Part shown: positions 1-64,000 of the stretch, one piece after another | Position numbering within the stretch: the stretch's first letter is position 1 | Layout: every line of letters begins with the position of its first letter | Source of the DNA: an uncultured candidatus Brocadiaceae bacterium | GTDB taxonomy: Bacteria > Planctomycetota > UBA11346 | Assembly: GCA_964612995.1 (NCBI GenBank) | Contig: CAZTGE010000001.1 | Coordinates: 15,985-79,984 of the forward strand | Direction: 5' to 3' | DNA length: 64,000 nucleotides | The notes under the pieces: generated by a model | What the model saw: the letters and a program-made list of their open reading frames with translations, nothing else | Databases searched by the model: none | What the model was told of the DNA's origin: nothing | Position numbers and translations under genes: made by a program

Positions 1-1221
1 GTCGCCCTGTGCGACAGCAACCCTCTGCGCATGGAGGCGCGCAACCGGCTCTACGCCGAGGAACATGGCGCCGACCCCATCCAGACCTACACCCCCGATC
101 GCTTCGACGCGATGATCGCCGAACAGCGGGTCGACTGCGTCATCGTCACCTCAATCGATCGCACCCATCACCGTTATATCATCCGCGCGATGGAGCTCGG
201 CTGCGACGCGATCACCGAGAAACCGATGACCGTCGACGCCGAGAAATGCCAGGCCATCCTCGACTGCCAACGCCGTACCGGCCGTCGGCTCACCGTCACC
301 TTCAATTACCGCTATTCGCCGCGCAACAGCAAGGTCAAGCAGCTGCTGATGGACGGGGCCATCGGCACAGTCAACTCGGTCCACTTCGAATGGCTGCTCG
401 ACACCCGCCACGGCGCCGACTACTTCCGGCGCTGGCACCGCGACAAGCGCAATTCCGGCGGGCTGATGGTCCACAAATCCACCCATCACTTCGATCTGGT
501 CAACTGGTGGCTGGACTCGACGCCGCGTACCGTGTTCGGTATGGGCGACCTGATGTTCTACGGCCGCGAGAACGCCGAGGCGCGCGGCGTGACCACATTC
601 TACGATCGCGGCACCGACAACCCCAACGCTGCCGGGGATCCCTTCGCCCTCGACCTCCGCTCGGCAGAGAAGCTCGAGCAGCTCTATCTCGACTGCGAAT
701 CGGCCGACGGCTATCGCCGCGACATGTCGGTGTTCGGCGACTGCATCTCGATCGAAGACGACATGGCTGTACTGGTCCGCTACGCCACCGGCGCGACCAT
801 GAGCTACCACCTCACCGCCTACTCGCCGTGGGAGGGCTACCGCGTGGCCTTCAACGGCACGGCCGGCCGACTCGAGTACGAGGTCCACGAGAAGAGTTAC
901 GTCTCCGGCGACGATCAGGACGCCAACCGACCGGACATCCGCGACAGCCGCGAAATCGACATTGAGGAACCCGCCCGGATCCTGGTGCGCCCGCACTGGG
1001 CCAAGCCGATGGAGATCGATGTCGAGATCGCCAAGGGCGGTCACGGCGGCGGCGACGTGCGCCTGCTCGAAGATGTCTTCGGCAAGCGCAAGCCCGATCC
1101 GCTCGGCCGCGCTGCCGACCACATCGATGGCGCGCGTTCGATCCTCACCGGCATCGCGGCCAACCGCAGCTTCGCCACCGGCCTGCCGGTCGAGGTCGAC
1201 AGCCTGGTCCGGCTCGACTGA
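1..1221 (+). CDS. Gfo/Idh/MocA-family NAD(P)-dependent oxidoreductase, 5' end outside window (partial)
   Basis: Reading frame is open from base 1 and stops at 1221. Translation shows the pattern typical of the Gfo/Idh/MocA dehydrogenase C-terminal domain (EKPM, NYRYSP, conserved HF and WL). The first M in the track (31) is internal. Confidence 0.8.
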   Translation, partial: VALCDSNPLRMEARNRLYAEEHGADPIQTYTPDRFDAMIAEQRVDCVIVTSIDRTHHRYIIRAMELGCDAITEKPMTVDAEKCQAILDCQRRTGRRLTVTFNYRYSPRNSKVKQLLMDGAIGTVNSVHFEWLLDTRHGADYFRRWHRDKRNSGGLMVHKSTHHFDLVNWWLDSTPRTVFGMGDLMFYGRENAEARGVTTFYDRGTDNPNAAGDPFALDLRSAEKLEQLYLDCESADGYRRDMSVFGDCISIEDDMAVLVRYATGATMSYHLTAYSPWEGYRVAFNGTAGRLEYEVHEKSYVSGDDQDANRPDIRDSREIDIEEPARILVRPHWAKPMEIDVEIAKGGHGGGDVRLLEDVFGKRKPDPLGRAADHIDGARSILTGIAANRSFATGLPVEVDSLVRLD

Positions 1222-1459
1222 CTGCAGAGGGGGCGCTGCCCCCTCGCGCCTGCGGCGCGTACCCCCACGGCCTCGGTCGTCGCTCGCCAGCTACGCTGGC
1301 GTTCTCGGCGGGCCTGAGGCCCATTTTCGCCGAGAAACGCGCCTCGGTCGGCCGGTCGCACAGCCAAGTTTGGCGGTGCTCCTTCCTGCAGAGGGGGCGC
1401 TGCCCCCTCGCGCCTGCGGCGCGTACCCCCACGGCCTCGGTCGTCGCTCGCCAGCTACG
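1222..1459. repeat. REP-like intergenic repeat family A: two identical 74-bp copies (1222-1295, 1386-1459) in tandem with 164-bp period. Each contains the hairpin GAGGGGGC-GCT-GCCCCCTC.
   Basis: Exact 74-nt duplication visible directly. The 1226-1343 segment is the reverse complement (about 85% identical) of 38706-38817. Related copies occur at 20145-20218 and 44180-44264. Confidence 0.7.
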
Positions 1460-1539
1460 GATGTGCGGCTTCGGCACTTTGCGGTCTCCGCTTCGACTGA
1501 GCCGCGGCTCGCGGCTTGCCGCCGTGGCGCCGACCACGT

Positions 1540-1854
1540 ATGGTCGGTGCCATGGCTGGCTTCCGCTACAAGGCACGCAACCAGAATGGTGAGATCGTCA
1601 CCGGCATCGTCGCTGCCGACGATCTCGAAGCCGCCCGCCTGCGGGTGATCGGGCGGGGGCTCGAGGTGATCACGATCACCCGCCCGGTGCTCAAGCAGGC
1701 CCCGCCGCCGACTGCGCCGCCACCAACGCATCACGCGCGCAACCTGGCCCTGGCGCTGTCCGTGGGGTTGCTGATCGCCGCCGTCGCGCTGCTGTGGCTC
1801 GACCCCTACGACTGGGGCTGGGGCGACGCCCTGCGCACGCGACTCGGTCTCTGA
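1540..1854 (+). CDS. small hypothetical protein: GspF/PilC N-terminal-like cytoplasmic domain plus one TM helix
   Basis: ORF 1516-1854. MAGFRYKARNQNGEIVTGIVAADDLEAARLRVIGRGLEVITI resembles the first cytoplasmic domain of type II secretion / type IV pilus platform proteins. It is followed by a Pro-rich linker and a hydrophobic helix (LALALSVGLLIAAVALLWL). Start ambiguous (GTG 1540 / ATG 1552). Flanked by repeat elements. Confidence 0.4.
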   Translation: MVGAMAGFRYKARNQNGEIVTGIVAADDLEAARLRVIGRGLEVITITRPVLKQAPPPTAPPPTHHARNLALALSVGLLIAAVALLWLDPYDWGWGDALRTRLGL

Positions 1855-1869
1855 AGGCGACCAGAAAGT

Positions 1870-2030
1870 CGTGCCCACCCAAGGGCCCCTGCGCTCCCGC
1901 GCGTCAGGGGCGCAGGGGGCAGCCAGAGGCCCAGGGCGACTCAAAGCTCGCCCCGGGAGCGCCGAGCACCAGGAGTGAAGCAGGTGGAGGCGAGGCATGG
2001 CCCTCATGTGCGAGCTTTGAGCGGCCCTGG
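1870..2030. repeat. MITE-like repeat family B copy 1 (core 1940-2021 bounded by 11-nt terminal inverted repeats CTCAAAGCTCG / CGAGCTTTGAG)
   Basis: About 80% identical to 20247-20392. Shared core GCAGGTGGAGGCGAGGCATGGCCCTCAT(G/T)TGC(G/A)AGCTTTGAG. An upstream hairpin CCCCTGCGC...GCGCAGGGG is also present. Confidence 0.6.
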
Positions 2031-2050
2031 GCCAGAGGGCAGCACACCGA

Positions 2051-3318
2051 TTGACCATGCTCTCGGGCCGGCCTAGCATGAATAGTGGTTCCATGTCGTC
2101 CTCCACGCCTGCATCAGAGTCGTCAACATCCGGCGCCTGGCTCACGCTGGGGCTGATCGCCGGGCTGTTCCTCCTCGCCGCGCTCGGGCTCATCGGCCTG
2201 AGTGCATGGAGCTATGCGCGCACCAGCGCGGCCCTCCAGCACCCGCCGACGGTGTCGGAGCGACTGACCGTGCCTTGCACCCGCGACGGCGAACCCTGGC
2301 GCCTGGGCTGCTACCAGGGCGGCCCCTGGGTGGACTACCCGCTCCACCTCCACGCCGCATTGCTCGGCCTGCGCGATCGCGGCTGGCTGACCTGCAACCC
2401 GCCGACGGGGCCCGCGAGCGTCACCGCGCTGTGGGCCTGGCTCGCCGAACACGAGCGCGGACCCTACCTGCGATTCGTGCCAGCCGCCTGCTGGTCGGCC
2501 GGCTGGCGTGACGAGCAGCGGCGCACCCTGCGTCATGATTGCCTCGAACGCCTGCGCGCCGGCGAGCTCGATCTGGTGTTGGCGCTCGGCACCTGGGCCG
2601 GAGAGGACCTGGCCGTGGACGAGCACCGCACGCCGGTGGTCCTGCTTTCCGCCAGTGATCCCATCGCCGCCGGCATCGTCTCGCGCGATCCCACCGCCGA
2701 CCTGCCCCACGTCCACGCGATCCGCGATCCGGAACGCTACTACCGTCAGGCGAGCGTTTTTCACGACCTGATCGGCTTTCAGCGCCTGGGCGTGGTCTAC
2801 GACCCTTCGGCGGCGGGTCGCGTCTGGAGCAACCTGCCGGACCTCGAGCGTCTCGCCGCCGAGCGCGGCTTCGATCTTATCACCACAGCGGTGAGCGATG
2901 TCGACGCCTCGCTACCGCAGATCATCGCGTCGACCCACGACGCGTTTGCAGAGCTCGCACCCCGGGTCGACGCGGTGTGGATGGGGGCACACCAAGGCCA
3001 GAGCCCCGAGGCCCTGCCGCAGGTCATCGCCCCCCTGCTCGCAGCCCGCCTGCCCACCTGGGCCCAACAGGGGCGATGTGCGGTGGCCCAAGGGGTTCTG
3101 CTCGGCGCCGACGAGCGCAATCTGGCCCAGACCGGGCGCATCTACGCCACCGGCATCGCCGCCATGCTCAACGGGGCGGACGCGCGCCAGCTACCGCAGA
3201 TCTACATCGACCCCTGCCGCCTGGTGATCAACCATCAGGTCGCCGAACGCATCGGCTTCACCATCCCCAGCGCTCTGGCCGCGGTCGCCGACAGCCATCC
3301 GGACCCGGAGCGCCAGCA

Positions 3319-3322
<4 letters not shown>
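2051..3322 (+). CDS. periplasmic substrate-binding-like protein (ABC_sub_bind / PF04392-like), probable sensor partner of the downstream histidine kinase
   Basis: N-terminal hydrophobic anchor (WLTLGLIAGLFLLAALGLIGL). Body has the pattern of the uncharacterised ABC periplasmic component family (DLVLALGTWAG, VVLLSASDPIAAGIV). Stop overlaps the GTG start of the kinase (GTGA). True start could be ATG 2078 or 2093. Confidence 0.6.
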
Positions 3323-5559
<2,237 letters not shown>

Positions 5560-5605
5560 GCAGGTGGGACGAGTCCGACGGCCAGCAGCGCCCCGCGTGC
5601 CGTGC

Positions 5606-8338
5606 TCAGCGGCGCCGACGCAATTGGCGCAGGGCGTCGTGCAGACCGCCGCCGAGGCCCTCAGGCGGGGCAGCGGGATCCGCCTCGCTCGCTGGAACGT
5701 GCGGCGGTGGCTCGGAACCCACCGATCGCTTGGCCGGTGCCGCCGCATCCTCAGCGACCACGGAGCGCCGCCGCAGGCGCGGCTGCAGGCGCAGCCGACG
5801 CTGGAGCACCTCGCCGACCGCGCAGGCTAGGGCGAGGGCCACCAGCAAGGGGGCGAGGTCGACGGCGCGGCCAGGGCTGGGCGGGTTGGCGAAGACGTCG
5901 AGCAGATCGCTGCGCTCGTTGCCTCCGCTGAGCGTGGCGATGTTCTCGAGCACGGCGGTCCCGGGCGGCCGGCCGTAGCGCGGACGAGCCTCCGGCGAGT
6001 AGGGCAGGACCTGGGCCGCGCCGAGCAGGGCGCTGGTGCCGTCGCCCTGCGCGAGCGCGACCGAGGGCAGGACGGGGTCGCTGCCATCGAGGCGCCAGGT
6101 TGCCGCGTAGACGCCGTCCTCGACCGGAAGCATGGCGAGGGAGCGCGCCTCGCCGCCGGCGCCGACCAGGACCAGATCCGGCGCCGCCGCCGGCCAGTGC
6201 TCGCGGCGCGCGGGATCGAGCTCGAGCGTCGTGGTGACACTGCGACCGAGGCGCTGTGACCGCAGCGAACCGATGTCCGCCTCGTCGGTGCCGGCGCACC
6301 AGCGGGTGATGCCGGCGACCAGCGGCACGTAGCCGGACCAGTCGAGCAGCTCGCCGCTCTCCGTGCCGTCGACCTCCACCGCCACCGCCGCACTGCGACC
6401 GGTGCCGATGCGCCAGCTGGCCACTGCCGGACCGGGCGGGTCGCCAGGCGCGTGGACCAGGGTATCGGCGCGCGGGCGGGCGTAGATCATGTTGTAGCCC
6501 GCCACCGCGGGCCAGCTGTGCTCCCAGGCATCGTGGCGGCCGAGCACCGCGAGCAGCCGCGGGTCGGGACGCAGACGCACCGTCTCGTCGACCCAGGCGC
6601 TACGGGCGACCAGCACCGTCTCCTGGGCGAACAGCCGCGGCAGTTCGACCGCGGTGTCGGCGAAGTGACAACGCCCACCGCCGAGCTTGGCGATCTCGCG
6701 CAACAGGCCGGCATCGCTGTCGGCGGGGGTGCCAAGGCCGATGACCGAAACGGTGATTCCCGCGGCCGCGAAATCGGCGAGCAGTCTGCGGAAAGCGCCG
6801 GGCTGCTCGGCGTCGTTGGCATCGGCGAACAGGACCAGGTGGCGTGTGCCCTTGGACGAACGCAGCAGCTGCTGACCGCCGGCCTCCAGGCCGACCTCGA
6901 CGAAGATCCCGCCGCCCATGCTCTCGATCGACCGGATCATCGCCGCCGCGCTGGCCTGGTCTCTCAGCGCGCCCATGGGGATGACCAGGTGGGGGCTGGA
7001 GTCGACCGCGATCACCGCGGCATCATCGAGCGGGGAGAGCAGTTCGAGCGCGGCGACCGCGCCCGCGTTGGCGAGATCCATCTTGGTCCGCGGACCGCCG
7101 CCGACCGGCATCGCCATCGAACCCGAACGGTCGAGCACCATGGCCAGGGCGAGCGAGAGCTTGCGATGCTCGTCGCGCAACTCGAGGGTCACTGGCAACA
7201 CCGGCTCGACCGGGCTGCGGTGATAGCCGCCACTGCCGAAACTGCGCCGGCCGCCGGTGAGCACCAGCCCCCCGCCGAGGTGTTCGACCCAGGCCGCGAG
7301 CTCCTCCATGCCCCGCCGCCCCAGCGCGGAGGCGGGCACCTGTTCGAGCACCGCCACACGACAACCGAGCAGGTCGGCGAGTCCGACCCGCCCCTCGCTC
7401 ACGCAGACCACCGCCATGCCCGCGGCGCGCAGCGCGCGGGCGAGATTGCCCGGCTCGCCGGTCCCGCCCATCACCAGCACCCGCTCGCCGGGGCGCACCC
7501 GCAGCGCGGCCCGGGCGCGGTTGTTGTCGCTGCGGGCGTCATCGACGTCCTCGAGTTCAACGGTGTAGCGGGTCAGCCCGGGGCTGGTCGGGCGATCGGC
7601 GAAATCGATCACCGCCACCCGCCCGGGTTCGAGTTCGACCGACCCGGTGGCGATCTCAGTCCGTCCGCGCAGCACCCGCCAGCTCCGGGTCTCTCGCCGG
7701 TCCGAGATCAGCCGCGCGGCGCCGATGAAACTCTCGCCCAGCCTCAACAGCTCGGGCAGCTCCACGTCGACAACTGCAGCGTCGACTTCGCCGCGCCGGG
7801 GGACGCTGAGCACGTCGACCGGAATACCGCGGTACGCCAGACCGGCGGCGGCACCGCGCGGATCGCGTCCGGTGTGCTCGCCGTCGCTATGGACCACCAC
7901 CCGCCCGCTGCGGCCGCGTCCGATCAGCGAACTGGCCGCCCGCAATCCGGCCGCGAGCGCGGTGCCATCGGGGCCGACAGGCTGCTCGGTCAGGCGCACG
8001 GAGCCCTCGGCCACCGGGGCCATCGCCACCTGGGCCTGCTCGCCCACCACCACCACCGCGAGACGGTCGCCGCTTGCACGTTGGCGCGCCACCAGTTCGA
8101 CCAGCTCCTGCTGCTCGCCGCGCTCCGGGCCCATCGATCCGGAGCGGTCGAGCACCAGGACCACGTCGCTGCCGCCGCGCAGCGCGGCCGTACGCGGACC
8201 GGCTGCGGCGAGCACCAACAGCGAGAGCACTGCCGCCTCCAGCCACCGGGCCGGTCGCGTACGGCAGCACACCCACCATACCAGAGCGGCGGGCAGGGCC
8301 AGGACCAGGGCCTCGGGATAGACCAGGATGGGGATCAT
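5606..8338 (-). CDS. large membrane-anchored protein with two von Willebrand factor A domains (BatA/BatB-like)
   Basis: Two MIDAS motifs (VVLVLDRSGSMG and LAMVLDRSGSMAMP) and an N-terminal hydrophobic segment. Last gene of the MoxR/DUF58/VWA operon. Its start overlaps the stop of the upstream gene. Confidence 0.8.
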   Translation of the reverse strand: MIPILVYPEALVLALPAALVWWVCCRTRPARWLEAAVLSLLVLAAAGPRTAALRGGSDVVLVLDRSGSMGPERGEQQELVELVARQRASGDRLAVVVVGEQAQVAMAPVAEGSVRLTEQPVGPDGTALAAGLRAASSLIGRGRSGRVVVHSDGEHTGRDPRGAAAGLAYRGIPVDVLSVPRRGEVDAAVVDVELPELLRLGESFIGAARLISDRRETRSWRVLRGRTEIATGSVELEPGRVAVIDFADRPTSPGLTRYTVELEDVDDARSDNNRARAALRVRPGERVLVMGGTGEPGNLARALRAAGMAVVCVSEGRVGLADLLGCRVAVLEQVPASALGRRGMEELAAWVEHLGGGLVLTGGRRSFGSGGYHRSPVEPVLPVTLELRDEHRKLSLALAMVLDRSGSMAMPVGGGPRTKMDLANAGAVAALELLSPLDDAAVIAVDSSPHLVIPMGALRDQASAAAMIRSIESMGGGIFVEVGLEAGGQQLLRSSKGTRHLVLFADANDAEQPGAFRRLLADFAAAGITVSVIGLGTPADSDAGLLREIAKLGGGRCHFADTAVELPRLFAQETVLVARSAWVDETVRLRPDPRLLAVLGRHDAWEHSWPAVAGYNMIYARPRADTLVHAPGDPPGPAVASWRIGTGRSAAVAVEVDGTESGELLDWSGYVPLVAGITRWCAGTDEADIGSLRSQRLGRSVTTTLELDPARREHWPAAAPDLVLVGAGGEARSLAMLPVEDGVYAATWRLDGSDPVLPSVALAQGDGTSALLGAAQVLPYSPEARPRYGRPPGTAVLENIATLSGGNERSDLLDVFANPPSPGRAVDLAPLLVALALACAVGEVLQRRLRLQPRLRRRSVVAEDAAAPAKRSVGSEPPPHVPASEADPAAPPEGLGGGLHDALRQLRRRR

Positions 8339-10122
8339 CGAGCGCCCTCCTCGCGCACGAACACCACCCAGGCGGCACTCGCGGCGCCGGCGGCGAGCAA
8401 CAGCGGCAGCAGATGGGCGAAGATCCCCCGTCGGCGTTCCACCTGCGAGCGCTCGCCGAGCTCACCGCTTGGATCGGCGCGGCGGCAGTCGCTGCAGTCG
8501 GCCAGCCGCGAATCCAGACTCAGCGCCCGGACCGTGGTCCAGGGCTGATCGGGATCATGACGCAGCTCCCAGGTGCCGGCCTGTTCGAGCCCCGGCACCG
8601 TCACCCGCCGTTCGCGGTCGGCCGGCAGGACACTGCTGCTGCCATCGGGCGCGAACAGGTGCAGCCGCCGCGCCCCGCGCGGCAGGGTCAGCGAAAAGCC
8701 CTGACCCACGAGCAGGTTGCGCCGCTCGGGTCCGGGCAGACGCGAGCGGGCCAGGCGCAGGGCGTTGTCGACCAGCGCCGGCCAGACCGGGTGGCGCACC
8801 AGTCCGGAGTGTTCGAGATCGCAGTGCAGGGCGAAGCCGCGGGGCCGTTGCGAGAGCAGCACCTGCTCGCCGGCGAGCAGCAGGCTGTCGCTCGCCGCCA
8901 CCGCGTGCGCGGGGACCCCGCCCTGCCAGATGCAGCCGGTGAAGTCGAGGTCGCGCAGCAGCGGGTGCCCCCCACGCCGCAGGAAGGGGCCGACCACCGG
9001 GGCGCCGTCACCGGGAGCGAAGCGCCACACCACCGCGTCGCTCGCCGCCGGCTCTGCCGCTCCGGCGACCACCGCCAGGTCGGCGGTGGCGGGATCGCCG
9101 ACCAGTTCGGCCCCAGACGCGGCCGCGACCGCGCGGCGCAGCGGATCGCTTGCGGACTCGGGCAACGCGACGTGAACGCGGATGTCCGCACGCACCGGCG
9201 GCAGCAGCACCACCCGGTCGTCGAGCGCGAGCGGATCGTCACCGAGCAGCACCGCCTCGAGCTGCAGATGATCACCGGGTGGTATCGGCAACACCACCAG
9301 ATCGGGTGCGGCCGGATCGAGCGCGATGCGGGCGCGAGAGAGGACCGCGCCATTGGCGTCGCGCAACTCCAGCTCACGCTGACGCGGCTGACCGCCGGCG
9401 GCGAACACCCGCAGCGCCAGGCGTTCGGGGCGCTCGCCCGCGGCCGGCAGCCAGCGCGCAGCCGCGAAGCCGTCGGTGGGCACCGCCTGGCCGCGCAGCA
9501 GCAGCGCGACGTCGAGATCGGTCTGCGTGGGCGGCGCATCGCTGGCCCACAGCACCCGGCCTGCACCGCCGCTGCCGGCGAGCAGGCGCGCGGCGAGTGT
9601 GAAGGCCGGGGCCGGGTCGTGCCGTGGCGCGCGCGCCTGCCAGTCATCCAGCGCCGCGCGGGCATCGCTCGGCGGCGCCGCCGGGCCGGCGAGCACGGTT
9701 GGCGGGGTGCCGGTGAGGATCAGGCTAACGCGGTCGTCGCGCTCGAGCCGGGCGAGCTGGGCGTCGAGCGCCTCGCGCAGGCGGACAAGCGCGCTGGGCG
9801 CCTCACCCGGTGCGGTCTGCAGACGCCAGCGGGTATCGCAGACCACTACCAGATGGCGTCGGTGTTCGCGATCGGTCAGGTGTGGATCGCTCAGATACCA
9901 GGTCAGCGCCAGGACCGCGAGCAGTTCGAGCCACAGGCTCGCGCGGTTGCGGATGGACTGCCGCTGGCGCCCGGCCGCCGGATGCGGGTCCGCTCCACCC
10001 CAGAGCCAGATGGCCGAGACCGGATGCGAGCGGAAGCGACGCCGGAACAGGTGGATCGCGAGGATCGCCGGAATCGCCAGCAAGGCGAGCAGCCCCCAGG
10101 GGTTGCCGAGGATCATCGGCAT
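8335..10122 (-). CDS. BatA N-terminal-domain membrane protein (aerotolerance-regulator-like N-domain, C-terminal TM)
   Basis: N-terminus MPMILGNPWGLLALLAIPAILAIHLFRRR is the characteristic BatA_N double-TM motif. The C-terminal hydrophobic helix is LLPLLLAAGAASAAWVVFV. The expected DxSxS MIDAS appears degenerate (VVVCDTRWR). Confidence 0.7.
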   Translation of the reverse strand: MPMILGNPWGLLALLAIPAILAIHLFRRRFRSHPVSAIWLWGGADPHPAAGRQRQSIRNRASLWLELLAVLALTWYLSDPHLTDREHRRHLVVVCDTRWRLQTAPGEAPSALVRLREALDAQLARLERDDRVSLILTGTPPTVLAGPAAPPSDARAALDDWQARAPRHDPAPAFTLAARLLAGSGGAGRVLWASDAPPTQTDLDVALLLRGQAVPTDGFAAARWLPAAGERPERLALRVFAAGGQPRQRELELRDANGAVLSRARIALDPAAPDLVVLPIPPGDHLQLEAVLLGDDPLALDDRVVLLPPVRADIRVHVALPESASDPLRRAVAAASGAELVGDPATADLAVVAGAAEPAASDAVVWRFAPGDGAPVVGPFLRRGGHPLLRDLDFTGCIWQGGVPAHAVAASDSLLLAGEQVLLSQRPRGFALHCDLEHSGLVRHPVWPALVDNALRLARSRLPGPERRNLLVGQGFSLTLPRGARRLHLFAPDGSSSVLPADRERRVTVPGLEQAGTWELRHDPDQPWTTVRALSLDSRLADCSDCRRADPSGELGERSQVERRRGIFAHLLPLLLAAGAASAAWVVFVREEGAR

Positions 10123-10174
10123 CCCCCTGCGATCCGGGGACCACCGGCCGTCACGCTGCGGCTGCGTTCATGGC

Positions 10175-11035
10175 TCATCGGCCCACCTCCGGGCGTACCA
10201 GCCCACGCCGTACCAGGGCGGCGACGGCAGCCTCGAGCCCGTCCTCGGCGCGCAGGGTCACCAGGCCGATGCCACGACCGGCCAGCGCCTGTTGCCAGCC
10301 GGCCTGGTGACGGTCGAGCCGCTCGCGATAGGCGGCGATCGCTGCGGCATCGACCACCCGGTCTGCTGCCCCGCCTTCCGGATCCTCCAGGCGCAGGAGC
10401 CCGGTAACGCTGGGGTCGCGCTCTTCGCGGCTGAGCACCTGCACCAGGCAGATGCTGCCGGCTTCGGCACCGAGCCGGCGCACCACCGCGGGGCCACCCT
10501 CACGGCACAGACCATCCGAGACCAGGATCCGCTCGCCCGCCGGCGCCAGTCGCGGCGTCGGCGCGGTGGCCAGGCCGCCGGCGCCGGCACAGGGCTGATC
10601 GCCGAGCACCGGTCGCCAGTCGCCGCGACCGCCGCCGACGAGCGGTCGCCAGGCGTCTCCCGCCGCAAACAGCCGGACGCGATCGCCGGCGCGCTGCGCG
10701 AGCGTGGTGAACAGCGCCGCGAGGGTCGCGGCGAGCTCCATCTTCTGCGGGGTCAAGGCCATGCTCGCGGAGGTGTCGAGCAGAACCTCGACCCGCGGCG
10801 CAACCTCCTGGCGATAGCGCCGCAACACCAGCTGATCGCTGCGCGCGAGGACGTTCCAGTCGAGGTGACGCAGGTCGTCGCCGGGCATGTAGGCGCGATG
10901 ATCGTGGAACTCGACCGAGGCGCCCGCGCCGGCGCCGAGGCGGTCGCCGGCGCCGTGCCGCCGCCGCCGCGGATCGAGGCACAGGCACAGGGCCGCGGCC
11001 CGGGCGTCGACTGCCGTCCGGTTCCATGCCACCAT
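10175..11035 (-). CDS. DUF58-family protein (MoxR-associated), short variant
   Basis: EFHDHRAYMPGDDLRHLDWN matches the DUF58 signature (E-F-x-x-x-R-x-Y-x-PGDD-x-R-x-IDW). It sits immediately downstream of the ABC permease in the same operon. Confidence 0.75.
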   Translation of the reverse strand: MVAWNRTAVDARAAALCLCLDPRRRRHGAGDRLGAGAGASVEFHDHRAYMPGDDLRHLDWNVLARSDQLVLRRYRQEVAPRVEVLLDTSASMALTPQKMELAATLAALFTTLAQRAGDRVRLFAAGDAWRPLVGGGRGDWRPVLGDQPCAGAGGLATAPTPRLAPAGERILVSDGLCREGGPAVVRRLGAEAGSICLVQVLSREERDPSVTGLLRLEDPEGGAADRVVDAAAIAAYRERLDRHQAGWQQALAGRGIGLVTLRAEDGLEAAVAALVRRGLVRPEVGR

Positions 11036-11042
11036 CGCGACC

Positions 11043-12590
11043 TCAGCTCTCGCGCGGATTGTCGATATCGGCGTCCGCGCGCACCCGGGTGGTCTTGATC
11101 GTCATGTGTGCAAACGCAAACACGAGCTGGGCGAAGATGGCGAAACAACCGGCGAAGGAGATCAGCACGATCGCGACGTCGGCCGTAAACGCATCGATTC
11201 CGACCGCGAGCCCGTCATCGGGCAGGTACACCGGCGCGATCAGCGGATTGAAGGCGTTGAGCACGCCGAAACTGTCCTCGAAGGCCAACGCGGGGATGCT
11301 GGTGATCAGGGCCAGCGCGATGATCGTCGGCAACAACGCGCTGCGCCGCATGCCCGGCGTCTGGATCCAGCCACTGAACGGCCCGCGGCACAACCGATCT
11401 ACGGACACCAGGATGGTCATGCCGTAGGCGATCATCAGCCAGGCGCTGAGCATCAGCTCGGACCAGTCGTCATCCGTTCTGAAGAAGATGGCGACCGCAC
11501 CGACGCCGAGGCTGGCCGCCAGCAACAACAGCGCGGCGAGCGTACCGCGGGCCGCACCGGGGCCGAGGAACCAGGCGGTGGCCTTGCGCCAACCCCGAGC
11601 CTCGCGGATCCAACGCGCCTGGCGTGGCGAGAGCGGGTAGTCCTCGGTACAGGCGAAGGCGGCCAACAGCAACCCCCAGACCGTGCCGAACACAGCGTAG
11701 ACGGCGAACATCTGCGTCACCTCCCGCGCGCGCATATCCGCTAGCGCGATCAGGCCGATGCACCACGCCAGTCCGTTGCACCACACCAGCATCCACACCA
11801 GACGGGGCATGGTCGATCGGTTGTCGGCGCGGAAGGTCAGCTGAGCCGCGCTGAGGCTGAGCAACACTACCACCGCGGCCAGCCACAGGTTGGTCATGAA
11901 GCCGAGGGCGGCGATCACCCCCCAGGGCTCGACCGCGAAGCCGCGGGCCAGACCGCGCGAGACTTCCTCGAGCCCCTCGAGCCACAGCGGCCAGCCCAGG
12001 GACCACACACCGAGTACGCACAGCAGCAGGATCAGGTTGAGCCCACCGCGTCCGCTCTTGTTCGTCTGTACCGTGCCGAGAAAGACCGCGAAACAGGACA
12101 GGGCAATCCCGCCGGCGGCGAGGAGGACCAGCGCCATCAGGATCGAGAGCAGGTCGATGCCCTTGAGCAGATAGGCCATGACCAGGAAGGGGGCGACGGC
12201 GGAGAAATACAGCATGCCCTGGACCAGGCCGGCGAGCAGATAGCCGCGCAGCAACCGGCCCGGACGCATCCCGGTCAGGTCGAGCAGGTCCCAGGTGTTC
12301 TCGTCGCGCTCGCGGATCATGCTCATGTACACGCCCATCGGCTGGATCACCCACAGCGCGAAGCCGAGCACGCCGCAGAGCACGGCGAGCAGGTCGGCTC
12401 CGGCATCCTGCTCGCCGATGGCGATGGTGGCCACGAGCATCGATGCCACTCCCGCGAACAGCAGCAGGATGTTGAACACCACCAGGAAGGTGCGGTTGCG
12501 CAGTTCCTGGCGCACATAGCGGACCAACAAGGGGTTGGCACGATCAGCAAGCCACGGCAACAGCGCAGCGGTACGGGCGAGCGCCTTCAC
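11043..12590 (-). CDS. ABC-2-type transporter permease, unusually large (516 aa, at least 10 predicted TM helices)
   Basis: Inside the 839-aa track ORF, GTG at 12590 overlaps the TGA of the upstream ATPase (GTGA). The product is hydrophobic throughout, with repeated TM segments. The upstream portion of the track ORF is the antisense frame of the ATPase gene. Confidence 0.7.
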   Translation of the reverse strand: MKALARTAALLPWLADRANPLLVRYVRQELRNRTFLVVFNILLLFAGVASMLVATIAIGEQDAGADLLAVLCGVLGFALWVIQPMGVYMSMIRERDENTWDLLDLTGMRPGRLLRGYLLAGLVQGMLYFSAVAPFLVMAYLLKGIDLLSILMALVLLAAGGIALSCFAVFLGTVQTNKSGRGGLNLILLLCVLGVWSLGWPLWLEGLEEVSRGLARGFAVEPWGVIAALGFMTNLWLAAVVVLLSLSAAQLTFRADNRSTMPRLVWMLVWCNGLAWCIGLIALADMRAREVTQMFAVYAVFGTVWGLLLAAFACTEDYPLSPRQARWIREARGWRKATAWFLGPGAARGTLAALLLLAASLGVGAVAIFFRTDDDWSELMLSAWLMIAYGMTILVSVDRLCRGPFSGWIQTPGMRRSALLPTIIALALITSIPALAFEDSFGVLNAFNPLIAPVYLPDDGLAVGIDAFTADVAIVLISFAGCFAIFAQLVFAFAHMTIKTTRVRADADIDNPRES

Positions 12591-13555
12591 TGGACCTTCC
12601 CTTCGGTCAGATGCATGAACACGTCCTCGAGATTGTCGTCGCGGGTGGCGAAGTGGCAGACCGCGAGTTCGGCCGCCAGCAGGCGGCGCAGCAAGGCGGC
12701 GAGCTCGGCGTCGCCGCCGTGGTAGCGCAGCGCGATCTGCGTCTGATCGATACGGATTTCGCTGCACCCCGGCTGCTCGGCGAGGATGGCTTCGGCGCGC
12801 GGGTGCTCTTCGGCCAGGCGCAGCTCGAGCACGTGGCCGTCGCCGTCGCCGGCGGCTACCTGTTGCTGTTTCTTCTCGCGCAGCTGCTGCTTGATCTGCT
12901 TGACCTTGCCCTCGGCCACGATCCGCCCCTGCTCGATGATCGCGACTCCGTCGCACAGCGTCTCGAGCTCGGCGAGGATGTGCGAGGAGACGAACACCGC
13001 CCGGCCCTGCTGCGCAAGCACGCGCAACAGATCGCGGAACTCGATCCGCGCCCGGGGATCGAGCCCCGCGGCCGGTTCGTCGAGGATCAGCACCTGCGGG
13101 TCGTGGATGATGCAGCGCCCGAGGCACAGCCGCTGCTTCATGCCCTTCGACAGCCCGGTGACCGCCTTCTCGCGCAGGCCTTCGAGCTGGCAGAACTCCA
13201 TCACTTCGGCGACCGCCCGGCGGCGCGCGGCCGGAGCCAGACCGTGGGCGCGGGCGAAGAAATCGAGGTACTCGAACACCGTCATGTGGGGGTAGGCACC
13301 GTAATAATCGGGCATGTAGCCGATCATTCGCCGCACCGCGTCGGCGTCGTCCACCGTGCTGCGTCCGTTGACGCGGCAATCGCCAGCGCTGGGCAGGTCG
13401 AGGGTGGCGAGGATGCGCATGGTGGTCGACTTGCCGGCACCGTTGGGGCCGATGAAGCCGTAGATCTCGCCGGCCTCGATGCCGAAGCTGACGTCGTCGA
13501 CCGCGCGGATCGCGCCGAACCGGCGTTCGAGATGATCGACCTCGACCAGGCTCAC
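12587..13555 (-). CDS. ABC transporter ATP-binding protein
   Basis: Walker A GPNGAGKST, signature LSKGMKQRL, Walker B ILILDEPAAGLD, H-loop SSHIL. The start is placed at the GTG giving VSLVEVDHLERRFG (the typical N-terminus), which overlaps the stop of the upstream gene. Confidence 0.85.
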   Translation of the reverse strand: MSLVEVDHLERRFGAIRAVDDVSFGIEAGEIYGFIGPNGAGKSTTMRILATLDLPSAGDCRVNGRSTVDDADAVRRMIGYMPDYYGAYPHMTVFEYLDFFARAHGLAPAARRRAVAEVMEFCQLEGLREKAVTGLSKGMKQRLCLGRCIIHDPQVLILDEPAAGLDPRARIEFRDLLRVLAQQGRAVFVSSHILAELETLCDGVAIIEQGRIVAEGKVKQIKQQLREKKQQQVAAGDGDGHVLELRLAEEHPRAEAILAEQPGCSEIRIDQTQIALRYHGGDAELAALLRRLLAAELAVCHFATRDDNLEDVFMHLTEGKVQ

Positions 13556-15198
13556 GATGCACCTCCGATCGCCACCAGGGGCCCAGCGAGCAGATGGCGA
13601 CCGCTGGTCACGGTCTCGCCCGCCGGTCCGGGGATGTCGGCCAGCGGGCTGGCGAGCACCGCCTGGAAGAAACCGGGCTTGTTCGCCGCGCGTTGCCACG
13701 AGGCGGCGGCGCCGGGCCCGAGCCGTGCCGCACCGCCGAGCGGTCGCGGCTCGCGCGACAACGCGACCAGCTCGATGCTCGCGCCCGGTTCCACCGCGTC
13801 GCAGGCCCAGTGGCGGCCCTTAGGATCGACGTAGTGGAGCTGCTCGATCCGCGTCCCGAGGCCATTGAGCAGCGTATAGCCTCTGGCACCGGCGCTGAGC
13901 TGCAGCCGTTCGCGCGCGGCCTCGACGGTGACGTAGTGCAGACGGGCGCTGCGCCGGGTCGGCACCAGCTGCCCGCTCAACTGCTGGGACCCGTCCCAGT
14001 CGATACGCCAGCTTCTGCCGTCGTGACCGTAGCGATGGCGACGGCGGTCATCGAAGGTGCCCGGGTCGCCCGGCAGCACCGCGGTATCGAGTCCGACCGC
14101 GACCTGGCTGTGTCCGAAGGGGGCATAGTAGCTGATCCCGGTCCAGCGGACCGCACGATGTGCCGGGGCATCGAGCCAGGTGTAGGAATCGACCGTGCGC
14201 CGGGTGTGCAGCCCCTCGGAGAACAGGTTGAACACCACCAGGGCGATGCAGGTGATCAAACTGATCACCGGAATCGAGACCAACAACAGATGCCGCGCCG
14301 CGCGACGCCAGAGCAGGTACCAGAAATTCACCGGTCCGATGAGCACGATGAAGGCGAGGGCGAGAAGGATGAAACCGCCGACCGGCACCTCGCCGACGCC
14401 GGGGATCTCGATATCGCTCGCCGAATGGCGCCGGATGGTCTGTGCCGTCTGGTTGCAGGCGCGTACCCCCTCGTGGTTGGCCCCGGACCAGCTGAGGCGA
14501 CAGACCGGGATCCCGGCGCGACTCCAGGCGTCGTCCGGAGCGGTGGTGGAGGACGGACCGAAAACCGCCAGGGTCCCGCCAGCGCGGACCCAATCGCCGA
14601 GGGCCTGGCGCTGCGCTGCGCTCAGCCGCTCGCTCATCTGCTCGCCGATCACCACCACCATCCACGGCGGAAAACCCTGCCAGCGGTCGGGCAGGTCACC
14701 CGCCTCGAACTGCAACACCCGATCGCGTGCGCTGCTCCGGCCTCGACCCCAGTAGCGACGGTCGATCAACTGGGCCAGCCTGTCGCGCTGGTCCATGTCG
14801 AGCTGACCGACGAAGACGATGTCGGCGCCAGCACCGCTCGCGGTCAGATGACTCGAGCCCCGGAGCCCGGAAGCGCTGCGCCAGCTCAGCGTGACCGGCC
14901 AGAATTCTTCCATCCCCGGCGGCAGCAGCAGCGTGCGCTGATGACTGCCCGCCGGCAGATCCCACTTCGCGCTGGCGCCGCTGAAGCGCGACGTAGCCCG
15001 CACCGTGAGCTCCAGCGGCACGGCGCTGTGGATGCGCACCATCACCGGCGTGTAGCCGACCGGATCGATCCAGAGCATCCGACCTTCGATCTGCGGCCCC
15101 TGGACCTGTGGACCGGAGACCGCGGCCACAAGCTGACCCAAGCAGACAGACGACAGCAACAGCAGGCGCAGAAGCGCGGCGAGCGGCGCGGGGCTCAT
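13552..15198 (-). CDS. ABC transporter-associated membrane protein, possibly a GldG-like auxiliary component: signal peptide, about 270-aa extracytoplasmic domain, 2 TM helices, about 215-aa C-domain
   Basis: ATG at 15198 (MSPAPLAALLRLLLLSSVCLG) overlaps the moxR stop (ATGA). TM pair GGFILLALAFIVLIGPVNFWYLLW and LLLVSIPVISLITCIALVVF. The family assignment is inference from gene context (ABC ATPase and ABC-2 permease immediately downstream). Confidence 0.55.
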   Translation of the reverse strand: MSPAPLAALLRLLLLSSVCLGQLVAAVSGPQVQGPQIEGRMLWIDPVGYTPVMVRIHSAVPLELTVRATSRFSGASAKWDLPAGSHQRTLLLPPGMEEFWPVTLSWRSASGLRGSSHLTASGAGADIVFVGQLDMDQRDRLAQLIDRRYWGRGRSSARDRVLQFEAGDLPDRWQGFPPWMVVVIGEQMSERLSAAQRQALGDWVRAGGTLAVFGPSSTTAPDDAWSRAGIPVCRLSWSGANHEGVRACNQTAQTIRRHSASDIEIPGVGEVPVGGFILLALAFIVLIGPVNFWYLLWRRAARHLLLVSIPVISLITCIALVVFNLFSEGLHTRRTVDSYTWLDAPAHRAVRWTGISYYAPFGHSQVAVGLDTAVLPGDPGTFDDRRRHRYGHDGRSWRIDWDGSQQLSGQLVPTRRSARLHYVTVEAARERLQLSAGARGYTLLNGLGTRIEQLHYVDPKGRHWACDAVEPGASIELVALSREPRPLGGAARLGPGAAASWQRAANKPGFFQAVLASPLADIPGPAGETVTSGRHLLAGPLVAIGGAS

Positions 15199-16199
15199 AC
15201 CGCGAGCTCGGGGGTTTCGGCGATCAGGGTCCGGACCACGGCCGCCGCGTCGAGATCCTCGAGCCCGGCCTCGTAGCCGAGTACCAGGCGATGGGCCAGG
15301 GTCGGCACCGCCACCGCGCGTACGTCCTCGAAGCCGACCGCCGGCCGGCCAGCGAGCAGCGCCGCAGCCCGGGCGCAAGCGGCGAGGGTCAGCGCCGCGC
15401 GCGGGCTCGCGCCCCAGCGGACGTAACGGCGCACGCACTCCGGGCTGGTCTCGCGATCGGGACGGGTGGCGTCGACGAGGTGGGCGAGGTAGCGCCCCAC
15501 CGCCTCGGGCAGGGCGACCCGACGCACGGCCGCGAGCAGCTCGGCGAGTCCGGCGGCATCGGTGACCGGCTCGGGGACCGGCGCCACCCCGCTCTGACGC
15601 TGCAACACGATCTGCGCCAGCACCGAACGCTCGACGCCGGCGACCGTGACCTTCATCGCGAAACGGTCCAGCTGGGCTTCGGGCAGCGGATAGGTCCCAT
15701 CGAGCTCGATCGGGTTCTGGGTCGCGAGGACGAAGAAGGGCTCGGGCAGGCGATGGGTGGTCTCGAGCACGGTGACGCTGTGTTCCTGCATCGCCTCGAG
15801 CAGCGCCGACTGGGTCTTGGGGCTCGCGCGGTTGATCTCGTCGGCGAGCACGATCTGGGCGAAGACCGGCCCGGGGCGGAAGACCTGTTCGCGTCCGCCG
15901 TCGGGGGTCTGCTGCAACACATGGGTCCCGGTGATGTCGCCCGGCAGCAAGTCGGGGGTGAACTGGATGCGCTTGTAGTCGCAACCGCACAGGGACCCCA
16001 GAGCCTTGACCAGCTCGGTCTTGCCCAGGCCCGGCAGCCCTTCGAGCAACACGTGGCCGCCGGCGAGCATCCCGGTCAGGGTCAGGCGGGTCATCGCCTC
16101 CTGACCGAGGAGGACCTGATCCATCCCCGCGAGGATCGCGCGCGCACGCGTGCGGCAGGTCTCGACCTCGGTTTCACTGATCATCGGCATCTGCGTCAT
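15195..16199 (-). CDS. MoxR-family AAA+ ATPase
   Basis: Walker A GLPGLGKT, Walker B VLADEINRASPKTQSALLEAMQE, and the typical MoxR C-terminal helical domain. Start at MTQMPMISETE (ATG 16199) after the RBS-like GGATGA. Confidence 0.9.
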   Translation of the reverse strand: MTQMPMISETEVETCRTRARAILAGMDQVLLGQEAMTRLTLTGMLAGGHVLLEGLPGLGKTELVKALGSLCGCDYKRIQFTPDLLPGDITGTHVLQQTPDGGREQVFRPGPVFAQIVLADEINRASPKTQSALLEAMQEHSVTVLETTHRLPEPFFVLATQNPIELDGTYPLPEAQLDRFAMKVTVAGVERSVLAQIVLQRQSGVAPVPEPVTDAAGLAELLAAVRRVALPEAVGRYLAHLVDATRPDRETSPECVRRYVRWGASPRAALTLAACARAAALLAGRPAVGFEDVRAVAVPTLAHRLVLGYEAGLEDLDAAAVVRTLIAETPELAV

Positions 16200-17589
16200 C
16201 CTGTTCGCTGGCGAAGTAGCGTTGCACCGCGGCGCGGTGGCGTGGAGCGATCCGGGCCCGACGCGCATCGGCCGCTCCAGGCCCGATGTCACGCAGGCGC
16301 GCGCGTTGCAGCGCGCGGTTGGCGGCGTCGTCGAGCTCGGGCGCCCGCCGGCTCTCGGCCAGGGTCACCGAGCCGTCGGAGTTGATGCGGGCGCCGGCCG
16401 GCAGGCCTTCCAGCTCGCCGGGTTCGGTCTCCTGCTGCTGGTGGGTCAGTTCGAGCGCGGCGGCGCCGGGCCCGCGGGCGATGCCACCGCGACCCGGCTG
16501 CCCGCCAAGGCGCTGGAGCAGACGTGCGAAATCATCGCCGCGACCGAGGCCCGAGCGTTCGCCCGCAGCCGCGAGCGCGGCGCCGAGCCGTTGTGCCAGG
16601 GCCTGTTCGGCCGCCGGATCGCGCGCGCCTTGCCTCCCGCGATCGCCCTGGCCTGCGCCTGGCAGCAACCCGCGTTCGCGCAGGCGATCCAGCGCCTCGT
16701 CATCGAGCATTCCTTGCGCCGCCGCGGCGTCGAGCACGCGCGCGAGCTCGGCGTGGCCCGGCTGACCCTGTTGCGGCAGCAGACCCGGCGCCTGCCTGGC
16801 CAGCCTGGTCAGTGCCTGCGCCAGCGCCGCTGACTCGCGTTCGCGCGCAGCCGGATCGGCAGTGGCGGTGCGCCGTGCCTGCGCCAGAGCCTCAGCCAGC
16901 CGCTGCGTGCTGCGGCGCTGTTCGGCGCCGAGGCCGGCCGCGAGACGGTCCAGTCCTTCCCACACCGCCTGATCCATGCCACGCTCGTTCGCGGCCGTGG
17001 CGATCGACTCGAGCTGCTCCAACAGCTCCTGCTTGCGTTCCTGGCTCAGCACCCCCTCCTCGGCCATCTGCTCGAGCAGCTCCCGTGGCTGTGCGAGCAG
17101 TTGATCAACCCGCCCTGCGGACGAGCTGCCGGGATCGCGCTGGGGCAGCGCCACGGCGATCAGCACCGCGAGCACGGCGACCAGCACGCGGCCGCTACCG
17201 CTCCAGTCTAAGGGCGGCAGCCGGACCCGATCGAGACAAGGGCGCAGGCGTTGCAGCCAGCCCGGATCGCGCGCTGCGGGCTCCTCGTCGGCCAGGGCCA
17301 TCGCCAGACCGCGCGACTGCGCGAGTCGATCCAACCGCGCCGCCGTGATCGCATGCGGCTCCGGAGGACCGTACCACCGGCGTGACAGCAGAATCGGCGC
17401 CACCAGTCCGACCACGGGCAGCCACACCACAGTCGACGACCATCCGGGCAATGCGAGACGGATGCACACTTGCACCAGCGCGACCGCACCGAGCGACAAC
17501 GCCCAGGCCGTCAGCAACCGCCCGAGACAGCGCTGCAGCCGCTGGCGGCGATCGACCGCGCACATGAGTTGTTCGAGCCGCTGAGCCAT
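16174..17589 (-). CDS. membrane protein (three N-terminal TM helices plus a long Ala/Arg/Gln/Leu-rich predicted helical region); first gene of the operon
   Basis: ORF 16174-17589, with hydrophobic segments in the first 150 aa. Its 3' end overlaps the moxR start by 26 nt, consistent with translational coupling. No family recognised by eye. A DUF4129/DUF4350-type MoxR partner is a possibility only. Confidence 0.5.
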   Translation of the reverse strand: MAQRLEQLMCAVDRRQRLQRCLGRLLTAWALSLGAVALVQVCIRLALPGWSSTVVWLPVVGLVAPILLSRRWYGPPEPHAITAARLDRLAQSRGLAMALADEEPAARDPGWLQRLRPCLDRVRLPPLDWSGSGRVLVAVLAVLIAVALPQRDPGSSSAGRVDQLLAQPRELLEQMAEEGVLSQERKQELLEQLESIATAANERGMDQAVWEGLDRLAAGLGAEQRRSTQRLAEALAQARRTATADPAARERESAALAQALTRLARQAPGLLPQQGQPGHAELARVLDAAAAQGMLDDEALDRLRERGLLPGAGQGDRGRQGARDPAAEQALAQRLGAALAAAGERSGLGRGDDFARLLQRLGGQPGRGGIARGPGAAALELTHQQQETEPGELEGLPAGARINSDGSVTLAESRRAPELDDAANRALQRARLRDIGPGAADARRARIAPRHRAAVQRYFASEQDDADADDQ

Positions 17590-17719
17590 TCTCGGATCCC
17601 ATCAGGTGCCGTACGGCGGCAGCATATACCACCGGGGACGTATGATCCAGGCACAGCCATCAGCGAGGGCTTCACCCCCGTCAATCGAAGGAGGTGCATC
17701 GCCAGCACGCGCTGCTATC

Positions 17720-18028
17720 ATGTGCCACATGGCTACGCGATCGACCTGCCTGCTCGTGGAAACCGAATTCCGCACCCTGCTCGAGGCCTTGCACGGCTAC
17801 CTGCTGCGTGATCGCTCTGCCGAGGATCCGGCAGCCTGCGAGGAGTGCGTACAGGGCCTCGATCGGCCTCAGTGCGAGGCACTCCATCGGCGCCTGCAGC
17901 GCTTGCATGCCGATTGTCGGTTGTTGTTGCAGGATATGCACACCCTGGAGGACGCGAGCGATACGCCGGCCAGCGATCCGGCGTTCGAACACGCCGGCGG
18001 GGCCTCTACTCCCCGAACTTCTCTTTGA
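17720..18028 (+). CDS. possible small Cys-rich hypothetical protein
   Basis: Starts at ATG 17720 inside ORF 17606-18028. It is convergent with the ACP-like gene and overlaps it by 23 nt. No recognisable family, and high GC makes chance ORFs likely. Confidence 0.2.
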   Translation: MCHMATRSTCLLVETEFRTLLEALHGYLLRDRSAEDPAACEECVQGLDRPQCEALHRRLQRLHADCRLLLQDMHTLEDASDTPASDPAFEHAGGASTPRTSL

Positions 18029-18287
18029 TCCGCCCGTCGATGAAGTCGATGGCCTCGCCGATGGTCTTCATACCCTCATCGCCGGGCAGGACCTCGTCGA
18101 AATTGATGCTGAAGGCGTCTTCGAGGTCCATGGTGATCTCGGCGATGTCGAGATGGTTGTCAGTGATCGCCGGGACCAGCTCCTGGTGCTCGTAGTCGTA
18201 ATCCGGATCTTCGCCCGGCAGAGGCAGGTTGTGCAGTTTGTTGCACAACAGCTCGATGACTTCTTCGGAAATCCGTTTGCGATCCAT
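18006..18287 (-). CDS. acyl carrier protein paralog lacking the phosphopantetheine-attachment serine (DNH-LDIAEI in place of DS-LDIAEI)
   Basis: Hand translation of the reverse complement gives PAITDNHLDIAEITMDLEDAFSINFDEV. Helix II (LDIAEIxMDLEDAF) is 14/15 identical to the acpP product at 19591-19839. The codon before L is CAT (His), which is not one substitution away from any Ser codon. ATG start, 93 aa. Confidence 0.7.
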   Translation of the reverse strand: MDRKRISEEVIELLCNKLHNLPLPGEDPDYDYEHQELVPAITDNHLDIAEITMDLEDAFSINFDEVLPGDEGMKTIGEAIDFIDGRIKEKFGE

Positions 18288-18347
18288 CGCCGGGTGCTCG
18301 ATATCGTTGCAGGGGGCGGGGGCGGCCGAAGCCGCGCAAGGCGCGGT

Positions 18348-19598
18348 TCAGCCGGTGAAGCGTTTGAATACCACGCAGGCGTTGTGCCCACCGAACCCCA
18401 GGTTGTTGGAGAGGCCGTAGTCGACTTGAAGCTCACGGGCCTCGTTGGGGATGTAATCCAGATCGCACTCCGGATCCGGGGTGGTGTAATTGGCGGTCGG
18501 CGGCAACACGCCATCGCGCAGGGCGCAGATGGTGGCGATGGCCTCGATCCCGCCAGCGGCACCGAGCGCATGCCCGGTCACGCCCTTGGTGCTGCTCACG
18601 GGCAGCGCGCGGGCGTGGTCGCCGAAGACCTTCTTGATGATCAGGGTCTCGGTCTTGTCATTCGGCGGGGTCGAGGTGCCGTGCGCGTTGAGATAACCGA
18701 GCTGCTCCGGCGCGATACCGGCGTCGGCCAGCGCGGCGCGCATGCAGGCTGCGCCCGAGATGCCCTCGGTGTCCGGCGCGGTCTCGTGGAAGGCATCGCC
18801 GTTGCAGGCGGCTCCGACCACTTCGCCGTAGATCGTGGCTCCGCGTTTGCGCGCATGCTCGAACTCCTCGAGCACCAGCACCCCCGCGCCCTCGGCCATG
18901 ACGAAGCCGTCACGGTCGCGGTCGAAGGGCCGACTGGCGGTCTCGGGCGAGTCGTTGCGCTTGGACAGTGCGCCGATGCTGTTGAAGCCGGCGAAGCCGA
19001 GATGGCTGATCGGGGCTTCGGCACCACCGCAGATCATCACGTCGCACTGGCCCGACCGGATATGGTTGAGCGCGGCGCCGATGGAGTGGGAACCGGTGGC
19101 GCAAGCGGTGGTGATACTGTAGTTGGGGCCCTTGGCGCCGTAGACGATCGAGATGTCGCCAGCAGCGCTGTCGACGATCATCTTGGGCACCAGGAAGGCG
19201 CTGACCCGGCGGGGGCCCTTTTCGACGAAGGCGGCGTGTTCCAGCTCGATGGTGCGCAGCCCGCCGATGCCGGAGCCGACCACCACCCCGATCCGGAACG
19301 GATCGGGGAGGGAGCCTTTCTCCAGCCCGGCCATGGCCATGGCCTCGGCTGCGGCCTTGATCGCCAGCAGGCTGTAACGGTCCTTGCGGCGCGCGCCACG
19401 TCGATCGCCGTCGGTCAGTTCGACGTCCTCGAGGTCGACCTCGCCGCAGAACTTGGTCGCGTGCTGTTCGGCATCGATCCGGGTGGTCGGGCCGATGCCC
19501 CCCCGCCCGGCGGTGGTCGCGGACCAGAAGGCATCGACACCGATGCCGTTGGCCGCGAGCACACCCATGCCGGTGACGACGACGCGTCGATCAGCCAT
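18348..19598 (-). CDS. fabF: beta-ketoacyl-[ACP] synthase II
   Basis: Full-length KAS II pattern: active-site TACATGSHSIG, catalytic His motifs NAHGTSTPPNDKTE and GVTGHALGAAGG, C-terminal NLGFGGHNACVVFK. Confidence 0.95.
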   Translation of the reverse strand: MADRRVVVTGMGVLAANGIGVDAFWSATTAGRGGIGPTTRIDAEQHATKFCGEVDLEDVELTDGDRRGARRKDRYSLLAIKAAAEAMAMAGLEKGSLPDPFRIGVVVGSGIGGLRTIELEHAAFVEKGPRRVSAFLVPKMIVDSAAGDISIVYGAKGPNYSITTACATGSHSIGAALNHIRSGQCDVMICGGAEAPISHLGFAGFNSIGALSKRNDSPETASRPFDRDRDGFVMAEGAGVLVLEEFEHARKRGATIYGEVVGAACNGDAFHETAPDTEGISGAACMRAALADAGIAPEQLGYLNAHGTSTPPNDKTETLIIKKVFGDHARALPVSSTKGVTGHALGAAGGIEAIATICALRDGVLPPTANYTTPDPECDLDYIPNEARELQVDYGLSNNLGFGGHNACVVFKRFTG

Positions 19599-19839
19599 TG
19601 CTCTCCGCGACCTTCTGCTCGATGAACTTGATGATGTCGCCGACGGTCTGGGGACCCTCAGCGTTGTCGTCCTCGAGCTTGACGCCGAAAGCGTCTTCCA
19701 GGTCCATCATGATCTCGGCGATGTCGAGCGAATCGGCACCGAGGTCGGCGATCACGTTGCTCTCCGGTTTGACCGCGTCCTTCTCTTTGTCGAGACGCTC
19801 GGCGATGATGTCGATGACCTTGTCTGCGATGTCGCTCAC
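19591..19839 (-). CDS. acpP: acyl carrier protein
   Basis: Canonical LGADSLDIAEIMMDLEDAFGV with the phosphopantetheine Ser. GTG start preceded by GGAGCAGCC. 82 aa. Confidence 0.9.
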   Translation of the reverse strand: MSDIADKVIDIIAERLDKEKDAVKPESNVIADLGADSLDIAEIMMDLEDAFGVKLEDDNAEGPQTVGDIIKFIEQKVAESNG

Positions 19840-20144
19840 GGCTGCTCCTGCCTTCCATCTGTCCGGTTGGAGGGCTGTCGGGAAATCGTCCGGACGGTGC
19901 CAGGGCAGCCGGGCGACAAACGCCGGGGCCGGACGGATTCCCAGGGTGAATGGAATATGGACAAGAAGCGGGATGATGAGCATCGTGCGGATGCCGTCAA
20001 GCGAAGACGCTTCCATCAGAGCCCCCGCCGGCCCTGCGGGCCGGCGACGAAGAGCCAGGAACTTGGCCGCCCCGGACGTTTGTCGCAATGACGCGACCCG
20101 GACCGTGAGCGTGTCGAATGAGCGAGATGGTGTGCGGAGTTCCT

Positions 20145-20392
20145 GGGAAGGGGGCGCTGCCCCCTCGCGCCTTCGGCGCGTCCCAGCCTCCTCGCTGTCG
20201 CTCGTCGCGCTCCGCCGGCCCCACGCGCTTCGGCAAGGCAGGGCCGCTCAAAGCTCGCCCCGGGAGCGCCGATCACCAGGTCGGCATGCCTTGTGTCGCC
20301 TCCACCTGCGTCCAACCGCCCGGCTTTCTTTGGGCTTGGGCCATGGTGACGCAGGTGGAGGCGAGGCATGGCCCTCATTTGCAAGCTTTGAG
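20145..20392. repeat. composite repeat: family A copy (20145-20218) adjacent to family B MITE-like copy 2 (20247-20392, same terminal inverted repeats as 1940-2021 plus a 64-bp insert that creates the long hairpin CGCCTCCACCTGC...GCAGGTGGAGGCG)
   Basis: Direct sequence comparison with 1222-1295 and 1940-2021. It lies in the divergent intergenic region between acpP (minus) and kdsC (plus). Confidence 0.6.
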
Positions 20393-20449
20393 TCGCCCTG
20401 TTCAGCAGGGGACCAAGCGGATGGACTCGGCCGTGGTGGCCCCTAGCGT

Positions 20450-20992
20450 GTGGCCCTGGAGACGGCGATGGTCCTGGTCCGGTGGGAGCGCATCCGGCAC
20501 ATCCTCTGCGACGTCGACGGCGTGCTGACCGAAGGCATCCTCACCTACACCGCAGACGGTGAACAGACCAAAACCTTCAGTGCTCGCGACGGGCATCTGA
20601 TCCGCGTCGCCCTGCGCGCCGGCATCGGTGTCGGGCTGGTCAGCGGCCGACGCTGCGCGGCGCTCGCCAATCGCGCCGACGACCTGGGGTTGAGCCCCTG
20701 TTTCCTGGGCGTGAGCGACAAACGCGCGGTGGTCGCCGACTGGCTGGCGCAGACCGATGGGCTCGACTGGGAACACCTCGCCTTCGTCGGCGACGACCTG
20801 CCGGATCTGCGCCTGTTCGGCGCGGTTGGTTGCGCGGTGGCGGTGGGCGACGCCGCGCCGCGGCTACGACAGTGCGCCGATCTGGTCACCGCGGCACCTG
20901 GCGGGCGCGGTGCAGTGGGCGAGTTCATCGAGCGCCTGCTGCGCCGGCGCGGCGCCTGGAGCCCCGACGAGTGGGGTCGGGTCCATGGCTAG
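20450..20992 (+). CDS. kdsC: 3-deoxy-D-manno-octulosonate 8-phosphate phosphatase (HAD superfamily, KdsC)
   Basis: HAD motif I (LCDVDGVLTEG), GRRCAALANRADDLG, and the C-terminal FVGDDLPDL pattern characteristic of KdsC. GTG 20450 or ATG 20468. Confidence 0.8.
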   Translation: MALETAMVLVRWERIRHILCDVDGVLTEGILTYTADGEQTKTFSARDGHLIRVALRAGIGVGLVSGRRCAALANRADDLGLSPCFLGVSDKRAVVADWLAQTDGLDWEHLAFVGDDLPDLRLFGAVGCAVAVGDAAPRLRQCADLVTAAPGGRGAVGEFIERLLRRRGAWSPDEWGRVHG

Positions 20993-21632
20993 CCGCGCCG
21001 CCTGCCGGTCGGGGCGCATGGTCGCCTGGGGCCTGCTGCTCGGCTGCTGGATGCTGCTCGGCTGCAGCGATCCCCCACCGCTGCCCGAACCCGGCGTCGT
21101 CGGCGGACTGCTCCACCTCTGGCGCGCTGGCGAGGCCGAACCGGTGGTGGCGAGCGCCCACCGGGTGCGTCAGCTCGGCGCTGATCTCGGGCAGCTGCGA
21201 TTCCAGGTCCTGCGCGCGTGGATCCCCCTGCGCCAGGGGCGCCTGGTCGTCGCCGCGCCAGCCGGAACGATGGACACTGCCGCCGACACCAGTGCGGAAC
21301 GCCACCGCATCGCGATTCCGGAGGAGGACGGCCCGATCCGTTTCACCGGCGTCGAACGCGGCGAACCCTTCGTTGGCGTTGCCACGCACGGCGCCATCAG
21401 CGACGGTGGCCGGGTATTGGTCCTCCATGCGGTCAAACTGATCCAGGCCGGCCGGGCCTATCGCATGGCCCGGCTCGAGGTGCCCGAGGCCCTGTCCCGC
21501 CGCGAACTGCGCTACATGGTCGGCGAAGGCGACATCGCCGATCGGCCGGCGACGGCAACGCTGTGCGTTGCGCTCGGGGCGCTGCCACGCGATCTGCAGC
21601 TCGATCCCCCCGCCCAGCCCCCCACGCCCTGA
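20985..21632 (+). CDS. lipoprotein, possibly LptC-like
   Basis: ATG 20985 overlaps the kdsC stop. Signal peptide with lipobox (LLGCWMLLGC-S). The position after kdsC suggests LptC, but no sequence-level support. Confidence 0.45.
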   Translation: MASRAACRSGRMVAWGLLLGCWMLLGCSDPPPLPEPGVVGGLLHLWRAGEAEPVVASAHRVRQLGADLGQLRFQVLRAWIPLRQGRLVVAAPAGTMDTAADTSAERHRIAIPEEDGPIRFTGVERGEPFVGVATHGAISDGGRVLVLHAVKLIQAGRAYRMARLEVPEALSRRELRYMVGEGDIADRPATATLCVALGALPRDLQLDPPAQPPTP

Positions 21633-21637
21633 GCCGA

Positions 21638-23860
21638 TCAGGGCAGGCGGTTGGCCCGGCGCAGAGCCCAATCGACGCACAGCAGCCCGACCACCAGCAG
21701 GAAGACCCAGAACCGGTCCCACAGCCGGATGAAATGGCGGCTCTGCTCGTGGTGGGAGAGATCGGGCAGGGCGGCGATCAGCCGCGCGGCCGCGTTGCCC
21801 CCCTCCGCTGCATCGGGCTCGGGCGGACCCCAGACCCCCGTGCGCCCGCCGCTGGCAGCGGAGAGCCGGGCCATGGCCTCGTGGTCGGCGCGCGGATCGC
21901 GCCGTTCGCGCTGCGAGGGCAGCACCACCAGCTCGCCAGCGCGTACGTCGGTCGCGGGCAGACCGTCGATCAATTCGAGGTGCCAGGATCCGGGTTGCCC
22001 CGGCGCCGGCACCTCGGCCGCGAAAGCCGGCTCGCCCGGCACCCGCAACAGCCGGTACTTGAGCCGGCGATCGCCAGGCCCGCGCAGCTGGACGGTGACC
22101 GCGTCGGGCAGGTCGGAGCGCTGCTCGCCCGGCGTCTGGGGGGCCACGGCAAGCTGGACGCGCTGCCCCGTCTGGGCGCGGTAGGGCGTGGCGGCGGCCC
22201 GCCAGGGGTGGGTGTCCAGACCCTTGCCCGCGCTGGCGTAGCGCAGCAGCGGGCTGTGGAAGCGGTTGAGGTAGTAGTCGCCGACGTTGCGCCGCCAGCG
22301 CCAGGTGTCGTCCACCGCGACCAGCACGCTGCGTCCGGCGCCGATGCGCCGCGCCACCACCACCGGTTCGCCGGAGCGGGCCTCCATCAGCACCTGGGCC
22401 GGCTGGCGCAGGGAGCCGATCGGCAGCAGACCACGCAGGCGCGGCAGCGCCTGCCAGGTCCCGCTGCCGGGATCGAACAATTTCAGACCCCTCGCTGCCG
22501 GAGCGCGACGGATCGCCCGGGCCTCGTTGGCGAGGTAACCGCGCTGGATCTCGGCGGTGGACGGCAGTTCGGCCGGAATCAGCTTGCTCAATGGGCCGTC
22601 GCGGAACCCGGCGATGGCGCCGCGTTCGCCGGGGATCCACACCAGGCCGAGCCCCTGCTGACGCACCGCGGTGGCGAGGTTGTTCATCTGGGTCTTGTCG
22701 AGCGTGTGCGCATCGATGTCGCCGATGATCACCGCATGGTAGTCCTCGAGCTGGACCGTGCCCAGCGGCAGCACGGTGCCGCCGTAGCGCTCGTCGCCCC
22801 AGCGCCGCCACCCGCCGTCGGCGAGATAGGAGTGGACGGTGACGGTCTGATCGCGGTCGAGCGCGTTGCGCAGATAGCGCATCTCGTAGCGTGGGTGGTG
22901 CGCGAGCATCAGCACCTGGAGGTTGCGCGGTCTGACCTCGACCGGGATCGACATGCGGTGAGACAACTCGCCAGCGGTGACCTCGGCGGTGAGCCCGGCT
23001 CGACCCTCGTCGTGGAGGGTGACATCGAGCTCGGGGCTGAAAGACTGCACCGTGACCGGGTCTGCAGCGGGATCGGGCGTGAGCGTGGTCTGTGCGAGGA
23101 CCTCGTCACCCTGGCGGATGCGCACGGTGATCGGCGCGTCGCCGAGGCTGCGCCCGCTGAAACGGACCTCGAAGGGGTTGGCCTCGCCCAGGGCGAGGTC
23201 GCGGTTGCCCTCGATCTCGTCGATGTGCAGCTCAGGGCTGACAGCCGTGCCGCCGACGCTCAGAGTCCACACGCCGTGCTCCGGGCCGCGGCCGCGAGCG
23301 AGCGAGCGCCCCACCGCGTCGAGCGCCGGACCGTCGTTGACGCGCCCGTCGCTGACCAGGATCACCAGCTCGTACTGGGGATCGCGCGCGACCTCGCCGA
23401 CCTGGCTGCCCAGCGGGCTGATCGGAGCGTCGGCCGCGAGCGCGTCGAGCTCATCATCGTCGACCCGGGCGAGCGCGTCGCCGAGCCGGTACCAGCTGAC
23501 CGTGTGCCCGTCGGTCACCGTGGCGAGCGCGGCGCGCAACGGAGCGAGCACGGCGAGCCGGTTGTCGAGGCCGGGAGCGTCGTCGCGGGCCATCGAGGCC
23601 GAGGTGTCGACCAGCACCGCGATGCGTCCGGGCTTGCTGGTGGTGATGGTCTCGCGCCAGCTCGGGTCGGCGATGCAGGCGACCAGCAACAGGATCGCGA
23701 GCACCCGACAGACCCGCGACAGCCAGCCGGCCAGCCCCGGCGGCCGCGGGCCGTAGCGACGCCAGGCCCACCAGCACAGCGCCGCGGCCCCGAGGACATA
23801 GAGGTAGAGCATCCACCCCTGGGCGTTGGCGAGCACGAATTCCAGATCGCTAGCGCCCAT
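21638..23860 (-). CDS. VWA-domain membrane protein (BatB-like), N- and C-terminal TM segments
   Basis: MIDAS motif IAVLVDTSASMARDD, N-terminal TM (LYLYVLGAAALCWWAW), C-terminal TM (FWVFLLVVGLLCV). Confidence 0.75.
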   Translation of the reverse strand: MGASDLEFVLANAQGWMLYLYVLGAAALCWWAWRRYGPRPPGLAGWLSRVCRVLAILLLVACIADPSWRETITTSKPGRIAVLVDTSASMARDDAPGLDNRLAVLAPLRAALATVTDGHTVSWYRLGDALARVDDDELDALAADAPISPLGSQVGEVARDPQYELVILVSDGRVNDGPALDAVGRSLARGRGPEHGVWTLSVGGTAVSPELHIDEIEGNRDLALGEANPFEVRFSGRSLGDAPITVRIRQGDEVLAQTTLTPDPAADPVTVQSFSPELDVTLHDEGRAGLTAEVTAGELSHRMSIPVEVRPRNLQVLMLAHHPRYEMRYLRNALDRDQTVTVHSYLADGGWRRWGDERYGGTVLPLGTVQLEDYHAVIIGDIDAHTLDKTQMNNLATAVRQQGLGLVWIPGERGAIAGFRDGPLSKLIPAELPSTAEIQRGYLANEARAIRRAPAARGLKLFDPGSGTWQALPRLRGLLPIGSLRQPAQVLMEARSGEPVVVARRIGAGRSVLVAVDDTWRWRRNVGDYYLNRFHSPLLRYASAGKGLDTHPWRAAATPYRAQTGQRVQLAVAPQTPGEQRSDLPDAVTVQLRGPGDRRLKYRLLRVPGEPAFAAEVPAPGQPGSWHLELIDGLPATDVRAGELVVLPSQRERRDPRADHEAMARLSAASGGRTGVWGPPEPDAAEGGNAAARLIAALPDLSHHEQSRHFIRLWDRFWVFLLVVGLLCVDWALRRANRLP

Positions 23861-25700
23861 AGGCCCTCCCGGCCCAGGCGGCGAACGCGCCCTCGCCCAA
23901 GGCGACCAGCAGCACCAGGATCAGCAGGGGCAGGCCCCAATCACGGCCCCGGGCCCGCGGCAGGACCGCAGCGATATCGATCGCCGAGGCCGGCGGACCG
24001 CCGGTCAGGCGGCTCTCTTCGGGATCGGCAAACACCAGCACCGGCTGGGCCTCGGCGGCATCGCTCGTCTGCGCCTGCCACAGGCCGGGAGCGACGAGCA
24101 ACGGCGCACCGAGCGGCCAGGACACACGCTCGCCCTCGCGCACCAGGGTCTGTTCGCGTTGGGCCCGCATGCCGGCCTGCAACAGGCGGGGGCGACCGGC
24201 GTCCGCGGCCAGCTGACGGACGCTACGCTGAACCCACAGGGTCGAGGCACCCAGGGCCCAGAAAGGGGAGAGGGATTCGAGCGCGACCAGCTCGCAGACC
24301 ACCCGCCCGCGGCCGGCCTGCAGCGCCACCACCAGAGGGGCCTCGCCGGCGCGCAGCAGCACCCGTGCGTGGCCGGGCAGGATGAACGCGCTCACGCCAT
24401 CTTTCTCGGATTGGCCGAGCCCGGCATGGCGCAGGTAGCTGTCGAGGATCGGCTCGCCGCTGTTGAAGACTCCGCCTGGCAGCAGCTGGTCGCGGTTGGG
24501 CTCAAGACCGGCGACCAATCCGGCGAGCTCGGAGTCGGCACGCAACATGTCGTAGCTGGCCCAGAGAATGCCGCCGGCCTCGACCCAGGCGACCAGTTCA
24601 TCGGCCGCCGCCGGGCGCTCGCGCAACAGGATCAGACCGTCGGATTCCAGCGGTCGGCTGGCCAGCTCGTCGGCGCGCAAGCGATCGACGTCGAGGTAGC
24701 GACCCGCCGCAGCCAGGGCGGTGCCAAGCATGCTGCGCCCGCTGCCGACCACCAGTGTCGGCAGCGCCTTGCGCACGCGCAGCGGCAGCTCGATGGCGTC
24801 GTCGTAGGTCAGGCCGTCGTCGTGCAGGCGTACGCGCACCCGGTGCTCGCCGACGCCCAGCGGCGGCAACGCCACCCGCGCCAGGCCATCGGTCACGCTG
24901 AGTTCCACCGGCAAGGGCGAGCCGTCGTCGACGCTCAGGCTGGCCCGGCGCGGCGTGCCGGCCACCCGCAGGGCGAGCTCGCTAACCGCTCCGGGGGCCG
25001 GTTCGGGCAGCTCGGCGATACCGGCGATGAAGGCGTTGTCGGCGGATTCGCCGACCGGCAGGCGGTTGACGCTGCGGACCCGCTCGCGCAGCACCGCTTC
25101 GAGCTGGGTGCCGTCGTCCTGACGGAAATCGGAGACCAGCAGGACATCGGTGTTGCGATCGCAGTGCGCGAGCACCGCTTCGGCCAGCTCGCCGGTCGCG
25201 GCACGATCCAGGCCACCGGGCACCGGAGTGGCATCGAGCTCCTCGAGCAGTCGCAGCGCACGACGCGGGTCAACGCTCTGACCGCCGGTAAGAGCGTTGA
25301 CCCGTCGGTCGACCGTCAACACCACCACCGCGTCGGTATCGATGCTGGCCTCGCTCATCGCGCGGCGGAAGGCCGCCAGCGCGCCGGTGCCATCACGCAG
25401 CGCGCCCATGCTCGCGGTGGTGTCGATCACCAGCAGCAGGCGACCACCCGAACCGAAACCGGCGAGGCTCGGACGGGCCAGGGCCAGGGCGAGCAGGGCG
25501 ACGATCAGACAGCGCAGCAGCAACAGCAGCAGATTGGTCAGGCGATACCGGCGCTGCGCAACCTCGAGCGCAGCCAGCAGCCAGGTCATCGCGGCCCAGG
25601 GCCGGTCCTTGGGTCGCTGGCGCAGCAGCAGGTGGATGGCGATGGGCGCGGCGATGGCCAGGCCACCCCACAGGAGCCCCATGTTGACGAAACTGAACAC
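23850..25700 (-). CDS. BatA-like protein (BatA N-terminal domain plus VWA domain)
   Basis: N-terminus MFSFVNMGLLWGGLAIAAPIAIHLLLRQR (BatA_N). MIDAS motif LLLVIDTTASMGA. C-terminal TM LPLLILVLLVALG. Overlaps the downstream VWA gene by 11 nt. Confidence 0.75.
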   Translation of the reverse strand: MFSFVNMGLLWGGLAIAAPIAIHLLLRQRPKDRPWAAMTWLLAALEVAQRRYRLTNLLLLLLRCLIVALLALALARPSLAGFGSGGRLLLVIDTTASMGALRDGTGALAAFRRAMSEASIDTDAVVVLTVDRRVNALTGGQSVDPRRALRLLEELDATPVPGGLDRAATGELAEAVLAHCDRNTDVLLVSDFRQDDGTQLEAVLRERVRSVNRLPVGESADNAFIAGIAELPEPAPGAVSELALRVAGTPRRASLSVDDGSPLPVELSVTDGLARVALPPLGVGEHRVRVRLHDDGLTYDDAIELPLRVRKALPTLVVGSGRSMLGTALAAAGRYLDVDRLRADELASRPLESDGLILLRERPAAADELVAWVEAGGILWASYDMLRADSELAGLVAGLEPNRDQLLPGGVFNSGEPILDSYLRHAGLGQSEKDGVSAFILPGHARVLLRAGEAPLVVALQAGRGRVVCELVALESLSPFWALGASTLWVQRSVRQLAADAGRPRLLQAGMRAQREQTLVREGERVSWPLGAPLLVAPGLWQAQTSDAAEAQPVLVFADPEESRLTGGPPASAIDIAAVLPRARGRDWGLPLLILVLLVALGEGAFAAWAGRAYGR

Positions 25701-25853
25701 GGCAGACCAGTGATACGGACTCGCCCGCCGACCACCAGCGCCTATTGTCCGCTGGACAGTCCCACCACCGCCATAGTCTGAACGCTGGCATCAGAACCCA
25801 CGTCGGCTTTCGCCACATGGCGGACCCGGCCCCCCCCCCACGAGGATCGCTAC

Positions 25854-28754
25854 ATGAGCGAGTCGACCACCGACATCGCACAAGCCAGTCGCAAACCCAT
25901 GCATATCGGTTCGTACCGGGTGATCGGCAAGATCGGCCAGGGCGGCATGGGCACGGTCTACAAGGCGATCCAGACCAGCATCGACCGCATCGTCGCGCTC
26001 AAGGTGCTGGCGCCGCATCTGGCCCGGGACGCCCAGTTCGTCGACCGCTTCCTGCGTGAGGCGCGCAGCGCGGCCCGACTCTCGCACCGCAACCTGGTCT
26101 GTGTCTACGACTGCGGCGAACAGGTCCTGCCGGCCAGGCGTGCCGACGGCACGGATGGAGAACGCACTGTCTACTACTTCAGCATGGAATACGTCGAAGG
26201 CTGTACGCTCGGCGAATGGGTCCAACGCCATGGGCTGCCAGACGAACACGACGGCCTCGGGCTGATGCGCAAACTCGCCGTGGTCCTCGGCTACGCCCAC
26301 GAGCGCAACCTGGTCCATCGCGACGTCAAACCCGACAACATCCTCATCGACGCCGAGGGCGAACCACGGCTGTGCGACCTCGGGCTGGCGAAGCCGATCG
26401 ACGCCCTGGTCGCGGCCGATGACGACGCGGCCACGAACCGTCATGACCCCGCGCGCATCGACGCCGGCCTGACCCAGGTCGGCACCACCCTGGGCACGCC
26501 GCGCTACATGGCCCCGGAACAGGTCACGCGCGCCCAGATCGACGGGCGGACCGACCTCTATGCGCTCGCCGCCACCTTCTTCCACGTGTTCACCGGTCGC
26601 CCGCTGTTCGTCGGCGACGACGGCCAGAGCGTGGGACGGATGCACCTGGACCGACCGCCCACGCCCATCCGCCAGCTGCGCAAGGAATTCTCGCGCGAGA
26701 CCGAGGCTCTGCTGCTGGAAATGCTGGCCAAGCGACCGGACCGGCGACCGGCCGACGCCGCAACGGTGGCCGCCCGGATCGACCGCATCCGCGCAGGCGC
26801 AGCGCGCGCTCCGGGCCGGGGTCAGCCGCGCCCCGGTGCGCGTGGGCCCGGGCGCGCGCGCCGCGAGCGCTCGCGCGGCGCCACGCCGGTGATCATCACG
26901 ATCGTCGCGGTGCTGGCCATCGGCCTGGGGGCGATCGCGCTGCTCGACAACGATGCCGCGCCACGCGCCACGAAGCCATCACCGGCGGAAGCCGCACCGG
27001 GGCCGGAGACGGAGACGGGGCCGGAGGCGCCCACCGACCAGGCCGCGGCGCTCGAACGGCTGACCGACAGCTACCGGTCGGTGCGCCGCGAACAGCCCGC
27101 CGACTTCGCCACCGCCACGCAGCGGCTCGCACGTCTCGCGGCACTCGGCGCGGCAGGGCGCGAGCGCGCGCACTCACTGCGCGCCGAGCTGGAAGCGGAT
27201 TGGGATGCCCACGCCCAGGCGCGCTGGCAGGAGCTCGAGGCCGAAGCCGCGACGCTGGTCGCCGCGGATCGCTACGACGCCGCGCTCGCGGTGCTCGCCG
27301 GAATGCCACGCAGCCTGGCCGAACGCATTCCGCAGACCATCGCCGCACGCCAGACGGCGATCCGCCAGGCCGGCGAAACGGCGTTGCTCGCCGCGCTCGA
27401 CCGGTGCGAGCACGCCCTCGCCGACGGCGATCCCACGACGGCCGCGCAGGCACTGCAGTCCAGCCGCTCGATCGCCTGCGCCGATGCACGCACCCAGCAC
27501 CAGGATCGCCTCACGACCCTGGACCGGCGCGTGAGCGAGGCCCGGAGACGCGGCGGTGATACGCCGGGCCAACCGGGCGGGGTACGGGAGACGCGACCGG
27601 AGGCGTGGACGCCAGTCGCCACACGCCTCGTCGCCGCGCTGCTGGGCCAGGGCAAGAACGACTACCGGAGCGTTCTCGACGACGAGGCCCGCCAAGCCGA
27701 ATCGGCGATCGCAGACCTGCTGACGGCAGCCGAAGCGGTGGCCGCCGCCGACACCCGGCTGCGCGAACACCTCGCCGAACGCAGCCGTTCCCAGGCCACC
27801 GGTCCGGTATCCATCGCCACCACCACCGCCGGCGAGCGCACGGGCGAATTCGCCGACGCCGGAGCCGCAGGGATCCAGCTGTCGATCCGCGTCGCCGCCG
27901 GCGAGGCCTCGGGCCACGGCGTGCTGCGGGTGGCGTGGGAGGAACTCACCCCCGCGGAGCTCGCCACGCGACTGACCGGCTGGCAGGCACGAGAGCCGGC
28001 GGCAGCGGTGGCGACGGCGGCGCTGCAGCTGCGCTGCGGTGCCATCGACGCGGCCGCGCGCTCGGCGCAGGCCTGCGCCGAGCACCCGCTCGGTGCAGCG
28101 CTGGCACAGCAGATCGCGGCGGCCGAAGCCGCCGCTCTCGGGGCGCAGGCGCAAGGCGCCTGGCAAGCGCTGCTCGAGCGCGTGCCACGCGAACCGACGC
28201 CGGCCGAGGCCACCGCGCTGCTGAGCGAACTCGCGCGCTGGCGCGCAGAACACGGCCAGAGCCCCTTCGCCGAAGCCGAAGCCAGCGCGATCGTGGCGGT
28301 CGATCAGCGCCTGCGCGACGCCCTGACCGCCAATCTGGTCGCCAACGGCGATTTCGAGGACCGTGATTCGCAGAACTGGCGCCTGGAGACCATGCGCGGC
28401 AGCGAGGTCTCCGTCACCCGCCAGGCCCAAGCCGGCGAATTCGCGCTGCGGGCGACCACCCCCAATCGCGCCCGCGCCCGGCAGCGGATCTACCAGACCG
28501 TGGCCGTGGCGCCCGACCGCCCCTGCAGCTTCTCCGCCTGGGTCTGCTGTCACACCGGCGAGACCACGGTCACCGTGCGCCTCGACGGCCCCGGCGTCCA
28601 CTGGAGCGCACGCACGAGCAAACGGGATTGGAAGCATCTCACGACCAGCTTCACCCCCACCAGCGACAAGGTCCTGCTGGTCTTCGAAGGCACCGCCCGC
28701 GGCATCGCCGATTTCACCATCGACTCGGTCGCGATCCACCCCGACGCGCCCTGA
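25854..28754 (+). CDS. transmembrane Ser/Thr protein kinase with an extracytoplasmic Ala-rich helical region and a C-terminal CBM4_9-like carbohydrate-binding domain
   Basis: Kinase motifs: GxGxxG (GKIGQGGMGTVYKA), VALK, HRDVKPDNILI, DLGLAK, APE. Single TM (PVIITIVAVLAIGLGAIALL) after the kinase domain. The last about 130 aa (NLVANGDFEDRDSQNWRLE...FTIDSVAIHP) match the CBM_4_9 pattern. Confidence 0.85.
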   Translation: MSESTTDIAQASRKPMHIGSYRVIGKIGQGGMGTVYKAIQTSIDRIVALKVLAPHLARDAQFVDRFLREARSAARLSHRNLVCVYDCGEQVLPARRADGTDGERTVYYFSMEYVEGCTLGEWVQRHGLPDEHDGLGLMRKLAVVLGYAHERNLVHRDVKPDNILIDAEGEPRLCDLGLAKPIDALVAADDDAATNRHDPARIDAGLTQVGTTLGTPRYMAPEQVTRAQIDGRTDLYALAATFFHVFTGRPLFVGDDGQSVGRMHLDRPPTPIRQLRKEFSRETEALLLEMLAKRPDRRPADAATVAARIDRIRAGAARAPGRGQPRPGARGPGRARRERSRGATPVIITIVAVLAIGLGAIALLDNDAAPRATKPSPAEAAPGPETETGPEAPTDQAAALERLTDSYRSVRREQPADFATATQRLARLAALGAAGRERAHSLRAELEADWDAHAQARWQELEAEAATLVAADRYDAALAVLAGMPRSLAERIPQTIAARQTAIRQAGETALLAALDRCEHALADGDPTTAAQALQSSRSIACADARTQHQDRLTTLDRRVSEARRRGGDTPGQPGGVRETRPEAWTPVATRLVAALLGQGKNDYRSVLDDEARQAESAIADLLTAAEAVAAADTRLREHLAERSRSQATGPVSIATTTAGERTGEFADAGAAGIQLSIRVAAGEASGHGVLRVAWEELTPAELATRLTGWQAREPAAAVATAALQLRCGAIDAAARSAQACAEHPLGAALAQQIAAAEAAALGAQAQGAWQALLERVPREPTPAEATALLSELARWRAEHGQSPFAEAEASAIVAVDQRLRDALTANLVANGDFEDRDSQNWRLETMRGSEVSVTRQAQAGEFALRATTPNRARARQRIYQTVAVAPDRPCSFSAWVCCHTGETTVTVRLDGPGVHWSARTSKRDWKHLTTSFTPTSDKVLLVFEGTARGIADFTIDSVAIHPDAP

Positions 28755-28918
28755 CCAGCAAACCGGCACCCGGGCAAACCCGTGACCAGAGCAGCGGGGG
28801 CGCGGCGAACGGCGATGCCCAGGCCGATGACGGGGCCGGCGCAATCGCTCGACCATGGCCTTCGCGGACCTGCACGCTATAAGGGCTGCGATCCCGGCCG
28901 TCGGGATGGGAGTGGATC

Positions 28919-29563
28919 ATGGCGCGCAAACCCGACACCGTCAGCCTGAGTTACCGTCGTGCGCTGCATCTGCATATCGCCATGACCTACGTGATCTTCC
29001 TCGTGGTCTACGTCGTCATGGTCCTTGCGCTGCCGACCCTGCCGCCCCTGCTGGGCTCGCATCTGGTCACCTGGGCGGTGCTCTCGATCGTCATCTTCAT
29101 CCCGTTCATCTTCCTCAGCGAGACCACGGCTCTGCGCGTCGACCCCGACACCATCCAGGTCGAACGCGCGATCCTGCGTGCGCAGGTCACCACGCGCGCG
29201 TACACGGAGCTACTGCGGGTGCGGCTGCATCCGATCAAGGGCTGCGCCCTCGACCCACGGCCGCCGCGCACGGCGCGCCACTGCGTCTCGATCGAGACCG
29301 ATCAGGACCTGGTGCCGGTGTTCGCCTTCTACAACCGCGACAAGGCCAACCGCTTCGCCAAGCTCGTCGCCAGCCGGCTGAAGCTGCCGCTGTTGCGCTC
29401 GGCCCCTGCAGCCATGGCGGAGTCTGTTGCCGACGCGAATACCGAGCCCGGGGCCGATGCCGCGCAGGCCGAAACCGACTCCAGCGCTGACAGGCCCGAC
29501 CCGGCGGCGGACACCGAAGCGCCAGCCGCGCCCGAGCCGTCCGCAGCGGAGCATCGGGCGTGA
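28919..29563 (+). CDS. hypothetical membrane protein (2 TM) with an acidic Ala/Pro-rich tail
   Basis: ORF 28919-29563 with ATG start and two clear hydrophobic helices. Stop overlaps the next gene's GTG start. Confidence 0.5.
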   Translation: MARKPDTVSLSYRRALHLHIAMTYVIFLVVYVVMVLALPTLPPLLGSHLVTWAVLSIVIFIPFIFLSETTALRVDPDTIQVERAILRAQVTTRAYTELLRVRLHPIKGCALDPRPPRTARHCVSIETDQDLVPVFAFYNRDKANRFAKLVASRLKLPLLRSAPAAMAESVADANTEPGADAAQAETDSSADRPDPAADTEAPAAPEPSAAEHRA

Positions 29564-30168
29564 GTGCGGCCATCGCCGAGATCCTCGATTTCTGGTTCGG
29601 TCGGCTCGATGACGCCGGATTCCCTCTCGACGCGCGCCAGCAGTTGTGGTTCGGCGCGGCCGCCAGCGACGACCGCGTCATCCGCGAGCGTTTCCTCCCC
29701 CTGGTGGTCCGCGCGCTCGGTGGCGGTCTGCACGACTGGTACGCCACCGAGCGCGGTCGGCTGGCCGCGATCCTCTGCTGCGACCAGTTCCCGCGCAGCT
29801 GCTGGCGCGGCCGGGCTCGGGCTTTCGCCGGCGATGCCCTCGCCTGCCGGTTGGCGCGCACGGCCTGCGAGACGGGTCTCGATCGCGCCATGGCACCGAT
29901 CGAACGCACCTTCTGTTACATGCCGTTCCAACACGCCGAATCGCTCACGGTCCAGGAGCTGGGGGTGGACTGTTTCGCTCGCCTGCACGCCGAGGCTCCG
30001 GCCTCACGTCGCGCCGAGACCGCGACCCAACTCGCCTATGCTCGCAACCATCGTGCGCTGATCGCACATTTCGGCCGCTTCCCCCATCGCAACCGCGCCC
30101 TGGGGCGCCGTTCCACCCCAGCGGAGCAACGCTATCTCGCTGGCGAACCCGAACGCTACGGCCAATGA
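29560..30168 (+). CDS. DUF924-family protein
   Basis: ILDFWFG...W and the overall length fit the DUF924 pattern. GTG start overlaps the upstream stop. Confidence 0.7.
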   Translation: MSAAIAEILDFWFGRLDDAGFPLDARQQLWFGAAASDDRVIRERFLPLVVRALGGGLHDWYATERGRLAAILCCDQFPRSCWRGRARAFAGDALACRLARTACETGLDRAMAPIERTFCYMPFQHAESLTVQELGVDCFARLHAEAPASRRAETATQLAYARNHRALIAHFGRFPHRNRALGRRSTPAEQRYLAGEPERYGQ

Positions 30169-31268
30169 AGAGCACTTCTGCGCTACGACGGATCCTGTTG
30201 ATGTGCGCCTGCGCCGTGGTGCCGGCGCAGGCGCTCGACCGTAGTCTGTTCATGCCCCGCCCCCTGCCCTATCGCTTCGGGGCGCAGACCGGCGGAGCGG
30301 CGATGGAGCGCAGCCCGGTCCGCGGCCAGGACGGCTCGTTGCAGCTGAGCGAGACCGAACTGCGCCTCCATGCACCGATCGGCGCCGGACGCCCGGATCA
30401 GCTGACCGTGGGGCTCGCGCTCGACCATCTGGTCGCCGATGGCAACGCACGTTTCCCGGCCACTGCGGAACTGCCGGACCATTTCACCCGAGTGACCGGA
30501 AGCCTGTCGTGGAAGCGCATGCTCCCCGGCGCGCGCTCGTTGACCATCTCGGCCGATTTCGGCTCTGCCAGCGACGAACCGTTCGACTCCAACGACGAAC
30601 TGCTCTATGGCCTCGCGACGGTCGCGGTCCTGCCCGCTTCGGGGCCGGAGCCGGGGCGCACCGCCTGGCTGGTGGGCGCGGTATGGCGCAACGATCTCGA
30701 GGCGCTCGACGGCTGGCCGATCCCCCTGCTGGTCTACAGCACCCGGGTCGGCGGGACGCTGGATCTCAAGCTGGGCATGCCCATGGCCTATGCCACCTGG
30801 CGCCCGCGCGACTCGGTCATTCTCGCCGGCGGATGGCGCTACGGCGCCTTCGGGATGCGGGCCGAGTACCGCCCCCAGCGCTGGCTCGGTCTCGGCGTGC
30901 GGCTGCGCCGCAACGGCTTCTCGGGCTTCCGCGCCGCACGCACAGACGAAGACCTGCGCATCTCCTACAGCGATTACGAAGCTGCGGCCTACAGCGAGGT
31001 CGCATTCGGCCCCGGACGTCAGGCCCAGGTGGCGGTCGGCTGGCGCTTCGATCGCGAGTTCACCGAAGAGCGCATCGATCCGTGGTGGGAGGACAACGAC
31101 GACAACGCGATCGAGGTCGATGGCAGCTGGTTCGCGAGCATGCGATTCGAGTGGACCTTCGGCCTGCGCGCCCGTCGCGGCGGACGTGGCGGACCGCCGC
31201 GAGCGCCGGCCGGTGGCGACGAACCCAAGCCGGTGACGCCAGGCACCGCGCCGGACGCCGAGGGCTGA
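30165..31268 (+). CDS. secreted / outer-membrane-associated hypothetical protein
   Basis: ATG 30165 overlaps the DUF924 stop. Signal peptide MKSTSALRRILLMCACAVVPAQA. Alternating Gly/aromatic beta-strand-like composition. The upstream part of track ORF 29646-31268 is an overlapping frame of the DUF924 gene. Confidence 0.55.
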   Translation: MKSTSALRRILLMCACAVVPAQALDRSLFMPRPLPYRFGAQTGGAAMERSPVRGQDGSLQLSETELRLHAPIGAGRPDQLTVGLALDHLVADGNARFPATAELPDHFTRVTGSLSWKRMLPGARSLTISADFGSASDEPFDSNDELLYGLATVAVLPASGPEPGRTAWLVGAVWRNDLEALDGWPIPLLVYSTRVGGTLDLKLGMPMAYATWRPRDSVILAGGWRYGAFGMRAEYRPQRWLGLGVRLRRNGFSGFRAARTDEDLRISYSDYEAAAYSEVAFGPGRQAQVAVGWRFDREFTEERIDPWWEDNDDNAIEVDGSWFASMRFEWTFGLRARRGGRGGPPRAPAGGDEPKPVTPGTAPDAEG

Positions 31269-31353
31269 AGGGCCGGACGTCGCCCACGGCGCGGCGATGT
31301 CCGTACCCTGTGGCCGGTCTCAAACACGGCTTCAGACTGCGCGAGCAGCGCCG

Positions 31354-31743
31354 CTACAGCGGTTCGTCCTGATCGAGCTCGCAGAGCTCGCAGCACGGCG
31401 GGCGCCGGTCCGGGCGCACGATCGCCAACCACCAGATCAGGCCGGCCGCCGGCAACCCCGCAACCAGGGCCCAGGGAGTGATCACCAGCACCGCGGCCGC
31501 GTTGCCGGCGAGCAGCACCAGCGCCAGCGTGAGGCGCAGGAACTGGCGCCGCAGGCGATGCCGGCGGAGATCCTGCTCGAGTACCGGCCACAGGATGCGG
31601 AACAGGGTGCCGGTTCCCGGGGTGGTGTCGGATTCGCTGCAGCGGTCCGACTCGCTCTCGCCGAACAGGTTGTCCCACTGCCGCTCGCGTTCATAGCGGC
31701 GTGGGCGCCCGGAGAAATACATGCGATCGGATGCCGAACTCAT
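31354..31743 (-). CDS. small hypothetical membrane protein
   Basis: ATG 31743 overlaps the ugpC stop (ATGA). One or two TM helices (LTLALVLLAGNAAAVLVITPWALVAGLPAAGLIWWLAIV). Confidence 0.4.
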   Translation of the reverse strand: MSSASDRMYFSGRPRRYERERQWDNLFGESESDRCSESDTTPGTGTLFRILWPVLEQDLRRHRLRRQFLRLTLALVLLAGNAAAVLVITPWALVAGLPAAGLIWWLAIVRPDRRPPCCELCELDQDEPL

Positions 31744-32921
31744 GACACCTCCGCCGGAACCGGAGCCGTGGCCAGCGAGCACCCGCTGTCATCGAACAGG
31801 TGCAGTTGGGCGGTGTCCACGCCGAGCTCGACCGGCTCGTCGCGGCTGACGCCGAAACGTCCGGGCAGCCGGGTCACCAAGCGCAGATCCTCGCCGGTGT
31901 GCGTATCCTCGCCCTCGAGGTCGGCGACGTGGATCCGCTGCACCGGCACGGGGGCGTAGACCATCTGCTCGTGCCCCAGCGGCTCGACGCCATCTGGAAC
32001 GATACGCAGACGTTGCTCAGCGGGCACCTGATCCGGCGGCACGAAGGCCTCCGGGCGCAGACCGCAGGATACGGTGCCGTCGCAGCGCTGGTCGAGGTCG
32101 GGGAAACGCGCGCGTGCCGATGCGGCGATGGCCACCCGCTGATCGCCGATGATCACGGCGGGGCCCCCGGCGTCGGCGACCAGCCTGGTGCGGAACAGGT
32201 TCATGCTCGGAGAGCCGATGAACGAGGCGACGAAGGTGTTCACCGGCGCGTCGTAGAGCTCCTGCGGCGGAGCCACCTGTTGCAGCAGGCCCTGGCGCAT
32301 CACCGCGACCCGGTCGCCCATGGTCATCGCCTCGATCTGGTCGTGGGTGACGTAGATGGTGGTGGTGTGCGTACGGCGCTGGAGCTGACTGATCTCAGCG
32401 CGCATGCTCACTCGCAGCTTGGCATCGAGATTGGACAGCGGCTCATCCATCAGAAAGGCGACGGGATCGCGGACCAGGGCCCGGCCCATGGCCACGCGTT
32501 GGCGCTGGCCGCCGGAAAGGGCCTTGGGCTTGCGTTCGAGCAGATCGCCGAGCTCGAGCATCTGCGCGACCTTCTCGACCTGCGCCGCGATCGCGGGCCG
32601 CTTCAGCTTGCGCATCTGCAGCGGGAAGGCGAGGTTCTTGCGCACGCTCATGTGGGGATAGAGCGCGTAGTTCTGGAACACCATCGAGACGTTGCGCTGC
32701 TGCGGCTGCAGATCGTTGACCAGCACATCGTCGATGAACAGCTCGCCGCGGGTGATCTCCTCGAGCCCGGCACACATCCGCATCGCCGTGGTCTTGCCAC
32801 AGCCGGATGGGCCGACGATGACCATGAACTCGCCGTCGGCGATCTGCAGGTCGAGATCGCGGACGGCGTGGACCCCGCCGGGATAGACCTTGTTCACGTT
32901 CCTGTATTCTATTGTCGCCAT
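31740..32921 (-). CDS. ugpC: sugar / sn-glycerol-3-phosphate ABC transporter ATP-binding protein (MalK/UgpC family)
   Basis: Walker A GPSGCGKTT, signature LSGGQRQRVAMGRAL, Walker B FLMDEPLSNLD, and the C-terminal regulatory (TOBE-like) domain. Confidence 0.9.
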   Translation of the reverse strand: MATIEYRNVNKVYPGGVHAVRDLDLQIADGEFMVIVGPSGCGKTTAMRMCAGLEEITRGELFIDDVLVNDLQPQQRNVSMVFQNYALYPHMSVRKNLAFPLQMRKLKRPAIAAQVEKVAQMLELGDLLERKPKALSGGQRQRVAMGRALVRDPVAFLMDEPLSNLDAKLRVSMRAEISQLQRRTHTTTIYVTHDQIEAMTMGDRVAVMRQGLLQQVAPPQELYDAPVNTFVASFIGSPSMNLFRTRLVADAGGPAVIIGDQRVAIAASARARFPDLDQRCDGTVSCGLRPEAFVPPDQVPAEQRLRIVPDGVEPLGHEQMVYAPVPVQRIHVADLEGEDTHTGEDLRLVTRLPGRFGVSRDEPVELGVDTAQLHLFDDSGCSLATAPVPAEVS

Positions 32922-32928
32922 CGTCGAT

Positions 32929-34191
32929 TCACCCCTTCACCGCCCCTACGGCGATAGCATTGACGATATAGCGCTGGAGCATGATGAACAGGACCACCAC
33001 AGGGATTACCATCAGCGTGGCCGCGGCGTTGATCCAGTGCCAGAACGATTCGTAGCCCGATTTGAACATGAATACCGCCAACGCCAGCGGCTGGAAGGCG
33101 GGGCGCGACTGCGCGGTGAGCAGCGGGACGAGGAAGTTGTTCCACGCCCCGAGAAAGGCCAGCAAGCCGACGGTCATCACGATCGGCCGGGCCATGGGCA
33201 GAGCGATGGCGAAGAAGGTACGGAAGGGCCCGGCGCCGTCGACAAAAGCCGCCTCCTCGACCTCCTTGGGCAGGGTGAGGAAGAAGCCCGCCATCAGGAA
33301 CGCGTTGCCGATCGAGATGCCGGCCATCCACAGCACCATGCCCCACAGGCTCTCCAGCAGGCCCGCGGCCATGATGAAGCGGAACACCGGGATGATCACC
33401 GCTTCGGTCGGTGCGACCGCGCCGAAGAGCAGCAACGAGAGGATGAGCATCTTGCCGGGGAAGCGCATCCGCGCGAGGGCGAAGCCGAGCATCGAGCTCA
33501 TCAACACCACGATGATCACCACCGCCGAGGTCACGAGGAAGCTAGTCGCGGTGTAGAGCCAGAAGCGCATGTCGCGCCAGACCACGGCGTAGTTCTCGAG
33601 CTGGAACCGGGTACCCGCGAGCAGATCGCGCGCCGCGAGGTCCGCGAGCGCGGTCCGCGCCTGCTCGTGTTTCGCTGCCTCGTCGGCACTGTCGGGGAAC
33701 AGGGTCTCGGCTGCGTCGGCGGGGGTGATGCGGTAGGGGACGAAGGTGTTGTAGATGCAACGACGCTTGATGTCGTCCTTGCGCAGCAACTGCAGGATCT
33801 CGCGCTGGACCGGGCTCAGGCTCGGGTCCGCGGCCTCGCGCTGCGAGCGCTCCGCCGCGATGGCCAGGGACGCGGCCTTGGCCCGCTCGGTCTGCTCCAG
33901 GTCGGCGATGTCGATCGGTTTGCCGCCGGGGCGGAAGGGAGCGAACAGGCTCTCGCGCCGCTGCGGGTGCAGGCCGTACTTGACCGTGGGCACCGCGGTG
34001 TGCTTCTGGGCGGTGCTCTCCTGCGCCGTCTTGGTGCTGGTGCCCATCATCCAGATGAAGGGATAGATGTTTAGCAGGGCGAGGCCCAGCAGCAGCACGT
34101 GCACTGGCAGGCTCCAGCCGCGCCGGCGGAACCAGTTGCCGAAGCGGTTGCCGGCTTCAAGACGGTCGGGGCGGCTCTCACTGCTCATCGG
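32929..34191 (-). CDS. carbohydrate ABC transporter permease (MalG/UgpE-like) with a long extracytoplasmic loop after TM1
   Basis: EAA-loop motif EEAAFVDGAGPFRTFFAIALPMARP and six TM segments. Start at MSSESRPDRLEAG (ATG 34191) inside the longer track ORF. Confidence 0.8.
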   Translation of the reverse strand, partial: PMSSESRPDRLEAGNRFGNWFRRRGWSLPVHVLLLGLALLNIYPFIWMMGTSTKTAQESTAQKHTAVPTVKYGLHPQRRESLFAPFRPGGKPIDIADLEQTERAKAASLAIAAERSQREAADPSLSPVQREILQLLRKDDIKRRCIYNTFVPYRITPADAAETLFPDSADEAAKHEQARTALADLAARDLLAGTRFQLENYAVVWRDMRFWLYTATSFLVTSAVVIIVVLMSSMLGFALARMRFPGKMLILSLLLFGAVAPTEAVIIPVFRFIMAAGLLESLWGMVLWMAGISIGNAFLMAGFFLTLPKEVEEAAFVDGAGPFRTFFAIALPMARPIVMTVGLLAFLGAWNNFLVPLLTAQSRPAFQPLALAVFMFKSGYESFWHWINAAATLMVIPVVVLFIMLQRYIVNAIAVGAVKG

Positions 34192-34766
34192 CCAGCTCCT
34201 GCAGCGGCGTAGCGGCCGCGGATCCGGCGGCCGACGTAGACCATGTTGATCACGATGAAGCCGGCGAGCAGCAGCGCGTAGAGCACGCTCAGGGTCGCGG
34301 CATAGCCGACATCCGGCAGCGCGGTCTCGTTCCACTCGAAGCCGTTCTTGAACACGTAGGTCGAGACGATCTCGGTCCCGCTGTCACCCTTGGTCAGGAT
34401 GTAGACGTTGCCGAAGTGGCGCGCCGCGCCGACGAGCGAGTTGAACAGGATGATCAGCAGGATCGGTGCCAGCTGCGGCAGGGTGATGCGGGTGAAGCGC
34501 TGCCAGGACCCGGCGCCGTCGATGCGTGCCGCCTCGTAGAGATCGCGGGGGATCGACTGCAGCCCCGCGAGGCAGAGGATGGTGTTGTAGGGCAGGCCGT
34601 GCCAGACGCCGACCCCCATCAGGGTGTAGAGCGCGACGTCGGGATCGTTGAGCCAGTTGATCGGCGCGGTGGTCTCACGCAGCCCCAGCATCGCGAGCAG
34701 GTCGTAGACGCCGATCCATTCCAATGCCTGGTTGAGCCCGCTGCCCTCGCCGCCGAGATTTTTTTT
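34185..34766 (-). pseudogene. MalF/UgpA-like permease, C-terminal part (TM3-TM6 with EAA loop). It is separated from its N-terminal part by the adapter-derived insert, so the gene as assembled is disrupted.
   Basis: EAA motif YEAARIDGAGSWQRFTRITLPQLAP. Same reading frame as ORF 34791-37169. The first about 10 codons of the track ORF (MVAVSLKKNL) are translated from the T9 and adapter sequence, not native DNA. Confidence 0.7.
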
Positions 34767-34796
34767 TAATGATACGGCGACCACCGAGATCTACAC
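34759..34796. other. non-native insert: T9 followed by the exact 29-nt Illumina P5 adapter AATGATACGGCGACCACCGAGATCTACAC (34768-34796)
   Basis: Exact match to the P5 flow-cell adapter. It introduces an in-frame TAG (from ATCTACAC) that splits the permease gene. Confidence 0.9.
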
Positions 34797-37067
34797 CACC
34801 ATCGGGATGAAGAACAGGGTGCGGTAGAAACCGATGCCGCGCAGGCCGATGTTCAACAGGCAGCCCATCCCCAGACCGACGGCGACCTCGGCTACGGCGA
34901 CGATCGTCATGTACTGCAGGGTGTTGGGCACCACCTCGCCCCAGAAGGTGTCATCGGCGAAGGCGTGCCGGTACTGGTCCAGCCCGACGAACGACAAGGC
35001 GGTCTGCCCGGTACCCGTGTGGAGCGAGAGATAGAGCTGATAGAGCGCCGGATAGAGCACGAACACGAACAGGGCCAGAACCGCGGGCGCGACGAAGACG
35101 TAGGCATGCCAGTTGCGGCGCGCCGCGCCCGCAAGCCCACGCATCCCACCAGGGGAGCGGCCGACGAAGCGGCGCCAGAGCAGGTAGATCGCGACGGTGG
35201 CCAGGATCAGGCCCGTGAGCGAGAGCAGCAACGGCCAGGCGGGGGGGCGGCTCATGCCCTGGGCCCCACGCAGTTCACCCGGCAAAGCCGCGCGCAAGCT
35301 GGTGATGCGTTCTTCGCCGGCCGGATCACCGGCGTTGATTTGACGGATGTAGAACGACCCAGCGCGCATCGGATCCCAGTCGGGGAACACGAAGCGCTGT
35401 GGATCGCGCGCACCTTGTTCCACCAGCTCGGCCAGATCGGCATTGACCGCCGCCGTGTATTCTTCCAGGCCCTGCGCGAGCCGGCGCAGCAGCCGGTCGA
35501 AGGTCGCCACGTCCTCGCGGGCAGCGGCGTCCTCACTGAAGGTGAGGAACACCTCGCGCATCTGGGTGCGGTGATCCGCGAGATCGCGGATCCGCCGGTG
35601 CGATGGCGGCGCGGGCCAGACCTGGGTCGTCTCGACGTAGTTCCAGGCCTGGATCTGGAAGGGCAGCAGCTGCTCGCGGACCGCCACCCACTGCGGGTCG
35701 TCGCTCTCGAACACCAGATAACCCAGGGTGCGGTTGTCCGGTAGATTGTAGTGCTCGAGCAGCATGGGGATCTGCTTCTGGGGGAAGCGCCAGTGGCTGT
35801 AGAGCCAGTCCCAGGCCGAATCGGGGTACTCGCTGCCGGTGGTGATGCAGGTGATCCGGCTGTTGCCGCCGCCATCGCGGATGTGAGCGCCGCGGTCGAC
35901 CGTGAAACCGAGCATCTGCTCGAGTTCCGCCGCTTCGCCCGCATCGGTGTAGGGCACGGGGATCGCGGCCGAGCCGATCTGCTCCTTGGCCGCCGGGTTC
36001 TTCTGCGCCGCGATCATCGCCGCGTGCCAGCCGTCGATCAACATCGCGGCACGGCCCTGTGACAACAAGGCCCGGCTCTCCTCGTAGTGGCGCTGGGCGG
36101 TCCCCGGGCACAGGCTGCCATCCTGGGCGATGAGCATCAGCAGCTTGAAGGCGCCGCGCATCGCCGCGCCGTGATAGTCGTACGCGCCACGGGCGAAATC
36201 GAAGCCGGTGCTCCCGGCAGTGGCGGCGAGCGGATCGACCGCCCGGGCGAAGAGGTTGGGGTCCTGCCCCTGCATGATCAGGCCGTAGGGCCGGTCCTGG
36301 CTGTCGGCGCCATAGGTCTCGATACCCCAGCGGGTGATCAGCGCGGCGAAACGGCGCATCTCGGCCCAGGTCCGCGGCGGCCGGGCGCGACCCTGGGCGT
36401 CGACCAGCTCGGCGTAGGCGCCGCCGGCGGCTGCCGCCTGCTCGAACAACCGGGCGTTGTAGGTCAGCGCCTTCGCCTTGCCGGGCGGATTGAAGCCGAT
36501 GATCTTGCCGTGCATCGCCAGCAGCCGCACCGCCTCCTCGGCGTGCTCGCCGCGCTCGACCCAGGCGCGGATGCGCGGGTCGTCGGGGTTGGCCTGGAAT
36601 CGGACGATGGCCTGTTCACCGCCATTGAGCCCGAGGATGAAGTCGGGCAGGCCGAGACGCTCGCGGATGCGGTTCTCGCGCGCAACCAGGTCGTCGAGCG
36701 GCCGGATCTGCCCCGCCGCGACCGCATCGGCCAGCTGACTCGGCCAGTAGTCGACGATGTCGGGCGGATCCCCGGCGAGGAAGGAGACGAAGATCACGTC
36801 ATCGCGCGAGGCCGACGAGGCGAAATGGAGGTTGGTCTGCACCGGCTCGATGTCCGGATCGCGCGCGGCCTCGGCGGCGAGGTCGTGGGTGAACCGCCGC
36901 GCGTGCATCAGGTCTTCCTGCGGCGAGCCGCTACTCGACCATTGCGTGACCACGCGCCCGCGAGCTTTGTCCGCGGTGGTCAGCACGCGGGTGATCCCAC
37001 CCCAGAAACTGATCATGGTCGCGATGCCGAGGCCGATGCACAGGAAGGCCCAGGCGCGAGTGGACAT
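34794..37067 (-). CDS. extracellular solute-binding protein (about 600 aa) continuing in frame, with no stop, into the N-terminal part of a MalF-like permease (TM1-TM2, RRNWHAYVFVAPAVLALFVFVLYP)
   Basis: ATG 37067 with GGAG 7 nt upstream. N-terminal anchor MSTRAWAFLCIGLGIATMISFW. Large soluble domain. Then a TM and the typical MalF N-terminus. The reading frame runs uninterrupted until the TAG contributed by the adapter. Confidence 0.55.
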
Positions 37068-37208
37068 ATTGGAGGGCTCCGTGCTGCGGGGAAACGTGCG
37101 GGGAAACGGGGACGCCAGCTTGGTACGCCCAGCGGCGGCCTTCGCTGAGGACAAAGACCGCGTGCGCACGCCAGTGGATCAGCCAGCGCGGCCGTTCGGG
37201 CGACGGCC

Positions 37209-38138
37209 TTGGCAGCGCAGCGAAGGCGGCCACGATCGCGTTGTCCGATCGCGACCCCGCGTCGCACCCCGCCACTGCCGGAGCAAGCCCTGCGACTCCC
37301 CCTCTATCAGGTCGACGCCTTCAGCGCGCGGCGTTTCTCCGGCAATCCGGCTGCGGTGGTCTTGTGCGATGGGGCATTCCCGGCTACAGCGGTGATGCAG
37401 GCGGTGGCGGCTGAGAACAACCTCAGTGAAACCGCCTTCGTGAGCGGACCGGCGGCGGCACGCACGATCCGCTGGTTCACGCCCACGCTCGAGGTCGACC
37501 TCTGCGGCCACGCCACTCTGGCCGCGGCCCACGTGCTGCTGGTCGAGCGCGGCGAACCGGGTCCCCGACTGTCCTTCGCCTCGCGCTCGGGGCCGCTGCA
37601 CGTGAGGCAGGACGGCGCGCAGCTGTGGCTGGACTTCCCCGCCGATCCGCCATTCCCTGCCGCCGACCCGGAGGCGGTCGCCCGCGTGATCGGCGCGCAG
37701 CCCACGGCGGTGCTGCGCGGGCGTGAGGACCTGCTCGCGATCCTCTCCGACGCAGACGCGGTGCGTGCGCTATCACCGGATCCGGCCGCGGTCGCCGCGC
37801 TCGATGCGCGCGGGTTGATCGTCTCCGCGCCGGGCGATGACGGCGTCGACATCGTCTCGCGCTACTTCGCGCCGCAATGCGGCATCCCCGAGGATCCCGT
37901 GACCGGATCCGCCCATACCACCCTCACACCCTACTGGACCGCCCGCCTCGGGCGAACGAACCTGGCCGCGCGCCAGCTCTCACAGCGCGGCGGATCGCTG
38001 ACCTGCCGCCAGACCGGTGAGCGGGTGCACATCGGCGGTCAGGCCGTGACCTACCTCCGCGGCGAGATCGAAACCGCTGTTGCGAGCACGGACGGCCAGG
38101 CGACGACGTCGAAGACCGAGTCGGCTCCACACAACTGA
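37209..38138 (+). CDS. PhzF-family isomerase (phenazine biosynthesis-like protein)
   Basis: LPLYQVDAFSARRFSGNPAAVV matches the PhzF N-terminus. Also has the two-domain DAP-epimerase-like pattern and a C-terminal region with conserved D and G residues. The Arg/Pro-rich first 27 codons may not be translated. Confidence 0.8.
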   Translation: MAAQRRRPRSRCPIATPRRTPPLPEQALRLPLYQVDAFSARRFSGNPAAVVLCDGAFPATAVMQAVAAENNLSETAFVSGPAAARTIRWFTPTLEVDLCGHATLAAAHVLLVERGEPGPRLSFASRSGPLHVRQDGAQLWLDFPADPPFPAADPEAVARVIGAQPTAVLRGREDLLAILSDADAVRALSPDPAAVAALDARGLIVSAPGDDGVDIVSRYFAPQCGIPEDPVTGSAHTTLTPYWTARLGRTNLAARQLSQRGGSLTCRQTGERVHIGGQAVTYLRGEIETAVASTDGQATTSKTESAPHN

Positions 38139-38157
38139 CCGAGGGGCTCACCGCACG

Positions 38158-38598
38158 ATGAACGATCCCATGGTCCGCATCGGCAGCTTCGATGACCTCA
38201 CCCGGGCCAAGATGGCGCAGAACCTGCTCGCGCTCGCGGACATCCCCACCCATCTGGCCAACGAACACGGTGCGCGCTATGCCCATGGCCTGTTGCTGCC
38301 GCAGCAGTGCAGTTACGACCTCTATATCCCCCGCGCGCAGCTGGCCGCGGCCCACGCGATACTTGCGCGCCAGGGGCCGGAGCAAGCGCTGAGGGAAGAC
38401 TGCGCCGTCGGAGAGCTGCCCGAGGACGAACGCTACGACGATGCCGAGGCGCTACGTGATCCCTGCCCCGAGTGCGGCTCGCGTTGCGTCGGCCCGCACT
38501 ATCCGCTCCGACCGCTGGTGATCCTCAGCGGCGGCCTGCTGTTCCCGCTCCTGCTCTATCGTCGGCATCGCTGCCGTGCATGCGGCCATCGGTGGTGA
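38158..38598 (+). CDS. DUF2007-like protein with a C-terminal Cys4 zinc-ribbon and a hydrophobic segment
   Basis: ATG 38158. MVRIGSFDDLTRAKMAQNLLALADIPTHLANE matches the DUF2007 (putative signal-transducing) pattern. C-terminus has CPECG...CRACG. Confidence 0.55.
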   Translation: MNDPMVRIGSFDDLTRAKMAQNLLALADIPTHLANEHGARYAHGLLLPQQCSYDLYIPRAQLAAAHAILARQGPEQALREDCAVGELPEDERYDDAEALRDPCPECGSRCVGPHYPLRPLVILSGGLLFPLLLYRRHRCRACGHRW

Positions 38599-38705
38599 TC
38601 CCGCACATCGGGATCAGCGACAGATCAGACGAGGCCCTCACAGGTCGCAGTGAAGCGCTCGCAAGGCACACATCGCGAGTAGCGGGTCGGCCGACCGAGG
38701 AACGA

Positions 38706-38817
38706 TTTTCGGCGAAAATGGCGCGTAGCGCCGCCGAAAACGCCAGCGCAGCTGGCGAGTGACAACCGAGGCCGTGGGGGTACGCGGCGAAGCCGCGAGG
38801 GGGCAGCGCCCCCTCTG
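38706..38817. repeat. REP-like repeat family A/C element (forward orientation), ending in the hairpin CGAGGGGGCAGCGCCCCCTC
   Basis: About 85% identical to the reverse complement of 1226-1343. It lies in the convergent intergenic region between the DUF2007 gene and nadE. Confidence 0.6.
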
Positions 38818-38868
38818 AGGGGAGCGGCAGATCAGCGATCTGGCAGCGTTCCATCGCGCGCGTCGATC

Positions 38869-40485
38869 TCAGTCGGAATCGATCCTGCGGGCCAGGGGCA
38901 GCCGGCGACCGACGCCGAAGGCCTTGCTGGTGACGCGGAGGGTGGGCGGCGCCTGACGACGTTTGTACTCGCTGGTTTCGACCATCCGCACCACCCGGTC
39001 GACCACGCTCTGCTCCTCGCCGGCGGCGACCAGCTCCTCGCGGCCGGCGCCGTGTTCGATGTAGGCCTCGAGGATGCGGTCGAGCACCGGATAGGGCGGC
39101 AGGCTGTCGGTGTCGACCTGGCCCGGGCGCAACTCGGCCGACGGGGGTTTGAGGATCGTGTTGCGGGGGATGCGCTCGCGTTCGTGGTTGAGGTGCCCGG
39201 CAAGGGCGAAGACCCGGGTCTTGTAGACGTCGCCGATCGGCGCCAGCCCGCCGTTCATGTCGCCGTACATGGTGCAGTAGCCGACCGCGAGCTCGCTCTT
39301 GTTCCCGGTGGCCAGCGCCATGGCGCGATGCTTGTTGGCGTAGGCCATGACCAGGGTACCGCGGATGCGGGCCTGGATGTTCTCTTCGGCCACCCCGGCG
39401 TCGGTGCCGGCGAAGGGCTCGGCGAGCGTGGCCGTGATCGCGTCGTAGGACCCGATGATCGGGCAGCGGTAGGCGCGGATGCCCAGGTTGTCGGCCAGGG
39501 CCTGGGCGTCGGTCACCGATTCGGGTGACGAGTGCATGCTCGGCATCAACAGCCCGGTGACGCCCTCTGCGCCGAGCGCATCGACCGCGAGAACGGCGCA
39601 GAGGGCGGAATCGATCCCGCCGGAGAGACCGAGGACCACGCGATCCTGTCCGGTCTTGGCGCAATAGTCGCGAAGGCCGGTGACCAGCGCCTGATGCAGA
39701 TCCGCGAGCTCGTCGATCGCAGCGGGGGGCTGACCTGGGGCGGCGGTATCGATCACCGCGAGGTCCTCACGCCACCGTTGCAGATGGCCGTACCAGGTTC
39801 CGTCCGGGCCGACCACCCCGCTGTCACCGTCGAAGAGCAGTTCGTCGTAGCCGCCGACCTGGTTGACGTAGACCACCGGGGCGCCGACCCGCTGCGCGAC
39901 GTCGGCGATCAACCGGCGGCGCAAGGCGGGTTTGTTGGCGTTGTAGGGGCTGGCCGAAACGTTGACCACCAGGTCGCAGGCACCGACGAGATCGACGACC
40001 GGATCGCGCTCGTAGGTCGCGGGAGCCAGGGCGCCGGTCCAGATGTCTTCGCAGACGCTCAACGCCACGCGCGCGCCAGCGATCTCCACCACCATCGGCT
40101 CCGCGCCGGGCTGGAAGTAGCGGACCTCGTCGAAAACGTCGTAGGAGGGCAGCAAGCGCTTGCGATAGACCTGGGCCACGCGTGTGTCGGCGAGCAGGGC
40201 GAGGGCGTTGCCGAGATCGGCCGCGTCCTCGCCGGGGTGCACGCAGCCGATCAGGGTCGGCAACTCCAGCGTGCCGGCGAGACGGTGGATCATCTCCCAC
40301 TGCGCGCGGATCAGGCTGCGGCGATGGAGCAGGTCGCGTGGCGGATACCCGAGACTGGCCAACTCTGGCAACACCAGCAACTCGGCGCCCGCCGCCAGGG
40401 CGCGGTCGTGACACAGGCGGATGTCGCGGGCGATTCCATCCAGATCGGCGACCAGGACGTTGCGTTGGGCCAGGGCGATGCGCAT
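38869..40485 (-). CDS. nadE: glutamine-dependent NAD+ synthetase (N-terminal CN-hydrolase domain plus NAD synthetase domain)
   Basis: MRIALAQRNVL start (ATG 40485). Nitrilase-family catalytic pattern in the first half. PP-loop SGGIDS in the second half. The longer 808-aa track ORF upstream of this ATG is Arg-rich and was treated as noise. Confidence 0.9.
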   Translation of the reverse strand: MRIALAQRNVLVADLDGIARDIRLCHDRALAAGAELLVLPELASLGYPPRDLLHRRSLIRAQWEMIHRLAGTLELPTLIGCVHPGEDAADLGNALALLADTRVAQVYRKRLLPSYDVFDEVRYFQPGAEPMVVEIAGARVALSVCEDIWTGALAPATYERDPVVDLVGACDLVVNVSASPYNANKPALRRRLIADVAQRVGAPVVYVNQVGGYDELLFDGDSGVVGPDGTWYGHLQRWREDLAVIDTAAPGQPPAAIDELADLHQALVTGLRDYCAKTGQDRVVLGLSGGIDSALCAVLAVDALGAEGVTGLLMPSMHSSPESVTDAQALADNLGIRAYRCPIIGSYDAITATLAEPFAGTDAGVAEENIQARIRGTLVMAYANKHRAMALATGNKSELAVGYCTMYGDMNGGLAPIGDVYKTRVFALAGHLNHERERIPRNTILKPPSAELRPGQVDTDSLPPYPVLDRILEAYIEHGAGREELVAAGEEQSVVDRVVRMVETSEYKRRQAPPTLRVTSKAFGVGRRLPLARRIDSD

Positions 40486-40595
40486 CGGGCGTCCTTCCGG
40501 CGGTGGGCGTGGGCCGAGGCGGCCTGGGGCGAGTCTCGTGCCCTCGTGAAGCGGTCCAGGAGCGATTGCTGGACCGGCCCGCCCCCCGGCAGACA

Positions 40596-41339
40596 ATGGA
40601 CGATGAGGAGATCGCCATGCGCATCCTCCCAGTCCTGCTGACGCTCGCGACGGTGGCCTCGGCGCCGGCCTTCGATCCCGGGCCGCCACCACGCTCGCTC
40701 CCCGCGCCACGCATCGCCCCCGTGGACGCCGCGACGCCGGATCCGACGCTCGCGCTACCACCGCTGACCCGTGATCAGGCGCTGGCGATCTGCCGTTCGC
40801 TGCAGCACATGCGCCAGGAGCAGCCGGCGCTCCACGCCCGGCTCGACAGCAGCGGCGATCAGCGGCTCGACGCCGACGAGCTACACGGTCTCGCCGGACA
40901 ACGCGCCGACGAACTGGTGGCGCTGATCGACAGCGACGGCGACGCCGCGCTCGACGCGACCGAGATCGATCACGCGCTCGCGGTCGCCGACGCCACGAAG
41001 GCCGAGGAGCGCGCGGCGTCGGCTGCCGCCCTGGCGACCGAACGCCCCGTCCCCCTGGCTCCGGTGGCCTCGCGCCTGACCATCGGCAGTGCCCGACGCT
41101 GCGTCGTCGATTACGACGTGGTCGACGGGCACTACGACCCGGTGGTCCGTTGGCTACCCAGCGGCAGCGGCGTGAGTGTGTCCGGCGGCAGCGTGGCCTT
41201 CTGGCACACCCCGACCTGCCGCCCGCGAGTGATCCGCCGACGGGTGGTGCCGCGAACACAGATACGCCGCCGGGTGGTGCCGCGATCGAGGCCAAGCCCC
41301 CAGGCTCCGCGTCGGGTGGTGCGACCGCTCGAACGCTGA
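40596..41339 (+). CDS. secreted protein with EF-hand-like calcium-binding loops and a C-terminal tandem RRVVPR repeat
   Basis: Signal peptide MRILPVLLTLATVASAPA (alternative start 40617). DSSGDQRLDADE and DSDGDAALDATEID resemble EF-hand loops. DNA tandem repeat at about 41231-41290. Confidence 0.5.
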   Translation: MDDEEIAMRILPVLLTLATVASAPAFDPGPPPRSLPAPRIAPVDAATPDPTLALPPLTRDQALAICRSLQHMRQEQPALHARLDSSGDQRLDADELHGLAGQRADELVALIDSDGDAALDATEIDHALAVADATKAEERAASAAALATERPVPLAPVASRLTIGSARRCVVDYDVVDGHYDPVVRWLPSGSGVSVSGGSVAFWHTPTCRPRVIRRRVVPRTQIRRRVVPRSRPSPQAPRRVVRPLER

Positions 41340-41402
41340 GCAGAGCCCGACTCCGGCTCGCTTTTCCATGGCGGCCGCAGGTCGGCTGATCAGCATGGCC
41401 GT

Positions 41403-42548
41403 ATGCCGGTGTTCGAGCGCATCCGCCTGCGCGAGGTCCATTGGTTGCCGTTGGTGCTGGCCCTGCTGCTGACTGTGTTCGGCGCCGTGTTCGTGGTCAG
41501 CTCGACCCTCGACCCGAGCACCGGGTGGGGGCGCGAGGCGCGGATGCAGCTGGCCTGGATCACGCTCAGCTGCGGCGCCTGCCTGGTGAGCATGCACATC
41601 CCGCTGATGGTCTGGCGCGACTCGGCACCGGCGACCTACATCGCGCTGCTGCTGACCCAGGCCTTCATGATGATCATGGCCGGAACCACGCTGGTGCCGA
41701 CGATCAAGGGGGCGCACAACTGGATCGCTCTCGGTTCGCTGCGGATCCAGCCCTCGGAGTTCTACAAGATCGCCACGCTGCTGATGTGCGCCCGGCTGCT
41801 GACCATTCCCGAGGCCGACCCCCGGCGATTCGCCTGGTCGTTTCTGGTCCTCGCCTGCGGTGGCCTGCCCGCCCTGTTGCTGGTGCGCGAGGACCTCGGA
41901 TCGGCGCTGACCTTCTTCCCCATGGTCCTGGGCATGCTGTTCTTCGCAGGCATGCGACTGCGCCATCTCGCCGGGATCATCCTGCTCACGGGGCTGGCAG
42001 TCGCTGCGGGAGTGGCGGTGCTGCCGCAGAACGGCTACCAGTACCGCCGGCTCCAGGCCTGGCTCGATCCGCAGGCCTACGCCCTGACCGAAGGCTATCA
42101 GACCATCCGCACGGTGCGCTCGGTCGGCTCGGGACGGTTCACCGGCAAGGGCTATGCCCTCGGCGAGCAGAACCTGCTCGGCTACGTGCCCGAAAGCCAT
42201 ACCGACTCGATCTACGCCGTGATCGGCGAGGAGACCGGCTTCGTCGGTTCCTGCCTCGCGCTGCTGCTGTTCCTCGGCTTCACACTGGTGCTGCTGCACG
42301 CCGCCGCACGCTGCCGCCAGCCCTTCGGGCGGCTGTTCGTCGGTGGATTCGCCAGCCTCGTCTTCGGCCAGATGACCATCAACGTGATGGTGGTGCTCGG
42401 TCTGATGCCGGTCACCGGCATCACCCTGCCCTTCTTCAGCTACGGCGGCTCGAGCATGCTCGCGCTCTACATCATGCTCGGGATCACCCTCGCGGCCTCG
42501 ATGGCCCGGCGCACCGGCTTCAGCCGCTCGCTCTATGCCGAGGGCTGA
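41403..42548 (+). CDS. FtsW/RodA/SpoVE-family peptidoglycan glycosyltransferase
   Basis: 10-TM SEDS pattern with conserved motifs (QPSEFYKIA, GSALTFFP, PESHTDSIYAVIGEE, LPFFSYGGSSM). Confidence 0.85.
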   Translation: MPVFERIRLREVHWLPLVLALLLTVFGAVFVVSSTLDPSTGWGREARMQLAWITLSCGACLVSMHIPLMVWRDSAPATYIALLLTQAFMMIMAGTTLVPTIKGAHNWIALGSLRIQPSEFYKIATLLMCARLLTIPEADPRRFAWSFLVLACGGLPALLLVREDLGSALTFFPMVLGMLFFAGMRLRHLAGIILLTGLAVAAGVAVLPQNGYQYRRLQAWLDPQAYALTEGYQTIRTVRSVGSGRFTGKGYALGEQNLLGYVPESHTDSIYAVIGEETGFVGSCLALLLFLGFTLVLLHAAARCRQPFGRLFVGGFASLVFGQMTINVMVVLGLMPVTGITLPFFSYGGSSMLALYIMLGITLAASMARRTGFSRSLYAEG

Positions 42549-42569
42549 GCCTGGCACCGAGCAGCGCGT

Positions 42570-42923
42570 TCACCCGCCCTGGGTGCCGAACATCCCGCCG
42601 AGCAGCGACATCATGTCCCCGTCGCCGAGCGACTTCTGCAGCTGCTCCTCGGGGCTGGCACCGTAACGTTGCTTGTAGGCATCGAGCGCATTGGCCATCG
42701 CTCCGGCGATCAGGTCTTCGAGCATGGTCGCATCGTCGTCGGCCGCCGCCGCGGCCGCCGGGGCGATGCGCACCCGCTCCACGCTCAGATCGCCCTTGAG
42801 CACCACGGTGACCGCGCCGCCGCCGGCGCTGCCTTCGATGCGTGCCTCGGCGCGGTCCGCCTCGGCTTGCTGCACCCGTTCGCGCAAGGGGCCGAGCGCC
42901 TGCATCATCTGCTGGATGTCCAC
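42570..42923 (-). CDS. YbaB/EbfC-family nucleoid-associated protein
   Basis: GTG start with GAGGAGG 6 nt upstream. Core matches the YbaB pattern (SAGGGAVTVVLKGDLSVERVRI, DDDATMLEDLIAGAMANAL). Confidence 0.8.
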   Translation of the reverse strand: MDIQQMMQALGPLRERVQQAEADRAEARIEGSAGGGAVTVVLKGDLSVERVRIAPAAAAAADDDATMLEDLIAGAMANALDAYKQRYGASPEEQLQKSLGDGDMMSLLGGMFGTQGG

Positions 42924-42924
42924 G

Positions 42925-44160
42925 TCATTCCTCCTCGGTGGGATGGATCGGCAGATCCGCCGACCGGATCAGTTCGACCCGTGACCAGGGTTCGCCCGGT
43001 GACTCGGGCCAGTCGAGGATGGCGCGGCCATCGTGGACGACGATGTGCGCACCGGGCGGTTGCTCGCGGTCACCGTAGGGCCAGCGTGCCAGGTCTTCCG
43101 GCTTGCGCAAACGCGGCCACCCGTGAGCTGCCGCACGACGGTTGAGCTGCTCCAACCAGCGATCGTAGTCGGCGTAGGCCAGGCCCCGGCTGCTGACCTG
43201 TCCGTCTTCGATGCGGTAAGGCCAGCCGTAGGGATCGCTGCGCAGGACCACGCGCTCGTCGACCACCGCGAGCGGCTCGGGGCCGAGGTCGCGGGCCCGG
43301 CTGCCGTAGACCGTGCGCAACACATCCGGATCGAGCAGATCGCTGAGCTGGGCCGGCGCACGGTCGTACCGGGCGCGGTAGGCATCAGCGAGCTCCTGCA
43401 GCCGCTTGACCCCATAGCTGGCATACTGCTCGCGCAGGGTGCGCTCGGCCAGCCGGCCCTGGGGACTCGCGGAGCTGGAGACGCGCAACACGTCACCCCA
43501 GTAGGTCAGCTGCCCGAGGCCACCGGCACGGCGTCGGGCCATGGCCTGGATCCAGGCCTGGGCCCAGGTCCGCCCCACGCGTTCGTCGCCGGCATCGGTC
43601 TCGCGATCGGCCCATTGGATCAACACGTCGAACAGCGCCTGGGGATTGTCGCGCTCGAGGTGGAAATCGTCGCTGAGCACCACGACCAGGTTGCGCCACA
43701 GCAGCAGATCGTCCGGATGCTCGAACACCCCGCGGCAGAGGAAGCGCAGCTGGGCATGGGCGTCCATCACCACCGAACCGGTGGTCATCGCACCGTAGTG
43801 GTAAAAAGGTACGAACTGCGGATCCATGGCGATCAGCGCGTCGTAGAGGCGGCGGAAACTGCCACGATGCTCGGCGAGCACGTCGGCGCGCTCGCCGAGC
43901 GGCAGATCGAGGCAGTAATTGAAGTAGCGGTAGCTGGAGATCCACCACAGGCGCGAGACGGTGTTGGTGTGGCCGAAAGCCAGCAGACGCGAGACCTGCG
44001 GACCGGGCAGATATTCCAGGCGCCGATCCTTGCTCATGCCGTAATATGGCCGATCGAGCGACAGCACGAAGCGGAACGGGGCGAGGTTGATCCAGTAGAT
44101 ACCCGCTCCGAGGCCGGCGATGAGCGCCGCCAGCACCACACTGCCGGGCCGGATCCTCAT
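42925..44160 (-). CDS. hypothetical membrane-anchored protein (411 aa)
   Basis: N-terminal TM (SVVLAALIAGLGAGIYWI), then a large Trp/Tyr-rich domain. No family recognised. Confidence 0.5.
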   Translation of the reverse strand: MRIRPGSVVLAALIAGLGAGIYWINLAPFRFVLSLDRPYYGMSKDRRLEYLPGPQVSRLLAFGHTNTVSRLWWISSYRYFNYCLDLPLGERADVLAEHRGSFRRLYDALIAMDPQFVPFYHYGAMTTGSVVMDAHAQLRFLCRGVFEHPDDLLLWRNLVVVLSDDFHLERDNPQALFDVLIQWADRETDAGDERVGRTWAQAWIQAMARRRAGGLGQLTYWGDVLRVSSSASPQGRLAERTLREQYASYGVKRLQELADAYRARYDRAPAQLSDLLDPDVLRTVYGSRARDLGPEPLAVVDERVVLRSDPYGWPYRIEDGQVSSRGLAYADYDRWLEQLNRRAAAHGWPRLRKPEDLARWPYGDREQPPGAHIVVHDGRAILDWPESPGEPWSRVELIRSADLPIHPTEEE

Positions 44161-44179
44161 CGCCGGCCCTCCCGACCGC

Positions 44180-44264
44180 CGGAAACGCCAGCACAGCTGG
44201 CGAGCGACGACAGAGGACGAGGGGGTGAAGTGACGAAGGAGCGAGGGGGCAGAGCCCCCCCTGC
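44180..44264. repeat. divergent copy of repeat family A (GCCGGAAACGCCAGCACAGCTGGCGAGCGACGA...GAGGGGGCAGAGCCCCC hairpin)
   Basis: Shares the CGCCAGC-CAGCTGGCGAG-GAC block and the terminal G5C/GC5 hairpin with 38706-38817. Confidence 0.45.
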
Positions 44265-44278
44265 AAAAAAGTCCCCCG

Positions 44279-45037
44279 TCATAACTGCCGCCGACGGAAG
44301 ATGGCCAGGGTGACGGTGAGCAACAGGGCGATCCACAGCAGCCCGTAGGCCACGGTCATCGCCGCCTCGGCCGGAGCCAGGCCCAGGCCGTGGACCGCCT
44401 GGTTGCGGTAGGCGTAACGCCCGAGATCCGGCATCAACGAGGCGAGCACGGCGATCAGCCACTGGGCGGTATCGTTCTTCACATAGGCGAGGAAACCGGG
44501 CAGCTCGTGGACCGCGTGGCCGAGGCCGTAGGTGGCCAGACTCAGCGCCGCCGCGAGCAGCGGGGTCGAGAGTGTGGTCCAGCACAGGCTCACCGCGGCC
44601 ATGATCACGACCTCCTCCGCGGTCAGCAGGCCCGCGAGCACCAGCAGCGGCGTGACCGGAGCACCGGTGACCCAGAGGTAGATCAACGACAGGGTGAGCA
44701 TCGCCAACTGACCGCAGAGCAGCGCGGCAGCCAGACCGCAGAACTTGCCGATCACGAACTGCCAGCGGGCGATGGGGCGGCTGAGCACGGTGTAGAGGGT
44801 CCGCTGCTGGATCTCCATGTGCATCAGCGCGGTGCCGGTGGCCACCGCGACCAGCAGACCGATGATGCTCTGCAGGCTGAGCACGATGTCGGTCGTGACC
44901 AGGTCGCCGTCGGTGGCGCTGATGTAGCCGATCAGCCGCGACAGGGTCATGAAGACGACGAACAACGAGAGCAGCCCGATGAAACTGCGGCTGCGCAGAC
45001 TCTCGCGCAGGGTGGCGCCGGCGACGGTGAGGATCAC
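44279..45037 (-). CDS. ABC-2-family transporter permease (6 TM)
   Basis: GTG 45037 overlaps the ATPase stop. Uniformly hydrophobic, 252 aa. The longer track ORF upstream is an antisense read-through of the ATPase gene. Confidence 0.7.
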   Translation of the reverse strand: MILTVAGATLRESLRSRSFIGLLSLFVVFMTLSRLIGYISATDGDLVTTDIVLSLQSIIGLLVAVATGTALMHMEIQQRTLYTVLSRPIARWQFVIGKFCGLAAALLCGQLAMLTLSLIYLWVTGAPVTPLLVLAGLLTAEEVVIMAAVSLCWTTLSTPLLAAALSLATYGLGHAVHELPGFLAYVKNDTAQWLIAVLASLMPDLGRYAYRNQAVHGLGLAPAEAAMTVAYGLLWIALLLTVTLAIFRRRQL

Positions 45038-45990
45038 GCTGCACCCCCCGCATCCGGTGTGCCCGCGGCGGCTTCGCCCAGGGTGTTGCCGGCGTTGTGT
45101 GAGGCGCGTACCCGCGCAACGAAATAGTCCTCCAGGGCTTTGCGCTGGCGTTCCAGCCGGACCACGCTGCCTCCGCATTCCGCGACGGTGGCCAAAGCGC
45201 GCTCACGCTCCTCTTCAGGAAAGACCCAGTGCCAGGTGCCGCCGGTACCCAACTCGGCCTCGGCCGGCGCCGGGCCGGAACCGGTGAGCTGGAGCGGCGC
45301 TTGCGCGAACAGCCCGGCGAGGCCACCGGCTTCGATCGCACGACCGTGATCGATCATCACGTAGTGGGTACACAGGTCCTCGACGTCGGCGAGAATGTGC
45401 GAGGAGAAGAACAGGGTCGCGCCGCGCGCGCGCTCGGCCTTGAGAATCTCGCGGAACCGGCTGCGCCAGAGCGGATCGAGTCCGGAAAACGGCTCGTCGA
45501 GCACGAGCAGGCGCGGGCCGGCGAAGATGGCCTGAGCCAGGCCGAAGCGCTGACGCATGCCCTTGGAGAAGGAACGCAGATGTCGCCGACGCAGATCGCC
45601 GAGGTCGAGCTCCTGATAGACGCGCTCGCGCGCCTGCCGGATCTGGGCCCGGCCCATACCGGAGAGCCGACCGAGATAGGCGAGGTACTCGCGCACGCTC
45701 AGATTCTCGTAGAAGAACGGCTGCTCGGGCAGGTAGCCGACCTCGCGTCGCAGCCCCGGTGGCCCGATGGGGCGCCCGAACAGCCGGATGGTGCCGCTAT
45801 GGCCGTGGAGCAGACCCATCAGCAGTTTGATCGCGGTCGACTTGCCGGCGCCGTTGGCGCCGAGGAAACCGCAGGCATCACCGGCGGACACCGCGAAGGA
45901 GATCTGCCGCAGCGCGACGACGCGTTGGAGCCAGTCACCGCGGTAGGTGAAGCAAACGCCTTCATACTCGAGCACGGGATCATCGGCCAT
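45034..45990 (-). CDS. ABC transporter ATP-binding protein
   Basis: Walker A GANGAGKST, signature FSKGMRQRFGLAQAI, Walker B LLVLDEPFSGLD, H-loop SSHIL. Start at MADDPVLEYEGV. Confidence 0.85.
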   Translation of the reverse strand: MADDPVLEYEGVCFTYRGDWLQRVVALRQISFAVSAGDACGFLGANGAGKSTAIKLLMGLLHGHSGTIRLFGRPIGPPGLRREVGYLPEQPFFYENLSVREYLAYLGRLSGMGRAQIRQARERVYQELDLGDLRRRHLRSFSKGMRQRFGLAQAIFAGPRLLVLDEPFSGLDPLWRSRFREILKAERARGATLFFSSHILADVEDLCTHYVMIDHGRAIEAGGLAGLFAQAPLQLTGSGPAPAEAELGTGGTWHWVFPEEERERALATVAECGGSVVRLERQRKALEDYFVARVRASHNAGNTLGEAAAGTPDAGGAA

Positions 45991-46177
45991 CGCGACAGAG
46001 TGTAGGCCCCGCTCCCGGAGGCGACAAGGCCACAATGCCCGGCGCTGGGCAAGACCGGGCTCTCACCCACCTCCCGGGCCCGGCGCGAGCAGCGCTTGAA
46101 CCCCGCCGCAGCGGCGCGCATGGTCACCCGGGCGAGGTGGCCGATCGCCGCCTCCGCAGCCCGACAAGGAGCCGACC

Positions 46178-47068
46178 ATGCTGCGCCGCATGCTTACCCT
46201 CACCGTCATCCCCCTCTGCCTGGTGATCGTCGGCTGCACCGATGACGAATCCGACTCGGACGCGGCCCTGCCCGCGCGCGACTCCACGCAGGAATCCGCC
46301 GCCTTCACCCAGGCCCACCTCGCTGCGACGGTGGCGGTGCGCGATGCCCTGACCGAAGACGGCCAGACCACCGAAGCCTTCGGAGCAACGGCTGTACCGG
46401 GCGCCCTCCCGCTCGCCCTCGGCCGCCCCGGCTGCTGCGAGGCCACCGCCACGAGCTTCGACTACCGCGACGAGGTCAGCCTCGACATCGACCTCGACAT
46501 GCTCGACGGCAACGGCAGCGACCGCTACCCCAACGCCAGCGGACAACTCCACCTCGATGCCACGGCCACCAGCAACACCAACCTCAGCGGGGCGAGCGGC
46601 GAGGTCCGCTACAGCGCCACCGTCACCGCCACGGGGCCGGTCACCGCCACCGACCCGATCTCCGGCTGGACCGCCACCTGGCCCACGGGAACCTCGCTCT
46701 CGCTCAACGTCACCATCACCTGGACCCGCAGCGCGCTCGCCGTGTGGGAGCTGACCGCCGCCACCGCCAGCAACATGTCCCCCCACGACGTGACCGTGTC
46801 CAAAGGCGACATGACACTCGATGGCCGGGTGCTCGAGTTCACCCAGCAGACCTCGATCACGCGGTCGAGCGACGGCACGGAGGTCACGCTCACCGATGTC
46901 CAGCTCGAGGCCATGCGCCAGGTCAGCTGGACCGATGCCGCCGGTGCGTCGCACATGGTGCGGTGGGATGTCCAGGGGCTGGATGCGATCTTCGTCACGC
47001 TCGACGGGACCACCTTCGGCCCATTCACCATCTTCGAGGTGATGGCACGCCTCGGCGCCACCGTCTGA
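46178..47068 (+). CDS. lipoprotein, Thr/Ser-rich, hypothetical
   Basis: Signal peptide with lipobox LVIVGC-T. No family recognised. Confidence 0.55.
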   Translation: MLRRMLTLTVIPLCLVIVGCTDDESDSDAALPARDSTQESAAFTQAHLAATVAVRDALTEDGQTTEAFGATAVPGALPLALGRPGCCEATATSFDYRDEVSLDIDLDMLDGNGSDRYPNASGQLHLDATATSNTNLSGASGEVRYSATVTATGPVTATDPISGWTATWPTGTSLSLNVTITWTRSALAVWELTAATASNMSPHDVTVSKGDMTLDGRVLEFTQQTSITRSSDGTEVTLTDVQLEAMRQVSWTDAAGASHMVRWDVQGLDAIFVTLDGTTFGPFTIFEVMARLGATV

Positions 47069-47411
47069 GGGGTCGCCCGCAGCTCACGGATGACCGCGTG
47101 CCGATGCGTCGCCGCAGGGCGCGGGTAGCGCAGGCCCATGGGCCGACCTCGCCGAGCACCGTGCGACGACGATCCCGCCGAGGCACCGAAGCCGAACGCG
47201 CGAGCGGGTGAACCCGGTTCCGCTGGAAGCCCGTCGCAACAAATGGCCGTTCTGCGGCAATTCAGGGGAAGGTGGGCCCGTGGTGTGGCACACCGTCTGC
47301 ACCAGTGGCTCAGCCAGTGGGCCTTGCCCCTCGACGCCTCTGTCGTGATCCCTAGGCTGGCTGGGTGTCGTGTCGGGCGGATGGGCCCGAATGGGATGGA
47401 AGGATGGCATC

Positions 47412-48554
47412 ATGCGGGTATCGATCACTGCGCTGCGAGCGGCCCTGAGTGGAATCGTGGCTGTTGTCGCCCTGACGACCGGCGGCTGTGGCACCGGCAG
47501 CGTCACCGGCGGAGCCATGTTCGGCGATTTCATTCCGACACCTGACGGCCCCGATTCCAAACTCACCGGGACCTATGTCATGACCGTGGTTCAACCGCTG
47601 GAGGAGCACGGGATCGACGACGACTTCTTCTTCCTCAGCGCCAACAACTGGACCGTCGGCGACACCTATATCCTCAACTTCGACGAGCAGAACAGGATGG
47701 TCGATCATATCTGGACCGGCGCCGATGTCCGAGCCACAGGCGGCCTCCCTTTCGTCATCAACAGCCCAGACGGCTCTGAGTGGCTGGCGAAGGAGCCGGC
47801 AGATGCTGAAGAGGATTTCATCTACGATATCGAAGCGCCCTATCCAGACATCCATACCAACGATATCTTCGAGGATTTCCTCGACTGGTTCCTGTTCCAT
47901 ACCTGGATCGCCACCATCGTTCCCGACACCCGGATCGATCTCGTGCTCGACGGGCTGACCACGATCTCCAACAGCACCACCGGTGGCTTCGTCATCGACC
48001 CCCTCCTGCCCAACTTCGGCATCGGGCTCGAAGATCTCGAGAATGGCTCGAGCACGCTGTATGAACTCCACCAGGAGTGCCATCCGATCCCGACCGAGAA
48101 CGAACTCGGCCCCTACGCCGGCAACTATGCCGTCACCGGCATCTACGAGGTCGAGAACGAGACTTGGGAGTCGCCGGTCGAGTTCGACTTCGCACTCAGC
48201 CCCGAGGGCGTCATCGCCAGCTCGCTGACGCAGATCCCGTTCTTCTCCTACATCAAGCAGGGGACCTTCGGCAGCGTCATCGTCGCCCAGTACTCCGGCC
48301 CATCGGTCCCCGCAAGCACTTATTACCCTTCCGTTCCCCCGGTGGCCCATGAGGCCTTCGTGGACCCGACATCTCTGGGCGAACGCGACAAGGTCACCCA
48401 GCACTGGGATCTGGTCGTCGACGCTGGCGCGGAGGCGGTCAACGGCGGCAACTTGCAGCAGTCGATCAACGCATTCCCTCGCGAAGCTGAACTCGATGGA
48501 CGGCAGAAGATCCTCGGGGCCAAGGTCTTCTTCGAGGACGTCCGCAAGAACTGA
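47412..48554 (+). CDS. lipoprotein, hypothetical, in a GC-poor gene (about 55% vs about 70% background)
   Basis: ATG 47412. Signal peptide with lipobox ALTTGGC-G. Codon usage is visibly AT-richer (TTC ATC TAC GAT ATC GAA ...). Confidence 0.55.
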   Translation: MRVSITALRAALSGIVAVVALTTGGCGTGSVTGGAMFGDFIPTPDGPDSKLTGTYVMTVVQPLEEHGIDDDFFFLSANNWTVGDTYILNFDEQNRMVDHIWTGADVRATGGLPFVINSPDGSEWLAKEPADAEEDFIYDIEAPYPDIHTNDIFEDFLDWFLFHTWIATIVPDTRIDLVLDGLTTISNSTTGGFVIDPLLPNFGIGLEDLENGSSTLYELHQECHPIPTENELGPYAGNYAVTGIYEVENETWESPVEFDFALSPEGVIASSLTQIPFFSYIKQGTFGSVIVAQYSGPSVPASTYYPSVPPVAHEAFVDPTSLGERDKVTQHWDLVVDAGAEAVNGGNLQQSINAFPREAELDGRQKILGAKVFFEDVRKN

Positions 48555-48559
48555 GGCCC

Positions 48560-49165
48560 ATGCGCATCCGCCCGCTCGACATCGCGATCATCTGCGCGGG
48601 CGTGGCCGGCGGCGTCGCGCTCGGTGCCTGGCTCGCTAGCGCCCCGGAAGCACAGTCGCTCATGGCCCCCGCGCACGCGCGGCGTGACCCCGGCGCACCA
48701 GTGACGACCAGCGAACACGGGGTGCCGAGAGCCGCGGTGCAGCCGGCACAGCACACGCCCCCCCCTACGGACCCGATCCACGTCAACGCCCCTGGCGACC
48801 CAGCCGTCCGGACCAGGTCGATCAGCCCCTGTCTCGCGCGCTCCATGGCCATTCCGCCATCGGACCTCGAACGCTGGTACGGACCCGACGCGCCCGCGTG
48901 CGCCCGTGCGTCAACGCGGCCCGACGATGGCGCGTTGTCCCGTTCCTGGGTCAGCGCAGCGCTCGCCCGCTTGCAGCGACGATCGCAGGATCCGGAGTGG
49001 TCTGTCGAGGCCCAGCCCCCCCGCCCCGAGTCCGCCCCCCCCCCTGTGCCAGGCGGTCCCGCTGCCAGTGCGGTGCGCATCCGCAATGCCTGGACGGCGG
49101 GATTCCATCGCGGCCTGACCAGCCGCCGCTGGCACCATCATCCACCGCCAGGCAGCGATGGCTGA
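48560..49165 (+). CDS. hypothetical Pro/Ala-rich protein with an N-terminal TM
   Basis: Starts 6 nt after the previous stop. Low-complexity composition, so weak support. Confidence 0.3.
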   Translation: MRIRPLDIAIICAGVAGGVALGAWLASAPEAQSLMAPAHARRDPGAPVTTSEHGVPRAAVQPAQHTPPPTDPIHVNAPGDPAVRTRSISPCLARSMAIPPSDLERWYGPDAPACARASTRPDDGALSRSWVSAALARLQRRSQDPEWSVEAQPPRPESAPPPVPGGPAASAVRIRNAWTAGFHRGLTSRRWHHHPPPGSDG

Positions 49166-49256
49166 GAGCCGTCGCCACACGACGCTGCTGACACAGCCCG
49201 TTGCGACACGTCGGACCCGGCGTTGGCCAGGCCAGCTTCATGGCATGATCCCGCCT

Positions 49257-49391
49257 ATGCGGCGGATATTGGTCCTGGTCCTGCTTGCCCTGGCCCTGCT
49301 TACTGGCCTGAGTGCGTGCGTCGACGCCGGCAGAGAGTCGGCCAACCCCTACGCATCGCCCGACCACGGCATCGGCTACCACTACCACTGA
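49257..49391 (+). CDS. possible small lipoprotein (44 aa)
   Basis: MRRILVLVLLALALLTGLSAC-V lipobox-like signal. Very short. Confidence 0.25.
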   Translation: MRRILVLVLLALALLTGLSACVDAGRESANPYASPDHGIGYHYH

Positions 49392-49581
49392 GGCTCGCCC
49401 AACCGGTGACTCAGCCGCCCTCCGACTTGATCAGCCCGTTGGTCGCTTGCTGGTGACCGGGGCATCATACGCACGCGACAGCCGATCATCTGTGCCGAGG
49501 CCGCATCTGATCGCCTCCCCTCAATCGGCTGGGTCGTGCCAGGTGCGCTGCGGAACGATCGTTGGCAGCGCGGCCAAAGGA

Positions 49582-49615
49582 AACGCCCCGTGACCTGGGC
49601 AGGTCGCGGGGCGTT
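49582..49615 (-). terminator. candidate intrinsic terminator for the minus-strand HEAT / coiled-coil / small-protein operon
   Basis: 16-bp stem AACGCCCCGTGACCTG / CAGGTCGCGGGGCGTT with a 2-nt loop (one G-U). On the minus-strand transcript it is followed by UCCUUUGG. Confidence 0.45.
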
Positions 49616-49654
49616 CATGCTGCGCGCGGCAGCCGGTAGCGGCGGAGCTCACCC

Positions 49655-49816
49655 TCAGGGCATGCCGCTGCGGAAGAAGTCCTGACTGTAGGCCTGGGTC
49701 ATGTCCTCGTCGCTGTAGCGCTCGATGCTGCGATAGAGGAAGACGATCGCGCAGACGATGGCCGCGAAGGTCACCAGGCTCAGGCCCATGTAGGTCTTGT
49801 TGTTCTCGGGTTCCAT
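49655..49816 (-). CDS. small membrane protein (53 aa), not in the ORF track
   Basis: Hand translation gives MEPENNKTYMGLSLVTFAAIVCAIVFLYRSIERYSDEDMTQAYSQDFFRSGMP. One TM. Sits 29 nt downstream of the coiled-coil gene. Confidence 0.35.
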   Translation of the reverse strand: MEPENNKTYMGLSLVTFAAIVCAIVFLYRSIERYSDEDMTQAYSQDFFRSGMP

Positions 49817-49844
49817 GTGGCGTCCTCCCCTTGCCCGACCTGCT

Positions 49845-50735
49845 TCAGAACAGACGGTTCTGGGCGTTGTCGCCCTGCTTGATCTCTGCGCCGCGGGTAT
49901 TCCAGGTGTCGCTGATCACGCGGCAGGCGACCATGTCGTCGAGCACGCGTTCGGCGCGGACCTTGACGATGTACTGGTTGTCGCGGTAGACGATGAACTC
50001 CATGCCTTCCTGGACCTCTTCCTGCTCGCCAACGGTGAGCATGACCAGATCCTGCTGTCCTTCGGGGTTCTTGCGCACGGCGGCGACGATGCCGTGCACC
50101 ACCTGACCGACGTCGACCTTGTCGGTGGTGATGTCGGTCCACACCCGCGGGTGGTTTGTGCGCACCAGGGCAAGATAGGCATCCTTGCGCTTGGCCTCCT
50201 GCTCGAGGTCCTGAATGGTCATCTCGAGTCGGTTGTTGGCGGTCTGGGCGTTGTTCAGATCGTCTTCGACCTCTGCCAGCTTGACGTTGAGCTGGAAGGC
50301 GACCGCGCGTGAGACCTGGGCGATGTGGTTGAGCTCGGCAGCCCGGTCGCGCGCGATCTTGAGCGACGATTCGAGGCTCTCGATCCGCTTCTCCTTGGCC
50401 TTGATCGTGTTTTCCTTGGACCGTAGATCCGAGGCGGCGATTGCCAGATCCTCGTCCTTGGTGGTGATGGTCTGGATGTGCTGTTCGATCTCGGCCTGGG
50501 CACCCTCGAGGTCGGCGGCGAGACGGACCTTGGCCTGTTCGGCCTGCATCCGATTGAAGCTGTGACCTTCGATCTCGCCCTTCACCGCGTTGAGCTGCTC
50601 CGCCAGCTCCTTGGAGTCTTGATGCCAGCGGCGCTTCCAGTGCTCCTGATACGCGAACGACGTCATGGCGAAGTACGCCAGCGCCAGGCTGAGCAGCATG
50701 TTGATGATGATGAAAACCTTGGTGGTGGTGTTCAT
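49845..50735 (-). CDS. membrane-anchored coiled-coil protein
   Basis: ATG 50735 preceded by GGAG. N-terminal TM (VFIIINMLLSLALAYFAM), about 200 aa of heptad-like Glu/Lys/Leu-rich sequence, then a globular C-terminus. Lower GC than surroundings. Confidence 0.55.
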   Translation of the reverse strand: MNTTTKVFIIINMLLSLALAYFAMTSFAYQEHWKRRWHQDSKELAEQLNAVKGEIEGHSFNRMQAEQAKVRLAADLEGAQAEIEQHIQTITTKDEDLAIAASDLRSKENTIKAKEKRIESLESSLKIARDRAAELNHIAQVSRAVAFQLNVKLAEVEDDLNNAQTANNRLEMTIQDLEQEAKRKDAYLALVRTNHPRVWTDITTDKVDVGQVVHGIVAAVRKNPEGQQDLVMLTVGEQEEVQEGMEFIVYRDNQYIVKVRAERVLDDMVACRVISDTWNTRGAEIKQGDNAQNRLF

Positions 50736-50766
50736 GACTCCAGAACTCCCGGATTGGATGCTATCG

Positions 50767-53103
50767 TTACTCTGCCTTGGCACCTGGGGCGCGAACGTCG
50801 AAGCGACGCAGCCGCTCGTAATCCCACAGCGTCGCGGGCTCGGTTCCGCGCCCATGGCCTACGGCCCGGGACGCGGCTTCGCGCACGATGAGCTGATCGG
50901 CTTCCAACGCGCCGGCGATGATGTCGATCGCCGACGGGGTATTGGGATTGAGCAGCCCGATGGCGTAGAGGAAGGCGGCCCGGACCTCGGGCTTGGTCGC
51001 CAGCACCTCCGCCTGCGATTCGTAGACCTCGGTGACGCGATCGATCTTCGATGCGTCGCCGGTCAGGCCGAGCGCATGCAGCGCGGCGATGCGGATGTCG
51101 TCGTCGCGCTCGGCGATGGTACCCACGAGGGCATCGGCCGCCTGGGAGATGTCGAACTGGGAGGTCACCGGGTCGATCGCGCCCAGCGCCTTGGCGGCGT
51201 TGAGGCTGACCTGTTCCCGTTGGGCCCGGTTGAGGTCGGGCAGGGTGTGGTCACCGAGGGCATTCTCGATCAGGCCCTTCATCTCGGTCCCGCTGTACGG
51301 CCGCTGGACGAAGCCCGCGACCTTGCCTTCGAAGGCGTCCTTGATCTTCGCGGCCAGCTCCTTGTTCTCCGGCACGGCGATGAAGATCGGCGTGTCGGCG
51401 GTGGCCGGGTCGTCGCTGAACAGCTCGACCAGGCCGGCTGGGGTCTGCTCCTTGACATCGATGACCACGCCGTGCTCGTCGCGCAAGGCCGGCTGCAGGG
51501 TGCCGCTGATGATGATCGCATCCTTGACCGGAGTCTTGTTGAGCTGGGCGCGGGCCTGGAAACCATCGTTGGCGGTGAAGGCGAGCATGCCCTTGTTCTG
51601 CAGCTCGGAGCGAGCGGTGTTGCGGTGACGGAAGTCCTCTTCGAGCACCAGAACGGTGATCATGCCCCATTCGCCGACCGCCTCGGAGAGCAGCGGCACC
51701 ACGCGCTCGCTGTTGAAGAAGCGGATCGCGGGATCGAGGTGGGCCAGGGTGGCCGCCGCCTGAAAGCGGATGCGCTTCTCGGGGTGTTCGAGCGCGGCGA
51801 CGAGGACGGTGCCGGACTTGTCCACCATCAACCCCTCTTCACGCGAGGGCAGGGTCTGCTCGGCATCGGCCAGATGCTCGTCGCGCAGCAGTTCCATCAG
51901 CTTGATCGCGACGTCGTAGCGTTCGGAGACGATGCTCTGGCTCACCGCGCGATAGAGCATGTCCGGCTCGACCATCCGCACGTTGAGCAGGACCTCCTGC
52001 AGCGCCTCGTCGCGCTGCTCGAGCGCGGCGACCGATTCGGCCGGCTGCTGCGGCGGGTGGACCCGCTCGCGAGCGAGCTTGAGCCGAAGTTCGACCTCCT
52101 GCTTCTGCGCAGTGAGCACCGCTGCCAGCAACGGGGTATAGGCGGCGAAATCGGCGTAGTGGCTGGCCCCGTCGAACAGCAACTGTTCGGCCATCAGTTC
52201 ATTCCAGGCGTAGTAGGGCGTCTCGGTGTACTGCAGTTCCAGCGCGCCTTCGGCCGGATCCTCGACCCAACGCCACATCAGGCTCTCGTTGGCCACCACC
52301 TCGTCGCGGACGTGGTCGCCATCGCGGAAGTAGCGCATCGCCTCCTGGAAATAGAGCTCGGATGCCTCGGGTATGGTCGCCATGCTGGAGCGGGCAGCGA
52401 TGGCCGCGATGCTGTTGCGACAGACGTTCTTGACCTCCTGGCTGTGGTCGGAGTCGTTGGCCATCTGCACCAGCTTGGGCATGGCGCGCGGGTCGCCGAT
52501 GTCGCCGAGGATGGTCGCGACCGAGGACAGCAGCGCCGGATCGTCGGACTTGAGCGCCTCCTCGAGCGGAACCACCGCTCGCGAGCCCATCCTGGAGAGG
52601 ACCATGCGGCACCAGACCTTGAAGTCCTGCTGGCGGGTCTCGTGGAGCTTGTCGACCAGCAGCGGCACCGCGATCGGGCCGATGGATACCAGCTCGTAGG
52701 TGGCGGCCAGCCGCTCCTTCTCGCTGCCACGCAGCTTGGTGATCAGCAGATCGAGATAGCGGGGATCGGTCCGCAGCTGCTTGTGGTAGATCCGGGCCTT
52801 GCGCAACACATCGCGCATGACGTCTTCGAGCTCGGCCTTCTCGGCCATGCGCAGTACCAGGGCGTCACCGGCCTTGCGGTAGAACTCGAACACCAGGCGG
52901 TTGCTCGGCTCGAGGCTCAAGGCGTCGTTGAAGCGCAGCGCGGCTTCGTCGAAGCGTCCGCTGCGATACAGCCGCAGCGCCTCGCTGAAGAGCTCGCGGA
53001 CCTGGTCCTCGGGGGCGGCGCTGGAATCGGGATCCAGCGGTTCGGCGGCAAAACCGAATCCGCACACAACCACCATCAAGGCGACCGCAAGCACTCTGCG
53101 CAT
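50767..53103 (-). CDS. secreted HEAT/PBS-lyase-like repeat protein (778 aa)
   Basis: Signal peptide MRRVLAVALMVVVCGFGFA. Multiple repeats of the type AxxLGxIGDxxAxxxL (e.g. ATILGDIGDPRAMPKLVQM, AAKALGAIDP, ALHALGLTGD). Confidence 0.7.
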   Translation of the reverse strand: MRRVLAVALMVVVCGFGFAAEPLDPDSSAAPEDQVRELFSEALRLYRSGRFDEAALRFNDALSLEPSNRLVFEFYRKAGDALVLRMAEKAELEDVMRDVLRKARIYHKQLRTDPRYLDLLITKLRGSEKERLAATYELVSIGPIAVPLLVDKLHETRQQDFKVWCRMVLSRMGSRAVVPLEEALKSDDPALLSSVATILGDIGDPRAMPKLVQMANDSDHSQEVKNVCRNSIAAIAARSSMATIPEASELYFQEAMRYFRDGDHVRDEVVANESLMWRWVEDPAEGALELQYTETPYYAWNELMAEQLLFDGASHYADFAAYTPLLAAVLTAQKQEVELRLKLARERVHPPQQPAESVAALEQRDEALQEVLLNVRMVEPDMLYRAVSQSIVSERYDVAIKLMELLRDEHLADAEQTLPSREEGLMVDKSGTVLVAALEHPEKRIRFQAAATLAHLDPAIRFFNSERVVPLLSEAVGEWGMITVLVLEEDFRHRNTARSELQNKGMLAFTANDGFQARAQLNKTPVKDAIIISGTLQPALRDEHGVVIDVKEQTPAGLVELFSDDPATADTPIFIAVPENKELAAKIKDAFEGKVAGFVQRPYSGTEMKGLIENALGDHTLPDLNRAQREQVSLNAAKALGAIDPVTSQFDISQAADALVGTIAERDDDIRIAALHALGLTGDASKIDRVTEVYESQAEVLATKPEVRAAFLYAIGLLNPNTPSAIDIIAGALEADQLIVREAASRAVGHGRGTEPATLWDYERLRRFDVRAPGAKAE

Positions 53104-53274
53104 CTCGACCTCCGTTCACCACCAGACAGGACCGGTCGACTCCGGTCGCAGGGCCCGCCTGTGAGTGTGACGAGCGACTGTCGTGTCCCGATCGAACCCC
53201 TCAACCCGCTACCGAAAGGGGTGAACAATGGTGTATGATGGACCGTGGCCACCTGCGCGGCATGCTTCCCGGCC

Positions 53275-54111
53275 ATGGAATCGATCCGTCTCGCGGCTCC
53301 CGCCAAGTGCAATCTCCACCTGGAGATCCTCGGACGTCGGAGCGATGGCTACCACGCGCTCGAGACCGTGTTCCAGACCCTGGACTGGGCCGACGCGGTC
53401 GAGGTACGGGTCAAGCCCGGATCCGGCACCAGCGTGAGCGCCAGCGATCCGACGCTCGACTGCGGGCCGTCCAATCTGGCCAGGCGCGCGGTCGATCTGC
53501 TGCGGGAGCTCTGGCCCGCGCCCGAGCGGATCCACGTCCACCTCGACAAGCACCTGCCCGCAGGCGGCGGTCTCGGCGGTGGCTCGAGCGACGCTGCCGC
53601 GGTCCTGCGCGCCGGCCATCGGCTCTGGCCCGAACGCTATCCCATCGACCGCCTGCTCGCCGCGGCCGGCCGCCTCGGCGCCGACGTCCCCTTCTTCCTG
53701 CTCGGCGGCACGGCCCACGGACTCGAACGCGGCGACCGGCTCACCCTGCTCGATGACCTGCCGCGGCACGAGCTGACGCTGTTGCTGCCGGAGCTGTCGT
53801 GCAGCACGCCGCGTGTGTTCGCCGCCCTGCGGCCCGACGAGCGCGCATCACGCGAGGCTGCCGGCGCCACCGTCCTCGCCCGAAACCTGGCCGCCGACCC
53901 GCTAAGCGGCAGCAATCGCCTCACTGCGGCCTGTGCCCGGGCCTATCCCGCGATGGGCCGACTGTTCGATTCGCTCACCGCCGCGGGCCACGCATGGCTG
54001 CTCGCAGGCTCGGGTAGCACGGTGATCCTCTTCGGGCATCACCCGGCACCGGCTGGTTGCCGCTGTGTCCACACCGCCTTCCGCCCACGCGCGCGGCTCG
54101 ACGCGACCTAG
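53275..54111 (+). CDS. ispE: 4-(cytidine 5'-diphospho)-2-C-methyl-D-erythritol kinase
   Basis: APAKCNLHLEILGRRSDGYHALETVFQ matches the IspE N-terminus. GHMP-kinase ATP motif PAGGGLGGGSSDAAA. Confidence 0.85.
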   Translation: MESIRLAAPAKCNLHLEILGRRSDGYHALETVFQTLDWADAVEVRVKPGSGTSVSASDPTLDCGPSNLARRAVDLLRELWPAPERIHVHLDKHLPAGGGLGGGSSDAAAVLRAGHRLWPERYPIDRLLAAAGRLGADVPFFLLGGTAHGLERGDRLTLLDDLPRHELTLLLPELSCSTPRVFAALRPDERASREAAGATVLARNLAADPLSGSNRLTAACARAYPAMGRLFDSLTAAGHAWLLAGSGSTVILFGHHPAPAGCRCVHTAFRPRARLDAT

Positions 54112-54183
54112 CGGCAACGTATTACTCCTATTCGATCCACTCGCCGCTTGCTCGCGCCCCGCCCGGACCACATTGGTGATGCA

Positions 54184-55383
54184 ATGGGTCTCGCCCAAGG
54201 TCTCAAACACCGCGCAGCTCTGGTAACGCTCCTCGCCACGGGGGTGATCGGTGCGGTCGGCCTGGTGTTCTTCCTGGTCGCGCTGCGACCGTGCTCGGTG
54301 GACATCGCACCGGGAACCATCGTCACCTACGAACTGCGACGAGAGGTCCAGCCGGTGGGGGCCGGCGGCGAACGCGGCGAAACGCGGGTGCACAGCCAGG
54401 AGATCACCCTCGCCTGCATCGGCGACGCCAACCGGGTGATCGTACTCTCCGGCGCCGATGCCGATCGCCGTGGCGAGGTCGCGCTGATGCAGCTGGCCGA
54501 AGACGGCGCCGCCTTCCTGTTCGACGCGGCCGAGCGTCGTCTCGATCACGGACCCTGCATCGGCTTCTCACCGCGCATCCGGCTGTTCGACTTCAACCTT
54601 CTGCGCCTGCCACGCTCCCTGACCGACAGCGGCGAGGTCGAGGTCACCTACGCCGCGCTGCCCAAGGGCCGGCGCAGCGTCCCCTGTCGCATCGACCGGA
54701 TCGAGAACGGCATGGCGCCGGTGTTCCGCCTGCGGCCGGTCCGCACCATCGAGTGGCCCCACCCCGCGCTCGATGGGCGCTACGTCAAGATCCGCGACCT
54801 GGAAGCACGCTATCGCTTCGACCGCCGGCTGGGGATGGTCGATCGGGCGGATGTCGATTTCATCCTCGCGCACGAGGGCGACGCCGAGGCGCCGATCAAG
54901 CGCTACGCCATCCGCCTCAGCCTGCGGCTGGCAGAACACGACCAGGTCGGCAACAGCGAGGTCGCCAGCCTCGGCGACCTCGCCCTGACCAGCGTGCGCG
55001 CCCAATCGCTGCTCGAGGACGGGCGCCATGCCTCCCTCGGGCCCTACGCCGAACGGTTGCGGCGGGCGACCGTCGACCACCCCCGGCTGCGCCGCTTCGT
55101 CGAGCAGCTGTTGACCGACGCCCGCATGGAACAGCTGCGGGCCAGCCACGACCGCTGGGCGGTGCGCGTTGCCAGCGTCGGCCTCGCCCGGCTCGCTGCG
55201 GCCAGACAGGTGGCGCGGGAACTGGTCGCCGACGGCTACCACGCCTTCCTCCGACGCCACGGCGAACTGGTCGCCATCTACGTCGGCCCCTATACCGACA
55301 AGCGACCCGCAGTGCTCGCGGCCATGCGTGAGCGCTTCGCCCGCAGCGACCCCTACTGGGTCCGACTGTCGTCGGACTCCTGA
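54184..55383 (+). CDS. membrane-anchored protein with a C-terminal SPOR (peptidoglycan-binding) domain
   Basis: N-terminal TM (VTLLATGVIGAVGLVFFLVAL). The last about 75 aa (WAVRVASVGLARLAAARQVARELVADGYHAFLRRHGELVAIYVGPYTDKRPA) fit the SPOR pattern. Confidence 0.65.
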   Translation: MGLAQGLKHRAALVTLLATGVIGAVGLVFFLVALRPCSVDIAPGTIVTYELRREVQPVGAGGERGETRVHSQEITLACIGDANRVIVLSGADADRRGEVALMQLAEDGAAFLFDAAERRLDHGPCIGFSPRIRLFDFNLLRLPRSLTDSGEVEVTYAALPKGRRSVPCRIDRIENGMAPVFRLRPVRTIEWPHPALDGRYVKIRDLEARYRFDRRLGMVDRADVDFILAHEGDAEAPIKRYAIRLSLRLAEHDQVGNSEVASLGDLALTSVRAQSLLEDGRHASLGPYAERLRRATVDHPRLRRFVEQLLTDARMEQLRASHDRWAVRVASVGLARLAAARQVARELVADGYHAFLRRHGELVAIYVGPYTDKRPAVLAAMRERFARSDPYWVRLSSDS

Positions 55384-55456
55384 ACGCCCGGACGGGATCG
55401 GGGCTATGGACGGCGCGCACGGGCCATAGCGTGGCCCAGCAGAGCGGAGGGACTGA

Positions 55457-56332
55457 ATGGAGATCGCAACGGTGGAAGTCGGCAAGGGCGTGGTGATCGG
55501 CGGCGAGCTGCCGGTGCTGATCATGGGGCCCTGCGTGATCGAGAGCCCGGAACACACCCTGGCCATCGCGCAGCGCCTGCGTGACCTCTGCGCCCGGCAC
55601 GCCCTGCCGCTGGTGTTCAAAGCCAGCTTCGACAAGGCCAACCGCACCAGCCATGCCAGCTATCGCGGGCCCGGCATCGCCGCCGGTCTCGCGGTGCTCG
55701 CGGCGGTGCGCGAGCAGACCGGCCTGCCGGTGACCACCGACGTGCACGAACCGCATCAGGTGGAACAGGCCGCGGACGTGGTGGATCTGCTGCAGGTACC
55801 GGCCTTCCTCTGCCGCCAGACCGACCTGCTCCAGGCCTGCGCCGCGAGCGGACGCGCGACCAGCGTCAAGAAGGGCCAGTTCCTCGCCGGCTGGGATTGC
55901 CGGCCGATCGTCGAGAAGTTCCGCGCCGCGGGTGGACGCGAGCTGGTACTGATGGAACGCGGCAACTCCTTCGGCTACAATCGCCTGGTCGCCGACCTGT
56001 GCAACCTGCCCGCGATGCGTGCGCTCGGAGTACCGGTGGTCTTCGACGGCACCCATAGCGTCCAGTCCCCCGGCGGCGGGGGCGATGTCTCGCTCGGCTC
56101 CGGCCACCTCGCCCCCGGGCTGATGCGCGCTGCGCTGGCGATGGGCTGCGAGGGGCTGTTCCTCGAAGTCCACGATGACCCCGCTGCCGCCCTGAGCGAC
56201 GGCGCCAACGTAATCCCATGCGATGAGCTCGACGGCTTCCTCGGCCAGATCCGCACTCTGCACGACGCGCTCGGTCGTCCGACCGCCCATGCCGTGGATC
56301 CCCACACCCCCGGAACGCAACGACAGCGATGA
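55457..56332 (+). CDS. kdsA: 3-deoxy-8-phosphooctulonate synthase
   Basis: Full-length KdsA pattern (GPCVIES, FKASFDKANRTS, DVHE, QVPAFLCRQTDLL, FDGTHSVQ). Confidence 0.9.
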   Translation: MEIATVEVGKGVVIGGELPVLIMGPCVIESPEHTLAIAQRLRDLCARHALPLVFKASFDKANRTSHASYRGPGIAAGLAVLAAVREQTGLPVTTDVHEPHQVEQAADVVDLLQVPAFLCRQTDLLQACAASGRATSVKKGQFLAGWDCRPIVEKFRAAGGRELVLMERGNSFGYNRLVADLCNLPAMRALGVPVVFDGTHSVQSPGGGGDVSLGSGHLAPGLMRAALAMGCEGLFLEVHDDPAAALSDGANVIPCDELDGFLGQIRTLHDALGRPTAHAVDPHTPGTQRQR

Positions 56333-56600
56333 TCGATCGGACCGTCGCCCGGCTTGCACGCGATCGGGCCCGGGCCTAGCCCGGATCCCTCATGAGCAAC
56401 GTCGCGAAAAGTCGTAGCGTGCTGTCAATGCAGGGCTTCGCGATCGAGGCGGACCGGAGCGTAGCAGCGCTACGTGAGGATCCGCCGACCGAGCGAAGTC
56501 CTGTAGTGGCGGTGCGATACGGCTTTGCAGCAGTTGTATCGTGAGGGATGCGGGCTAGATTCAGCGTCGCCCACCTGGCCCACGTCGGAGGCATTCCGCG

Positions 56601-58868
56601 ATGACCACCCGCCCCCTCGCCACCTTGCTGGCTCTGGCCGCGCTGCTCGCGCCGGCCGGCGCAGAGGATGGCGACGCGGCGCTGGAGCGCGCGGCCGACG
56701 CAGCTGAGAAACTCCACGCCATGGCCGTTCGCGTCGGGCATATCTGGACCTGTTTCCAGATCGAAGGGTGGAACGCCACCCATGGCGATCCGCCGGCGCG
56801 AGTGCGCGAGCTCATCGACGGACGCCGGATAGAGAGCCACGGCGACCCCTGGTGGGCCTTCCCTCAGGACATCCGCCGCCATTGGGTGCACAGCGACTGG
56901 ATCGGGGTCATGCTCCACGACAGCTTCTGGCGGCTGAGCCATGACGGCCGTCCGCTGCATCTGCCGGTGCCGATGGCTGTCAACTCCCAGCGCAGCGGGG
57001 TCGCGGAGAACGGCCGCATCGTGGCGGTAGCCGAGCTCGACCAGGGCCGCCTCGGCCGCGCGCCGGTGGTCCGGGTGCGCCTGCACGCGCTGCCGGACCC
57101 CGGCGAGCCCGTTCCGCGCAGGCCGGTGGTGCTGGCCTCGGTCGACCAGTCGCTGCCGCCCCTGGGGCACGAACGCCATCGCGCCCACCTCCCCGATGAG
57201 CTCGCCATCTCCATTGACGGCTCTGGCGTGGCCGTGGCCACCGATCGCAGCATCCCGCACGCGCCGGGCGTCTACCTCTACACCTTGAGCGGTGAGCTGC
57301 TACGGCTGAAGCGCCACTTCGAGACCCACGCCGATCCCCGAGCGGTGGGGCCGACCGCCAGCTGGCTCATCTGCCGCGACGTGATGCGTGAGTCGATGAT
57401 CCTCTGGACCAAGCAGGGGCAAGGCCCGGAGGAGATCGTCACCATCGAGGACTATGCCGCCGGGGGGGGCATCGCGGTGGTGCGCACGGCCGAATCAGGC
57501 CTGATGCGGGTTTGGGGCGGCAGGGCACAGCCCTGGCAGCCAGCGGGGATCACGATCAGCGAACGACCCGACTTGTGGAGCATCGGCCGCTGGCTGGTGA
57601 TCGGCACCGGCCACGGAGCCCAGGCCCCGGCGACCACCGATCTGCTCGGCAACCCGCTCCCGGCGATCGAACGCCCCTACGCCCTGGCCTTCTACCGCTG
57701 GGCCGACCTCAGCGATGACGCGGACGCGGGCCCTGTCGAGGTGATCGAGATGGATGCCGTCCGCGCCGAGGCGCATTCGCTCGCGCTGCTCCACTGGTCC
57801 GGGCCCCAACTGCAGATCCTCGACCTGCGCGGCGAGCGCCCCCGGCTCCAGCCGCTGGCCGCTTTCTCGCAGCCGATCGCCTCGGCGCGCAGCGACCACC
57901 ACCATTATCGCGTCAGCCTCGCCGACGGCGAACAGGTGATCATCGATCGCGACGCGACCGAGCTCTGGCGCGCTCCGGCCGCGGCGTGCGAGGTCCACAG
58001 CCGACGCCACGCCCTGATCCGCCGCGACGACCGCCACCTGCTGGTCCATCTCGACGCCGACCCCGCCGCACGGCGCGAGGTCCACCTCGTCGGCCTCGAC
58101 ACGATGCGGGTCGAGATCGACAGCCACCTGCGCTTCATCCGCAGCGGGCGCGGCGAGTCCCGGCGCTACTGGCGACCCGACGGCCAACCGCTCACTGACC
58201 CCGCGCGGGTCGAACAGCTCGACACCCTGCGCCGCTTCCGCGCCGACAACACCTGCGGCAGATACTACCGGCAACACGGCCGCTTGATCCCCAAGCACCG
58301 GGGAACCGAGAACGCCCCGCCGTCGGATGTCTGGCGCCCGATCGATGCCTGCCGGCTGCGACGGCAGATGCTGGTGCTCGATCATGATCAACTGGTCTAT
58401 GCCAGCGACCGCTCGCTGAAGGAATGGTCGATCCTCGGACCGGTCGATGGCGGCGACACCTTCCGTCTGTTCGAAGGAGCGGTCCACGTCGCCTTCCACC
58501 ATCGGACCCAACGCGGCCCCGAGGACTGGCCGTGTACCTGGGAACTGCGCGCCCGTCTGGCCGAGGAGGATACGCTCGAGGCGGAGTGGATCACCCTGGT
58601 CGAGCCGTCCCGCGGCGGCGGCCGCCGCGACAGCCCCTACGCCCGGGTGGGCGATCTGCCCGATCACAACTGGCGACTGCATGACCGTCGCCTGCGCTTC
58701 GTCATCCCCCCCAAGGCCGAGGAACGTCGCTGGGACCACGACACCCAGGGCTGGACCCCGCTGCGCCTGCGACCGCTGCGCGGCAGCGCCGCCCTGGCGA
58801 TCACCCCCAGCCTGGTCCTGCGCCTCGACCGCCGGGCGATGACCGTCCTGAGCGTGATGGAGGACTAG
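56601..58868 (+). CDS. large secreted hypothetical protein (755 aa), Trp/His/Arg-rich
   Basis: Signal peptide MTTRPLATLLALAALLAPAGA. No recognisable family. Confidence 0.5.
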   Translation: MTTRPLATLLALAALLAPAGAEDGDAALERAADAAEKLHAMAVRVGHIWTCFQIEGWNATHGDPPARVRELIDGRRIESHGDPWWAFPQDIRRHWVHSDWIGVMLHDSFWRLSHDGRPLHLPVPMAVNSQRSGVAENGRIVAVAELDQGRLGRAPVVRVRLHALPDPGEPVPRRPVVLASVDQSLPPLGHERHRAHLPDELAISIDGSGVAVATDRSIPHAPGVYLYTLSGELLRLKRHFETHADPRAVGPTASWLICRDVMRESMILWTKQGQGPEEIVTIEDYAAGGGIAVVRTAESGLMRVWGGRAQPWQPAGITISERPDLWSIGRWLVIGTGHGAQAPATTDLLGNPLPAIERPYALAFYRWADLSDDADAGPVEVIEMDAVRAEAHSLALLHWSGPQLQILDLRGERPRLQPLAAFSQPIASARSDHHHYRVSLADGEQVIIDRDATELWRAPAAACEVHSRRHALIRRDDRHLLVHLDADPAARREVHLVGLDTMRVEIDSHLRFIRSGRGESRRYWRPDGQPLTDPARVEQLDTLRRFRADNTCGRYYRQHGRLIPKHRGTENAPPSDVWRPIDACRLRRQMLVLDHDQLVYASDRSLKEWSILGPVDGGDTFRLFEGAVHVAFHHRTQRGPEDWPCTWELRARLAEEDTLEAEWITLVEPSRGGGRRDSPYARVGDLPDHNWRLHDRRLRFVIPPKAEERRWDHDTQGWTPLRLRPLRGSAALAITPSLVLRLDRRAMTVLSVMED

Positions 58869-58870
58869 GC

Positions 58871-59389
58871 GTGAACGTGCTGCTCGGCATCACCGGTTGC
58901 ATCGCTGCCTACAAGACGCCGGAGCTCGTCCGGCGCCTGCGCGAGCGCGGCCACAGCGTCCGCTGCATCCTCACCGCCAACGCCTCCCGGCTCGTGACCG
59001 AGCACGCGCTGGCCACGGTCAGTGGTCATCCGGTCGCCAGCGACATGTGGTCGGCCGACGCGCGCATTGCGCACATCGACCGGTCCCAGTGGTGCGACTG
59101 CCTGCTGGTGGCCCCGGCCACCGCCAACGCGCTGGCCAAGTTCGCCCTCGGCCTGGCCGACGATCTGTTGTCGACCACCTTCCTCGCGCTACCGCCGGAC
59201 AAGCGCGTGCACATCGCTCCGGCGATGAACACCGTCATGTGGCACAAACCGATCGTGCAACAGCATGTCGCCACGCTGGAAGCCGCGGGCTGCGAACGGC
59301 TCGGCCCGGTCGCTGGCGAGCTGGCCTGCGGCGACGCCGGCATCGGCGCGATGCTCGCGCCGGAGCAGATCGCCGCCGCCCTCGACTGA
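58871..59389 (+). CDS. coaC: phosphopantothenoylcysteine decarboxylase (stand-alone CoaC flavoprotein)
   Basis: GTG start. ITGCIAAYKTPELVRRL, LLVAPATANALAKFALGLADDLL, PAMNTVMW and LACGDAGIGAM match the CoaC half of Dfp. Confidence 0.8.
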   Translation: MNVLLGITGCIAAYKTPELVRRLRERGHSVRCILTANASRLVTEHALATVSGHPVASDMWSADARIAHIDRSQWCDCLLVAPATANALAKFALGLADDLLSTTFLALPPDKRVHIAPAMNTVMWHKPIVQQHVATLEAAGCERLGPVAGELACGDAGIGAMLAPEQIAAALD

Positions 59390-59395
59390 GACCGA

Positions 59396-60166
59396 TCAGC
59401 CCGGCGGCGTATCGCCCCCGGCCGCGACCCGCGCCGCGAGGCTGCGATGGCGGCCCGAAGCCGGCGCTTCGGAACGGACCTCGGCGTTGCGCCAGCGACA
59501 GGGCAGTCCGCGCGCGTCGAGCTCGCGCAGCAGACGCTCACGCTCTTCGGGGCTGTAGGGGCGGGCGCTGGCGGCGAAGACCGGATCCAAGGCAGCGTGG
59601 CTGCGAAAGTCCTGGAGCACCCATGGCAGGCGTCCGGCGACCAACTCGCCGATCGCCACCACCGCCTCGCCGGTAAGCAGCGGGTGGACCACCGTGGTCC
59701 GGCATTCGCCCGCCACGCCGGCCGCGACCACCAGTGCCAGACTGCGCCGCAGGGCCGCGGGGTCGCCGCCGCCGAGTCGCTCCGGGTAGACTTCCGGCGG
59801 GGCCTTGAGATCGAGCGCGATGTAGTCGGCCAGACCCTCGGCGAGCACCGCGGCGAGCACCGCCGGACGCAGGCCGTTGGTGTCGAGCTTGAGCGCGAAC
59901 CCCATGGCCTTGATCCGCCGGCAGACCGCGAGCAGGTCATCCTGCAACGTCGGCTCGCCCCCGCTGAGCACCACCCCGTCGAGACGGCCGCGGCGGCGCT
60001 CGAGGAAGGCCCACACAGTCTCCTCGTCCACCCGCGCGCCGCCGCGCACCAGCTCGGGATTATGGCAATAGGGACAGCGCAGGTTGCAGCCGGCGGTGAA
60101 GATCACCGCGGCGTCACGGCCGGGGAAGTCGGCCAGGGTGAAGCGCTGCAGGCCACCGATGCGCAT
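59396..60166 (-). CDS. nrdG: anaerobic ribonucleoside-triphosphate reductase activating protein (radical SAM)
   Basis: CNLRCPYCHN cluster near the N-terminus, followed by SGGEPTLQ. Immediately downstream of nrdD. Confidence 0.85.
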   Translation of the reverse strand: MRIGGLQRFTLADFPGRDAAVIFTAGCNLRCPYCHNPELVRGGARVDEETVWAFLERRRGRLDGVVLSGGEPTLQDDLLAVCRRIKAMGFALKLDTNGLRPAVLAAVLAEGLADYIALDLKAPPEVYPERLGGGDPAALRRSLALVVAAGVAGECRTTVVHPLLTGEAVVAIGELVAGRLPWVLQDFRSHAALDPVFAASARPYSPEERERLLRELDARGLPCRWRNAEVRSEAPASGRHRSLAARVAAGGDTPPG

Positions 60167-60169
60167 GGC

Positions 60170-62257
60170 TCAGCCTTCGATGCGCGCGGTGGACCGGAGG
60201 CGGAACTCCTCCTGCTTGCCCTCGTTCCATTGCTCGACCGGTCGCAGGTAGCCGACCACGCGGGCGTAGACCTCGCAGTCGCTGCCGCAGTCGGGGCAGG
60301 TCGGCTGCTGGCCGCTGCGGTAGCCGTGCTGCGGACAGATGCTGAAGGTCGGGCTGATGGTGAAATACGGCAGGCGGTAGTTGTAACACACCTTGCGCAC
60401 GAAATTCTTCACCGCCTCGCAGTCGTCGAGTTCCTCGCCGACGAAGACATGGACCACCGTCCCGCCGGTATAGCGCGTCTGGAGGTCATCCTGGTGGTCC
60501 AGCGTCTCCCACACATCGTCGGTGTGATCGACCGGCAGCTGCGAGGAATTGGTGTAGAACGGCCGCGCCTCGGGGCCGTCGCTGCCGGCGCAGAGGATGT
60601 CCGGATACCGTTCGCGGTCCTTGAGCGCGAGACGGTAACTGGTGCCCTCGGCCGGGGTCGCCTCGAGGTTGTAGAAATGCCCGGTGCGCTCCTGATACAC
60701 GCTCAGGCGCTCGCGCATGTGATCGAGCACCCGCTTGGCGAACGCGGCACCGCGCTCATCGGCGATGCCGCACCCGAGCAGATTGCGGCAGGCCTCGTTC
60801 ATGCCCACCAGCCCGATGGTCGAGAAGTGGTTGTGCCAGTAGCTGCCGTGGCGCGACTTGACCTGGCGCAGGTAGAACCGGGCATAGGGATAGAGACTGC
60901 CCTCGGTGGTGCGCTCGAGCACCTTGCGCTTGATCTCCAGGCTCTCGGCCGCGCGGTCCATCAACCGGTCGAGCCGGCGCATGAACTGCTCCTCGCTCTG
61001 GCTGGTATAGCCGAGCCGGGGCAGGTTCATCGTCACCACCCCGATCGATCCGGTGAGCGGGTTGGAACCGAACAGGCCGCCCCCGCGCGCCTCGAGCTTG
61101 CGCATGTCCAGGCGCAGCCGGCAGCACATGCTGCGGGCGTCCTCGGGCGACATGTCCGAATGGATGAAATTGGCGAAGTAGGGCACGCCGTAACGTGCGG
61201 TGACCTTCCACAGCCACTCCAACTTGGGATCGTCCCATTCGAAGTCGCGATCGATGTTGTAGGTCGGGATCGGGAAGGTGAACACGCGCCCCTTGGCATC
61301 GCCCTCGCACATGACTTCCAGGAAGGCCCGGTTGAGCATGTTCATCTCATCCTGGAAATCGGCGTAGCAGAAATCGGTGGTGGTGCCGCCGATGATCACC
61401 GGCTCTTCGGCCAGGGTCGAGGGGCAGACGAGGTCCATGGTGAGGTTGGTGAACGGCGTCTGGAACCCGACCCGGGTGGCGACGTTGAGGTTGAACACGA
61501 ACTCCTGCAACGCCTGCTTGACCGTGGTGTAGTCGAGGTTGTCGTAGCGGATGAACGGCGCGAGATAGGTGTCGAAACTGGCGAAGGCCTGCGCGCCCGA
61601 AGCCTCGCCCTGCAGGGTGTAGAAGAAGTTGACGATCTGACCGAGTACCGCACGGAAGTGCTTGGCCGGACGTGCCTCGGCCTTGCCCGGCGCGCCCTTG
61701 AAACCGGTGACCAGCAGGTCCTTGAGGTCCCAGCCGACGCAGTAGACCGAGAGCAGGCTCAGATCGTGGATGTGCATGTCCCCCGACTTGTGCGCCTCGC
61801 GCACAGCCTTGGGGTAGATCTCGTTGAGCCAGTAGGTCTTGGTGATCTCGCTGGAGATATAGTTGTTCAGGCCCTGCAACGAGAAGGCCATGTTCGAGTT
61901 CTCGTTGACCTGCCAGTCGAGCTTCTCGAGGTAGGTGTCGATCAGTTCGGTGCCGCCGCCGCCAGCCATCTCGCGCATGCGCTCGTGCTGCTCGCGGTAG
62001 AGCACGTAGGCCCGGGCAGTGCGCTTGTAGCTCGACGCCAGCAGCACGTCCTCGACCAGGTCCTGGATCCGTTCGACCGTCGGCACGCCCTGCTTGATCA
62101 CCGCCAGAGCGACCGAGAGCACCCGGGTGGTCAGGCGCTCGGCCCGCTCCCAGTCGAGTTCGCCGGTGGCAGCACCAGCCTTGGCGATGGCAGCGGTGAT
62201 CTTGTCGGCGTCGAAAGCGACGAAGCGACCGTCGCGTTTCTGGATCAGGTCGAACAT
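60170..62257 (-). CDS. nrdD: anaerobic ribonucleoside-triphosphate reductase (class III)
   Basis: N-terminal ATP-cone-like MFDLIQKRDGRFVAFDADKI, the class III pattern throughout, C-terminal CPQHG...CPDCG zinc site and the glycyl-radical region RVVGYLRPV. Confidence 0.95.
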   Translation of the reverse strand: MFDLIQKRDGRFVAFDADKITAAIAKAGAATGELDWERAERLTTRVLSVALAVIKQGVPTVERIQDLVEDVLLASSYKRTARAYVLYREQHERMREMAGGGGTELIDTYLEKLDWQVNENSNMAFSLQGLNNYISSEITKTYWLNEIYPKAVREAHKSGDMHIHDLSLLSVYCVGWDLKDLLVTGFKGAPGKAEARPAKHFRAVLGQIVNFFYTLQGEASGAQAFASFDTYLAPFIRYDNLDYTTVKQALQEFVFNLNVATRVGFQTPFTNLTMDLVCPSTLAEEPVIIGGTTTDFCYADFQDEMNMLNRAFLEVMCEGDAKGRVFTFPIPTYNIDRDFEWDDPKLEWLWKVTARYGVPYFANFIHSDMSPEDARSMCCRLRLDMRKLEARGGGLFGSNPLTGSIGVVTMNLPRLGYTSQSEEQFMRRLDRLMDRAAESLEIKRKVLERTTEGSLYPYARFYLRQVKSRHGSYWHNHFSTIGLVGMNEACRNLLGCGIADERGAAFAKRVLDHMRERLSVYQERTGHFYNLEATPAEGTSYRLALKDRERYPDILCAGSDGPEARPFYTNSSQLPVDHTDDVWETLDHQDDLQTRYTGGTVVHVFVGEELDDCEAVKNFVRKVCYNYRLPYFTISPTFSICPQHGYRSGQQPTCPDCGSDCEVYARVVGYLRPVEQWNEGKQEEFRLRSTARIEG

Positions 62258-62359
62258 GGGAGGTCCTCGGGGGGGCAGATGGGGGGTGCGGTGACCGGCC
62301 TGCGTCCCGGCAGGCGGCCGGATGGCAGAAGGGGGGCGACTGTGACGATTAATGACGGA

Positions 62360-62410
62360 CGACTATATCTGGTATTCGCCAATTCATACGCCCACCACAT
62401 CTTGTGTAAA
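62360..62410 (-). promoter_or_regulatory. predicted nrdDG promoter (-35 TTTACA 62405-62410, 16-nt spacer, -10 TATGAA 62383-62388 on the minus strand), overlapped by two NrdR-box-like 16-mers (62360-62375 and 62392-62407) whose centres are 32 bp apart
   Basis: An AT-rich island (about 45% GC) in a 70% GC background. Box 1 ATACCAGATATAGTCG and box 2 ACACAAGATGTGGTGG (minus-strand orientation) match the NrdR consensus acaCwAtATaTwGtgt at 11/16 and 12/16 positions. Confidence 0.4.
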
Positions 62411-62514
62411 GGTCTTTTCCCAACCCTCACCTAACTGCGGTCGTCAGCATGCTTTGTTTTGCCGCCAGGCAGAGACCCAGGGCTTCGCGCTTCTCCGTTG
62501 GCCGCTGGATCGGC

Positions 62515-63144
62515 TCAGAAGCGCCCGCCGAACCCGACCGCGAACACCGGGCCGTGCTGGATCACGTCGAGATCGTAGGAACCGACCACCCCCCGGGTCT
62601 CCCAGGAGCCGCGCCATCCGGCAAGCAGGTCGAGATGCAGTTCCCGATGCAAGCCCAGACGCAGGCGCACATCGCCGCCGACGGTCCACCGGGCATTGTA
62701 GACCGAGCGGTCGACATCGTCCGACTCGACCACCCCGTCGAGCTCGTCGGGCAGGTCGAGCCCGAACACCCCCATGCCCAGCCGCGCCGAGCCGATCAGC
62801 CCCACCCGACGATGCGGCCGCAGGCCGAGGTGCAGAGCACCCTGGGCATCGAGCGCGAAGTGAAGCAGATCGTCGTCGGGGGCATGGGCCCAGTCGAACC
62901 CGGCATCCAGGCCCATGCCCCAGGCCACGAGATCGTCTCCCGACCACACCACCGTCTCGATCAGCAGCCGCGCCTGCGTCGGCCAGGTCCCCGCCCAGTG
63001 GAAGCTGCGACCATCGTCGAGGGTGTAGTCGATGTCGTAGTCGCGCCGGCCACAATCGAACAGCACACTGAAGTCGACCGACTCGCTCGCAGTGCAGCAG
63101 GTGATCGTCAGCAACAACGGCCAGAGCGCACGCATCCGGTCCAT
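62515..63144 (-). CDS. small outer-membrane beta-barrel protein (OmpW/OmpA-like 8-strand type), hypothetical
   Basis: Signal peptide MDRMRALWPLLLTITCCTASES. Alternating hydrophobic and aromatic strands. C-terminal aromatic residue F after GFGGRF. Confidence 0.5.
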   Translation of the reverse strand: MDRMRALWPLLLTITCCTASESVDFSVLFDCGRRDYDIDYTLDDGRSFHWAGTWPTQARLLIETVVWSGDDLVAWGMGLDAGFDWAHAPDDDLLHFALDAQGALHLGLRPHRRVGLIGSARLGMGVFGLDLPDELDGVVESDDVDRSVYNARWTVGGDVRLRLGLHRELHLDLLAGWRGSWETRGVVGSYDLDVIQHGPVFAVGFGGRF

Positions 63145-63245
63145 CAAACCCGGTTCCGCACGCAGGACAATGCATTCCTCCACGGTCTGCAGGTCACGCC
63201 GGCGCAGCCGGTTGACTTGTTCTGCGCCGGCGGATTCTCGTAGTC

Positions 63246-64000
63246 ATGGATACCGTCCTGGCCTACGGATCGAACCTGATGCCGGCGATGTCGGTCGACG
63301 AGCTGGTCACACGTACCGTGCCGTTCTTCCACACCGTGCGCGAACGACTCGGCTGGTCGCGCCTGGGCCTCGACCTCCACCTCGACGCAGGTGTGATCAC
63401 CGCCTGCCAGGGCGATCCCGACCAGGTGGACACGATCCGCCACGCACTCGATGCAGCCGGCCTCGCCGTGGTCTCGATCAACGCCTTCCCGCTCCATGGC
63501 TTCCAGACCGGAGTGGTCAAGGACCGGGCCTACGAGCCCAGCTGGCTGCGCCGCGAACGCCTCGAGCTGACCTGCGCGGCGATGGATCTGGCCGCGGTGC
63601 TGTGCGAAGGCGCGACCATCAGCGTGAGCACCAGCCCTGGGAGCTATCGCCCCTGGGGCGAACAGGCCAACGACGTCAAGGCCATCGCCGCCGGCTTCGG
63701 CCGCGCCGCAGCCCACGCCCTCCGGCTCTCGCAGCGCTGCGGCAAGCATGTAGTCCTGTGTCCCGAACCCGAACCGCGATGCACCTTGAGCACGGTGTCC
63801 GAGACCGTCCGCTTCTGGGGCTATCCCATCCCCGCCTTCGCCCGGCCGGCGGCCAGCGAAGCGCTCGGCCACGACGAGACGGCCGCGCAGATGGCCATCG
63901 CCGACCACCTCGGGCTGTGCCTCGACACCTGCCATCTGGCGGTCGAGTTCGAGGATCCGACCACCGCCCACACCCGGCTCGCCGAAGCCGGCGCGACGCC
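63246..64000 (+). CDS. sugar phosphate isomerase/epimerase-like (xylose isomerase-like TIM barrel) protein, 3' end outside window
   Basis: ATG 63246 with an open frame to the window end. Absent from the track because there is no stop. The AP-endonuclease-2 / TIM-barrel assignment is tentative. Confidence 0.4.
   Translation, partial: MDTVLAYGSNLMPAMSVDELVTRTVPFFHTVRERLGWSRLGLDLHLDAGVITACQGDPDQVDTIRHALDAAGLAVVSINAFPLHGFQTGVVKDRAYEPSWLRRERLELTCAAMDLAAVLCEGATISVSTSPGSYRPWGEQANDVKAIAAGFGRAAAHALRLSQRCGKHVVLCPEPEPRCTLSTVSETVRFWGYPIPAFARPAASEALGHDETAAQMAIADHLGLCLDTCHLAVEFEDPTTAHTRLAEAGAT

Follow-up and report, generated by a model that had tools for sequence, protein, structure and literature searches.

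Family A, a palindromic repeat family present in the DNA analyzed here (a stretch of 64,000 nucleotides, hereafter the window), is very probably a non-autonomous MITE of an uncultured Planctomycetota lineage. Its members are small and non-coding, carry conserved terminal inverted repeats, are flanked by a duplication of about 10 bp, and occur as dispersed copies with filled and empty sites. A sequence-only reading of the window had already proposed a dispersed, mobile, and palindrome-rich intergenic family, and this view was upheld by at least 73 copies in a sister metagenome-assembled genome (MAG), by one copy in an unrelated metagenome contig, and by empty sites. Its assignment of the family to the REP/BIME elements did not stand: the unit measures 140-290 nt, has terminal inverted repeats and a duplication of about 10 bp, bears no tag, and is accompanied by no RAYT in the window. 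Family A works like a bacterial MITE, and its details, including a stop-codon-hugging target, a split ATGA, and a covarying module, are attractive but unsurprising in principle.

Copies of family A in the window and beyond

The window has about 70% G+C and covers a housekeeping region (FabF/ACP, NadE, RodA, YbaB, IspE, KdsA, NrdD/G, Bat/MoxR). Family A is represented in it by five copies (c1 to c5) at four intergenic sites. A 30-nt degenerate pattern, GGGGGCNCTGCCCCCTCGCNNCTNCGNCNC, which spans hairpins 1 and 2 of the element, matched the window exactly five times, as compared to no match in 100 dinucleotide-preserving shuffles. Together with pairwise comparison, this pattern found all five of the copies at the places where at least five had been claimed. 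Genes were called by third-position G+C and annotated with Pfam, and the proposed intergenic position of all copies was borne out. The copies and their parts, in window coordinates, are as follows.

1212-1221, forward strand: target duplication on the 5' side of the 1222-1490 insert, GCTCGACTGA; it contains the TGA stop codon (1219-1221) of a GFO/IDH/MocA oxidoreductase gene (31-1221; Pfam)
1222-1378, forward strand: copy c1, with about 8 nt of the 5' terminus missing and a type-a 3' tail that is cut short and lacks the 3' terminal repeat
1222-1378, forward strand: interior of c1, with hairpin 1 at 1227-1245, hairpin 2 at 1246-1258, hairpin 3 at 1285-1301, and hairpin 4 at 1302-1336
1271-1279 and 1342-1350, forward strand: direct repeat CCTCGGTCG of c1, with the closing helix formed by 1280-1284 and 1340-1344
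1379-1490, forward strand: copy c2, with 5' terminus GCTCCTTCCTGCAGAG, hairpin 1 at 1391-1409, hairpin 2 at 1410-1422, and hairpin 3 reduced to its first half
1491-1500, forward strand: target duplication on the 3' side of the 1222-1490 insert, CTTCGACTGA, identical to 1212-1221 at 8 of 10 positions
20137-20220, forward strand: copy c3, a degenerate fragment whose 5' terminus has decayed (7 of 13 positions), with hairpin 1 at about 20148-20166 and hairpin 2 at 20167-20179
38629-38827, reverse strand: copy c4, a complete 199-nt element with 5' terminus CCGCTCCCCTCAGAG, hairpins 1-4, both CCTCGGTCG repeats, a type-b tail, and 3' terminus CTGTGAGGGCCTCG
38621-38628, reverse strand: duplicated target that flanks c4 at its 3' end, read as CTGATCTG on the strand of the element
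38828-38835, reverse strand: duplicated target that flanks c4 at its 5' end, read as CTGATCTG on the strand of the element
44161-44278, reverse strand: copy c5, old and with an internal deletion, in which hairpins 1-3 are kept and hairpin 4 is reduced to its first half
44279-44282, reverse strand: ATGA at the 5' junction of c5, the upstream gene's stop codon and a remnant of the duplicated target

The sequence-only reading had described 1222-1295 and 1386-1459 as a perfect tandem. Their identity is indeed 100% over 74 nt, but they are not arranged head to tail, as their starts lie 164 nt apart. Instead, 1222-1490 is a single 269-nt insertion that holds two differently deleted elements, fused. 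In c2, an internal deletion joins the hairpin 3 loop to a type-b tail with a degenerate 3' terminus (the tail was matched by eye to c4). The tails of c1 and c2 come from different subfamilies, yet the two copies share their first 74 nt without a mismatch, which points to a local event, either duplication or gene conversion, and not to fresh transposition. The remaining copies are more divergent. Positions 20143-20216 form a diverged direct copy (68% identity ungapped, 81% over 74 nt by BLAST), 1225-1354 and 38688-38817 are 87% identical over 130 nt on opposite strands, and 44165-44265 matches at about 81% identity. The extents of about 110-160 bp given earlier fell short: the element at 38629-38827 is complete at 199 nt, and that at 44161-44278 makes up the entire spacer between two genes.

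The earlier statement that the copies lie mostly at gene 3' ends or between convergent or divergent genes was correct in part, as the neighboring genes are divergent at 20137-20220 and convergent at 38629-38827 but co-directional at 1222-1490 and 44161-44278. Within c3, which shows no recognizable target duplication at 20137-20220, positions 20182-20220 represent part of another repeat module ("module C"), which many of the sister-MAG copies contain in nested form. Copy c4 lies between a DUF2007 gene (38080-38598, forward strand) and the NAD synthetase gene NadE (38869-41295, reverse strand), and its flanking repeats match at 8 of 10 positions when read at the standard position and at 9 of 10 with a 1-nt shift. 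Copy c5 fills the whole spacer from the stop codon of an ABC-2 permease gene (44279-44281) to the ATG of the next operon gene (44158-44160). Its decayed 3' terminus, TCGGGAGGGCCGGCG, puts GGGAGGG 6 nt upstream of this ATG, and a second ATGA (44157-44160) contains the downstream gene's start codon.

We scanned a species-representative genome collection with the hairpin 1-2 pattern, requiring both palindromes, and obtained at least 78 stretches. Among the matches listed, 68 stretches came from the Planctomycetota MAG JBEPXK01 (GCA_041641915.1), 2 from the MAG CAYONM01, and 8 from Rhodobacterales genomes. The JBEPXK01 stretches (309 kb) hold at least 73 copies, 53 of which (73%) run off a contig end, as is typical of high-copy repeats in short-read assemblies. 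One JBEPXK01 contig, L015, is collinear with positions 1-5545 of the window at 82-90% nucleotide identity, and JBEPXK01 is a sister species of the window's organism. Restriction of the copies to the window, which the sequence-only reading had named as the outcome that would count against it, was looked for and not found, as copies were present in dozens of contigs of another MAG. A scan of metagenomes with a pattern specific to the window's subfamily gave one match (L083), and this single match shows that the window's lineage is rare in the scanned collection. The matching contig carries a complete element that is 92.6% identical to c4, with unrelated flanks and its own duplication, (CG)TCAACTGA. 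The viral contigs scanned contained no family A match, and thus no link to phages emerged. The 40-nt double-hairpin head was also seen to open an unrelated repeat in several Rhodobacterales genomes. A search of full-text literature with the hairpin sequence found no paper.

Modular structure and helix conservation

Complete copies, taken from the sister MAG, c4, and L083, are about 125-290 nt long, non-coding, and built from palindromes. In outline, conserved inverted ends (5' GGCTTCCYTCAGAG, 3' CTCTGAGGGACCCG) enclose a mosaic interior that consists of two GC-rich triloop hairpins at the 5' end, an optional module, alternative 3' tails, and nested modules. The 5' end, (G)GCTTCC(C/T)TCAGAG, runs directly into hairpin 1 (GAGGGGGC-GCT-GCCCCCTC), and the 3' end reads G(A/G)GCTCTGAGGGACCCG. 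Both ends are common to the complete copies of the sister MAG, to c4 (38629-38827), and to the metagenome copy L083. The palindrome GAGGGGGC-N3-GCCCCCTC, in which the unit had been said to end, in fact belongs to the 5' beginning of the element and is immediately internal to the terminal repeat. The terminal inverted repeats match at 13 of 16 positions (5' GAGGCTTCCCTCAGAG against the reverse-complemented 3' end GACGGGTCCCTCAGAG), with a core, TCCCTCAGAG/CTCTGAGGGA, that matches at all 10. These termini are kept across variants with three different 3' tails and differing interiors.

Directly after hairpin 1 comes hairpin 2 (GCGCC-TNC-GGCGC). The optional module is a 71-nt three-helix unit bounded by the 9-nt direct repeat CCTCGGTCG (CCTC(G/T)GTCG); it comprises a closing helix, hairpin 3, and hairpin 4, which has an inner stem and an unpaired CATTTT. 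Short forms without this module retain the termini (L023, L050, and L056), and many copies harbor another module, about 125 nt in length, nested at varying points. We also found tandem arrays, in which neighbors are separated by an identical 10-mer (L032 and L042), and one head-to-head fusion through hairpin 1.

To assess covariation, we aligned 23 distinct copies over six named helices with 38 base pairs. In this set, which rests on about four subfamilies and thus on few independent events, 99.3% of helix cells were paired, as compared to 42-58% with the partners slid by 1-3 columns. Both sides had changed between subfamilies in 14 of the 38 pairs, compensatory change was present in five of the six helices, and the observed value was reached by no shuffle for four of five covariation measures. 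Hairpin 3, for example, reads CGCGGCC/GGCCGCG in some copies and CGCCAGC/GCTGGCG in others. The outer stem of hairpin 4 exists as TTTTCTGCG/CGCAGAAAA, TTTCCGCCG/CGGCGGAAA, and TTCTCGGCG/CGCCGAGAA, and the closing helix as either GGGGT/ACCCC or CCCT/AGGG. A third MAG (L082) adds the variants CGCTCGC/GCGAGCG and TTTTGGGCG/CGCCCAAAA. All loops are 3 nt long and vary freely, as in palindromes that act at the DNA level. Predicted folds recovered all four hairpins, and their stability exceeded that of shuffles by a modest margin (z of -2.5 and -3.2). Because the helices are kept by compensatory changes, it is the shape of the hairpins that is maintained and not their sequence. This could be the result of either selection or hairpin-templated correction, as the latter could give the same covariation pattern without selection.

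We also looked for signals of transcription and of structured RNA. Over the whole window, Rfam gave no match at the gathering score and only chance-level matches at E up to 10, and a scan for tRNA and tmRNA found none. The sole promoter-like site in a promoter scan around the copies belongs to the gene after family B. A consensus scan detected no intrinsic terminator in or beside the copies; hairpins 1 and 2 have no T run, and after the inner stem of hairpin 4 there is no more than ATTTT. The operon that contains c5 (ATPase, permease, a 411-aa protein, and YbaB) is conserved, with genes that overlap in relatives. Because the copy at 44161-44278 lies inside this conserved operon, a strong terminator role is unlikely there. 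Protection of 3' ends, attenuation within operons, and the supply of a ribosome-binding-like GAGGGA motif may be by-products of insertion. There is a small chance that the 71-nt module, all of whose helices show compensatory changes and whose unpaired CATTTT is invariant, and the 40-nt head are themselves functional, either as a recognition site of an unknown mobilizing enzyme or as an RNA processing or stability module in operons. If so, the head found in Rhodobacterales would point to a mobilization or regulatory module shared across phyla.

Target duplication, target choice, and insertion history

The flanking 10-mers were compared for 10 complete elements. Three pairs were perfect (10/10) at the standard position and two more were perfect with a shift of 1-2 nt, while two further elements matched at 9/10, with a 1-nt shift needed in one case. 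Thus, 7 of the 10 elements reached at least 9/10, a level attained by 0.4% of random pairs under the same shift search (up to 2 nt). Without shifts, the apparent length of the duplication was 8-13 bp, and one of the 10 elements (L023) showed no target duplication. We had considered a duplication fixed at 9 bp, which would have hinted at a parent of the IS903 type, and replaced it by 10 bp after a position-by-position test.

The flanks also revealed the target. In the 5' flank logo of 78 copies, T/C/A occupies positions -23 to -21, with C at -22 in 49 and A at -21 in 46 copies. At -16 to -14, 33 of the 78 copies have TGA, for which the background is 1%, and another 19 have a different NGA. Of 23 flanks at the 3' end, 9 have a TGA whose last base lies exactly 12 nt past GAGGGNCC. 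These data show that the preferred target is the palindrome TCA-N4-TGA, of which about 10 bp are duplicated on insertion. An asymmetric target, with TGA on the 5' side only and an orientation-specific, non-DDE mechanism, had been entertained and was dropped, as the flank logo is symmetric.

Because the consensus of the target is TCA-N4-TGA, copies often abut TGA stop codons. The TGA at the junction is the stop codon of a high-GC3 ORF of 166-822 aa in six sister-MAG copies (eight when a GC3 of 0.75-0.78 is accepted), and it is a gene stop codon also at c1 and c5 in the window. TGA is presumably the common stop codon in this genome of 70% G+C, and insertions within genes would be removed by selection; surviving copies would thus pile up exactly at stop codons. 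A TGA-containing target combined with the loss of in-gene insertions is enough to explain the association with stop codons. Thanks to the duplication, the upstream gene would keep its stop codon and, where two genes overlap at ATGA, the downstream gene would keep its start codon as well.

The palindromic target and the 10-bp duplication suggest that a dimeric DDE transposase, of the cut-and-paste or copy-out kind, is to be expected. Such an enzyme, probably a DDE transposase with a dimer-symmetric target, would act in trans, recognizing the termini and cutting with a 10-bp stagger. Candidates for the parent element are some IS4-family groups or ISAs1, which generate 10-bp duplications. Pfam annotation of the roughly 48 window genes revealed no transposase of any kind. 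An all-against-all megablast of the sister-MAG loci that we fetched, which come from fragmented MAGs, gave no shared segment longer than 335 nt and hence no autonomous IS.

Comparison with relatives provided direct evidence of insertion. In contig L015 of the sister MAG, which lacks 1222-1490, the oxidoreductase gene ends with CCTCGACTGA, a single target, and is followed by TCGCCGCTCGCGGCTTGCC, which corresponds to the window from position 1501. At the same site, the window has GCTCGACTGA (1212-1221), the 269-nt insert, and CTTCGACTGA (1491-1500), with the stop codon within the duplication. Thus, 1222-1490 is a filled site and L015 carries the corresponding empty one. For c5, we had predicted beforehand that the insertion split an ATGA stop/start overlap, and the homologous locus of a distant relative (L090, 50% protein identity) matched this prediction: the site is empty and the ATGA overlap is intact, CAGCTATGACC. 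The site is also empty in L089, where the spacer is 9 nt. In L086 and L087, which are from the sister species, it is filled by a longer, diverged copy that is 83.5% identical to that of the window.

Because the c5 site is filled in both species, this insertion predates the species split, and the insertion at 1222-1490 is younger. Family A has been active over a long period. The recent mobility that the sequence-only reading had suggested is supported in the sister MAG, which contains near-identical copies, but not in the window, where copies at different sites are 81-87% identical and c5 is older than the split. Near-identical assemblies of the same strain (L002-L004 and L085) showed no insertion polymorphism.

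Classification and comparison with known systems

REPs are single palindromes of 20-40 bp that carry a GTAG or CGTC tag; they are associated with RAYT genes and do not duplicate their target (PMC3733652). If family A were a REP/BIME or REPIN element, it would owe its spread to a RAYT transposase (IS200-like, tyrosine) and serve as a terminator or mRNA stabilizer. This reading could accommodate the GC-rich perfect palindromes (hairpins 1 and 2) that recur in intergenic DNA, often just past stop codons, as well as the mosaic interior, the ability of copies to cluster, and the tetranucleotide CGTC within the 3' terminus (CCCGTC). However, the unit is about 125-290 nt long with defined termini, and the 19-nt and 13-nt palindromes never stood alone in the copies fetched with a scan pattern that required both. 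Neither palindrome has a GTAG or CGTC tag beside it: hairpin 1 lies between TCA and GCG, and hairpin 2 is flanked by TC and (A/G)(T/C)ACCCCC. Moreover, family A has terminal inverted repeats and duplicates about 10 bp of its target, neither of which results from single-strand transposition of the RAYT type, and no Y1 transposase domain was found in the roughly 48 window genes. As for a terminator function, no canonical terminator was found and c5 is inside an operon. We consider a REP-type origin very improbable. It is even less credible, to the point of being negligible, that the copies reflect a local segmental duplication or an assembly artifact confined to the contig. The fully identical and adjacent stretches 1222-1295 and 1386-1459 could be read in this way, and the source is a metagenome-assembled genome. 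Nevertheless, family A occupies four separate sites in the window and dozens of contigs in another MAG, all with different flanks; a third MAG, CAYONM01, and a contig from a JGI metagenome contribute further copies with different flanks, and the c4 region was recovered at 99.96% identity in an independent assembly.

Another possibility is that the copies are structured non-coding RNA genes or cis-regulatory RNA modules, with their spread being secondary. The strong compensatory covariation in five of the six helices, the conservation of the unpaired CATTTT bulge and of the junction bases, and folds more stable than shuffles would all agree with it. In contrast, the failure to match Rfam even at E up to 10, the occurrence of copies in every orientation relative to neighboring genes, and the failure of our scans to find a promoter or terminator argue against an RNA. 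The hairpins are all perfect palindromes with 3-nt loops of free sequence, which resembles palindromes that operate at the DNA level. The 71-nt module is dispensable, as short variants keep both the termini and the duplications, and the insertion polymorphism shows mobile DNA. An RNA origin is thus highly unlikely in our judgment, and a non-autonomous MITE remains the preferred reading.

As a MITE, family A adds a well-defined family to a phylum in which small mobile repeats have barely been described. It illustrates how a transposon comes to accumulate exactly at stop codons when a palindromic target including TGA is coupled with purifying selection, and how an element can separate translationally coupled genes at an ATGA overlap with neither gene damaged. 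The family also explains the heavy fragmentation of the MAGs of this lineage. Its termini, together with the 10-bp duplication, provide a search key for the missing transposase, and the filled and empty sites can be used as markers of strain and species history.

We found no sequence relationship between family A and Correia/NEMIS, YPAL/RU-2, or MITEAba12, and the resemblance to these systems is one of organization. The Correia/NEMIS elements of Neisseria are MITEs with forms of 107 and 155 bp that differ by an internal block and are often co-transcribed with neighboring genes (PMC2229807). Family A resembles them in its small size, lack of coding capacity, high copy number, terminal inverted repeats, and target duplications, and it also has short and long forms, of about 140 and 210 nt, that differ by the 71-nt module. 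However, Correia elements are A+T-rich, duplicate TA, and have repeats of about 24 bp, whereas in family A the G+C content is about 70%, the duplication covers about 10 bp at TCA-N4-TGA, the repeats measure about 14-16 nt, and several perfect triloop palindromes make up the element. YPAL/RU-2 of Yersinia shares with family A a G+C content that is high for MITEs, strong internal dyad symmetry, a variable apparent duplication, and filled and empty sites (PMC2229807). In contrast to YPAL, in which duplications are 3-26 bp and the inverted repeats are internal, family A has terminal repeats, a duplication of about 10 bp, and a defined palindromic target.

ISAba12 is a member of the IS5 family (IS903 group). 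MITEAba12 has a 16-bp terminal repeat starting with GGCTT and a 9-bp duplication, and is mobilized in trans by the resident DDE transposase of ISAba12 (PMC6382973). The terminus of family A likewise starts with GGCTT, but the resemblance ends there, as MITEAba12 makes a 9-bp duplication with no target consensus and a preference for A+T, while family A targets TCA-N4-TGA. Last, family A shares with REP/BIME/REPIN elements extragenic, GC-rich palindromes that are often downstream of genes, as well as a mosaic structure, and its hairpins may affect mRNA 3' ends in a similar way. It differs from them in its size, its terminal repeats, its target duplication, and the lack of both a tag and a RAYT in the window.

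Family B and its surroundings

Apart from family A, the hairpin-rich MITE, the window carries a second repeat, family B, with the architecture of a long imperfect palindrome. Its two copies are 80-93% identical to each other, and each has a family A copy nearby. The features of the two family B sites, in window positions, are:

1888-1920: separate GC-rich palindrome (CCCCTGCGC-N-GCGCAGGGG) between the stop codon of a small ORF and family B
1932-2055: family B, first copy
2051-2079: promoter-like site (TTGACC, 17 nt, TAGCAT) directly after family B and ahead of a gene starting near 2096
20239-20426: family B, second copy
20239-20258/20381-20400 and 20288-20312/20348-20372: paired arms of the family B palindrome

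We compared the first site with the orthologous one in the sister MAG (JBEPXK01), on the collinear contig L015. Most of the spacer at 1855-2042, including family B, has no counterpart there, as the sister site holds only ~27 nt. The promoter-like site is kept in L015, as TTGACC...TAACAT. Thus, family B was inserted just upstream of a pre-existing promoter. The GC-rich palindrome ahead of family B is likewise missing from L015, and an Rfam search with it returned only chance-level matches. We found no family B copies in the fetched sister-MAG loci.

Contigs of two independent assemblies of the window's strain (L002 and L003) break at window positions 20036 and 20102, 40-105 nt before family A copy c3 and the second family B copy. 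This weakly suggests that the window's own genome, too, contains multiple copies of these repeats.

Modules, termini and arrays of family A

Several family A features concern the inside of the element, its 3' terminus or its arrangement in series:

Window 20182-20220: fragment of a nested ~125-nt module, within copy c3
Window 44161-44175, minus strand: decayed 3' terminus of copy c5, which leaves GGGAGGG 6 nt ahead of the start codon (ATG) of the following gene
L032 200-565: tandem array, consecutive elements spaced by an identical 10-mer (TCTATACTGA)
L042 2775-3016: tandem array of the same kind, with its own identical 10-mer (TCAGACATGA)

The ~125-nt module (CCCAGCTGCGCTTGCTCCTCGC...CCGCCTCCGCC) is nested at varying internal points of family A copies (L018, L024, L048, L061 and others). 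In some copies it follows hairpin 2; in others it spans hairpin 2 into hairpin 4, with the intervening sequence lost.

The position of GGGAGGG near the ATG at c5 implies that the conserved family A 3' terminus (CTCTGAGGGA) holds a Shine-Dalgarno-like motif, which could be used by a gene lying directly after an insertion.

The tandem arrays with their repeated 10-mers are consistent with repeated insertion into a target regenerated by each duplication. L042 also contains two oppositely oriented family A elements with one common hairpin 1, which creates a perfect 25-nt palindrome, TCAGAGGGGGCGCTGCCCCCTCTGA. Separately, a palindromic motif (GTAACTACTCA...TGAGTAGTTAC) recurs beside or within sister-MAG family A copies (5' flanks in L040, L052 and L045; L042 221-257) and may be a member of another repeat family.

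Family A and its head in other genomes

Family A is also present in a third genome, the MAG CAYONM01 (L082, L051), whose copy is ~24 nt longer just past hairpin 2 and shows compensatory helix sequences of its own. This MAG is labelled 'Brocadiaceae', a label that looks doubtful given such high G+C.

Among the matches listed, eight loci from Rhodobacterales genomes (L006, L025, L033, L054, L058, L065, L076 and L080) carry a different repeat of ~150-200 nt, which begins with the 40-nt double-hairpin head of family A, GGGGGC-N3-GCCCCC TCGCG.CT.CG.CGC TCACCCCC. The head leads into a long AT-containing hairpin of unrelated sequence (GGGATATTT...AAATATCCC), and in three of these eight listed loci an inverted copy of hairpin 1 closes the repeat. 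The Planctomycetota family A termini are absent from it. The head common to the Rhodobacterales repeat and family A may reflect either convergence or a shared module.

Follow-up and report, generated by a model that had tools for sequence, protein, structure and literature searches.

The eight co-directional genes at positions 5606 to 17589 of the 64,000-nucleotide stretch of Brocadiaceae DNA analyzed here (the window), designated g1 to g8 from the upstream-most, may encode a single machine of the inner membrane and periplasm, complete in itself and driven by two motors in the cytoplasm, a reading to which we assign a probability of about one half. As the same gene order is found in four or more bacterial phyla, the products are most likely parts of one cell-envelope machine with two different ATPases, and the best reading is of a periplasmic scaffold of VWA and GATase1-like modules on which a MoxR/DUF58 pair and an ABC-2 motor both work. 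Among possible physiological roles for this machine, maintaining or building the envelope is the likeliest. A full-text literature search found no published description of an interleaved MoxR/ABC/DUF58/VWA set, which does not prove that none exists; the architecture appears undescribed.

The initial annotation had reported an eight-gene co-directional run, and all eight open reading frames (ORFs) were found on the minus strand, together filling the region. Public annotation of the same contig, in a Planctomycetota metagenome-assembled genome (MAG; GCA_048617035.1), has identical boundaries and gene order, with product lengths from g1 to g8 of 471, 329, 548, 322, 515, 286, 595, and 910 amino acids (aa); lengths of 549 and 516 aa given earlier for g3 and g5 are corrected to 548 and 515 aa. 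Start and stop codons had been said to overlap at every junction, which held for five of the seven. Reading of the sequence identified 4-nt overlaps at g2/g3 (ATGA), g3/g4 (GTGA), g4/g5 (GTGA), and g7/g8 (ATGA), while g1 and g2 overlap by 26 nt if g2 starts at the ATG at 16199 or by 11 nt from the ATG at 16184 used in the public call. The two exceptions, g5/g6 and g6/g7, are separated by 7 and 52 nt, respectively. The eight genes would presumably form one transcript, with a putative promoter region at 17590 to 17728 (minus strand), between g1 and a divergent gene encoding 99 aa (17729 to 18028, plus strand, in public gene calls); this interval had neither an Rfam match nor a sigma-70 consensus match. 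Since each product has conserved homologues encoded in the same order elsewhere, the ORFs are not chance features of GC-rich DNA. No neighboring genes were conserved across the flanks of the loci compared, and the unit is thus g1 to g8.

The gene furthest upstream, g1 (16174 to 17589, minus strand), encodes a 471-aa membrane protein characterized by hydropathy and an alignment of 14 homologues. Three transmembrane (TM) segments (approximately residues 25 to 43, 51 to 69, and 130 to 148) precede a long helical, low-complexity C-terminal region predicted to be periplasmic. Among the 14 homologues the cytoplasmic loop has a conserved LDR..GGL motif and the C-terminal end a conserved PRHR..V.RYF motif. 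All 14 are encoded upstream of a MoxR gene, which they abut in most loci, and neither g1 nor any aligned homologue matched a Pfam or NCBIfam family. Topologies of all eight products were assigned by hydropathy and the positive-inside rule only. The MoxR-type AAA+ ATPase is encoded by g2 (15195 to 16199, minus strand; 334 aa, or 329 aa from the ATG at 16184), which matched AAA_3 (1.7e-60, 203 bits against a gathering score of 27) and AAA_lid_2 (3e-17, 62.5 bits against 22.7). Its Walker A (GLPGLGKT, of the form GxPGxGKT) and Walker B (LADEINR) motifs are invariant or nearly so in 22 homologues. Its VWA-type partners in the cluster, the DUF58 protein g6 and the g7/g8 pair, do not adjoin the MoxR gene.

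The first of these partners, g6 (10175 to 11035, minus strand), encodes a soluble 286-aa DUF58 protein that matched PF01882 over the full length of the profile (1 to 214 of 216; 8e-23, 81.2 bits against a gathering score of 23.4). The protein is VWA-like, retains a DxSxS motif (D.S.S is conserved among aligned homologues), has no hydrophobic segment by hydropathy, and is presumed to be a cytoplasmic adaptor for MoxR. The 595-aa product of g7 (8335 to 10122, minus strand) matched BatA_N (2.7e-9, 37.7 bits against 25.9) and TIGR02226; its BatA_N double-TM anchor is followed by a VWA-like domain, in which the MIDAS equivalent is a degenerate CDTRWR (likewise degenerate in most homologues), and by a C-terminal TM segment. 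Its paralogue g8 (hhalign probability of 98.7%; 5606 to 8338, minus strand) encodes 910 aa with matches to VWA_2 (2.9e-20), VWA (2.6e-14), and GATase1_like (6e-7) and none to BatA_N. In order, g8 comprises an N-terminal TM hairpin, a VWA domain with MIDAS, a beta-sandwich with a GATase1-like module, a second VWA domain with MIDAS, the GATase1_like domain, a C-terminal TM segment, and an Arg-rich tail, the TM segments and charged tail being read from the sequence. Both MIDAS motifs are intact (DRSGS at 64 and 403) and are kept in nearly all of 18 homologues, and most of the protein is predicted to be periplasmic. The family assignments of the initial annotation for g2, g6, g7 (including its degenerate MIDAS), and the double-VWA g8 were therefore all confirmed, as was that of g4 as an ABC ATPase, described below.

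These components resemble those of the Bat operons of Bacteroides fragilis, Leptospira, and Borrelia (bb0170-bb0176) and of Rhizobium leguminosarum RL3499-RL3502, which likewise combine an AAA_3 MoxR with a DUF58 partner, encode membrane proteins with the BatA_N double-TM anchor and periplasm-facing VWA domains with MIDAS, and have a likely envelope-related role; here the BatA_N match (g7) and the intact MIDAS motifs (g8) lie in different proteins. The BatA-type protein BB0173 was shown by experiment to lie in the inner membrane and to expose its VWA domain to the periplasm (PMC5700661), and the RL3499-RL3502 MoxR/DUF58/membrane-protein operon affects cell morphology and envelope integrity, according to the title of a study cited in the same paper. 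With MoxR, DUF58, a BatA_N domain, and membrane-anchored VWA proteins all present, the cluster could be an orthologue of the Bat aerotolerance operon of Bacteroides, Leptospira, and Borrelia that serves oxidative-stress tolerance and has an accessory transporter, but we give this only a small chance. In this cluster, as in all linked homologues, three ABC-system genes part MoxR from DUF58; profile searches with the eight products gave no match to a TPR, SH3 (BatC/BatE), or BatD family; the VWA proteins bear GATase1-like modules and C-terminal anchors; and the putative stalk protein g1 is an addition. Bat function is also itself unsettled (PMC5700661).

The intervening ABC module, a putative exporter, begins with g3 (13552 to 15198, minus strand), a 548-aa accessory membrane protein. 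The predicted model has an N-terminal helix, a beta-sandwich, a flavodoxin/GATase1-like alpha/beta domain, a TM hairpin (273 to 298 and 304 to 328) with a short positively charged loop, and a beta-rich C-terminal domain of approximately 210 aa, with both soluble parts predicted to be periplasmic. Comparison of g3 with g8 by hhalign revealed a shared module at a level indicating moderate homology (E value of 2e-5, probability of 76%). The g3 family is very large and unannotated, and its top-scoring representatives are of a longer, 700- to 780-aa form; stand-alone g3 homologues in the loci compared resemble this longer form. The ATPase g4 (12587 to 13555, minus strand; 322 aa) is of the DrrA/GldA/NodI (ABC-2) type, matching ABC_tran (4.8e-30, 105 bits), DrrA1-3_C weakly, and the drrA model TIGR01188 below its cutoff (4e-72, 243 bits against 312); its Walker A, LSKGM signature, and Walker B xxxDEP motifs are kept in 39 homologues. 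The permease g5 (11043 to 12590, minus strand; 515 aa) is a fused, pseudo-dimeric protein with 12 predicted TM segments, in which the type-V (ABC-2) transmembrane fold was identified. By sequence it reached 23.9 bits for ABC2_membrane_3, below the gathering score of 31.6, and no sequence relative was found in the PDB.

The ABC-2-type ATPase, the permease, and a large periplasmic accessory protein with a GATase1/flavodoxin-like domain are also found in GldA/GldF/GldG, and g3 had been called GldG-like. That description is weak: a low-scoring match to DUF4350, which is tied to GldG (PMC5898192), was found for g3 (21.9 bits against a gathering score of 30.4) and in 10 of 21 scanned family members (best, 8.7e-5), but none of the 21 matched GldG or ABC_transp_aux. 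The g4 product scored 230 bits (4e-68) for the GldA model TIGR03522, far below the equivalog cutoff of 402.6, and g5 had no GldF-type, GldG, or ABC_transp_aux match, so that none of g3, g4, and g5 qualifies under the Gld equivalog models; the accessory protein is also built differently, and the cluster has no T9SS context. To our knowledge, the phyla carrying the cluster lack T9SS gliding. A gliding-transporter homologue serving surface motility or adhesin secretion is thus very improbable.

The interleaved order (g1, MoxR, accessory protein, ABC ATPase, permease, DUF58, BatA_N, VWA) was found in Planctomycetota (including Brocadiaceae/Kuenenia and Gemmataceae), Myxococcota, Vicinamibacterales (Acidobacteriota), and Anaerolineales (Chloroflexota), with taxon labels being those of the MAG submitters and sampling of loci seeded on g5. 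It was complete in eight loci (L018, L028, L031, L049, L051, L054, L055, and L057) and limited by a contig end in four (L019, L020, L027, and L056). Junctions in the conserved loci are mostly 1- to 4-nt overlaps. Rough neighbor-joining trees of g2, g4, g5, g6, and g8 had the same major groups, including two that cross phyla (the window with Myxococcota, and Anaerolineales with Gemmataceae), indicating that the genes travel together as one unit. MoxR and the ABC genes had pairwise-distance correlations of 0.76 to 0.84, in part reflecting species relatedness. Conserved order and shared tree groups support the earlier proposal of a functional link, as opposed to accidental proximity, between the ABC trio and the MoxR-DUF58-VWA genes.

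Sub-modules were also found apart: g3-g4-g5 alone in Pirellulales and metagenomes, g5-g8 without g2-g4 (L012, L022, L024 to L026, and L062), g2-g6 without g7/g8 (L009, L013, and L064), and g3-g8 without MoxR (L037 and L063). The parts can thus function, or at any rate be maintained, on their own. The cluster could then comprise two independent systems, a Bat-like MoxR/DUF58/VWA set and an ABC-2 exporter plus accessory protein, that are merely co-located and coregulated, with no physical or mechanistic contact, as would suit the solitary trios in many genomes, the split arrangements, the frequency of MoxR-DUF58-VWA sets lacking ABC genes (PMC3495828), and the size of the g3 family, with its longer, stand-alone-like top representatives. 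We regard this as unlikely, though it deserves some weight. The initial annotation had held that its coupled machine would be refuted if the three central genes were an unrelated ABC system, often inserted next to Bat operons and transcribed separately; the trio does stand alone in Pirellulales, but where linked it always occupies the one slot between MoxR and DUF58, across four phyla, with junctions that in most loci overlap by 1 to 4 nt or abut, which argues against separate transcription. The congruent clades, the periplasmic module common to g3 and g8, and the split loci, in which the permease is found beside DUF58/VWA and not beside its ATPase, also speak against independence.

In the single-machine reading, two copies of g4 would sit on one 12-TM g5, much like Rv1218c on Rv1217c, with the three-TM g3 as periplasmic accessory in the manner of NosD for NosY or GldG for GldF. 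The adaptor g6 may dock the g2 MoxR hexamer onto the membrane complex, by analogy with NorD/NorQ, ViaA/RavA, and CbbO/CbbQ. Almost all loci with downstream sequence have g6 after g5, usually directly, including loci without MoxR, g3, and g4, which points to g5, or else to the loops of g1, g7, and g8 in the cytoplasm, as the probable target. Anchored at both ends, g7 and g8 would present their VWA (MIDAS), beta-sandwich, and GATase1-like modules to the periplasm and, because g3 carries a related beta-sandwich and GATase1-like module, probably pack with it as a scaffold above the permease, to which g1 would contribute a long periplasmic helical stalk. ATP hydrolysis by the ABC module might drive out an envelope component of hydrophobic or polymeric nature, or do no more than transmit force, to be received by the MIDAS-bearing scaffold, while MoxR/DUF58 might assemble, reset, or gate the complex.

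In NosDFY, an ABC-2 machine powers a partner protein in the periplasm during N2O-reductase maturation. By extension, an ABC-2 motor (compare NosFY/NosD) and a MoxR/VWA pair (compare NorQ/NorD and CoxD/CoxE) could load the metal center of an enzyme encoded elsewhere, that is, mature a periplasmic metalloprotein or cofactor. This is improbable, as no candidate target enzyme lies in or beside the cluster, whose flanks are not conserved and contain no nos genes, and as the likeness to NosY is that of the general type-V fold, common to ABCG, PmtD, and CcmB. NosY is moreover a homodimer in contrast to the fused g5, the g3 model has a beta-sandwich and flavodoxin-like domain and no NosD-like beta-helix, and NosDFY lacks MoxR, DUF58, and VWA components. 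No substrate or biosynthetic gene was found within or adjoining the cluster.

Other systems share parts of the single-machine architecture. The mycobacterial ABC-2 efflux pump Rv1217c-Rv1218c also has a fused double permease, but it has neither an accessory protein nor MoxR/VWA partners, and sequence identity is only about 14 to 17%. The three-gene MoxR-vWA-YebA/TgpA (transglutaminase-like) operon (Zhang and Aravind 2012, PMC3495828) likewise pairs MoxR and DUF58/vWA with a polytopic membrane protein whose gene adjoins that of the vWA protein; here that partner is an ABC-2 permease rather than a TGL peptidase, and no protease domain was detected. An archaeal DUF4350, MoxR, and vWA set (arCOG01314, DUF4350/GldG-like), predicted to form a secretion or membrane-remodeling complex (Makarova et al. 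2015, PMC5898192), also encodes a membrane-anchored extracytoplasmic flavodoxin/GATase1-like protein, and its components are mostly membrane or extracytoplasmic, as here; it has S-layer/Ig-like proteins and lacks an ABC ATPase or permease. The signal peptide and single C-terminal TM segment of the arCOG01314 type are not features of g3, which has instead an internal TM hairpin and an extra C-terminal beta domain. In three of the loci compared (L010, L043, and L064), a second copy of g5 lies between g5 and g6.

Eight ORFs, g1 to g8, occupy positions 5606 to 17589 on the minus strand of the window, which originates from a Planctomycetota MAG and has a GC content of approximately 0.65 to 0.75. 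The initial annotation had described these genes as an operon with overlapping start and stop codons. The eight-gene cluster was confirmed with small corrections, and the same eight genes are called in this contig's public annotation (products of 471, 329, 548, 322, 515, 286, 595, and 910 aa). Reading the junctions from the sequence, 4-nt ATGA or GTGA overlaps were found at g2/g3, g3/g4, g4/g5, and g7/g8, and the g1/g2 overlap measures 11 or 26 nt with the alternative MoxR starts; g5/g6 and g6/g7 do not overlap, being separated by gaps of 7 and 52 nt, respectively. The neighboring genes, a divergent 99-aa ORF upstream of g1 and a convergent gene for a hybrid PAS histidine kinase/response regulator (2977 to 5559, plus strand) downstream of g8, bound the unit as g1 to g8. 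No sigma-70-like sites were identified between 5000 and 18500 in a consensus promoter scan, and an Rfam scan returned no element upstream of g1. Terminator-like stems were more numerous than expected (nine against 2.9) and were rejected as operon breaks, as most were short (5 to 7 bp) and located within coding sequence.

The MoxR ATPase, g2, is canonical (AAA_3, 1.7e-60, plus the lid domain), with Walker A and B motifs conserved across homologues, and g6 is a soluble DUF58 protein (8e-23) with a DxSxS motif that is likewise conserved. The 595-aa g7 combines a BatA_N double-TM anchor with a VWA-like region, in which the MIDAS-equivalent site reads CDTRWR; most lineages have a degenerate site at this position. 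The 910-aa g8 contains a GATase1_like domain and two VWA domains, which carry DRSGS motifs; it begins with a TM hairpin and ends with a C-terminal TM segment and an Arg-rich tail, and both of its MIDAS motifs are conserved across homologues. The g7 and g8 proteins are paralogues. The stalk protein, g1, combines three TM segments with a conserved cytoplasmic loop (LDR..GGL) and a long, helical or low-complexity C-terminal part with a conserved C-terminal motif, PRHR..V.RYF. No Pfam or NCBIfam match was found for g1 or 13 homologues, and the idea that g1 is a DUF4129 protein was left unsupported by this set of 14.

The ABC ATPase, g4 (12587 to 13555), falls in the DrrA/NodI/GldA group and misses every equivalog cutoff. 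Its Walker A, signature, and Walker B-Glu motifs are conserved in homologues, the signature reading LSKGM in place of the canonical LSGGQ in 37 of the 39 sequences compared (g4 and the locus homologues). The permease, g5, had been noted as unusually large. Its sequence match to ABC2_membrane_3 is below threshold, and an AlphaFold model using 32 homologues is confident (pLDDT 86.3) and agrees with an ABC-2-type permease fold according to Foldseek; g5 has 12 TM helices. On the basis of the 12 helices and half-length fold matches, g5 is predicted to be a fused, pseudo-dimeric ABC-2-fold permease, which would explain its size. Internal duplication was not detectable in the g5 sequence (hhalign, E = 0.09), the two halves having diverged past sequence recognition, and profile searches against PDB sequences identified no useful relatives of either g5 or g3. 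In some Planctomycetota, two diverged copies of the 12-TM permease gene stand in tandem, with the ABC ATPase gene (or the start of the cluster) on one side and the DUF58 gene on the other (L010, 3808 to 7088; L043, 9980 to 13113; L064, 10001 to 13281).

Structure prediction for the accessory membrane protein, g3, used an alignment of search-derived proteins and gave a good model (pLDDT 81.5, pTM 0.81), comprising an N-terminal helix, a beta-sandwich (residues 36 to 130), an alpha/beta domain (135 to 258), a TM hairpin (273 to 298 and 304 to 328) with a basic loop, RRAARH, and a beta-rich C-terminal domain (333 to 540). A word-indexed search returned four relatives of g3, and 10 when repeated with a 21-sequence profile; an exhaustive search revealed a large, unannotated family, with 6,310 representatives at 50% identity at E ≤ 1e-3 and 2,132 at E ≤ 1e-30. 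In a profile-profile comparison, residues 47 to 219 of g3 aligned to residues 205 to 367 of g8, the segment following its first VWA domain (E = 2e-5, probability 76%). A periplasmic module therefore appears to be common to the ABC accessory protein and the VWA protein.

To recover related loci, one genome per species was scanned with the permease alignment, yielding 53 loci (L numbers), whose six-frame ORFs were searched with the eight proteins using phmmer and then jackhmmer before gene coordinates were assigned. The complete g1-to-g8 order was found in Myxococcota (L018), Planctomycetota (L028 and L031), Vicinamibacterales of the Acidobacteriota (L049), Anaerolineales of the Chloroflexota (L051 and L055), and Gemmataceae (L054 and L057), with overlaps of 1 to 4 nt at most junctions. 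A further four loci (L019, L020, L027 from Kuenenia, and L056) retained this order as far as the contig ends, and a marine metagenome contig with a 27% identical g3 carries MoxR, g3, the ABC ATPase, g5, and DUF58 arranged as in the window. The intact cassette has been kept across at least four phyla. Shorter variants consist of g1 to g6 (Myxococcales), g2 to g6 (L009, L013, and L064), g3 to g8 without MoxR (L037 and L063), g3 to g6 (Lentisphaerota), g3 to g5 alone (Pirellulales, including the cultured Lacipirellula limnantheis), and an orphan g5 (some Planctomycetaceae). Variants spanning g5 to g8 have no ATPase gene upstream, the preceding gene being divergent in L012 and pyrG in L025 and L062; L022, L024, and L026 share this arrangement. 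In nearly every locus with downstream sequence, the g6 gene follows that of g5, usually directly. No flanking genes were conserved among the loci apart from histidine kinase genes in a few close relatives; these adjoin the cluster in four related Planctomycetota loci (L009, L012, L013, and L031) and in the window, which could reflect regulatory linkage or mere shared ancestry.

Inheritance of the cluster was followed in rough neighbor-joining trees. Full or near-full clusters occur on all deep branches of the g5 tree. Stand-alone g3-g4-g5 trios fall together with orphan permeases in a single nested clade, whose neighbors are g3-to-g8 and g1-to-g5 loci. The MoxR, ABC ATPase, DUF58, and g8 trees recover the same major groups, including the cross-phylum pairings of the window with Myxococcota and of Anaerolineales with Gemmataceae. 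We read the pattern as an old association that has been passed on, and also transferred laterally, in the form of a cassette that secondarily split; it does not resemble an unrelated ABC system having been inserted repeatedly. Distance matrices for the MoxR and ABC genes are correlated (rho = 0.76 to 0.84), part of which may be attributed to species kinship. The Chloroflexota cassettes (L051, L055, and L056) group with those of Gemmataceae/Planctomycetia (L050, L052, and L057) in the MoxR, ABC ATPase, permease, and DUF58 trees, and in the g8 tree the Anaerolineales cassettes group with L057 and L050, not L052; this suggests either whole-cassette transfer between phyla or mis-binned MAG contigs. 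Overall, comparative genomics supports the earlier proposal that the ABC module is functionally tied to the MoxR/DUF58/VWA set.

The cluster can be classed as a MoxR-DUF58-VWA system that incorporates a type-V ABC module and two membrane protein families lacking annotation. It differs from the Bat operon in lacking TPR proteins and BatD and in that MoxR and DUF58 are not adjacent, which ruled out that identity; GldAFG was ruled out by failure of all three equivalog tests, and NosDFY by the lack of NosD and of nos genes. A defense role was rejected, as PADLOC made no assignment and defense models gave generic ABC ATPase similarity only. The cluster is also distinct from the DUF4350-MoxR-vWA system described in archaea by Makarova et al. 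(PMC5898192), which has no ABC components. The MoxR-vWA-YebA operon (PMC3495828) follows the same logic as the cluster, pairing MoxR/vWA with a polytopic membrane protein. A full-text literature search found no published account of an ABC-2 system embedded in a MoxR/DUF58/VWA set, and this conserved, transferable cassette is apparently undescribed.

By the positive-inside rule, the bulk of g1, g3, g7, and g8 would be periplasmic, in agreement with the experimentally determined topology of the BatA-type protein BB0173 (PMC5700661). The cytoplasmic side would then present the MoxR hexamer, DUF58, the ABC NBDs, and short conserved loops. In characterized MoxR systems (NorQ/NorD, RavA/ViaA, and CbbQ/CbbO), a VWA protein serves as the client adaptor; by analogy, the soluble VWA-like adaptor here may be g6, through which an ABC-2 motor (the g4 dimer with g5 and g3) would dock to MoxR. 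This motor would work beneath a periplasmic scaffold of g3, g7, g8, and g1, whose MIDAS sites might accept what is extruded or moved by the ABC module. The usual cargo of type-V ABC systems is lipids, lipid-linked polymers, or amphipathic peptides, and NosDFY drives a periplasmic partner. Chloroflexota are not known to have a conventional outer membrane, and the full cassette in this phylum therefore argues against an obligatory outer membrane partner, which would limit the possible functions to those that do not need an outer membrane. The biology of the cluster is probably envelope related. The most novel of the readings, to which we give roughly three chances in ten, is that it encodes a previously unrecognized dual-motor envelope machine, in which a MoxR hexamer (docked via DUF58) and a type-V ABC motor share one membrane platform and load a VWA/GATase1-like scaffold in the periplasm or remodel it, as an eight-gene cassette moving between phyla.

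To our knowledge, few bacterial gene sets that lack a known mechanism are as widespread as MoxR-DUF58-VWA operons, and reported phenotypes are vague (aerotolerance, envelope integrity, and stress tolerance). An ABC-2 transporter built into the set, with its genes between those of MoxR and the DUF58 adaptor, is a candidate chaperone client, suggesting that the family acts in membrane transport or envelope assembly; if true, the dual-motor reading would give Bat (MoxR-DUF58-BatA) systems their first concrete membrane client and hence a testable function. The analysis also brings out families with little or no annotation, namely, the g1 stalk, the g3 accessory protein (>6,000 clusters at 50% identity), and the fused 12-TM g5, all common in Planctomycetota, where envelope biology is still debated.

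Several other genes in the window were recorded. Upstream of the cluster are an ACP (PP-binding) gene and fabF (18006 to 19839, minus strand), followed by a 93-aa ORF that is ACP-like in sequence, seemingly without the phosphopantetheine attachment serine, and has no Pfam match in the public record. A second g7/g8-like pair is located 4 kb upstream of the cluster on the same strand (21638 to 25700), comprising a 616-aa BatA_N protein (23850 to 25700; PF07584, 2.8e-17; g7 profile, 2e-20) and a 740-aa g8-like partner (21638 to 23860) whose gene overlaps it and which has no Pfam match and matches the g8 family profile at 3e-28. As no MoxR or DUF58 gene lies beside this pair, it may be served by those of the operon. 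Divergent from it is a gene for a 966-aa Ser/Thr protein kinase that carries a CBM_4_9 carbohydrate-binding domain at its C terminus (25854 to 28754, plus strand). A further ABC ATPase gene (45034 to 46035, minus strand; ABC_tran, 3.6e-28; g4 profile, 7e-60) precedes two ORFs without Pfam matches (42925 to 45341), and the region from 42925 to 46035 may constitute a second uncharacterized ABC-2-type system.

Follow-up and report, generated by a model that had tools for sequence, protein, structure and literature searches.

Three genes lie one behind the other on the minus strand of the window, by which we mean the whole stretch of 64,000 nucleotides analysed here, from an uncultured Planctomycetota bacterium: acpP, fabF and, after an in-frame gap of 60 nt, a gene for a second protein resembling an acyl carrier protein (ACP). 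The features of the locus, in the order of transcription, are as follows.

19973..20000, minus strand: sigma-70-like promoter match upstream of acpP (TTGACG-16-CATCAT), weak and a match to the consensus only
19591..19839, minus strand: acpP, canonical ACP of 82 aa, with a GTG start and the DSL Ser present (PF00550, E 2.6e-12)
18348..19598, minus strand: fabF, beta-ketoacyl-ACP synthase II of 416 aa, with an ATG start that overlaps the acpP stop by 8 nt
18323..18354, minus strand: GC-rich RNA hairpin reaching from the final codons of fabF across its stop codon, with no U-tract
18006..18287, minus strand: ACP-like gene, encoding a Ser-less ACP paralogue of 93 aa (pI 4.2, net charge about -17), identified from its homologues and its ACP fold
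18153..18155, minus strand: codon CAT of His45, at the phosphopantetheinyl Ser position according to three alignments
18111..18152, minus strand: helix II (L46-F59), the ACP recognition helix, identical to that of the window AcpP at 13 of 14 positions

Judged by their sequences, the AcpP and FabF of the window are canonical. AcpP passes the NCBIfam model NF002148 with 88.2 bits against a cutoff of 71 and reaches 82.8 bits in the TIGR00517 test, and FabF scores 561 bits against the cutoff of 493.75 for the equivalog model TIGR03150, contains both the N- and C-terminal ketoacyl-synt domains of Pfam, and shows in its translation the active-site Cys (TACATG) and two His motifs (HGTST, GH). One sigma-70-like match was found in the search that yielded the candidate promoter, compared with 0.2 expected in shuffled sequences. 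No RNA gene turned up in the window, either with Rfam or in a tRNA scan.

The hairpin, with a core of CCGCGC/GCGCGG at 18332-18346 and a predicted energy of -35.7 kcal/mol (z = -3.76 relative to shuffles), was not called as an intrinsic terminator in a terminator scan of the window. A preliminary description of this DNA had noted a hairpin between fabF and the ACP-like gene at about 18325-18340; the structure is there, and its position was given a few bases off. Among related loci, unusually stable folds occur in only 7 of the 23 in which the gap between fabF and the ACP-like gene is 30 nt or longer, and in a further 25 the gap is under 30 nt and leaves no room for a hairpin. Given the missing U-tract, the lack of a terminator call and the small share of longer gaps that fold well, a role as a conserved regulatory element or terminator is unsupported, and the hairpin is a local feature outside the conserved module. 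A candidate hairpin after the stop codon of the ACP-like gene is no better than shuffles (z -0.9).

In members of the PF00550 family, the Ser of the DSL motif at the N-terminus of helix II is the attachment site of 4'-phosphopantetheine (Ppant). The ACP-like protein of the window, which aligns with the window AcpP at 31% identity (BLASTP, E 8e-12) and is nearly as acidic (pI 4.2 vs 4.05), reads D-N-H-L at this motif, with His45 encoded by CAT. His45 is placed on the DSL Ser by a MAFFT alignment with E. coli AcpP and 32 AcpPs of the clade, by the BLASTP alignment, and by a HMMER profile aligned with ACPs in the PDB. Directly after this position the two proteins of the window nearly coincide: helix II is LDIAEITMDLEDAF in the ACP-like protein and LDIAEIMMDLEDAF in AcpP, a single difference in 14 residues. 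The preliminary description had reported all three of these points, namely a second ACP-like reading frame after fabF, a His in place of the phosphopantetheinyl Ser, and a helix II nearly identical to that of AcpP, and each is borne out. Nor is the missing Ser a sequencing error: an identical protein is present in GCA_048617035.1, in GCA_048615975.1 and in the Logan assembly of SRR11308339, three independent assemblies that rule out a Ser codon being revealed by resequencing, and the loss of Ser is common to all relatives.

Curated family models do not capture this protein. A Pfam search gave no match to PF00550 at E <= 1, and PF00550 matches just 6 of 44 aligned sequences, AcpP itself being one of those 6. 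Against TIGR00517 the ACP-like protein scores 21.5 bits, below the equivalog cutoff of 70.45, and its best NCBIfam match reaches 25.9 against a cutoff of 66 and covers the C-terminal half only; more generally, no Pfam or NCBIfam model captures the family, and its NCBIfam matches are all to ACP models and all below cutoff. The fold, as predicted, is nonetheless that of an ACP. The AF2 model (pLDDT 88.8, pTM 0.79) has helices at residues 3-17, 45-59 and 76-91, the top 50 Foldseek matches in the PDB are all ACPs (TM 0.6-0.8), and a HMMER profile of the family matched only ACPs in the PDB. Set beside the PF00550 superfamily, then, the protein has the small helical-bundle fold and the acidic recognition helix II, and it lacks the DSL-motif Ser and scores below the curated sequence threshold. 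It is a member of the ACP superfamily by fold and ancestry that departs from carrier ACPs in two defining respects, the Ser and the model thresholds. Public records call family members 'hypothetical protein', leave them unnamed, or name them automatically 'acyl carrier protein', a label that is misleading.

A database search returned 46 homologues with 53-100% identity, all from Planctomycetota MAGs or metagenomes, and a scan of one genome per GTDB species found the gene in 44 species representatives (L005-L048), all of them MAGs and none an isolate. These 44 representatives, together with metagenome contigs, make up a set of 53 related loci, all labelled Planctomycetota, in which the reading frame is intact in all 53 and the GC content of the locus ranges from 45 to 74%, a spread indicating that the family has survived extensive genome divergence. 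Most of the records for these relatives say just 'Planctomycetota bacterium', and the Brocadiaceae or Kuenenia labels attached to a few are doubtful because their loci have 60-71% GC. A profile search of 1.84 billion representatives clustered at 50% identity identified only about 9 clusters of the family, beyond which the E value jumps from 1e-21 to 1e-9 and ordinary ACPs follow, the first of them being planctomycete AcpPs that share LGADSLDIAEIMMDLEDAFGVKLEE with the window AcpP. By these sequence relationships the family is a narrow branch, specific to this clade, that sprang from the acpP of the lineage itself, and the AcpPs of the clade, as its best non-family matches, are consistent with a duplication of acpP within the lineage. 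The derivation from acpP put forward in the preliminary description thus finds support in its nearest relatives.

The position of the gene is strictly conserved. It lies directly downstream of fabF in 48 of the 48 loci found via the ACP-like protein, and when loci were picked instead by similarity to FabF, it again followed fabF in all four. acpP lies upstream of fabF wherever the contig reaches that far, and for three truncated loci the missing part was found on another contig of the MAG concerned. The gap between fabF and the paralogue spans -1 to 130 nt, plus one case of 399 nt; about half of the loci have fewer than 20 nt there and two have overlapping genes, which indicates co-transcription and often translational coupling with fabF. 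The genes flanking the three-gene set vary between loci. The only conserved neighbours besides acpP and fabF are a PCMT (protein-isoaspartyl methyltransferase) gene, next on the same strand in about 22 loci, and a divergently transcribed, lipoprotein-like gene upstream, and no obvious partner is among them. A KdsC-like HAD gene is also found among the neighbours, KdtA and KdsA lie near one locus (L004), and LPS/Kdo genes lie near several. The profile search of the clustered representatives brought up no convincing Rosetta-stone fusion; one member of 192 aa has a hydrophobic tail, but it is known from one contig only and is probably artefactual.

Serine-less orthologues proved common to every related genome examined. 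The former Ser site carries His in 24 of 49 aligned loci, Pro in 21, Glu in 2, Asp in 1 and Gln in 1; further members have Asn or Gly, and the four loci picked by FabF similarity have His, His, Pro and Gln. Neither Ser nor Thr occupies the site in any of about 60 family sequences, and four members have no serine in the entire protein. In most of the family, Asn takes the place of the DSL Asp. The AcpPs encoded in the same genomes, 32 distinct clade sequences, have Ser at the DSL site in every case. With no Ser or Thr at the attachment site, conversion to the holo form by the canonical route is impossible, as the preliminary description had maintained, and since the site is variable, the residue that replaces Ser is not itself a functional element. 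Thr42 is conserved at 98-100%; its counterpart in AcpP is Gly33, in the loop that precedes helix II.

Helix II, by comparison, has hardly changed. L46, D47, E50, M53, D54, E56, D57, A58 and F59 are invariant in a 46-member alignment and 98-100% conserved across all loci fetched, and the family pattern LD(I/V)AE..MDLEDAF is invariant or nearly so. These residues correspond to L37, D38, E41, M44, E47, E48 and F50 of E. coli AcpP, with which ACP, as crosslinked AcpP-enzyme structures have established, docks on basic patches of its client enzymes. On average the paralogue is about 84% identical to the AcpP of its own genome in helix II and about 29% identical elsewhere. Gene conversion was considered as the source of this near-identity and rejected: identical codons are used at a frequency of 0.64 within genomes and 0.58 between genomes, barely higher, and genomes do not pair an I/V variant in AcpP with the matching one in the paralogue, which together indicate selection on the protein. 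Median pairwise dN/dS in the same loci is 0.36 for the paralogue, 0.27 for FabF and 0.16 for AcpP, values that come from partly saturated comparisons and are to be trusted only as a ranking and as lying well below 1. The ACP-like gene is under purifying selection, and its helix II is constrained as strictly as that of AcpP itself.

Outside helix II the protein has been rebuilt around features of its own. The family alignment has 20 invariant columns, and the family-specific invariant features comprise R5, within an N-terminus that reads MDRKRI, E9, K17, L21-P22, P39, T42, F63 and a P68-G69 insertion. Compared with AcpP, loop I has about 9 extra residues and carries the invariant L21-P22 and a conserved (F/Y)DYE.Q.LVP(D/E)IT stretch, and in place of helix III there is a loop that holds the invariant Pro68-Gly69 insertion. 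The hydrophobic core positions of an ACP are kept, with bulkier residues at positions that line the pocket (I54 to an invariant Phe, A68 to Val). Together, these changes would amount to a closed or filled acyl pocket and a new, family-specific surface.

We suggest, tentatively and with somewhat less than even confidence, that the gene encodes an ACP paralogue that works without a cofactor, uses helix II to dock on the ACP-binding site of a client enzyme, FabF being the prime candidate, and serves there as a regulatory subunit or competitor. This explanation is favoured because the protein combines an ACP fold, the absence of a carrier residue, a constrained docking helix and an obligate location beside fabF. 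FabF comes first among candidate partners because its gene is co-transcribed with that of the paralogue and often apparently translationally coupled to it; it is synteny that points to FabF, and we likewise infer that the protein binds at an ACP site, which partner it has there and in which direction it acts. In the course of events that we envisage, the lineage's own acpP would have been duplicated in an ancestor, and the copy would have lost its prosthetic-group Ser and become established in third place in an acpP-fabF-ACP-like operon across a clade of uncultured Planctomycetota. Acyl carriage is ruled out by the lack of Ser or Thr at the attachment site, which varies freely (H, P, E, D, Q, N or G), and by the remodelled helix III region and pocket entrance; the acidic helix II that was kept would dock on the basic patch of the client. 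The role of the paralogue on FabF would be that of a roughly stoichiometric regulatory subunit or competitor, tuning the access of acyl- and malonyl-AcpP and, through it, chain elongation and lipid supply. The preliminary description had named similar roles, either regulating or decoying FabF and other ACP clients or serving as a module for protein interactions, and these are plausible.

Several observations sit less easily with docking on FabF. AcpP is normally very abundant, so a paralogue made at a FabF-like level would be a poor general competitor unless it bound much more tightly or at another site, and because the family-specific invariant residues indicate an extra interface, a pure decoy may be too simple a model. 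The stable hairpin of the window may uncouple expression of the ACP-like gene from that of fabF, which would count against the docking model; perhaps it tunes the ratio of FabF to paralogue. The PCMT gene that follows in about 22 loci is left unexplained by this model.

The indication of a further interface leads to an alternative that we consider possible and, on balance, unlikely, in which the paralogue serves a partner outside fatty-acid synthesis as an adaptor or structural subunit, holding or activating it through helix II and the family-specific surfaces, and adjacency to fabF would merely secure co-expression with lipid synthesis. ACPs are known to serve in such ways, with LYR proteins and Nfs1 in mitochondria and with MukB and SpoT in E. 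coli, and the invariant residues outside helix II (the N-terminal basic motif, the LP...DYE.Q.LVP.IT loop, and F63 with the PG insertion) would suit such a role, as would the envelope-related neighbours (KdsC-like HAD, divergent lipoprotein, and KdtA/KdsA near L004). The mACP of Plasmodium, which lacks Ppant and is an essential partner of Isd11-Nfs1, provides a precedent (PMC8547962). Yet no gene for a candidate partner other than acpP and fabF conservedly adjoins the paralogue, the Phe that replaces Ser in Plasmodium is itself functional whereas the site in the paralogue is variable, and the best-known binding of ACP to LYR proteins or SpoT needs the Ppant or acyl group that is absent here. 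Distinctly improbable, in our judgement, is a modulator that resembles apo-ACP and acts on other clients (acyltransferases of the PlsX/PlsY type, LpxA/LpxD, or AcpS) as a brake coupling lipid output to fab expression. Helix II is the docking element common to all ACP clients, and the LPS/Kdo genes near several loci would fit; so would the finding that apo-ACP of E. coli inhibits glycerol-3-phosphate acyltransferase more strongly than holo-ACP does (PMC3896788). The linkage, however, is invariably to fabF and not to pls or lpx genes, and such a modulator would face abundant AcpP with the same problem of stoichiometry.

We consider it very improbable that the protein is still a carrier or ligand binder, either modified at another residue, such as Thr42, or holding a fatty acid or lipid non-covalently in its ACP pocket. 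The conservation of Thr42, three residues before the former Ser site, and the retained core would speak for it, but the loop position of Thr42 lies away from the site of phosphopantetheinyl transferase (PPTase) action at the N-terminus of helix II. PPTases are specific for Ser, the S36T variant of E. coli ACP being reportedly left unmodified, and the usual replacement of the conserved Asp of DSL by Asn also counts against modification; in the model, the bulkier pocket residues and the change of the helix III gate to a Pro-Gly loop argue for a pocket that is filled. A decaying pseudogene of a tandem acpP duplication, or a mis-called reading frame, might have been proposed from the loss of a catalytically essential residue and the lack of a Pfam match, but that reading is effectively refuted by the conservation data: intact frames in 53 of 53 loci across the full range of GC, dN/dS well below 1, 20 invariant columns, a confident fold and a strict position.

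The favoured explanation, a cofactor-free docking protein, can be put in a bolder form that we regard as doubtful: that this is the first dedicated bacterial 'pseudo-ACP', an obligate cofactor-free subunit, made together with FabF, that occupies or gates the docking site of FabF for ACP, so that elongation in this clade is controlled at the protein level. In the subclade whose operon runs on into the PCMT gene, the Asn-His where Ser once stood is prone to deamidation and might add a switch dependent on damage or age. ACP is the hub of bacterial lipid synthesis, with a docking helix that is read by dozens of enzymes, and the condensing enzyme is an antibiotic target; if docking on FabF is correct, there would be a layer of FASII regulation at that enzyme that has not been described, and bacteria, beyond the organelles of apicomplexans, would be using the ACP fold purely as a protein-binding module. 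A serine-free ACP that is found clade-wide and strictly linked to fabF would surprise a specialist in lipid synthesis. The analysis also defines an unannotated protein family that annotation pipelines should separate from true carriers, a separation that matters for ACP counts and for predictions of lipid and polyketide capacity in Planctomycetota MAGs.

Our searches of the literature turned up no account of a bacterial ACP that lacks the Ser and is encoded beside fabF, and the paralogue is best placed by comparison with four known systems. With canonical AcpP (TIGR00517/PF00550) it shares the fold, the strong acidity and a near-identical helix II, and differs in lacking the DSL Ser, in its longer loop I, in the replacement of helix III and in falling below the model thresholds; without the Ser, it is no carrier by canonical chemistry. 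A parallel for the loss of the modified Ser is the mACP of Plasmodium falciparum, in which Ser is replaced by Phe and which, without Ppant, is essential as a binding partner and conserves its helix II glutamates (PMC8547962, Falekun et al. 2021). There, the replacing Phe is part of the interface with Isd11, in a compartment that no longer has FASII. When mACP was used to seed a search, the only Ser-less ACPs that emerged beyond the Apicomplexa were in a chromerid (PMC8547962). Both proteins have thus lost the Ser and kept the helix II glutamates, and both act, presumably in the case of the paralogue, by binding other proteins. Their origins are independent, one in a eukaryotic organelle and the other as a planctomycete acpP duplicate; the residue in place of Ser is Phe in Plasmodium, whereas in the paralogue it is variable and hydrophilic or Pro, with no conserved hydrophobic replacement and no conserved LYR-type neighbour; and the paralogue is encoded in an active-looking FASII operon beside canonical AcpP and FabF.

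Apo-ACP of E. coli binds clients and inhibits glycerol-3-phosphate acyltransferase and fatty-acid synthesis (reviewed in PMC3896788), and since unmodified AcpP is inhibitory there, an ACP that lacks the Ser but keeps helix II intact would be biologically active. That state of E. coli is a pathological one of its single AcpP, whereas the paralogue is a dedicated, conserved and separately encoded protein with extra surfaces. In that respect it recalls the BADC proteins of plants, biotin-less paralogues of BCCP that inhibit heteromeric ACCase and are thought to do so by competing with the true carrier (10.1101/634550; PMC12706156). Each is a paralogue of a carrier that lacks the attachment residue, and both belong to the same pathway; they differ in fold and enzyme, the one a biotinyl domain of ACCase in plant plastids and the other an ACP of bacterial FASII, and the likeness is one of analogy only. 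As with a true carrier and its BADC counterpart, a Ser-bearing AcpP and a Ser-less paralogue stand side by side in every locus that is long enough, and if the paralogue is indeed a 'pseudo-ACP', it would be the FASII counterpart of the control that BADC exerts over ACCase.

Of the 43 loci with sufficient sequence 3' of the ACP-like gene, 20 carry a gene for protein-L-isoaspartate O-methyltransferase (pcm) behind it in the same orientation, as do two of the four loci chosen via FabF. Its products match PF01135 with E-values of 1e-47 to 1e-55, and the gene order in these loci is acpP-fabF-ACPlike-pcm; the window has no pcm. Four of these loci are listed here, and 17 others share the arrangement.

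Positions of pcm (PF01135) in four comparison loci
L001, 6332-7171, same strand as the ACP-like gene, pcm
L023, 5312-5932, same strand as the ACP-like gene, pcm
L068, 4587-5231, same strand as the ACP-like gene, pcm
L069, 4882-5538, same strand as the ACP-like gene, pcm

The former Ser site of the ACP-like protein reads Asn-His in nearly all pcm-bearing loci, and His-His or Asn-Pro in a few. As the Asn-His dipeptide is prone to deamidation, a functional tie between pcm and this site is conceivable; the pairing may equally reflect plain phylogenetic co-inheritance.

In the window, a convergent ORF shares the 3'-terminal 23 nt of the ACP-like gene, and a terminator-like hairpin lies close by.

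17729-18028, + strand, 99-aa ORF convergent to the ACP-like gene
17998-18015, + strand, terminator-like hairpin

NCBI calls the 99-aa ORF as a gene in this genome; it contains a CEEC motif and found no match in a Pfam search. One other gene call has, in its stead, a 103-aa ORF running the other way, which looks like antisense noise. Among relatives, L002, L003 and L014 have their own strong hairpin directly after the fabF stop (e.g., CCGGUUUUG...CAAAACCGG), and L007, L012, L013, L016 and L018 share a conserved stretch, GGUUGCC...GACUGCGCCGCCCC, upstream of the ACP-like start. A possible N-terminal extension of the ORF (MSTVTDM...) makes the start codon uncertain in this latter subclade. One family member, P0051 (192 aa), carries a hydrophobic C-terminal extension of ~100 aa after the ACP-like domain; as it is known from a single ENA metagenome contig, the extension may have arisen artefactually, through a frameshift or read-through, or may mark a rare membrane-anchored variant.

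Five MAGs (L030, L034, L037, L039, L047) were deposited as 'Brocadiaceae' or 'Candidatus Kuenenia', labels that look unreliable because their locus GC of 60–71% is far from the roughly 41% of Kuenenia.

The fab module sits inside large clusters of BatA, VWA, DUF58 and MoxR-type AAA+ genes (Pfam annotations on L065). A pair of genes points away from acpP on the other strand.

about 4000-17600 and 21600-25700, - strand, BatA/VWA/DUF58/MoxR-type AAA+ clusters
20450-20992 and about 20985-21632, + strand, divergent gene pair
L001 3601-4227, L002 3499-4167, L004 3548-4264, and L068-L071, comparison loci listed for the divergent genes

Owing to its GC of 69%, the window is also full of long ORFs that overlap one another in every frame and are spurious. 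The divergent genes encode a KdsC-like HAD phosphatase (PF08282), found in the window and in L070, and a conserved protein of ~190-240 aa that is 25–35% identical between loci, had no match in a Pfam search and bears a lipoprotein-type signal in several copies (e.g., LLGC, LAGC). This gene order appears to resemble proteobacterial kdsC-lptC.

Follow-up and report, generated by a model that had tools for sequence, protein, structure and literature searches.

A receptor-type Hanks kinase of Planctomycetota with a conserved helical stalk and a carbohydrate-binding-module-like head

Planctomycetota have many transmembrane Ser/Thr kinases and, to our knowledge, the ligand is known for none of them. 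One such gene, MFW5858482.1, from a Planctomycetota MAG (25854..28754, + strand; coordinates refer to the window, i.e., the whole 64-kb stretch of DNA that was analysed), raises the question of what these receptors may sense and by which part. The earlier note on this locus had described a transmembrane Hanks-type kinase ending in a CBM4/9-like module and had suggested that the combination would be a distinct route of glycan sensing. Taken alone, the gene has a correct and unsurprising domain architecture: the public precomputed Pfam matches for MFW5858482.1 already give Pkinase and CBM_4_9, and a literature search found no mention of the protein accessions or of 'Pkinase' paired with 'CBM_4_9'. 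We describe here the 966-aa product as a single-pass transmembrane kinase whose periplasmic part consists of a stalk and a CBM-like head, and the family of receptors to which it belongs.

The kinase domain and the membrane topology

The open reading frame starts with an ATG that has a GAGGA 8–12 nt upstream, and the NCBI gene call is identical to it. The GC content by codon position (0.75/0.56/0.86) is uniform along the reading frame and is that of genuine genes in this 70% GC window. The strings NLVANGDFEDRDSQNWRLE and FTIDSVAIHP were both found in the translated protein; scans for a promoter and a terminator of the gene gave no match. The kinase domain (aa 21–300, 25914..26753, + strand) matched Pkinase (PF00069) with an E value of 2.5e-44 and 152.1 bits, against a gathering cut-off of 31.7, and carries an intact catalytic set: G28xGxxG (GQGGMG), VALK50, H155RDVKPDN, D175LG and A220PE. 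Every relative checked had DLG or DMG at the DFG position. Between DLG and APE lies a long activation loop of 42 aa (40 aa in the closest homologue, P0001), and an insertion precedes beta5. By profile and motifs the protein is a Hanks-type Ser/Thr kinase, as had been claimed, with phosphotransfer predicted. The NF033483 model (PknB/Stk1) also matched (E 1.1e-74), with a score of 252.5 against a cut-off of 450 and only over model positions 8–272 of 563, and the Pfam and NCBIfam profiles detected no PASTA, LysM or SPOR domain in the protein. Beside CBM_4_9, Pkinase is the only recognised domain.

The kinase is followed by an Arg/Gly/Pro-rich juxtamembrane linker (aa 301–344, 26754..26885, + strand; R 32, G 24 and P 16% over aa 320–344) that is basic and probably disordered, and by the single transmembrane helix, PVIITIVAVLAIGLGAIALL (aa 345–364, 26886..26945, + strand). 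This is the sole hydrophobic segment, with a Kyte-Doolittle value of 2.95, all others being at or below 1.6. There are six Lys or Arg among the 15 residues on its N-terminal side and two on its C-terminal side, and this positive-inside bias, together with the presence of only one helix, places the kinase in the cytoplasm and the C-terminal part outside it. A published survey of Planctomycetota Ser/Thr kinases uniformly predicts the same arrangement, a kinase domain in the cytoplasm and accessory domains in the periplasm (PMC11032199). The sensor had been described as extracytoplasmic, for extracellular or cell-wall glycan. Its extracytoplasmic location holds; however, the cell plan of Planctomycetes is Gram-negative, and polysaccharide is taken up into their periplasm (PMC5394234), so that in this diderm host the sensor domain faces the periplasm and not the cell exterior. 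A Pro/Ala/Glu-rich periplasmic linker (aa 365–393, 26946..27032, + strand; pLDDT <50) leads into the rest of the ectodomain.

A conserved stalk shared by a family of receptors

The region after the linker had been read as Ala/Glu/Arg-rich helical repeats. The helicity is borne out (aa 365–820 contain 25% Ala, 10% Arg, 9% Leu and 9% Glu and are predicted helical at high confidence), and the stalk opens with two homologous repeats of about 60 aa each. The reading as mere repeats does not hold: the family alignment and the AlphaFold2 model delimit a conserved, folded helical module of about 430 aa (aa 394–824, 27033..28325, + strand), with an embedded four-stranded beta insert (aa 651–694, 27804..27935, + strand) conserved as G..V.L.T..G...G......GV.L ... 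W..L, and not a low-complexity spacer. No Pfam or NCBIfam model matches aa 394–824. The motifs of the stalk family present in the 966-aa protein are NP..F, YD.AL, I.Y, G..V.L.T..G...G, W..L, HPLA and F...HG.T.A. Since 54 matches reached at least 30 bits and the best among 20 shuffled versions was 7.2 bits, the similarity is not compositional.

On this basis we defined a family of stalk-bearing receptors with lectin-type heads, in which the module of about 430 aa lies between the transmembrane helix and a C-terminal head. A search of 1.84 billion proteins with the ectodomain gave 77 representatives at E <=1e-3, the best with 29% identity over the whole ectodomain; the phmmer match to P0001 (E 6.7e-27) covers ectodomain residues 36–599. 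At least 50 distant homologues have the stalk in common, and the kinase-TM-stalk-head architecture recurs at full length in independent assemblies. Some stalk homologues lack the kinase and carry zinc-ribbon, PEGA or lipoprotein N-termini. An anti-sigma-like N-terminus was suspected for one of the representatives, P0007, and was dropped, as Pfam gave no support. Along the ectodomains of the family, the stalk is the most conserved element.

An HMM from an alignment that includes the 966-aa protein and the proteins of four homologue loci (A1) matched these and nothing else in 7021 ORFs from 87 loci. Scanning of genome contigs gave 80 loci that matched the kinase domain only, dominated by the motif YMAPEQVT, with a stalk or head in none of the 80, and a metagenome scan with the alignment of the 966-aa protein and P0001 gave just two loci, in which the match was confined to the CBM. 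Three queries to a word index (ectodomain, C-terminal domain, family alignment) returned zero matches, which is no evidence of absence because two of them filled the limit of 8000 candidates, presumably with low-complexity words, and because the 90% cluster representative of MFW5858482.1 is a partial kinase of only 328 aa.

The CBM-like head and its exchange among relatives

The C-terminal beta-sandwich (aa 826–964, 28329..28745, + strand) was recognised by Pfam, AlphaFold2, Foldseek and the family profile. CBM_4_9 (PF02018) matched aa 826–946 above its cut-off of 25.9 (whole protein, 32.7 bits; isolated C-terminus, 37.2 bits), and the ectodomain model (mean pLDDT 85.6) shows the head as a CBM jelly-roll, in agreement with the earlier note. 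Neither of the results that the note had named as refuting it, a C-terminal domain outside all CBM and jelly-roll families or one lying in the cytoplasm, was obtained. The head follows the stalk rigidly in the model, with a pTM of 0.48 that leaves their relative geometry uncertain. Foldseek gave target-normalised TM-scores (TMt) of 0.7–0.8 to CBM61 and CBM16. The family profile matched the solved CBM22, CBM61 and CBM16 among PDB sequences (E 3e-14 to 6e-10), and phmmer with the single C-terminal domain gave only chance matches there (E about 1). By profile and predicted structure, then, the head is homologous to CBM4/16/22/61 modules; as it does not form part of a carbohydrate-active enzyme, we call it CBM-like and not a CBM in the strict sense of CAZy.

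The residues NG.FE, W, G, W and D of the head are conserved across the family (the last as DD in most homologues, DS in the 966-aa protein). A search of the head for carbohydrate-contacting residues identified none. The ligand contacts of CBM16-1, which we take to be W23, Q124 and W128 in chain numbering (reportedly from Bae et al. 2008; the numbering was checked against the chain and the PDB title 'Q121E'), are not conserved and align to E, V and T in the head. Residues that determine specificity vary among CBM families.

The head is also the part that changes. Among 34 kinase-bearing representatives the C-terminal domain was CBM_4_9 in 12, Laminin_G_3 in seven, and Lectin_C, FGE-sulfatase and Kelch in three each; 3keto-disac_hyd was also among the alternative heads. 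The pairing of kinase and CBM is therefore not unique to the 966-aa protein. That one stalk occurs with different lectin-type heads marks the distal domain, as judged from these comparisons, as the exchangeable part that putatively sets specificity, and makes the stalk the presumed common transducer.

A possible mechanism and its alternatives

We favour, with moderate confidence, an inner-membrane receptor-type Hanks kinase that senses periplasmic glycan by means of its stalk and CBM-like head, the glycan binding being putative and probably the task of the head. The head would bind a glycan chain in the periplasm, for example an oligo- or polysaccharide taken up by the cell, or a glycan of the envelope. 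Its occupancy may alter the arrangement or the oligomeric state of the stalk, and this change would pass through the single transmembrane helix and make it easier for the long activation loop to be trans-autophosphorylated, after which the kinase could phosphorylate cytoplasmic targets encoded elsewhere. A broader proposal, which we advance only tentatively, is that the stalk is an undescribed periplasmic signalling module of Planctomycetota and their relatives, coupling interchangeable lectin heads to cytoplasmic outputs, in most cases a Hanks kinase and in others a zinc-ribbon protein.

The same architecture might instead recognise a ligand other than a carbohydrate, such as a peptide, a lipid or a protein of the periplasm or envelope, the CBM fold being a mere scaffold, as it is in MAM domains, in the ligand-binding domains of Eph receptors and in Cry/Vip toxins. 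A weak Pfam match to MAM (E 5.6e-4), the lack of the CBM16 ligand residues and the Kelch propellers of some relatives, a fold commoner in protein than in glycan binding, would fit such a ligand. Yet the top matches by sequence profile and by structure are all proven glycan-binding modules and most of the alternative heads are lectin-type (Laminin_G_3, Lectin_C, 3keto-disac_hyd), and we regard a non-carbohydrate ligand as rather unlikely. We give still less credit to a head that only anchors the protein to peptidoglycan or another envelope polysaccharide while the signal is received by the stalk through partners, or in the cytoplasm. CBMs are classically targeting modules, and a stalk so conserved, and found also without the kinase, could have a function of its own; but the swapping of heads among homologous receptors is what would be expected of a specificity-determining sensor, and the peptidoglycan-binding families searched for (PASTA, LysM, SPOR) are missing from the protein. 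That the gene is a mis-assembled or decaying fusion, or encodes a pseudokinase, and plays no part in signalling is very improbable: the genome is a MAG and the activation loop and the insertion before beta5 are unusual, but the catalytic motifs are complete, the codon-position GC shows no break, independent assemblies contain the full-length architecture and P0001 has a similarly long loop.

Relation to known systems

Plant L-type and C-type lectin receptor kinases and the CrRLK1L/FERONIA group combine a kinase and one transmembrane helix with a ConA-like, C-type-lectin or malectin ectodomain. They belong to the same kinase superfamily and the bacterial family shows the same types of head, although the plant receptors are an independent eukaryotic invention without the stalk module, and their ligands include both peptides and wall glycans. 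We read the 966-aa protein as a lectin-type receptor kinase of uncharacterised design; if the reading of the stalk is correct, the family would be a bacterial counterpart of these plant receptors. With the PASTA kinases PknB, PrkC and StkP it shares the Hanks kinase, the disordered juxtamembrane region, the single transmembrane helix and, by analogy, extracytoplasmic glycan (there, muropeptide) binding that would control the kinase. It differs in lacking PASTA repeats, in having a helical stalk and a beta-sandwich as sensor, and in its diderm planctomycete host. Compared with the type-B beta-sandwich CBMs of CAZy (families 4, 16, 22 and 61), the head stands without an enzyme and has not kept the CBM16-1 ligand residues, which leaves binding putative.

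Until now the regulation of polysaccharide foraging has been ascribed to SusR-type regulators, to hybrid two-component systems and to anti-sigma/ECF pairs. Should dietary or envelope glycans prove to be what the heads bind, Hanks-type signalling would be tied to foraging as well, and polysaccharide foragers would read glycans imported into the periplasm by Ser/Thr phosphorylation and not by two-component or anti-sigma systems. One conserved stalk with exchangeable lectin-type heads offers a tractable way into the ligands of Planctomycetota kinases: the heads are small and confidently modelled, hence suited to glycan-array screening, and stalk-head chimeras could probe how a ligand signal is transmitted in a single-pass bacterial kinase.

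The closest precedents in the phylum are the Ser/Thr kinases catalogued, uncharacterised, in the survey (Pkinase-TM-Laminin_G_3, Pkinase-Lectin_C and Pkinase-TM-DUF1080), which share the topology and a periplasmic beta-sandwich of sugar-binding type; relatives of the 966-aa protein bear exactly these lectin-type heads, whereas the survey does not describe a shared helical stalk, nor is CBM_4_9 among the supplement entries searched (PMC11032199). In Clostridium thermocellum, RsgI anti-sigma factors have a CBM or a glycoside-hydrolase-like domain as sensor; they are also single-pass membrane transducers whose extracytoplasmic CBM reports polysaccharide to the cytoplasm, but they act by regulated proteolysis that frees sigma-I and not by phosphorylation, use other CBM families and occur in a monoderm (PMC12203970). 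They are functional analogues of the kinase and not homologues.

Genomic neighbourhood

The 64-kb window holds no gene of the CAZyme, FHA, PP2C or sigma-factor kind that could be a partner, and no gene neighbour is conserved across the eight homologue loci, so that ligand and output cannot be read from gene context. Of the divergent BatA/VWA pair that had been reported, the first gene (23850..25700, - strand) does have a BatA N-terminal double-TM domain (63.3 bits), while VWA_2 matched it at 22.2 bits, short of the cut-off of 27, and the next gene (21638-23860, - strand) has no domain recognisable by profile search. The BatA adjacency was absent at all eight homologue loci examined, and the gene is therefore probably not part of the kinase system. 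Neither the BatA/VWA neighbour nor a CUT1-type sugar ABC transporter recurs beside the eight homologues examined, and a functional link of the kinase gene to either was rejected for that reason. The transporter lies about 3 kb downstream of the kinase gene.

A helical stalk with exchangeable heads

The main interest of the gene at 25854-28754 (+), encoding a receptor kinase of 966 aa, lies less in the single gene than in its family, in which one stalk carries exchangeable heads. An exhaustive phmmer search with the ectodomain (the periplasmic part past the TM helix) against 1.84 billion representatives, at a cut-off of E <= 1e-3, gave 77 proteins. The top match, P0001 (947 aa; E 6.7e-27), aligned with the ectodomain from one end to the other at 29% identity. 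By domain-wise searches, a helical region of 430 aa (aa 394-824 here), which we refer to as the stalk, is common to about 60 of the 77, and in 33 of these it is preceded by a kinase at the N-terminus and an equivalently placed TM helix. The earlier note had seen helical repeats here; the helices stand, but they form a conserved module of ca. 430 aa. At the level of sequence the similarity is not compositional, since 54 of the 77 matches reached at least 30 bits, against a maximum of 7.2 bits over 20 shuffles, and an HMM of the module built from the aligned family ectodomains found the window protein (L081) and the four homologue loci that had contributed proteins to that alignment, with no other match among the 7021 ORFs of the fetched loci, 80 kinase-only loci included.

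The heads were assigned with Pfam in 34 kinase-bearing members, i.e., the window protein and 33 homologues. We found CBM_4_9 (12 members), Laminin_G_3 (seven), Lectin_C, FGE-sulfatase and Kelch propeller (three each) and 3keto-disac_hyd (one). CBM_4_9 mostly follows the stalk directly, in some cases with a second head behind it. This pattern of a constant stalk and a variable distal lectin-type domain is the main argument for considering the head as the putative ligand-specificity element and the stalk as the transducer. The N-termini preceding the stalk also include a CxxC...CxxC zinc-ribbon, PEGA domains, a lipoprotein signal and a Metallophos domain. In the homologues P0017, P0028, P0068 and P0072 the short cytoplasmic zinc-ribbon (IYCSxCGKMIPPGG...CPKCY) replaces the kinase before the periplasmic stalk, a possible second output type of the module. 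Several stalk proteins, including P0002, P0003 and P0019 (loci L084 and L089), end in C-type-lectin or FGE-sulfatase folds, the usual targets of diversity-generating retroelements (compare PMC10907252); inspection of two loci of such members revealed no gene for a reverse transcriptase.

Planctomycetal STKs with lectin-type periplasmic domains have been catalogued already (PMC11032199), and Pkinase plus CBM_4_9 is among the public precomputed Pfam hits for the window protein. Our literature search found no mention of this combination and no description of the stalk.

The CBM-like head

The CBM4_9-like C-terminal domain (aa 826-964) proposed in the earlier note was confirmed by a CBM_4_9 match of 37.2 bits for the isolated domain and 32.7 bits for the whole protein (gathering score 25.9), in agreement with target-normalised Foldseek TM-scores of 0.7-0.8; for a previous model built from one sequence the ranking was identical, at lower Z. 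A nine-member family profile matched the solved CBM22, porphyran-CBM, CBM61 and CBM16 sequences (E 3.4e-14 to 6e-10), and the relationship, as judged from these matches, is therefore one of homology, beyond fold resemblance. The residues conserved in the family (an NG.FE strand, two Trp, a Gly and a C-terminal D, the latter DD in most homologues and DS here) are probably structural, because they are common to CBMs of many specificities. The ligand residues of CBM16-1, which we take to be chain W23, Q124 and W128 (as reported by Bae et al. 2008, and consistent with the chain numbering and the PDB title 'Q121E'), align to E, V and T, so that no specificity can be inferred for this predicted carbohydrate-binding domain. 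Its ligand might also be something other than a carbohydrate, or the head might act as an anchor. As no enzyme is attached, it is CBM-like and falls outside the strict CAZy definition of a CBM.

The ectodomain was modelled with AlphaFold2 from a 10-sequence alignment (mean pLDDT 85.6, pTM 0.48). In ectodomain numbering, a disordered linker of 29 aa at the start is followed by helices (32-283), a four-stranded beta insert (287-330), further helices (336-458) and a beta-sandwich (479-600). The top Foldseek E-values for this model (m694f804d3c51), 1.7e-9 to 1e-8, were to full-length Cry1 protoxins (9h99, 8w7n, 4w8j), in matches spanning ca. 260 columns with low TM-score. The C-terminal extension of Cry1 protoxins consists of helical bundles alternating with CBM-like beta-rolls, and the likeness may come down to the beta-roll that both have.

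Gene, kinase domain and topology

The window has a G+C of ca. 70%, and the kinase ORF, the longest of its region, has codon-position GC of 0.75/0.56/0.86, the pattern of real genes in the window, and GAGGA 8-12 nt 5' of the ATG. Overlapping antisense ORFs showed the mirror pattern and are high-G+C artefacts. Both sequence strings quoted in the earlier note are found in the translation. A decayed gene is a very unlikely alternative: the Pkinase domain (aa 21-300, E 2.5e-44) has the full set of Hanks motifs, with GQGGMG at 28, VALK to K50, HRDVKPDN at 155, DLG at 175 and APE at 220. At 42 aa its activation loop is exceptionally long; that of P0001, the closest relative, has 40 aa, and those of most relatives have 24-28.

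The sole hydrophobic segment (aa 345-364, Kyte-Doolittle 2.95) follows an Arg/Gly/Pro-rich linker, with six K/R among the 15 residues on its N-terminal side and two on its C-terminal side. This single segment and its charge bias place the kinase domain inside and the C-terminus outside in our prediction, as had been proposed from the sequence, and the same topology has been reported for transmembrane STKs throughout Planctomycetota (PMC11032199).

An identical 966-aa protein is called on GCA_048617035.1 (contig JBMCID010000002.1) and deposited as MFW5858482.1, 'MAG: protein kinase domain-containing protein [Planctomycetota bacterium]'. Its 90% cluster representative, MFW5750984.1, is a 328-aa partial kinase; ectodomain searches of cluster representatives thus cannot recover MFW5858482.1 itself, and a 'no homologues' outcome from them should be read accordingly.

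Proposed mode of action

The analysis established the architecture, topology, intact catalytic motifs, head homology and fold, and stalk conservation. In the proposed mechanism, a glycan in the periplasm might bind the head, the stalk would then be rearranged or change its oligomeric state, and the activation loop would next be trans-autophosphorylated. In this the protein may resemble PASTA kinases and plant lectin receptor kinases, with a possible functional likeness to the CBM-bearing RsgI anti-sigma factors (PMC12203970). It is not itself a PASTA kinase: its NF033483 score was 252, for the kinase part only, against a cut-off of 450. The cell plan of planctomycetes is Gram-negative, and polysaccharide is taken up into their periplasm (PMC5394234), a plausible ligand source.

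Genomic context

The earlier note had placed a divergent BatA/VWA pair next to the kinase gene. The neighbour does have a BatA N-terminal domain, but its VWA_2 match is below threshold and no domain was recognised in the gene beyond. Further downstream, the kinase strand encodes a two-TM protein of 214 aa, a DUF924 protein and another protein of 367 aa. Eight homologue loci had no neighbour in common with the window or one another, except two copies of one locus, and no FHA, PP2C or sigma-factor gene was found within the 64-kb window; the kinase gene thus has the character of an orphan signalling gene, with neither ligand nor substrate indicated by context. Another orphan sensor of the window is a hybrid histidine kinase (PAS, HisKA, HATPase_c, receiver; 2977-5559, +), after an ABC substrate-binding-like protein (2051-3322).

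A more complete cluster of the Bat/MoxR type is found at 5606-16292 (-), apart from the BatA gene beside the kinase, so that the window holds two BatA-type loci. It comprises a MoxR AAA_3 ATPase (15195-16292), DUF58 (10175-11035), BatA (8335-10122) and a double-VWA protein of 910 aa (5606-8338). Some 3 kb downstream of the kinase is a CUT1-type sugar ABC transporter (31740-37169, -) made up of a permease, a solute-binding protein of 792 aa and a MalK-like ATPase that carries an OB domain; this transporter was not seen beside homologues of the kinase.

An FtsW/RodA family protein (41403-42548, +) and a protein weakly matching the SPOR domain (54148-55383, +; 20.0 bits against a cut-off of 21) would, if real, indicate a peptidoglycan wall and hence a periplasmic kinase ectodomain. 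The anaerobic ribonucleotide reductase NrdD and its adjoining radical-SAM activase (59396-62257, -) suggest that this Planctomycetota MAG comes from an anaerobe or a facultative organism.
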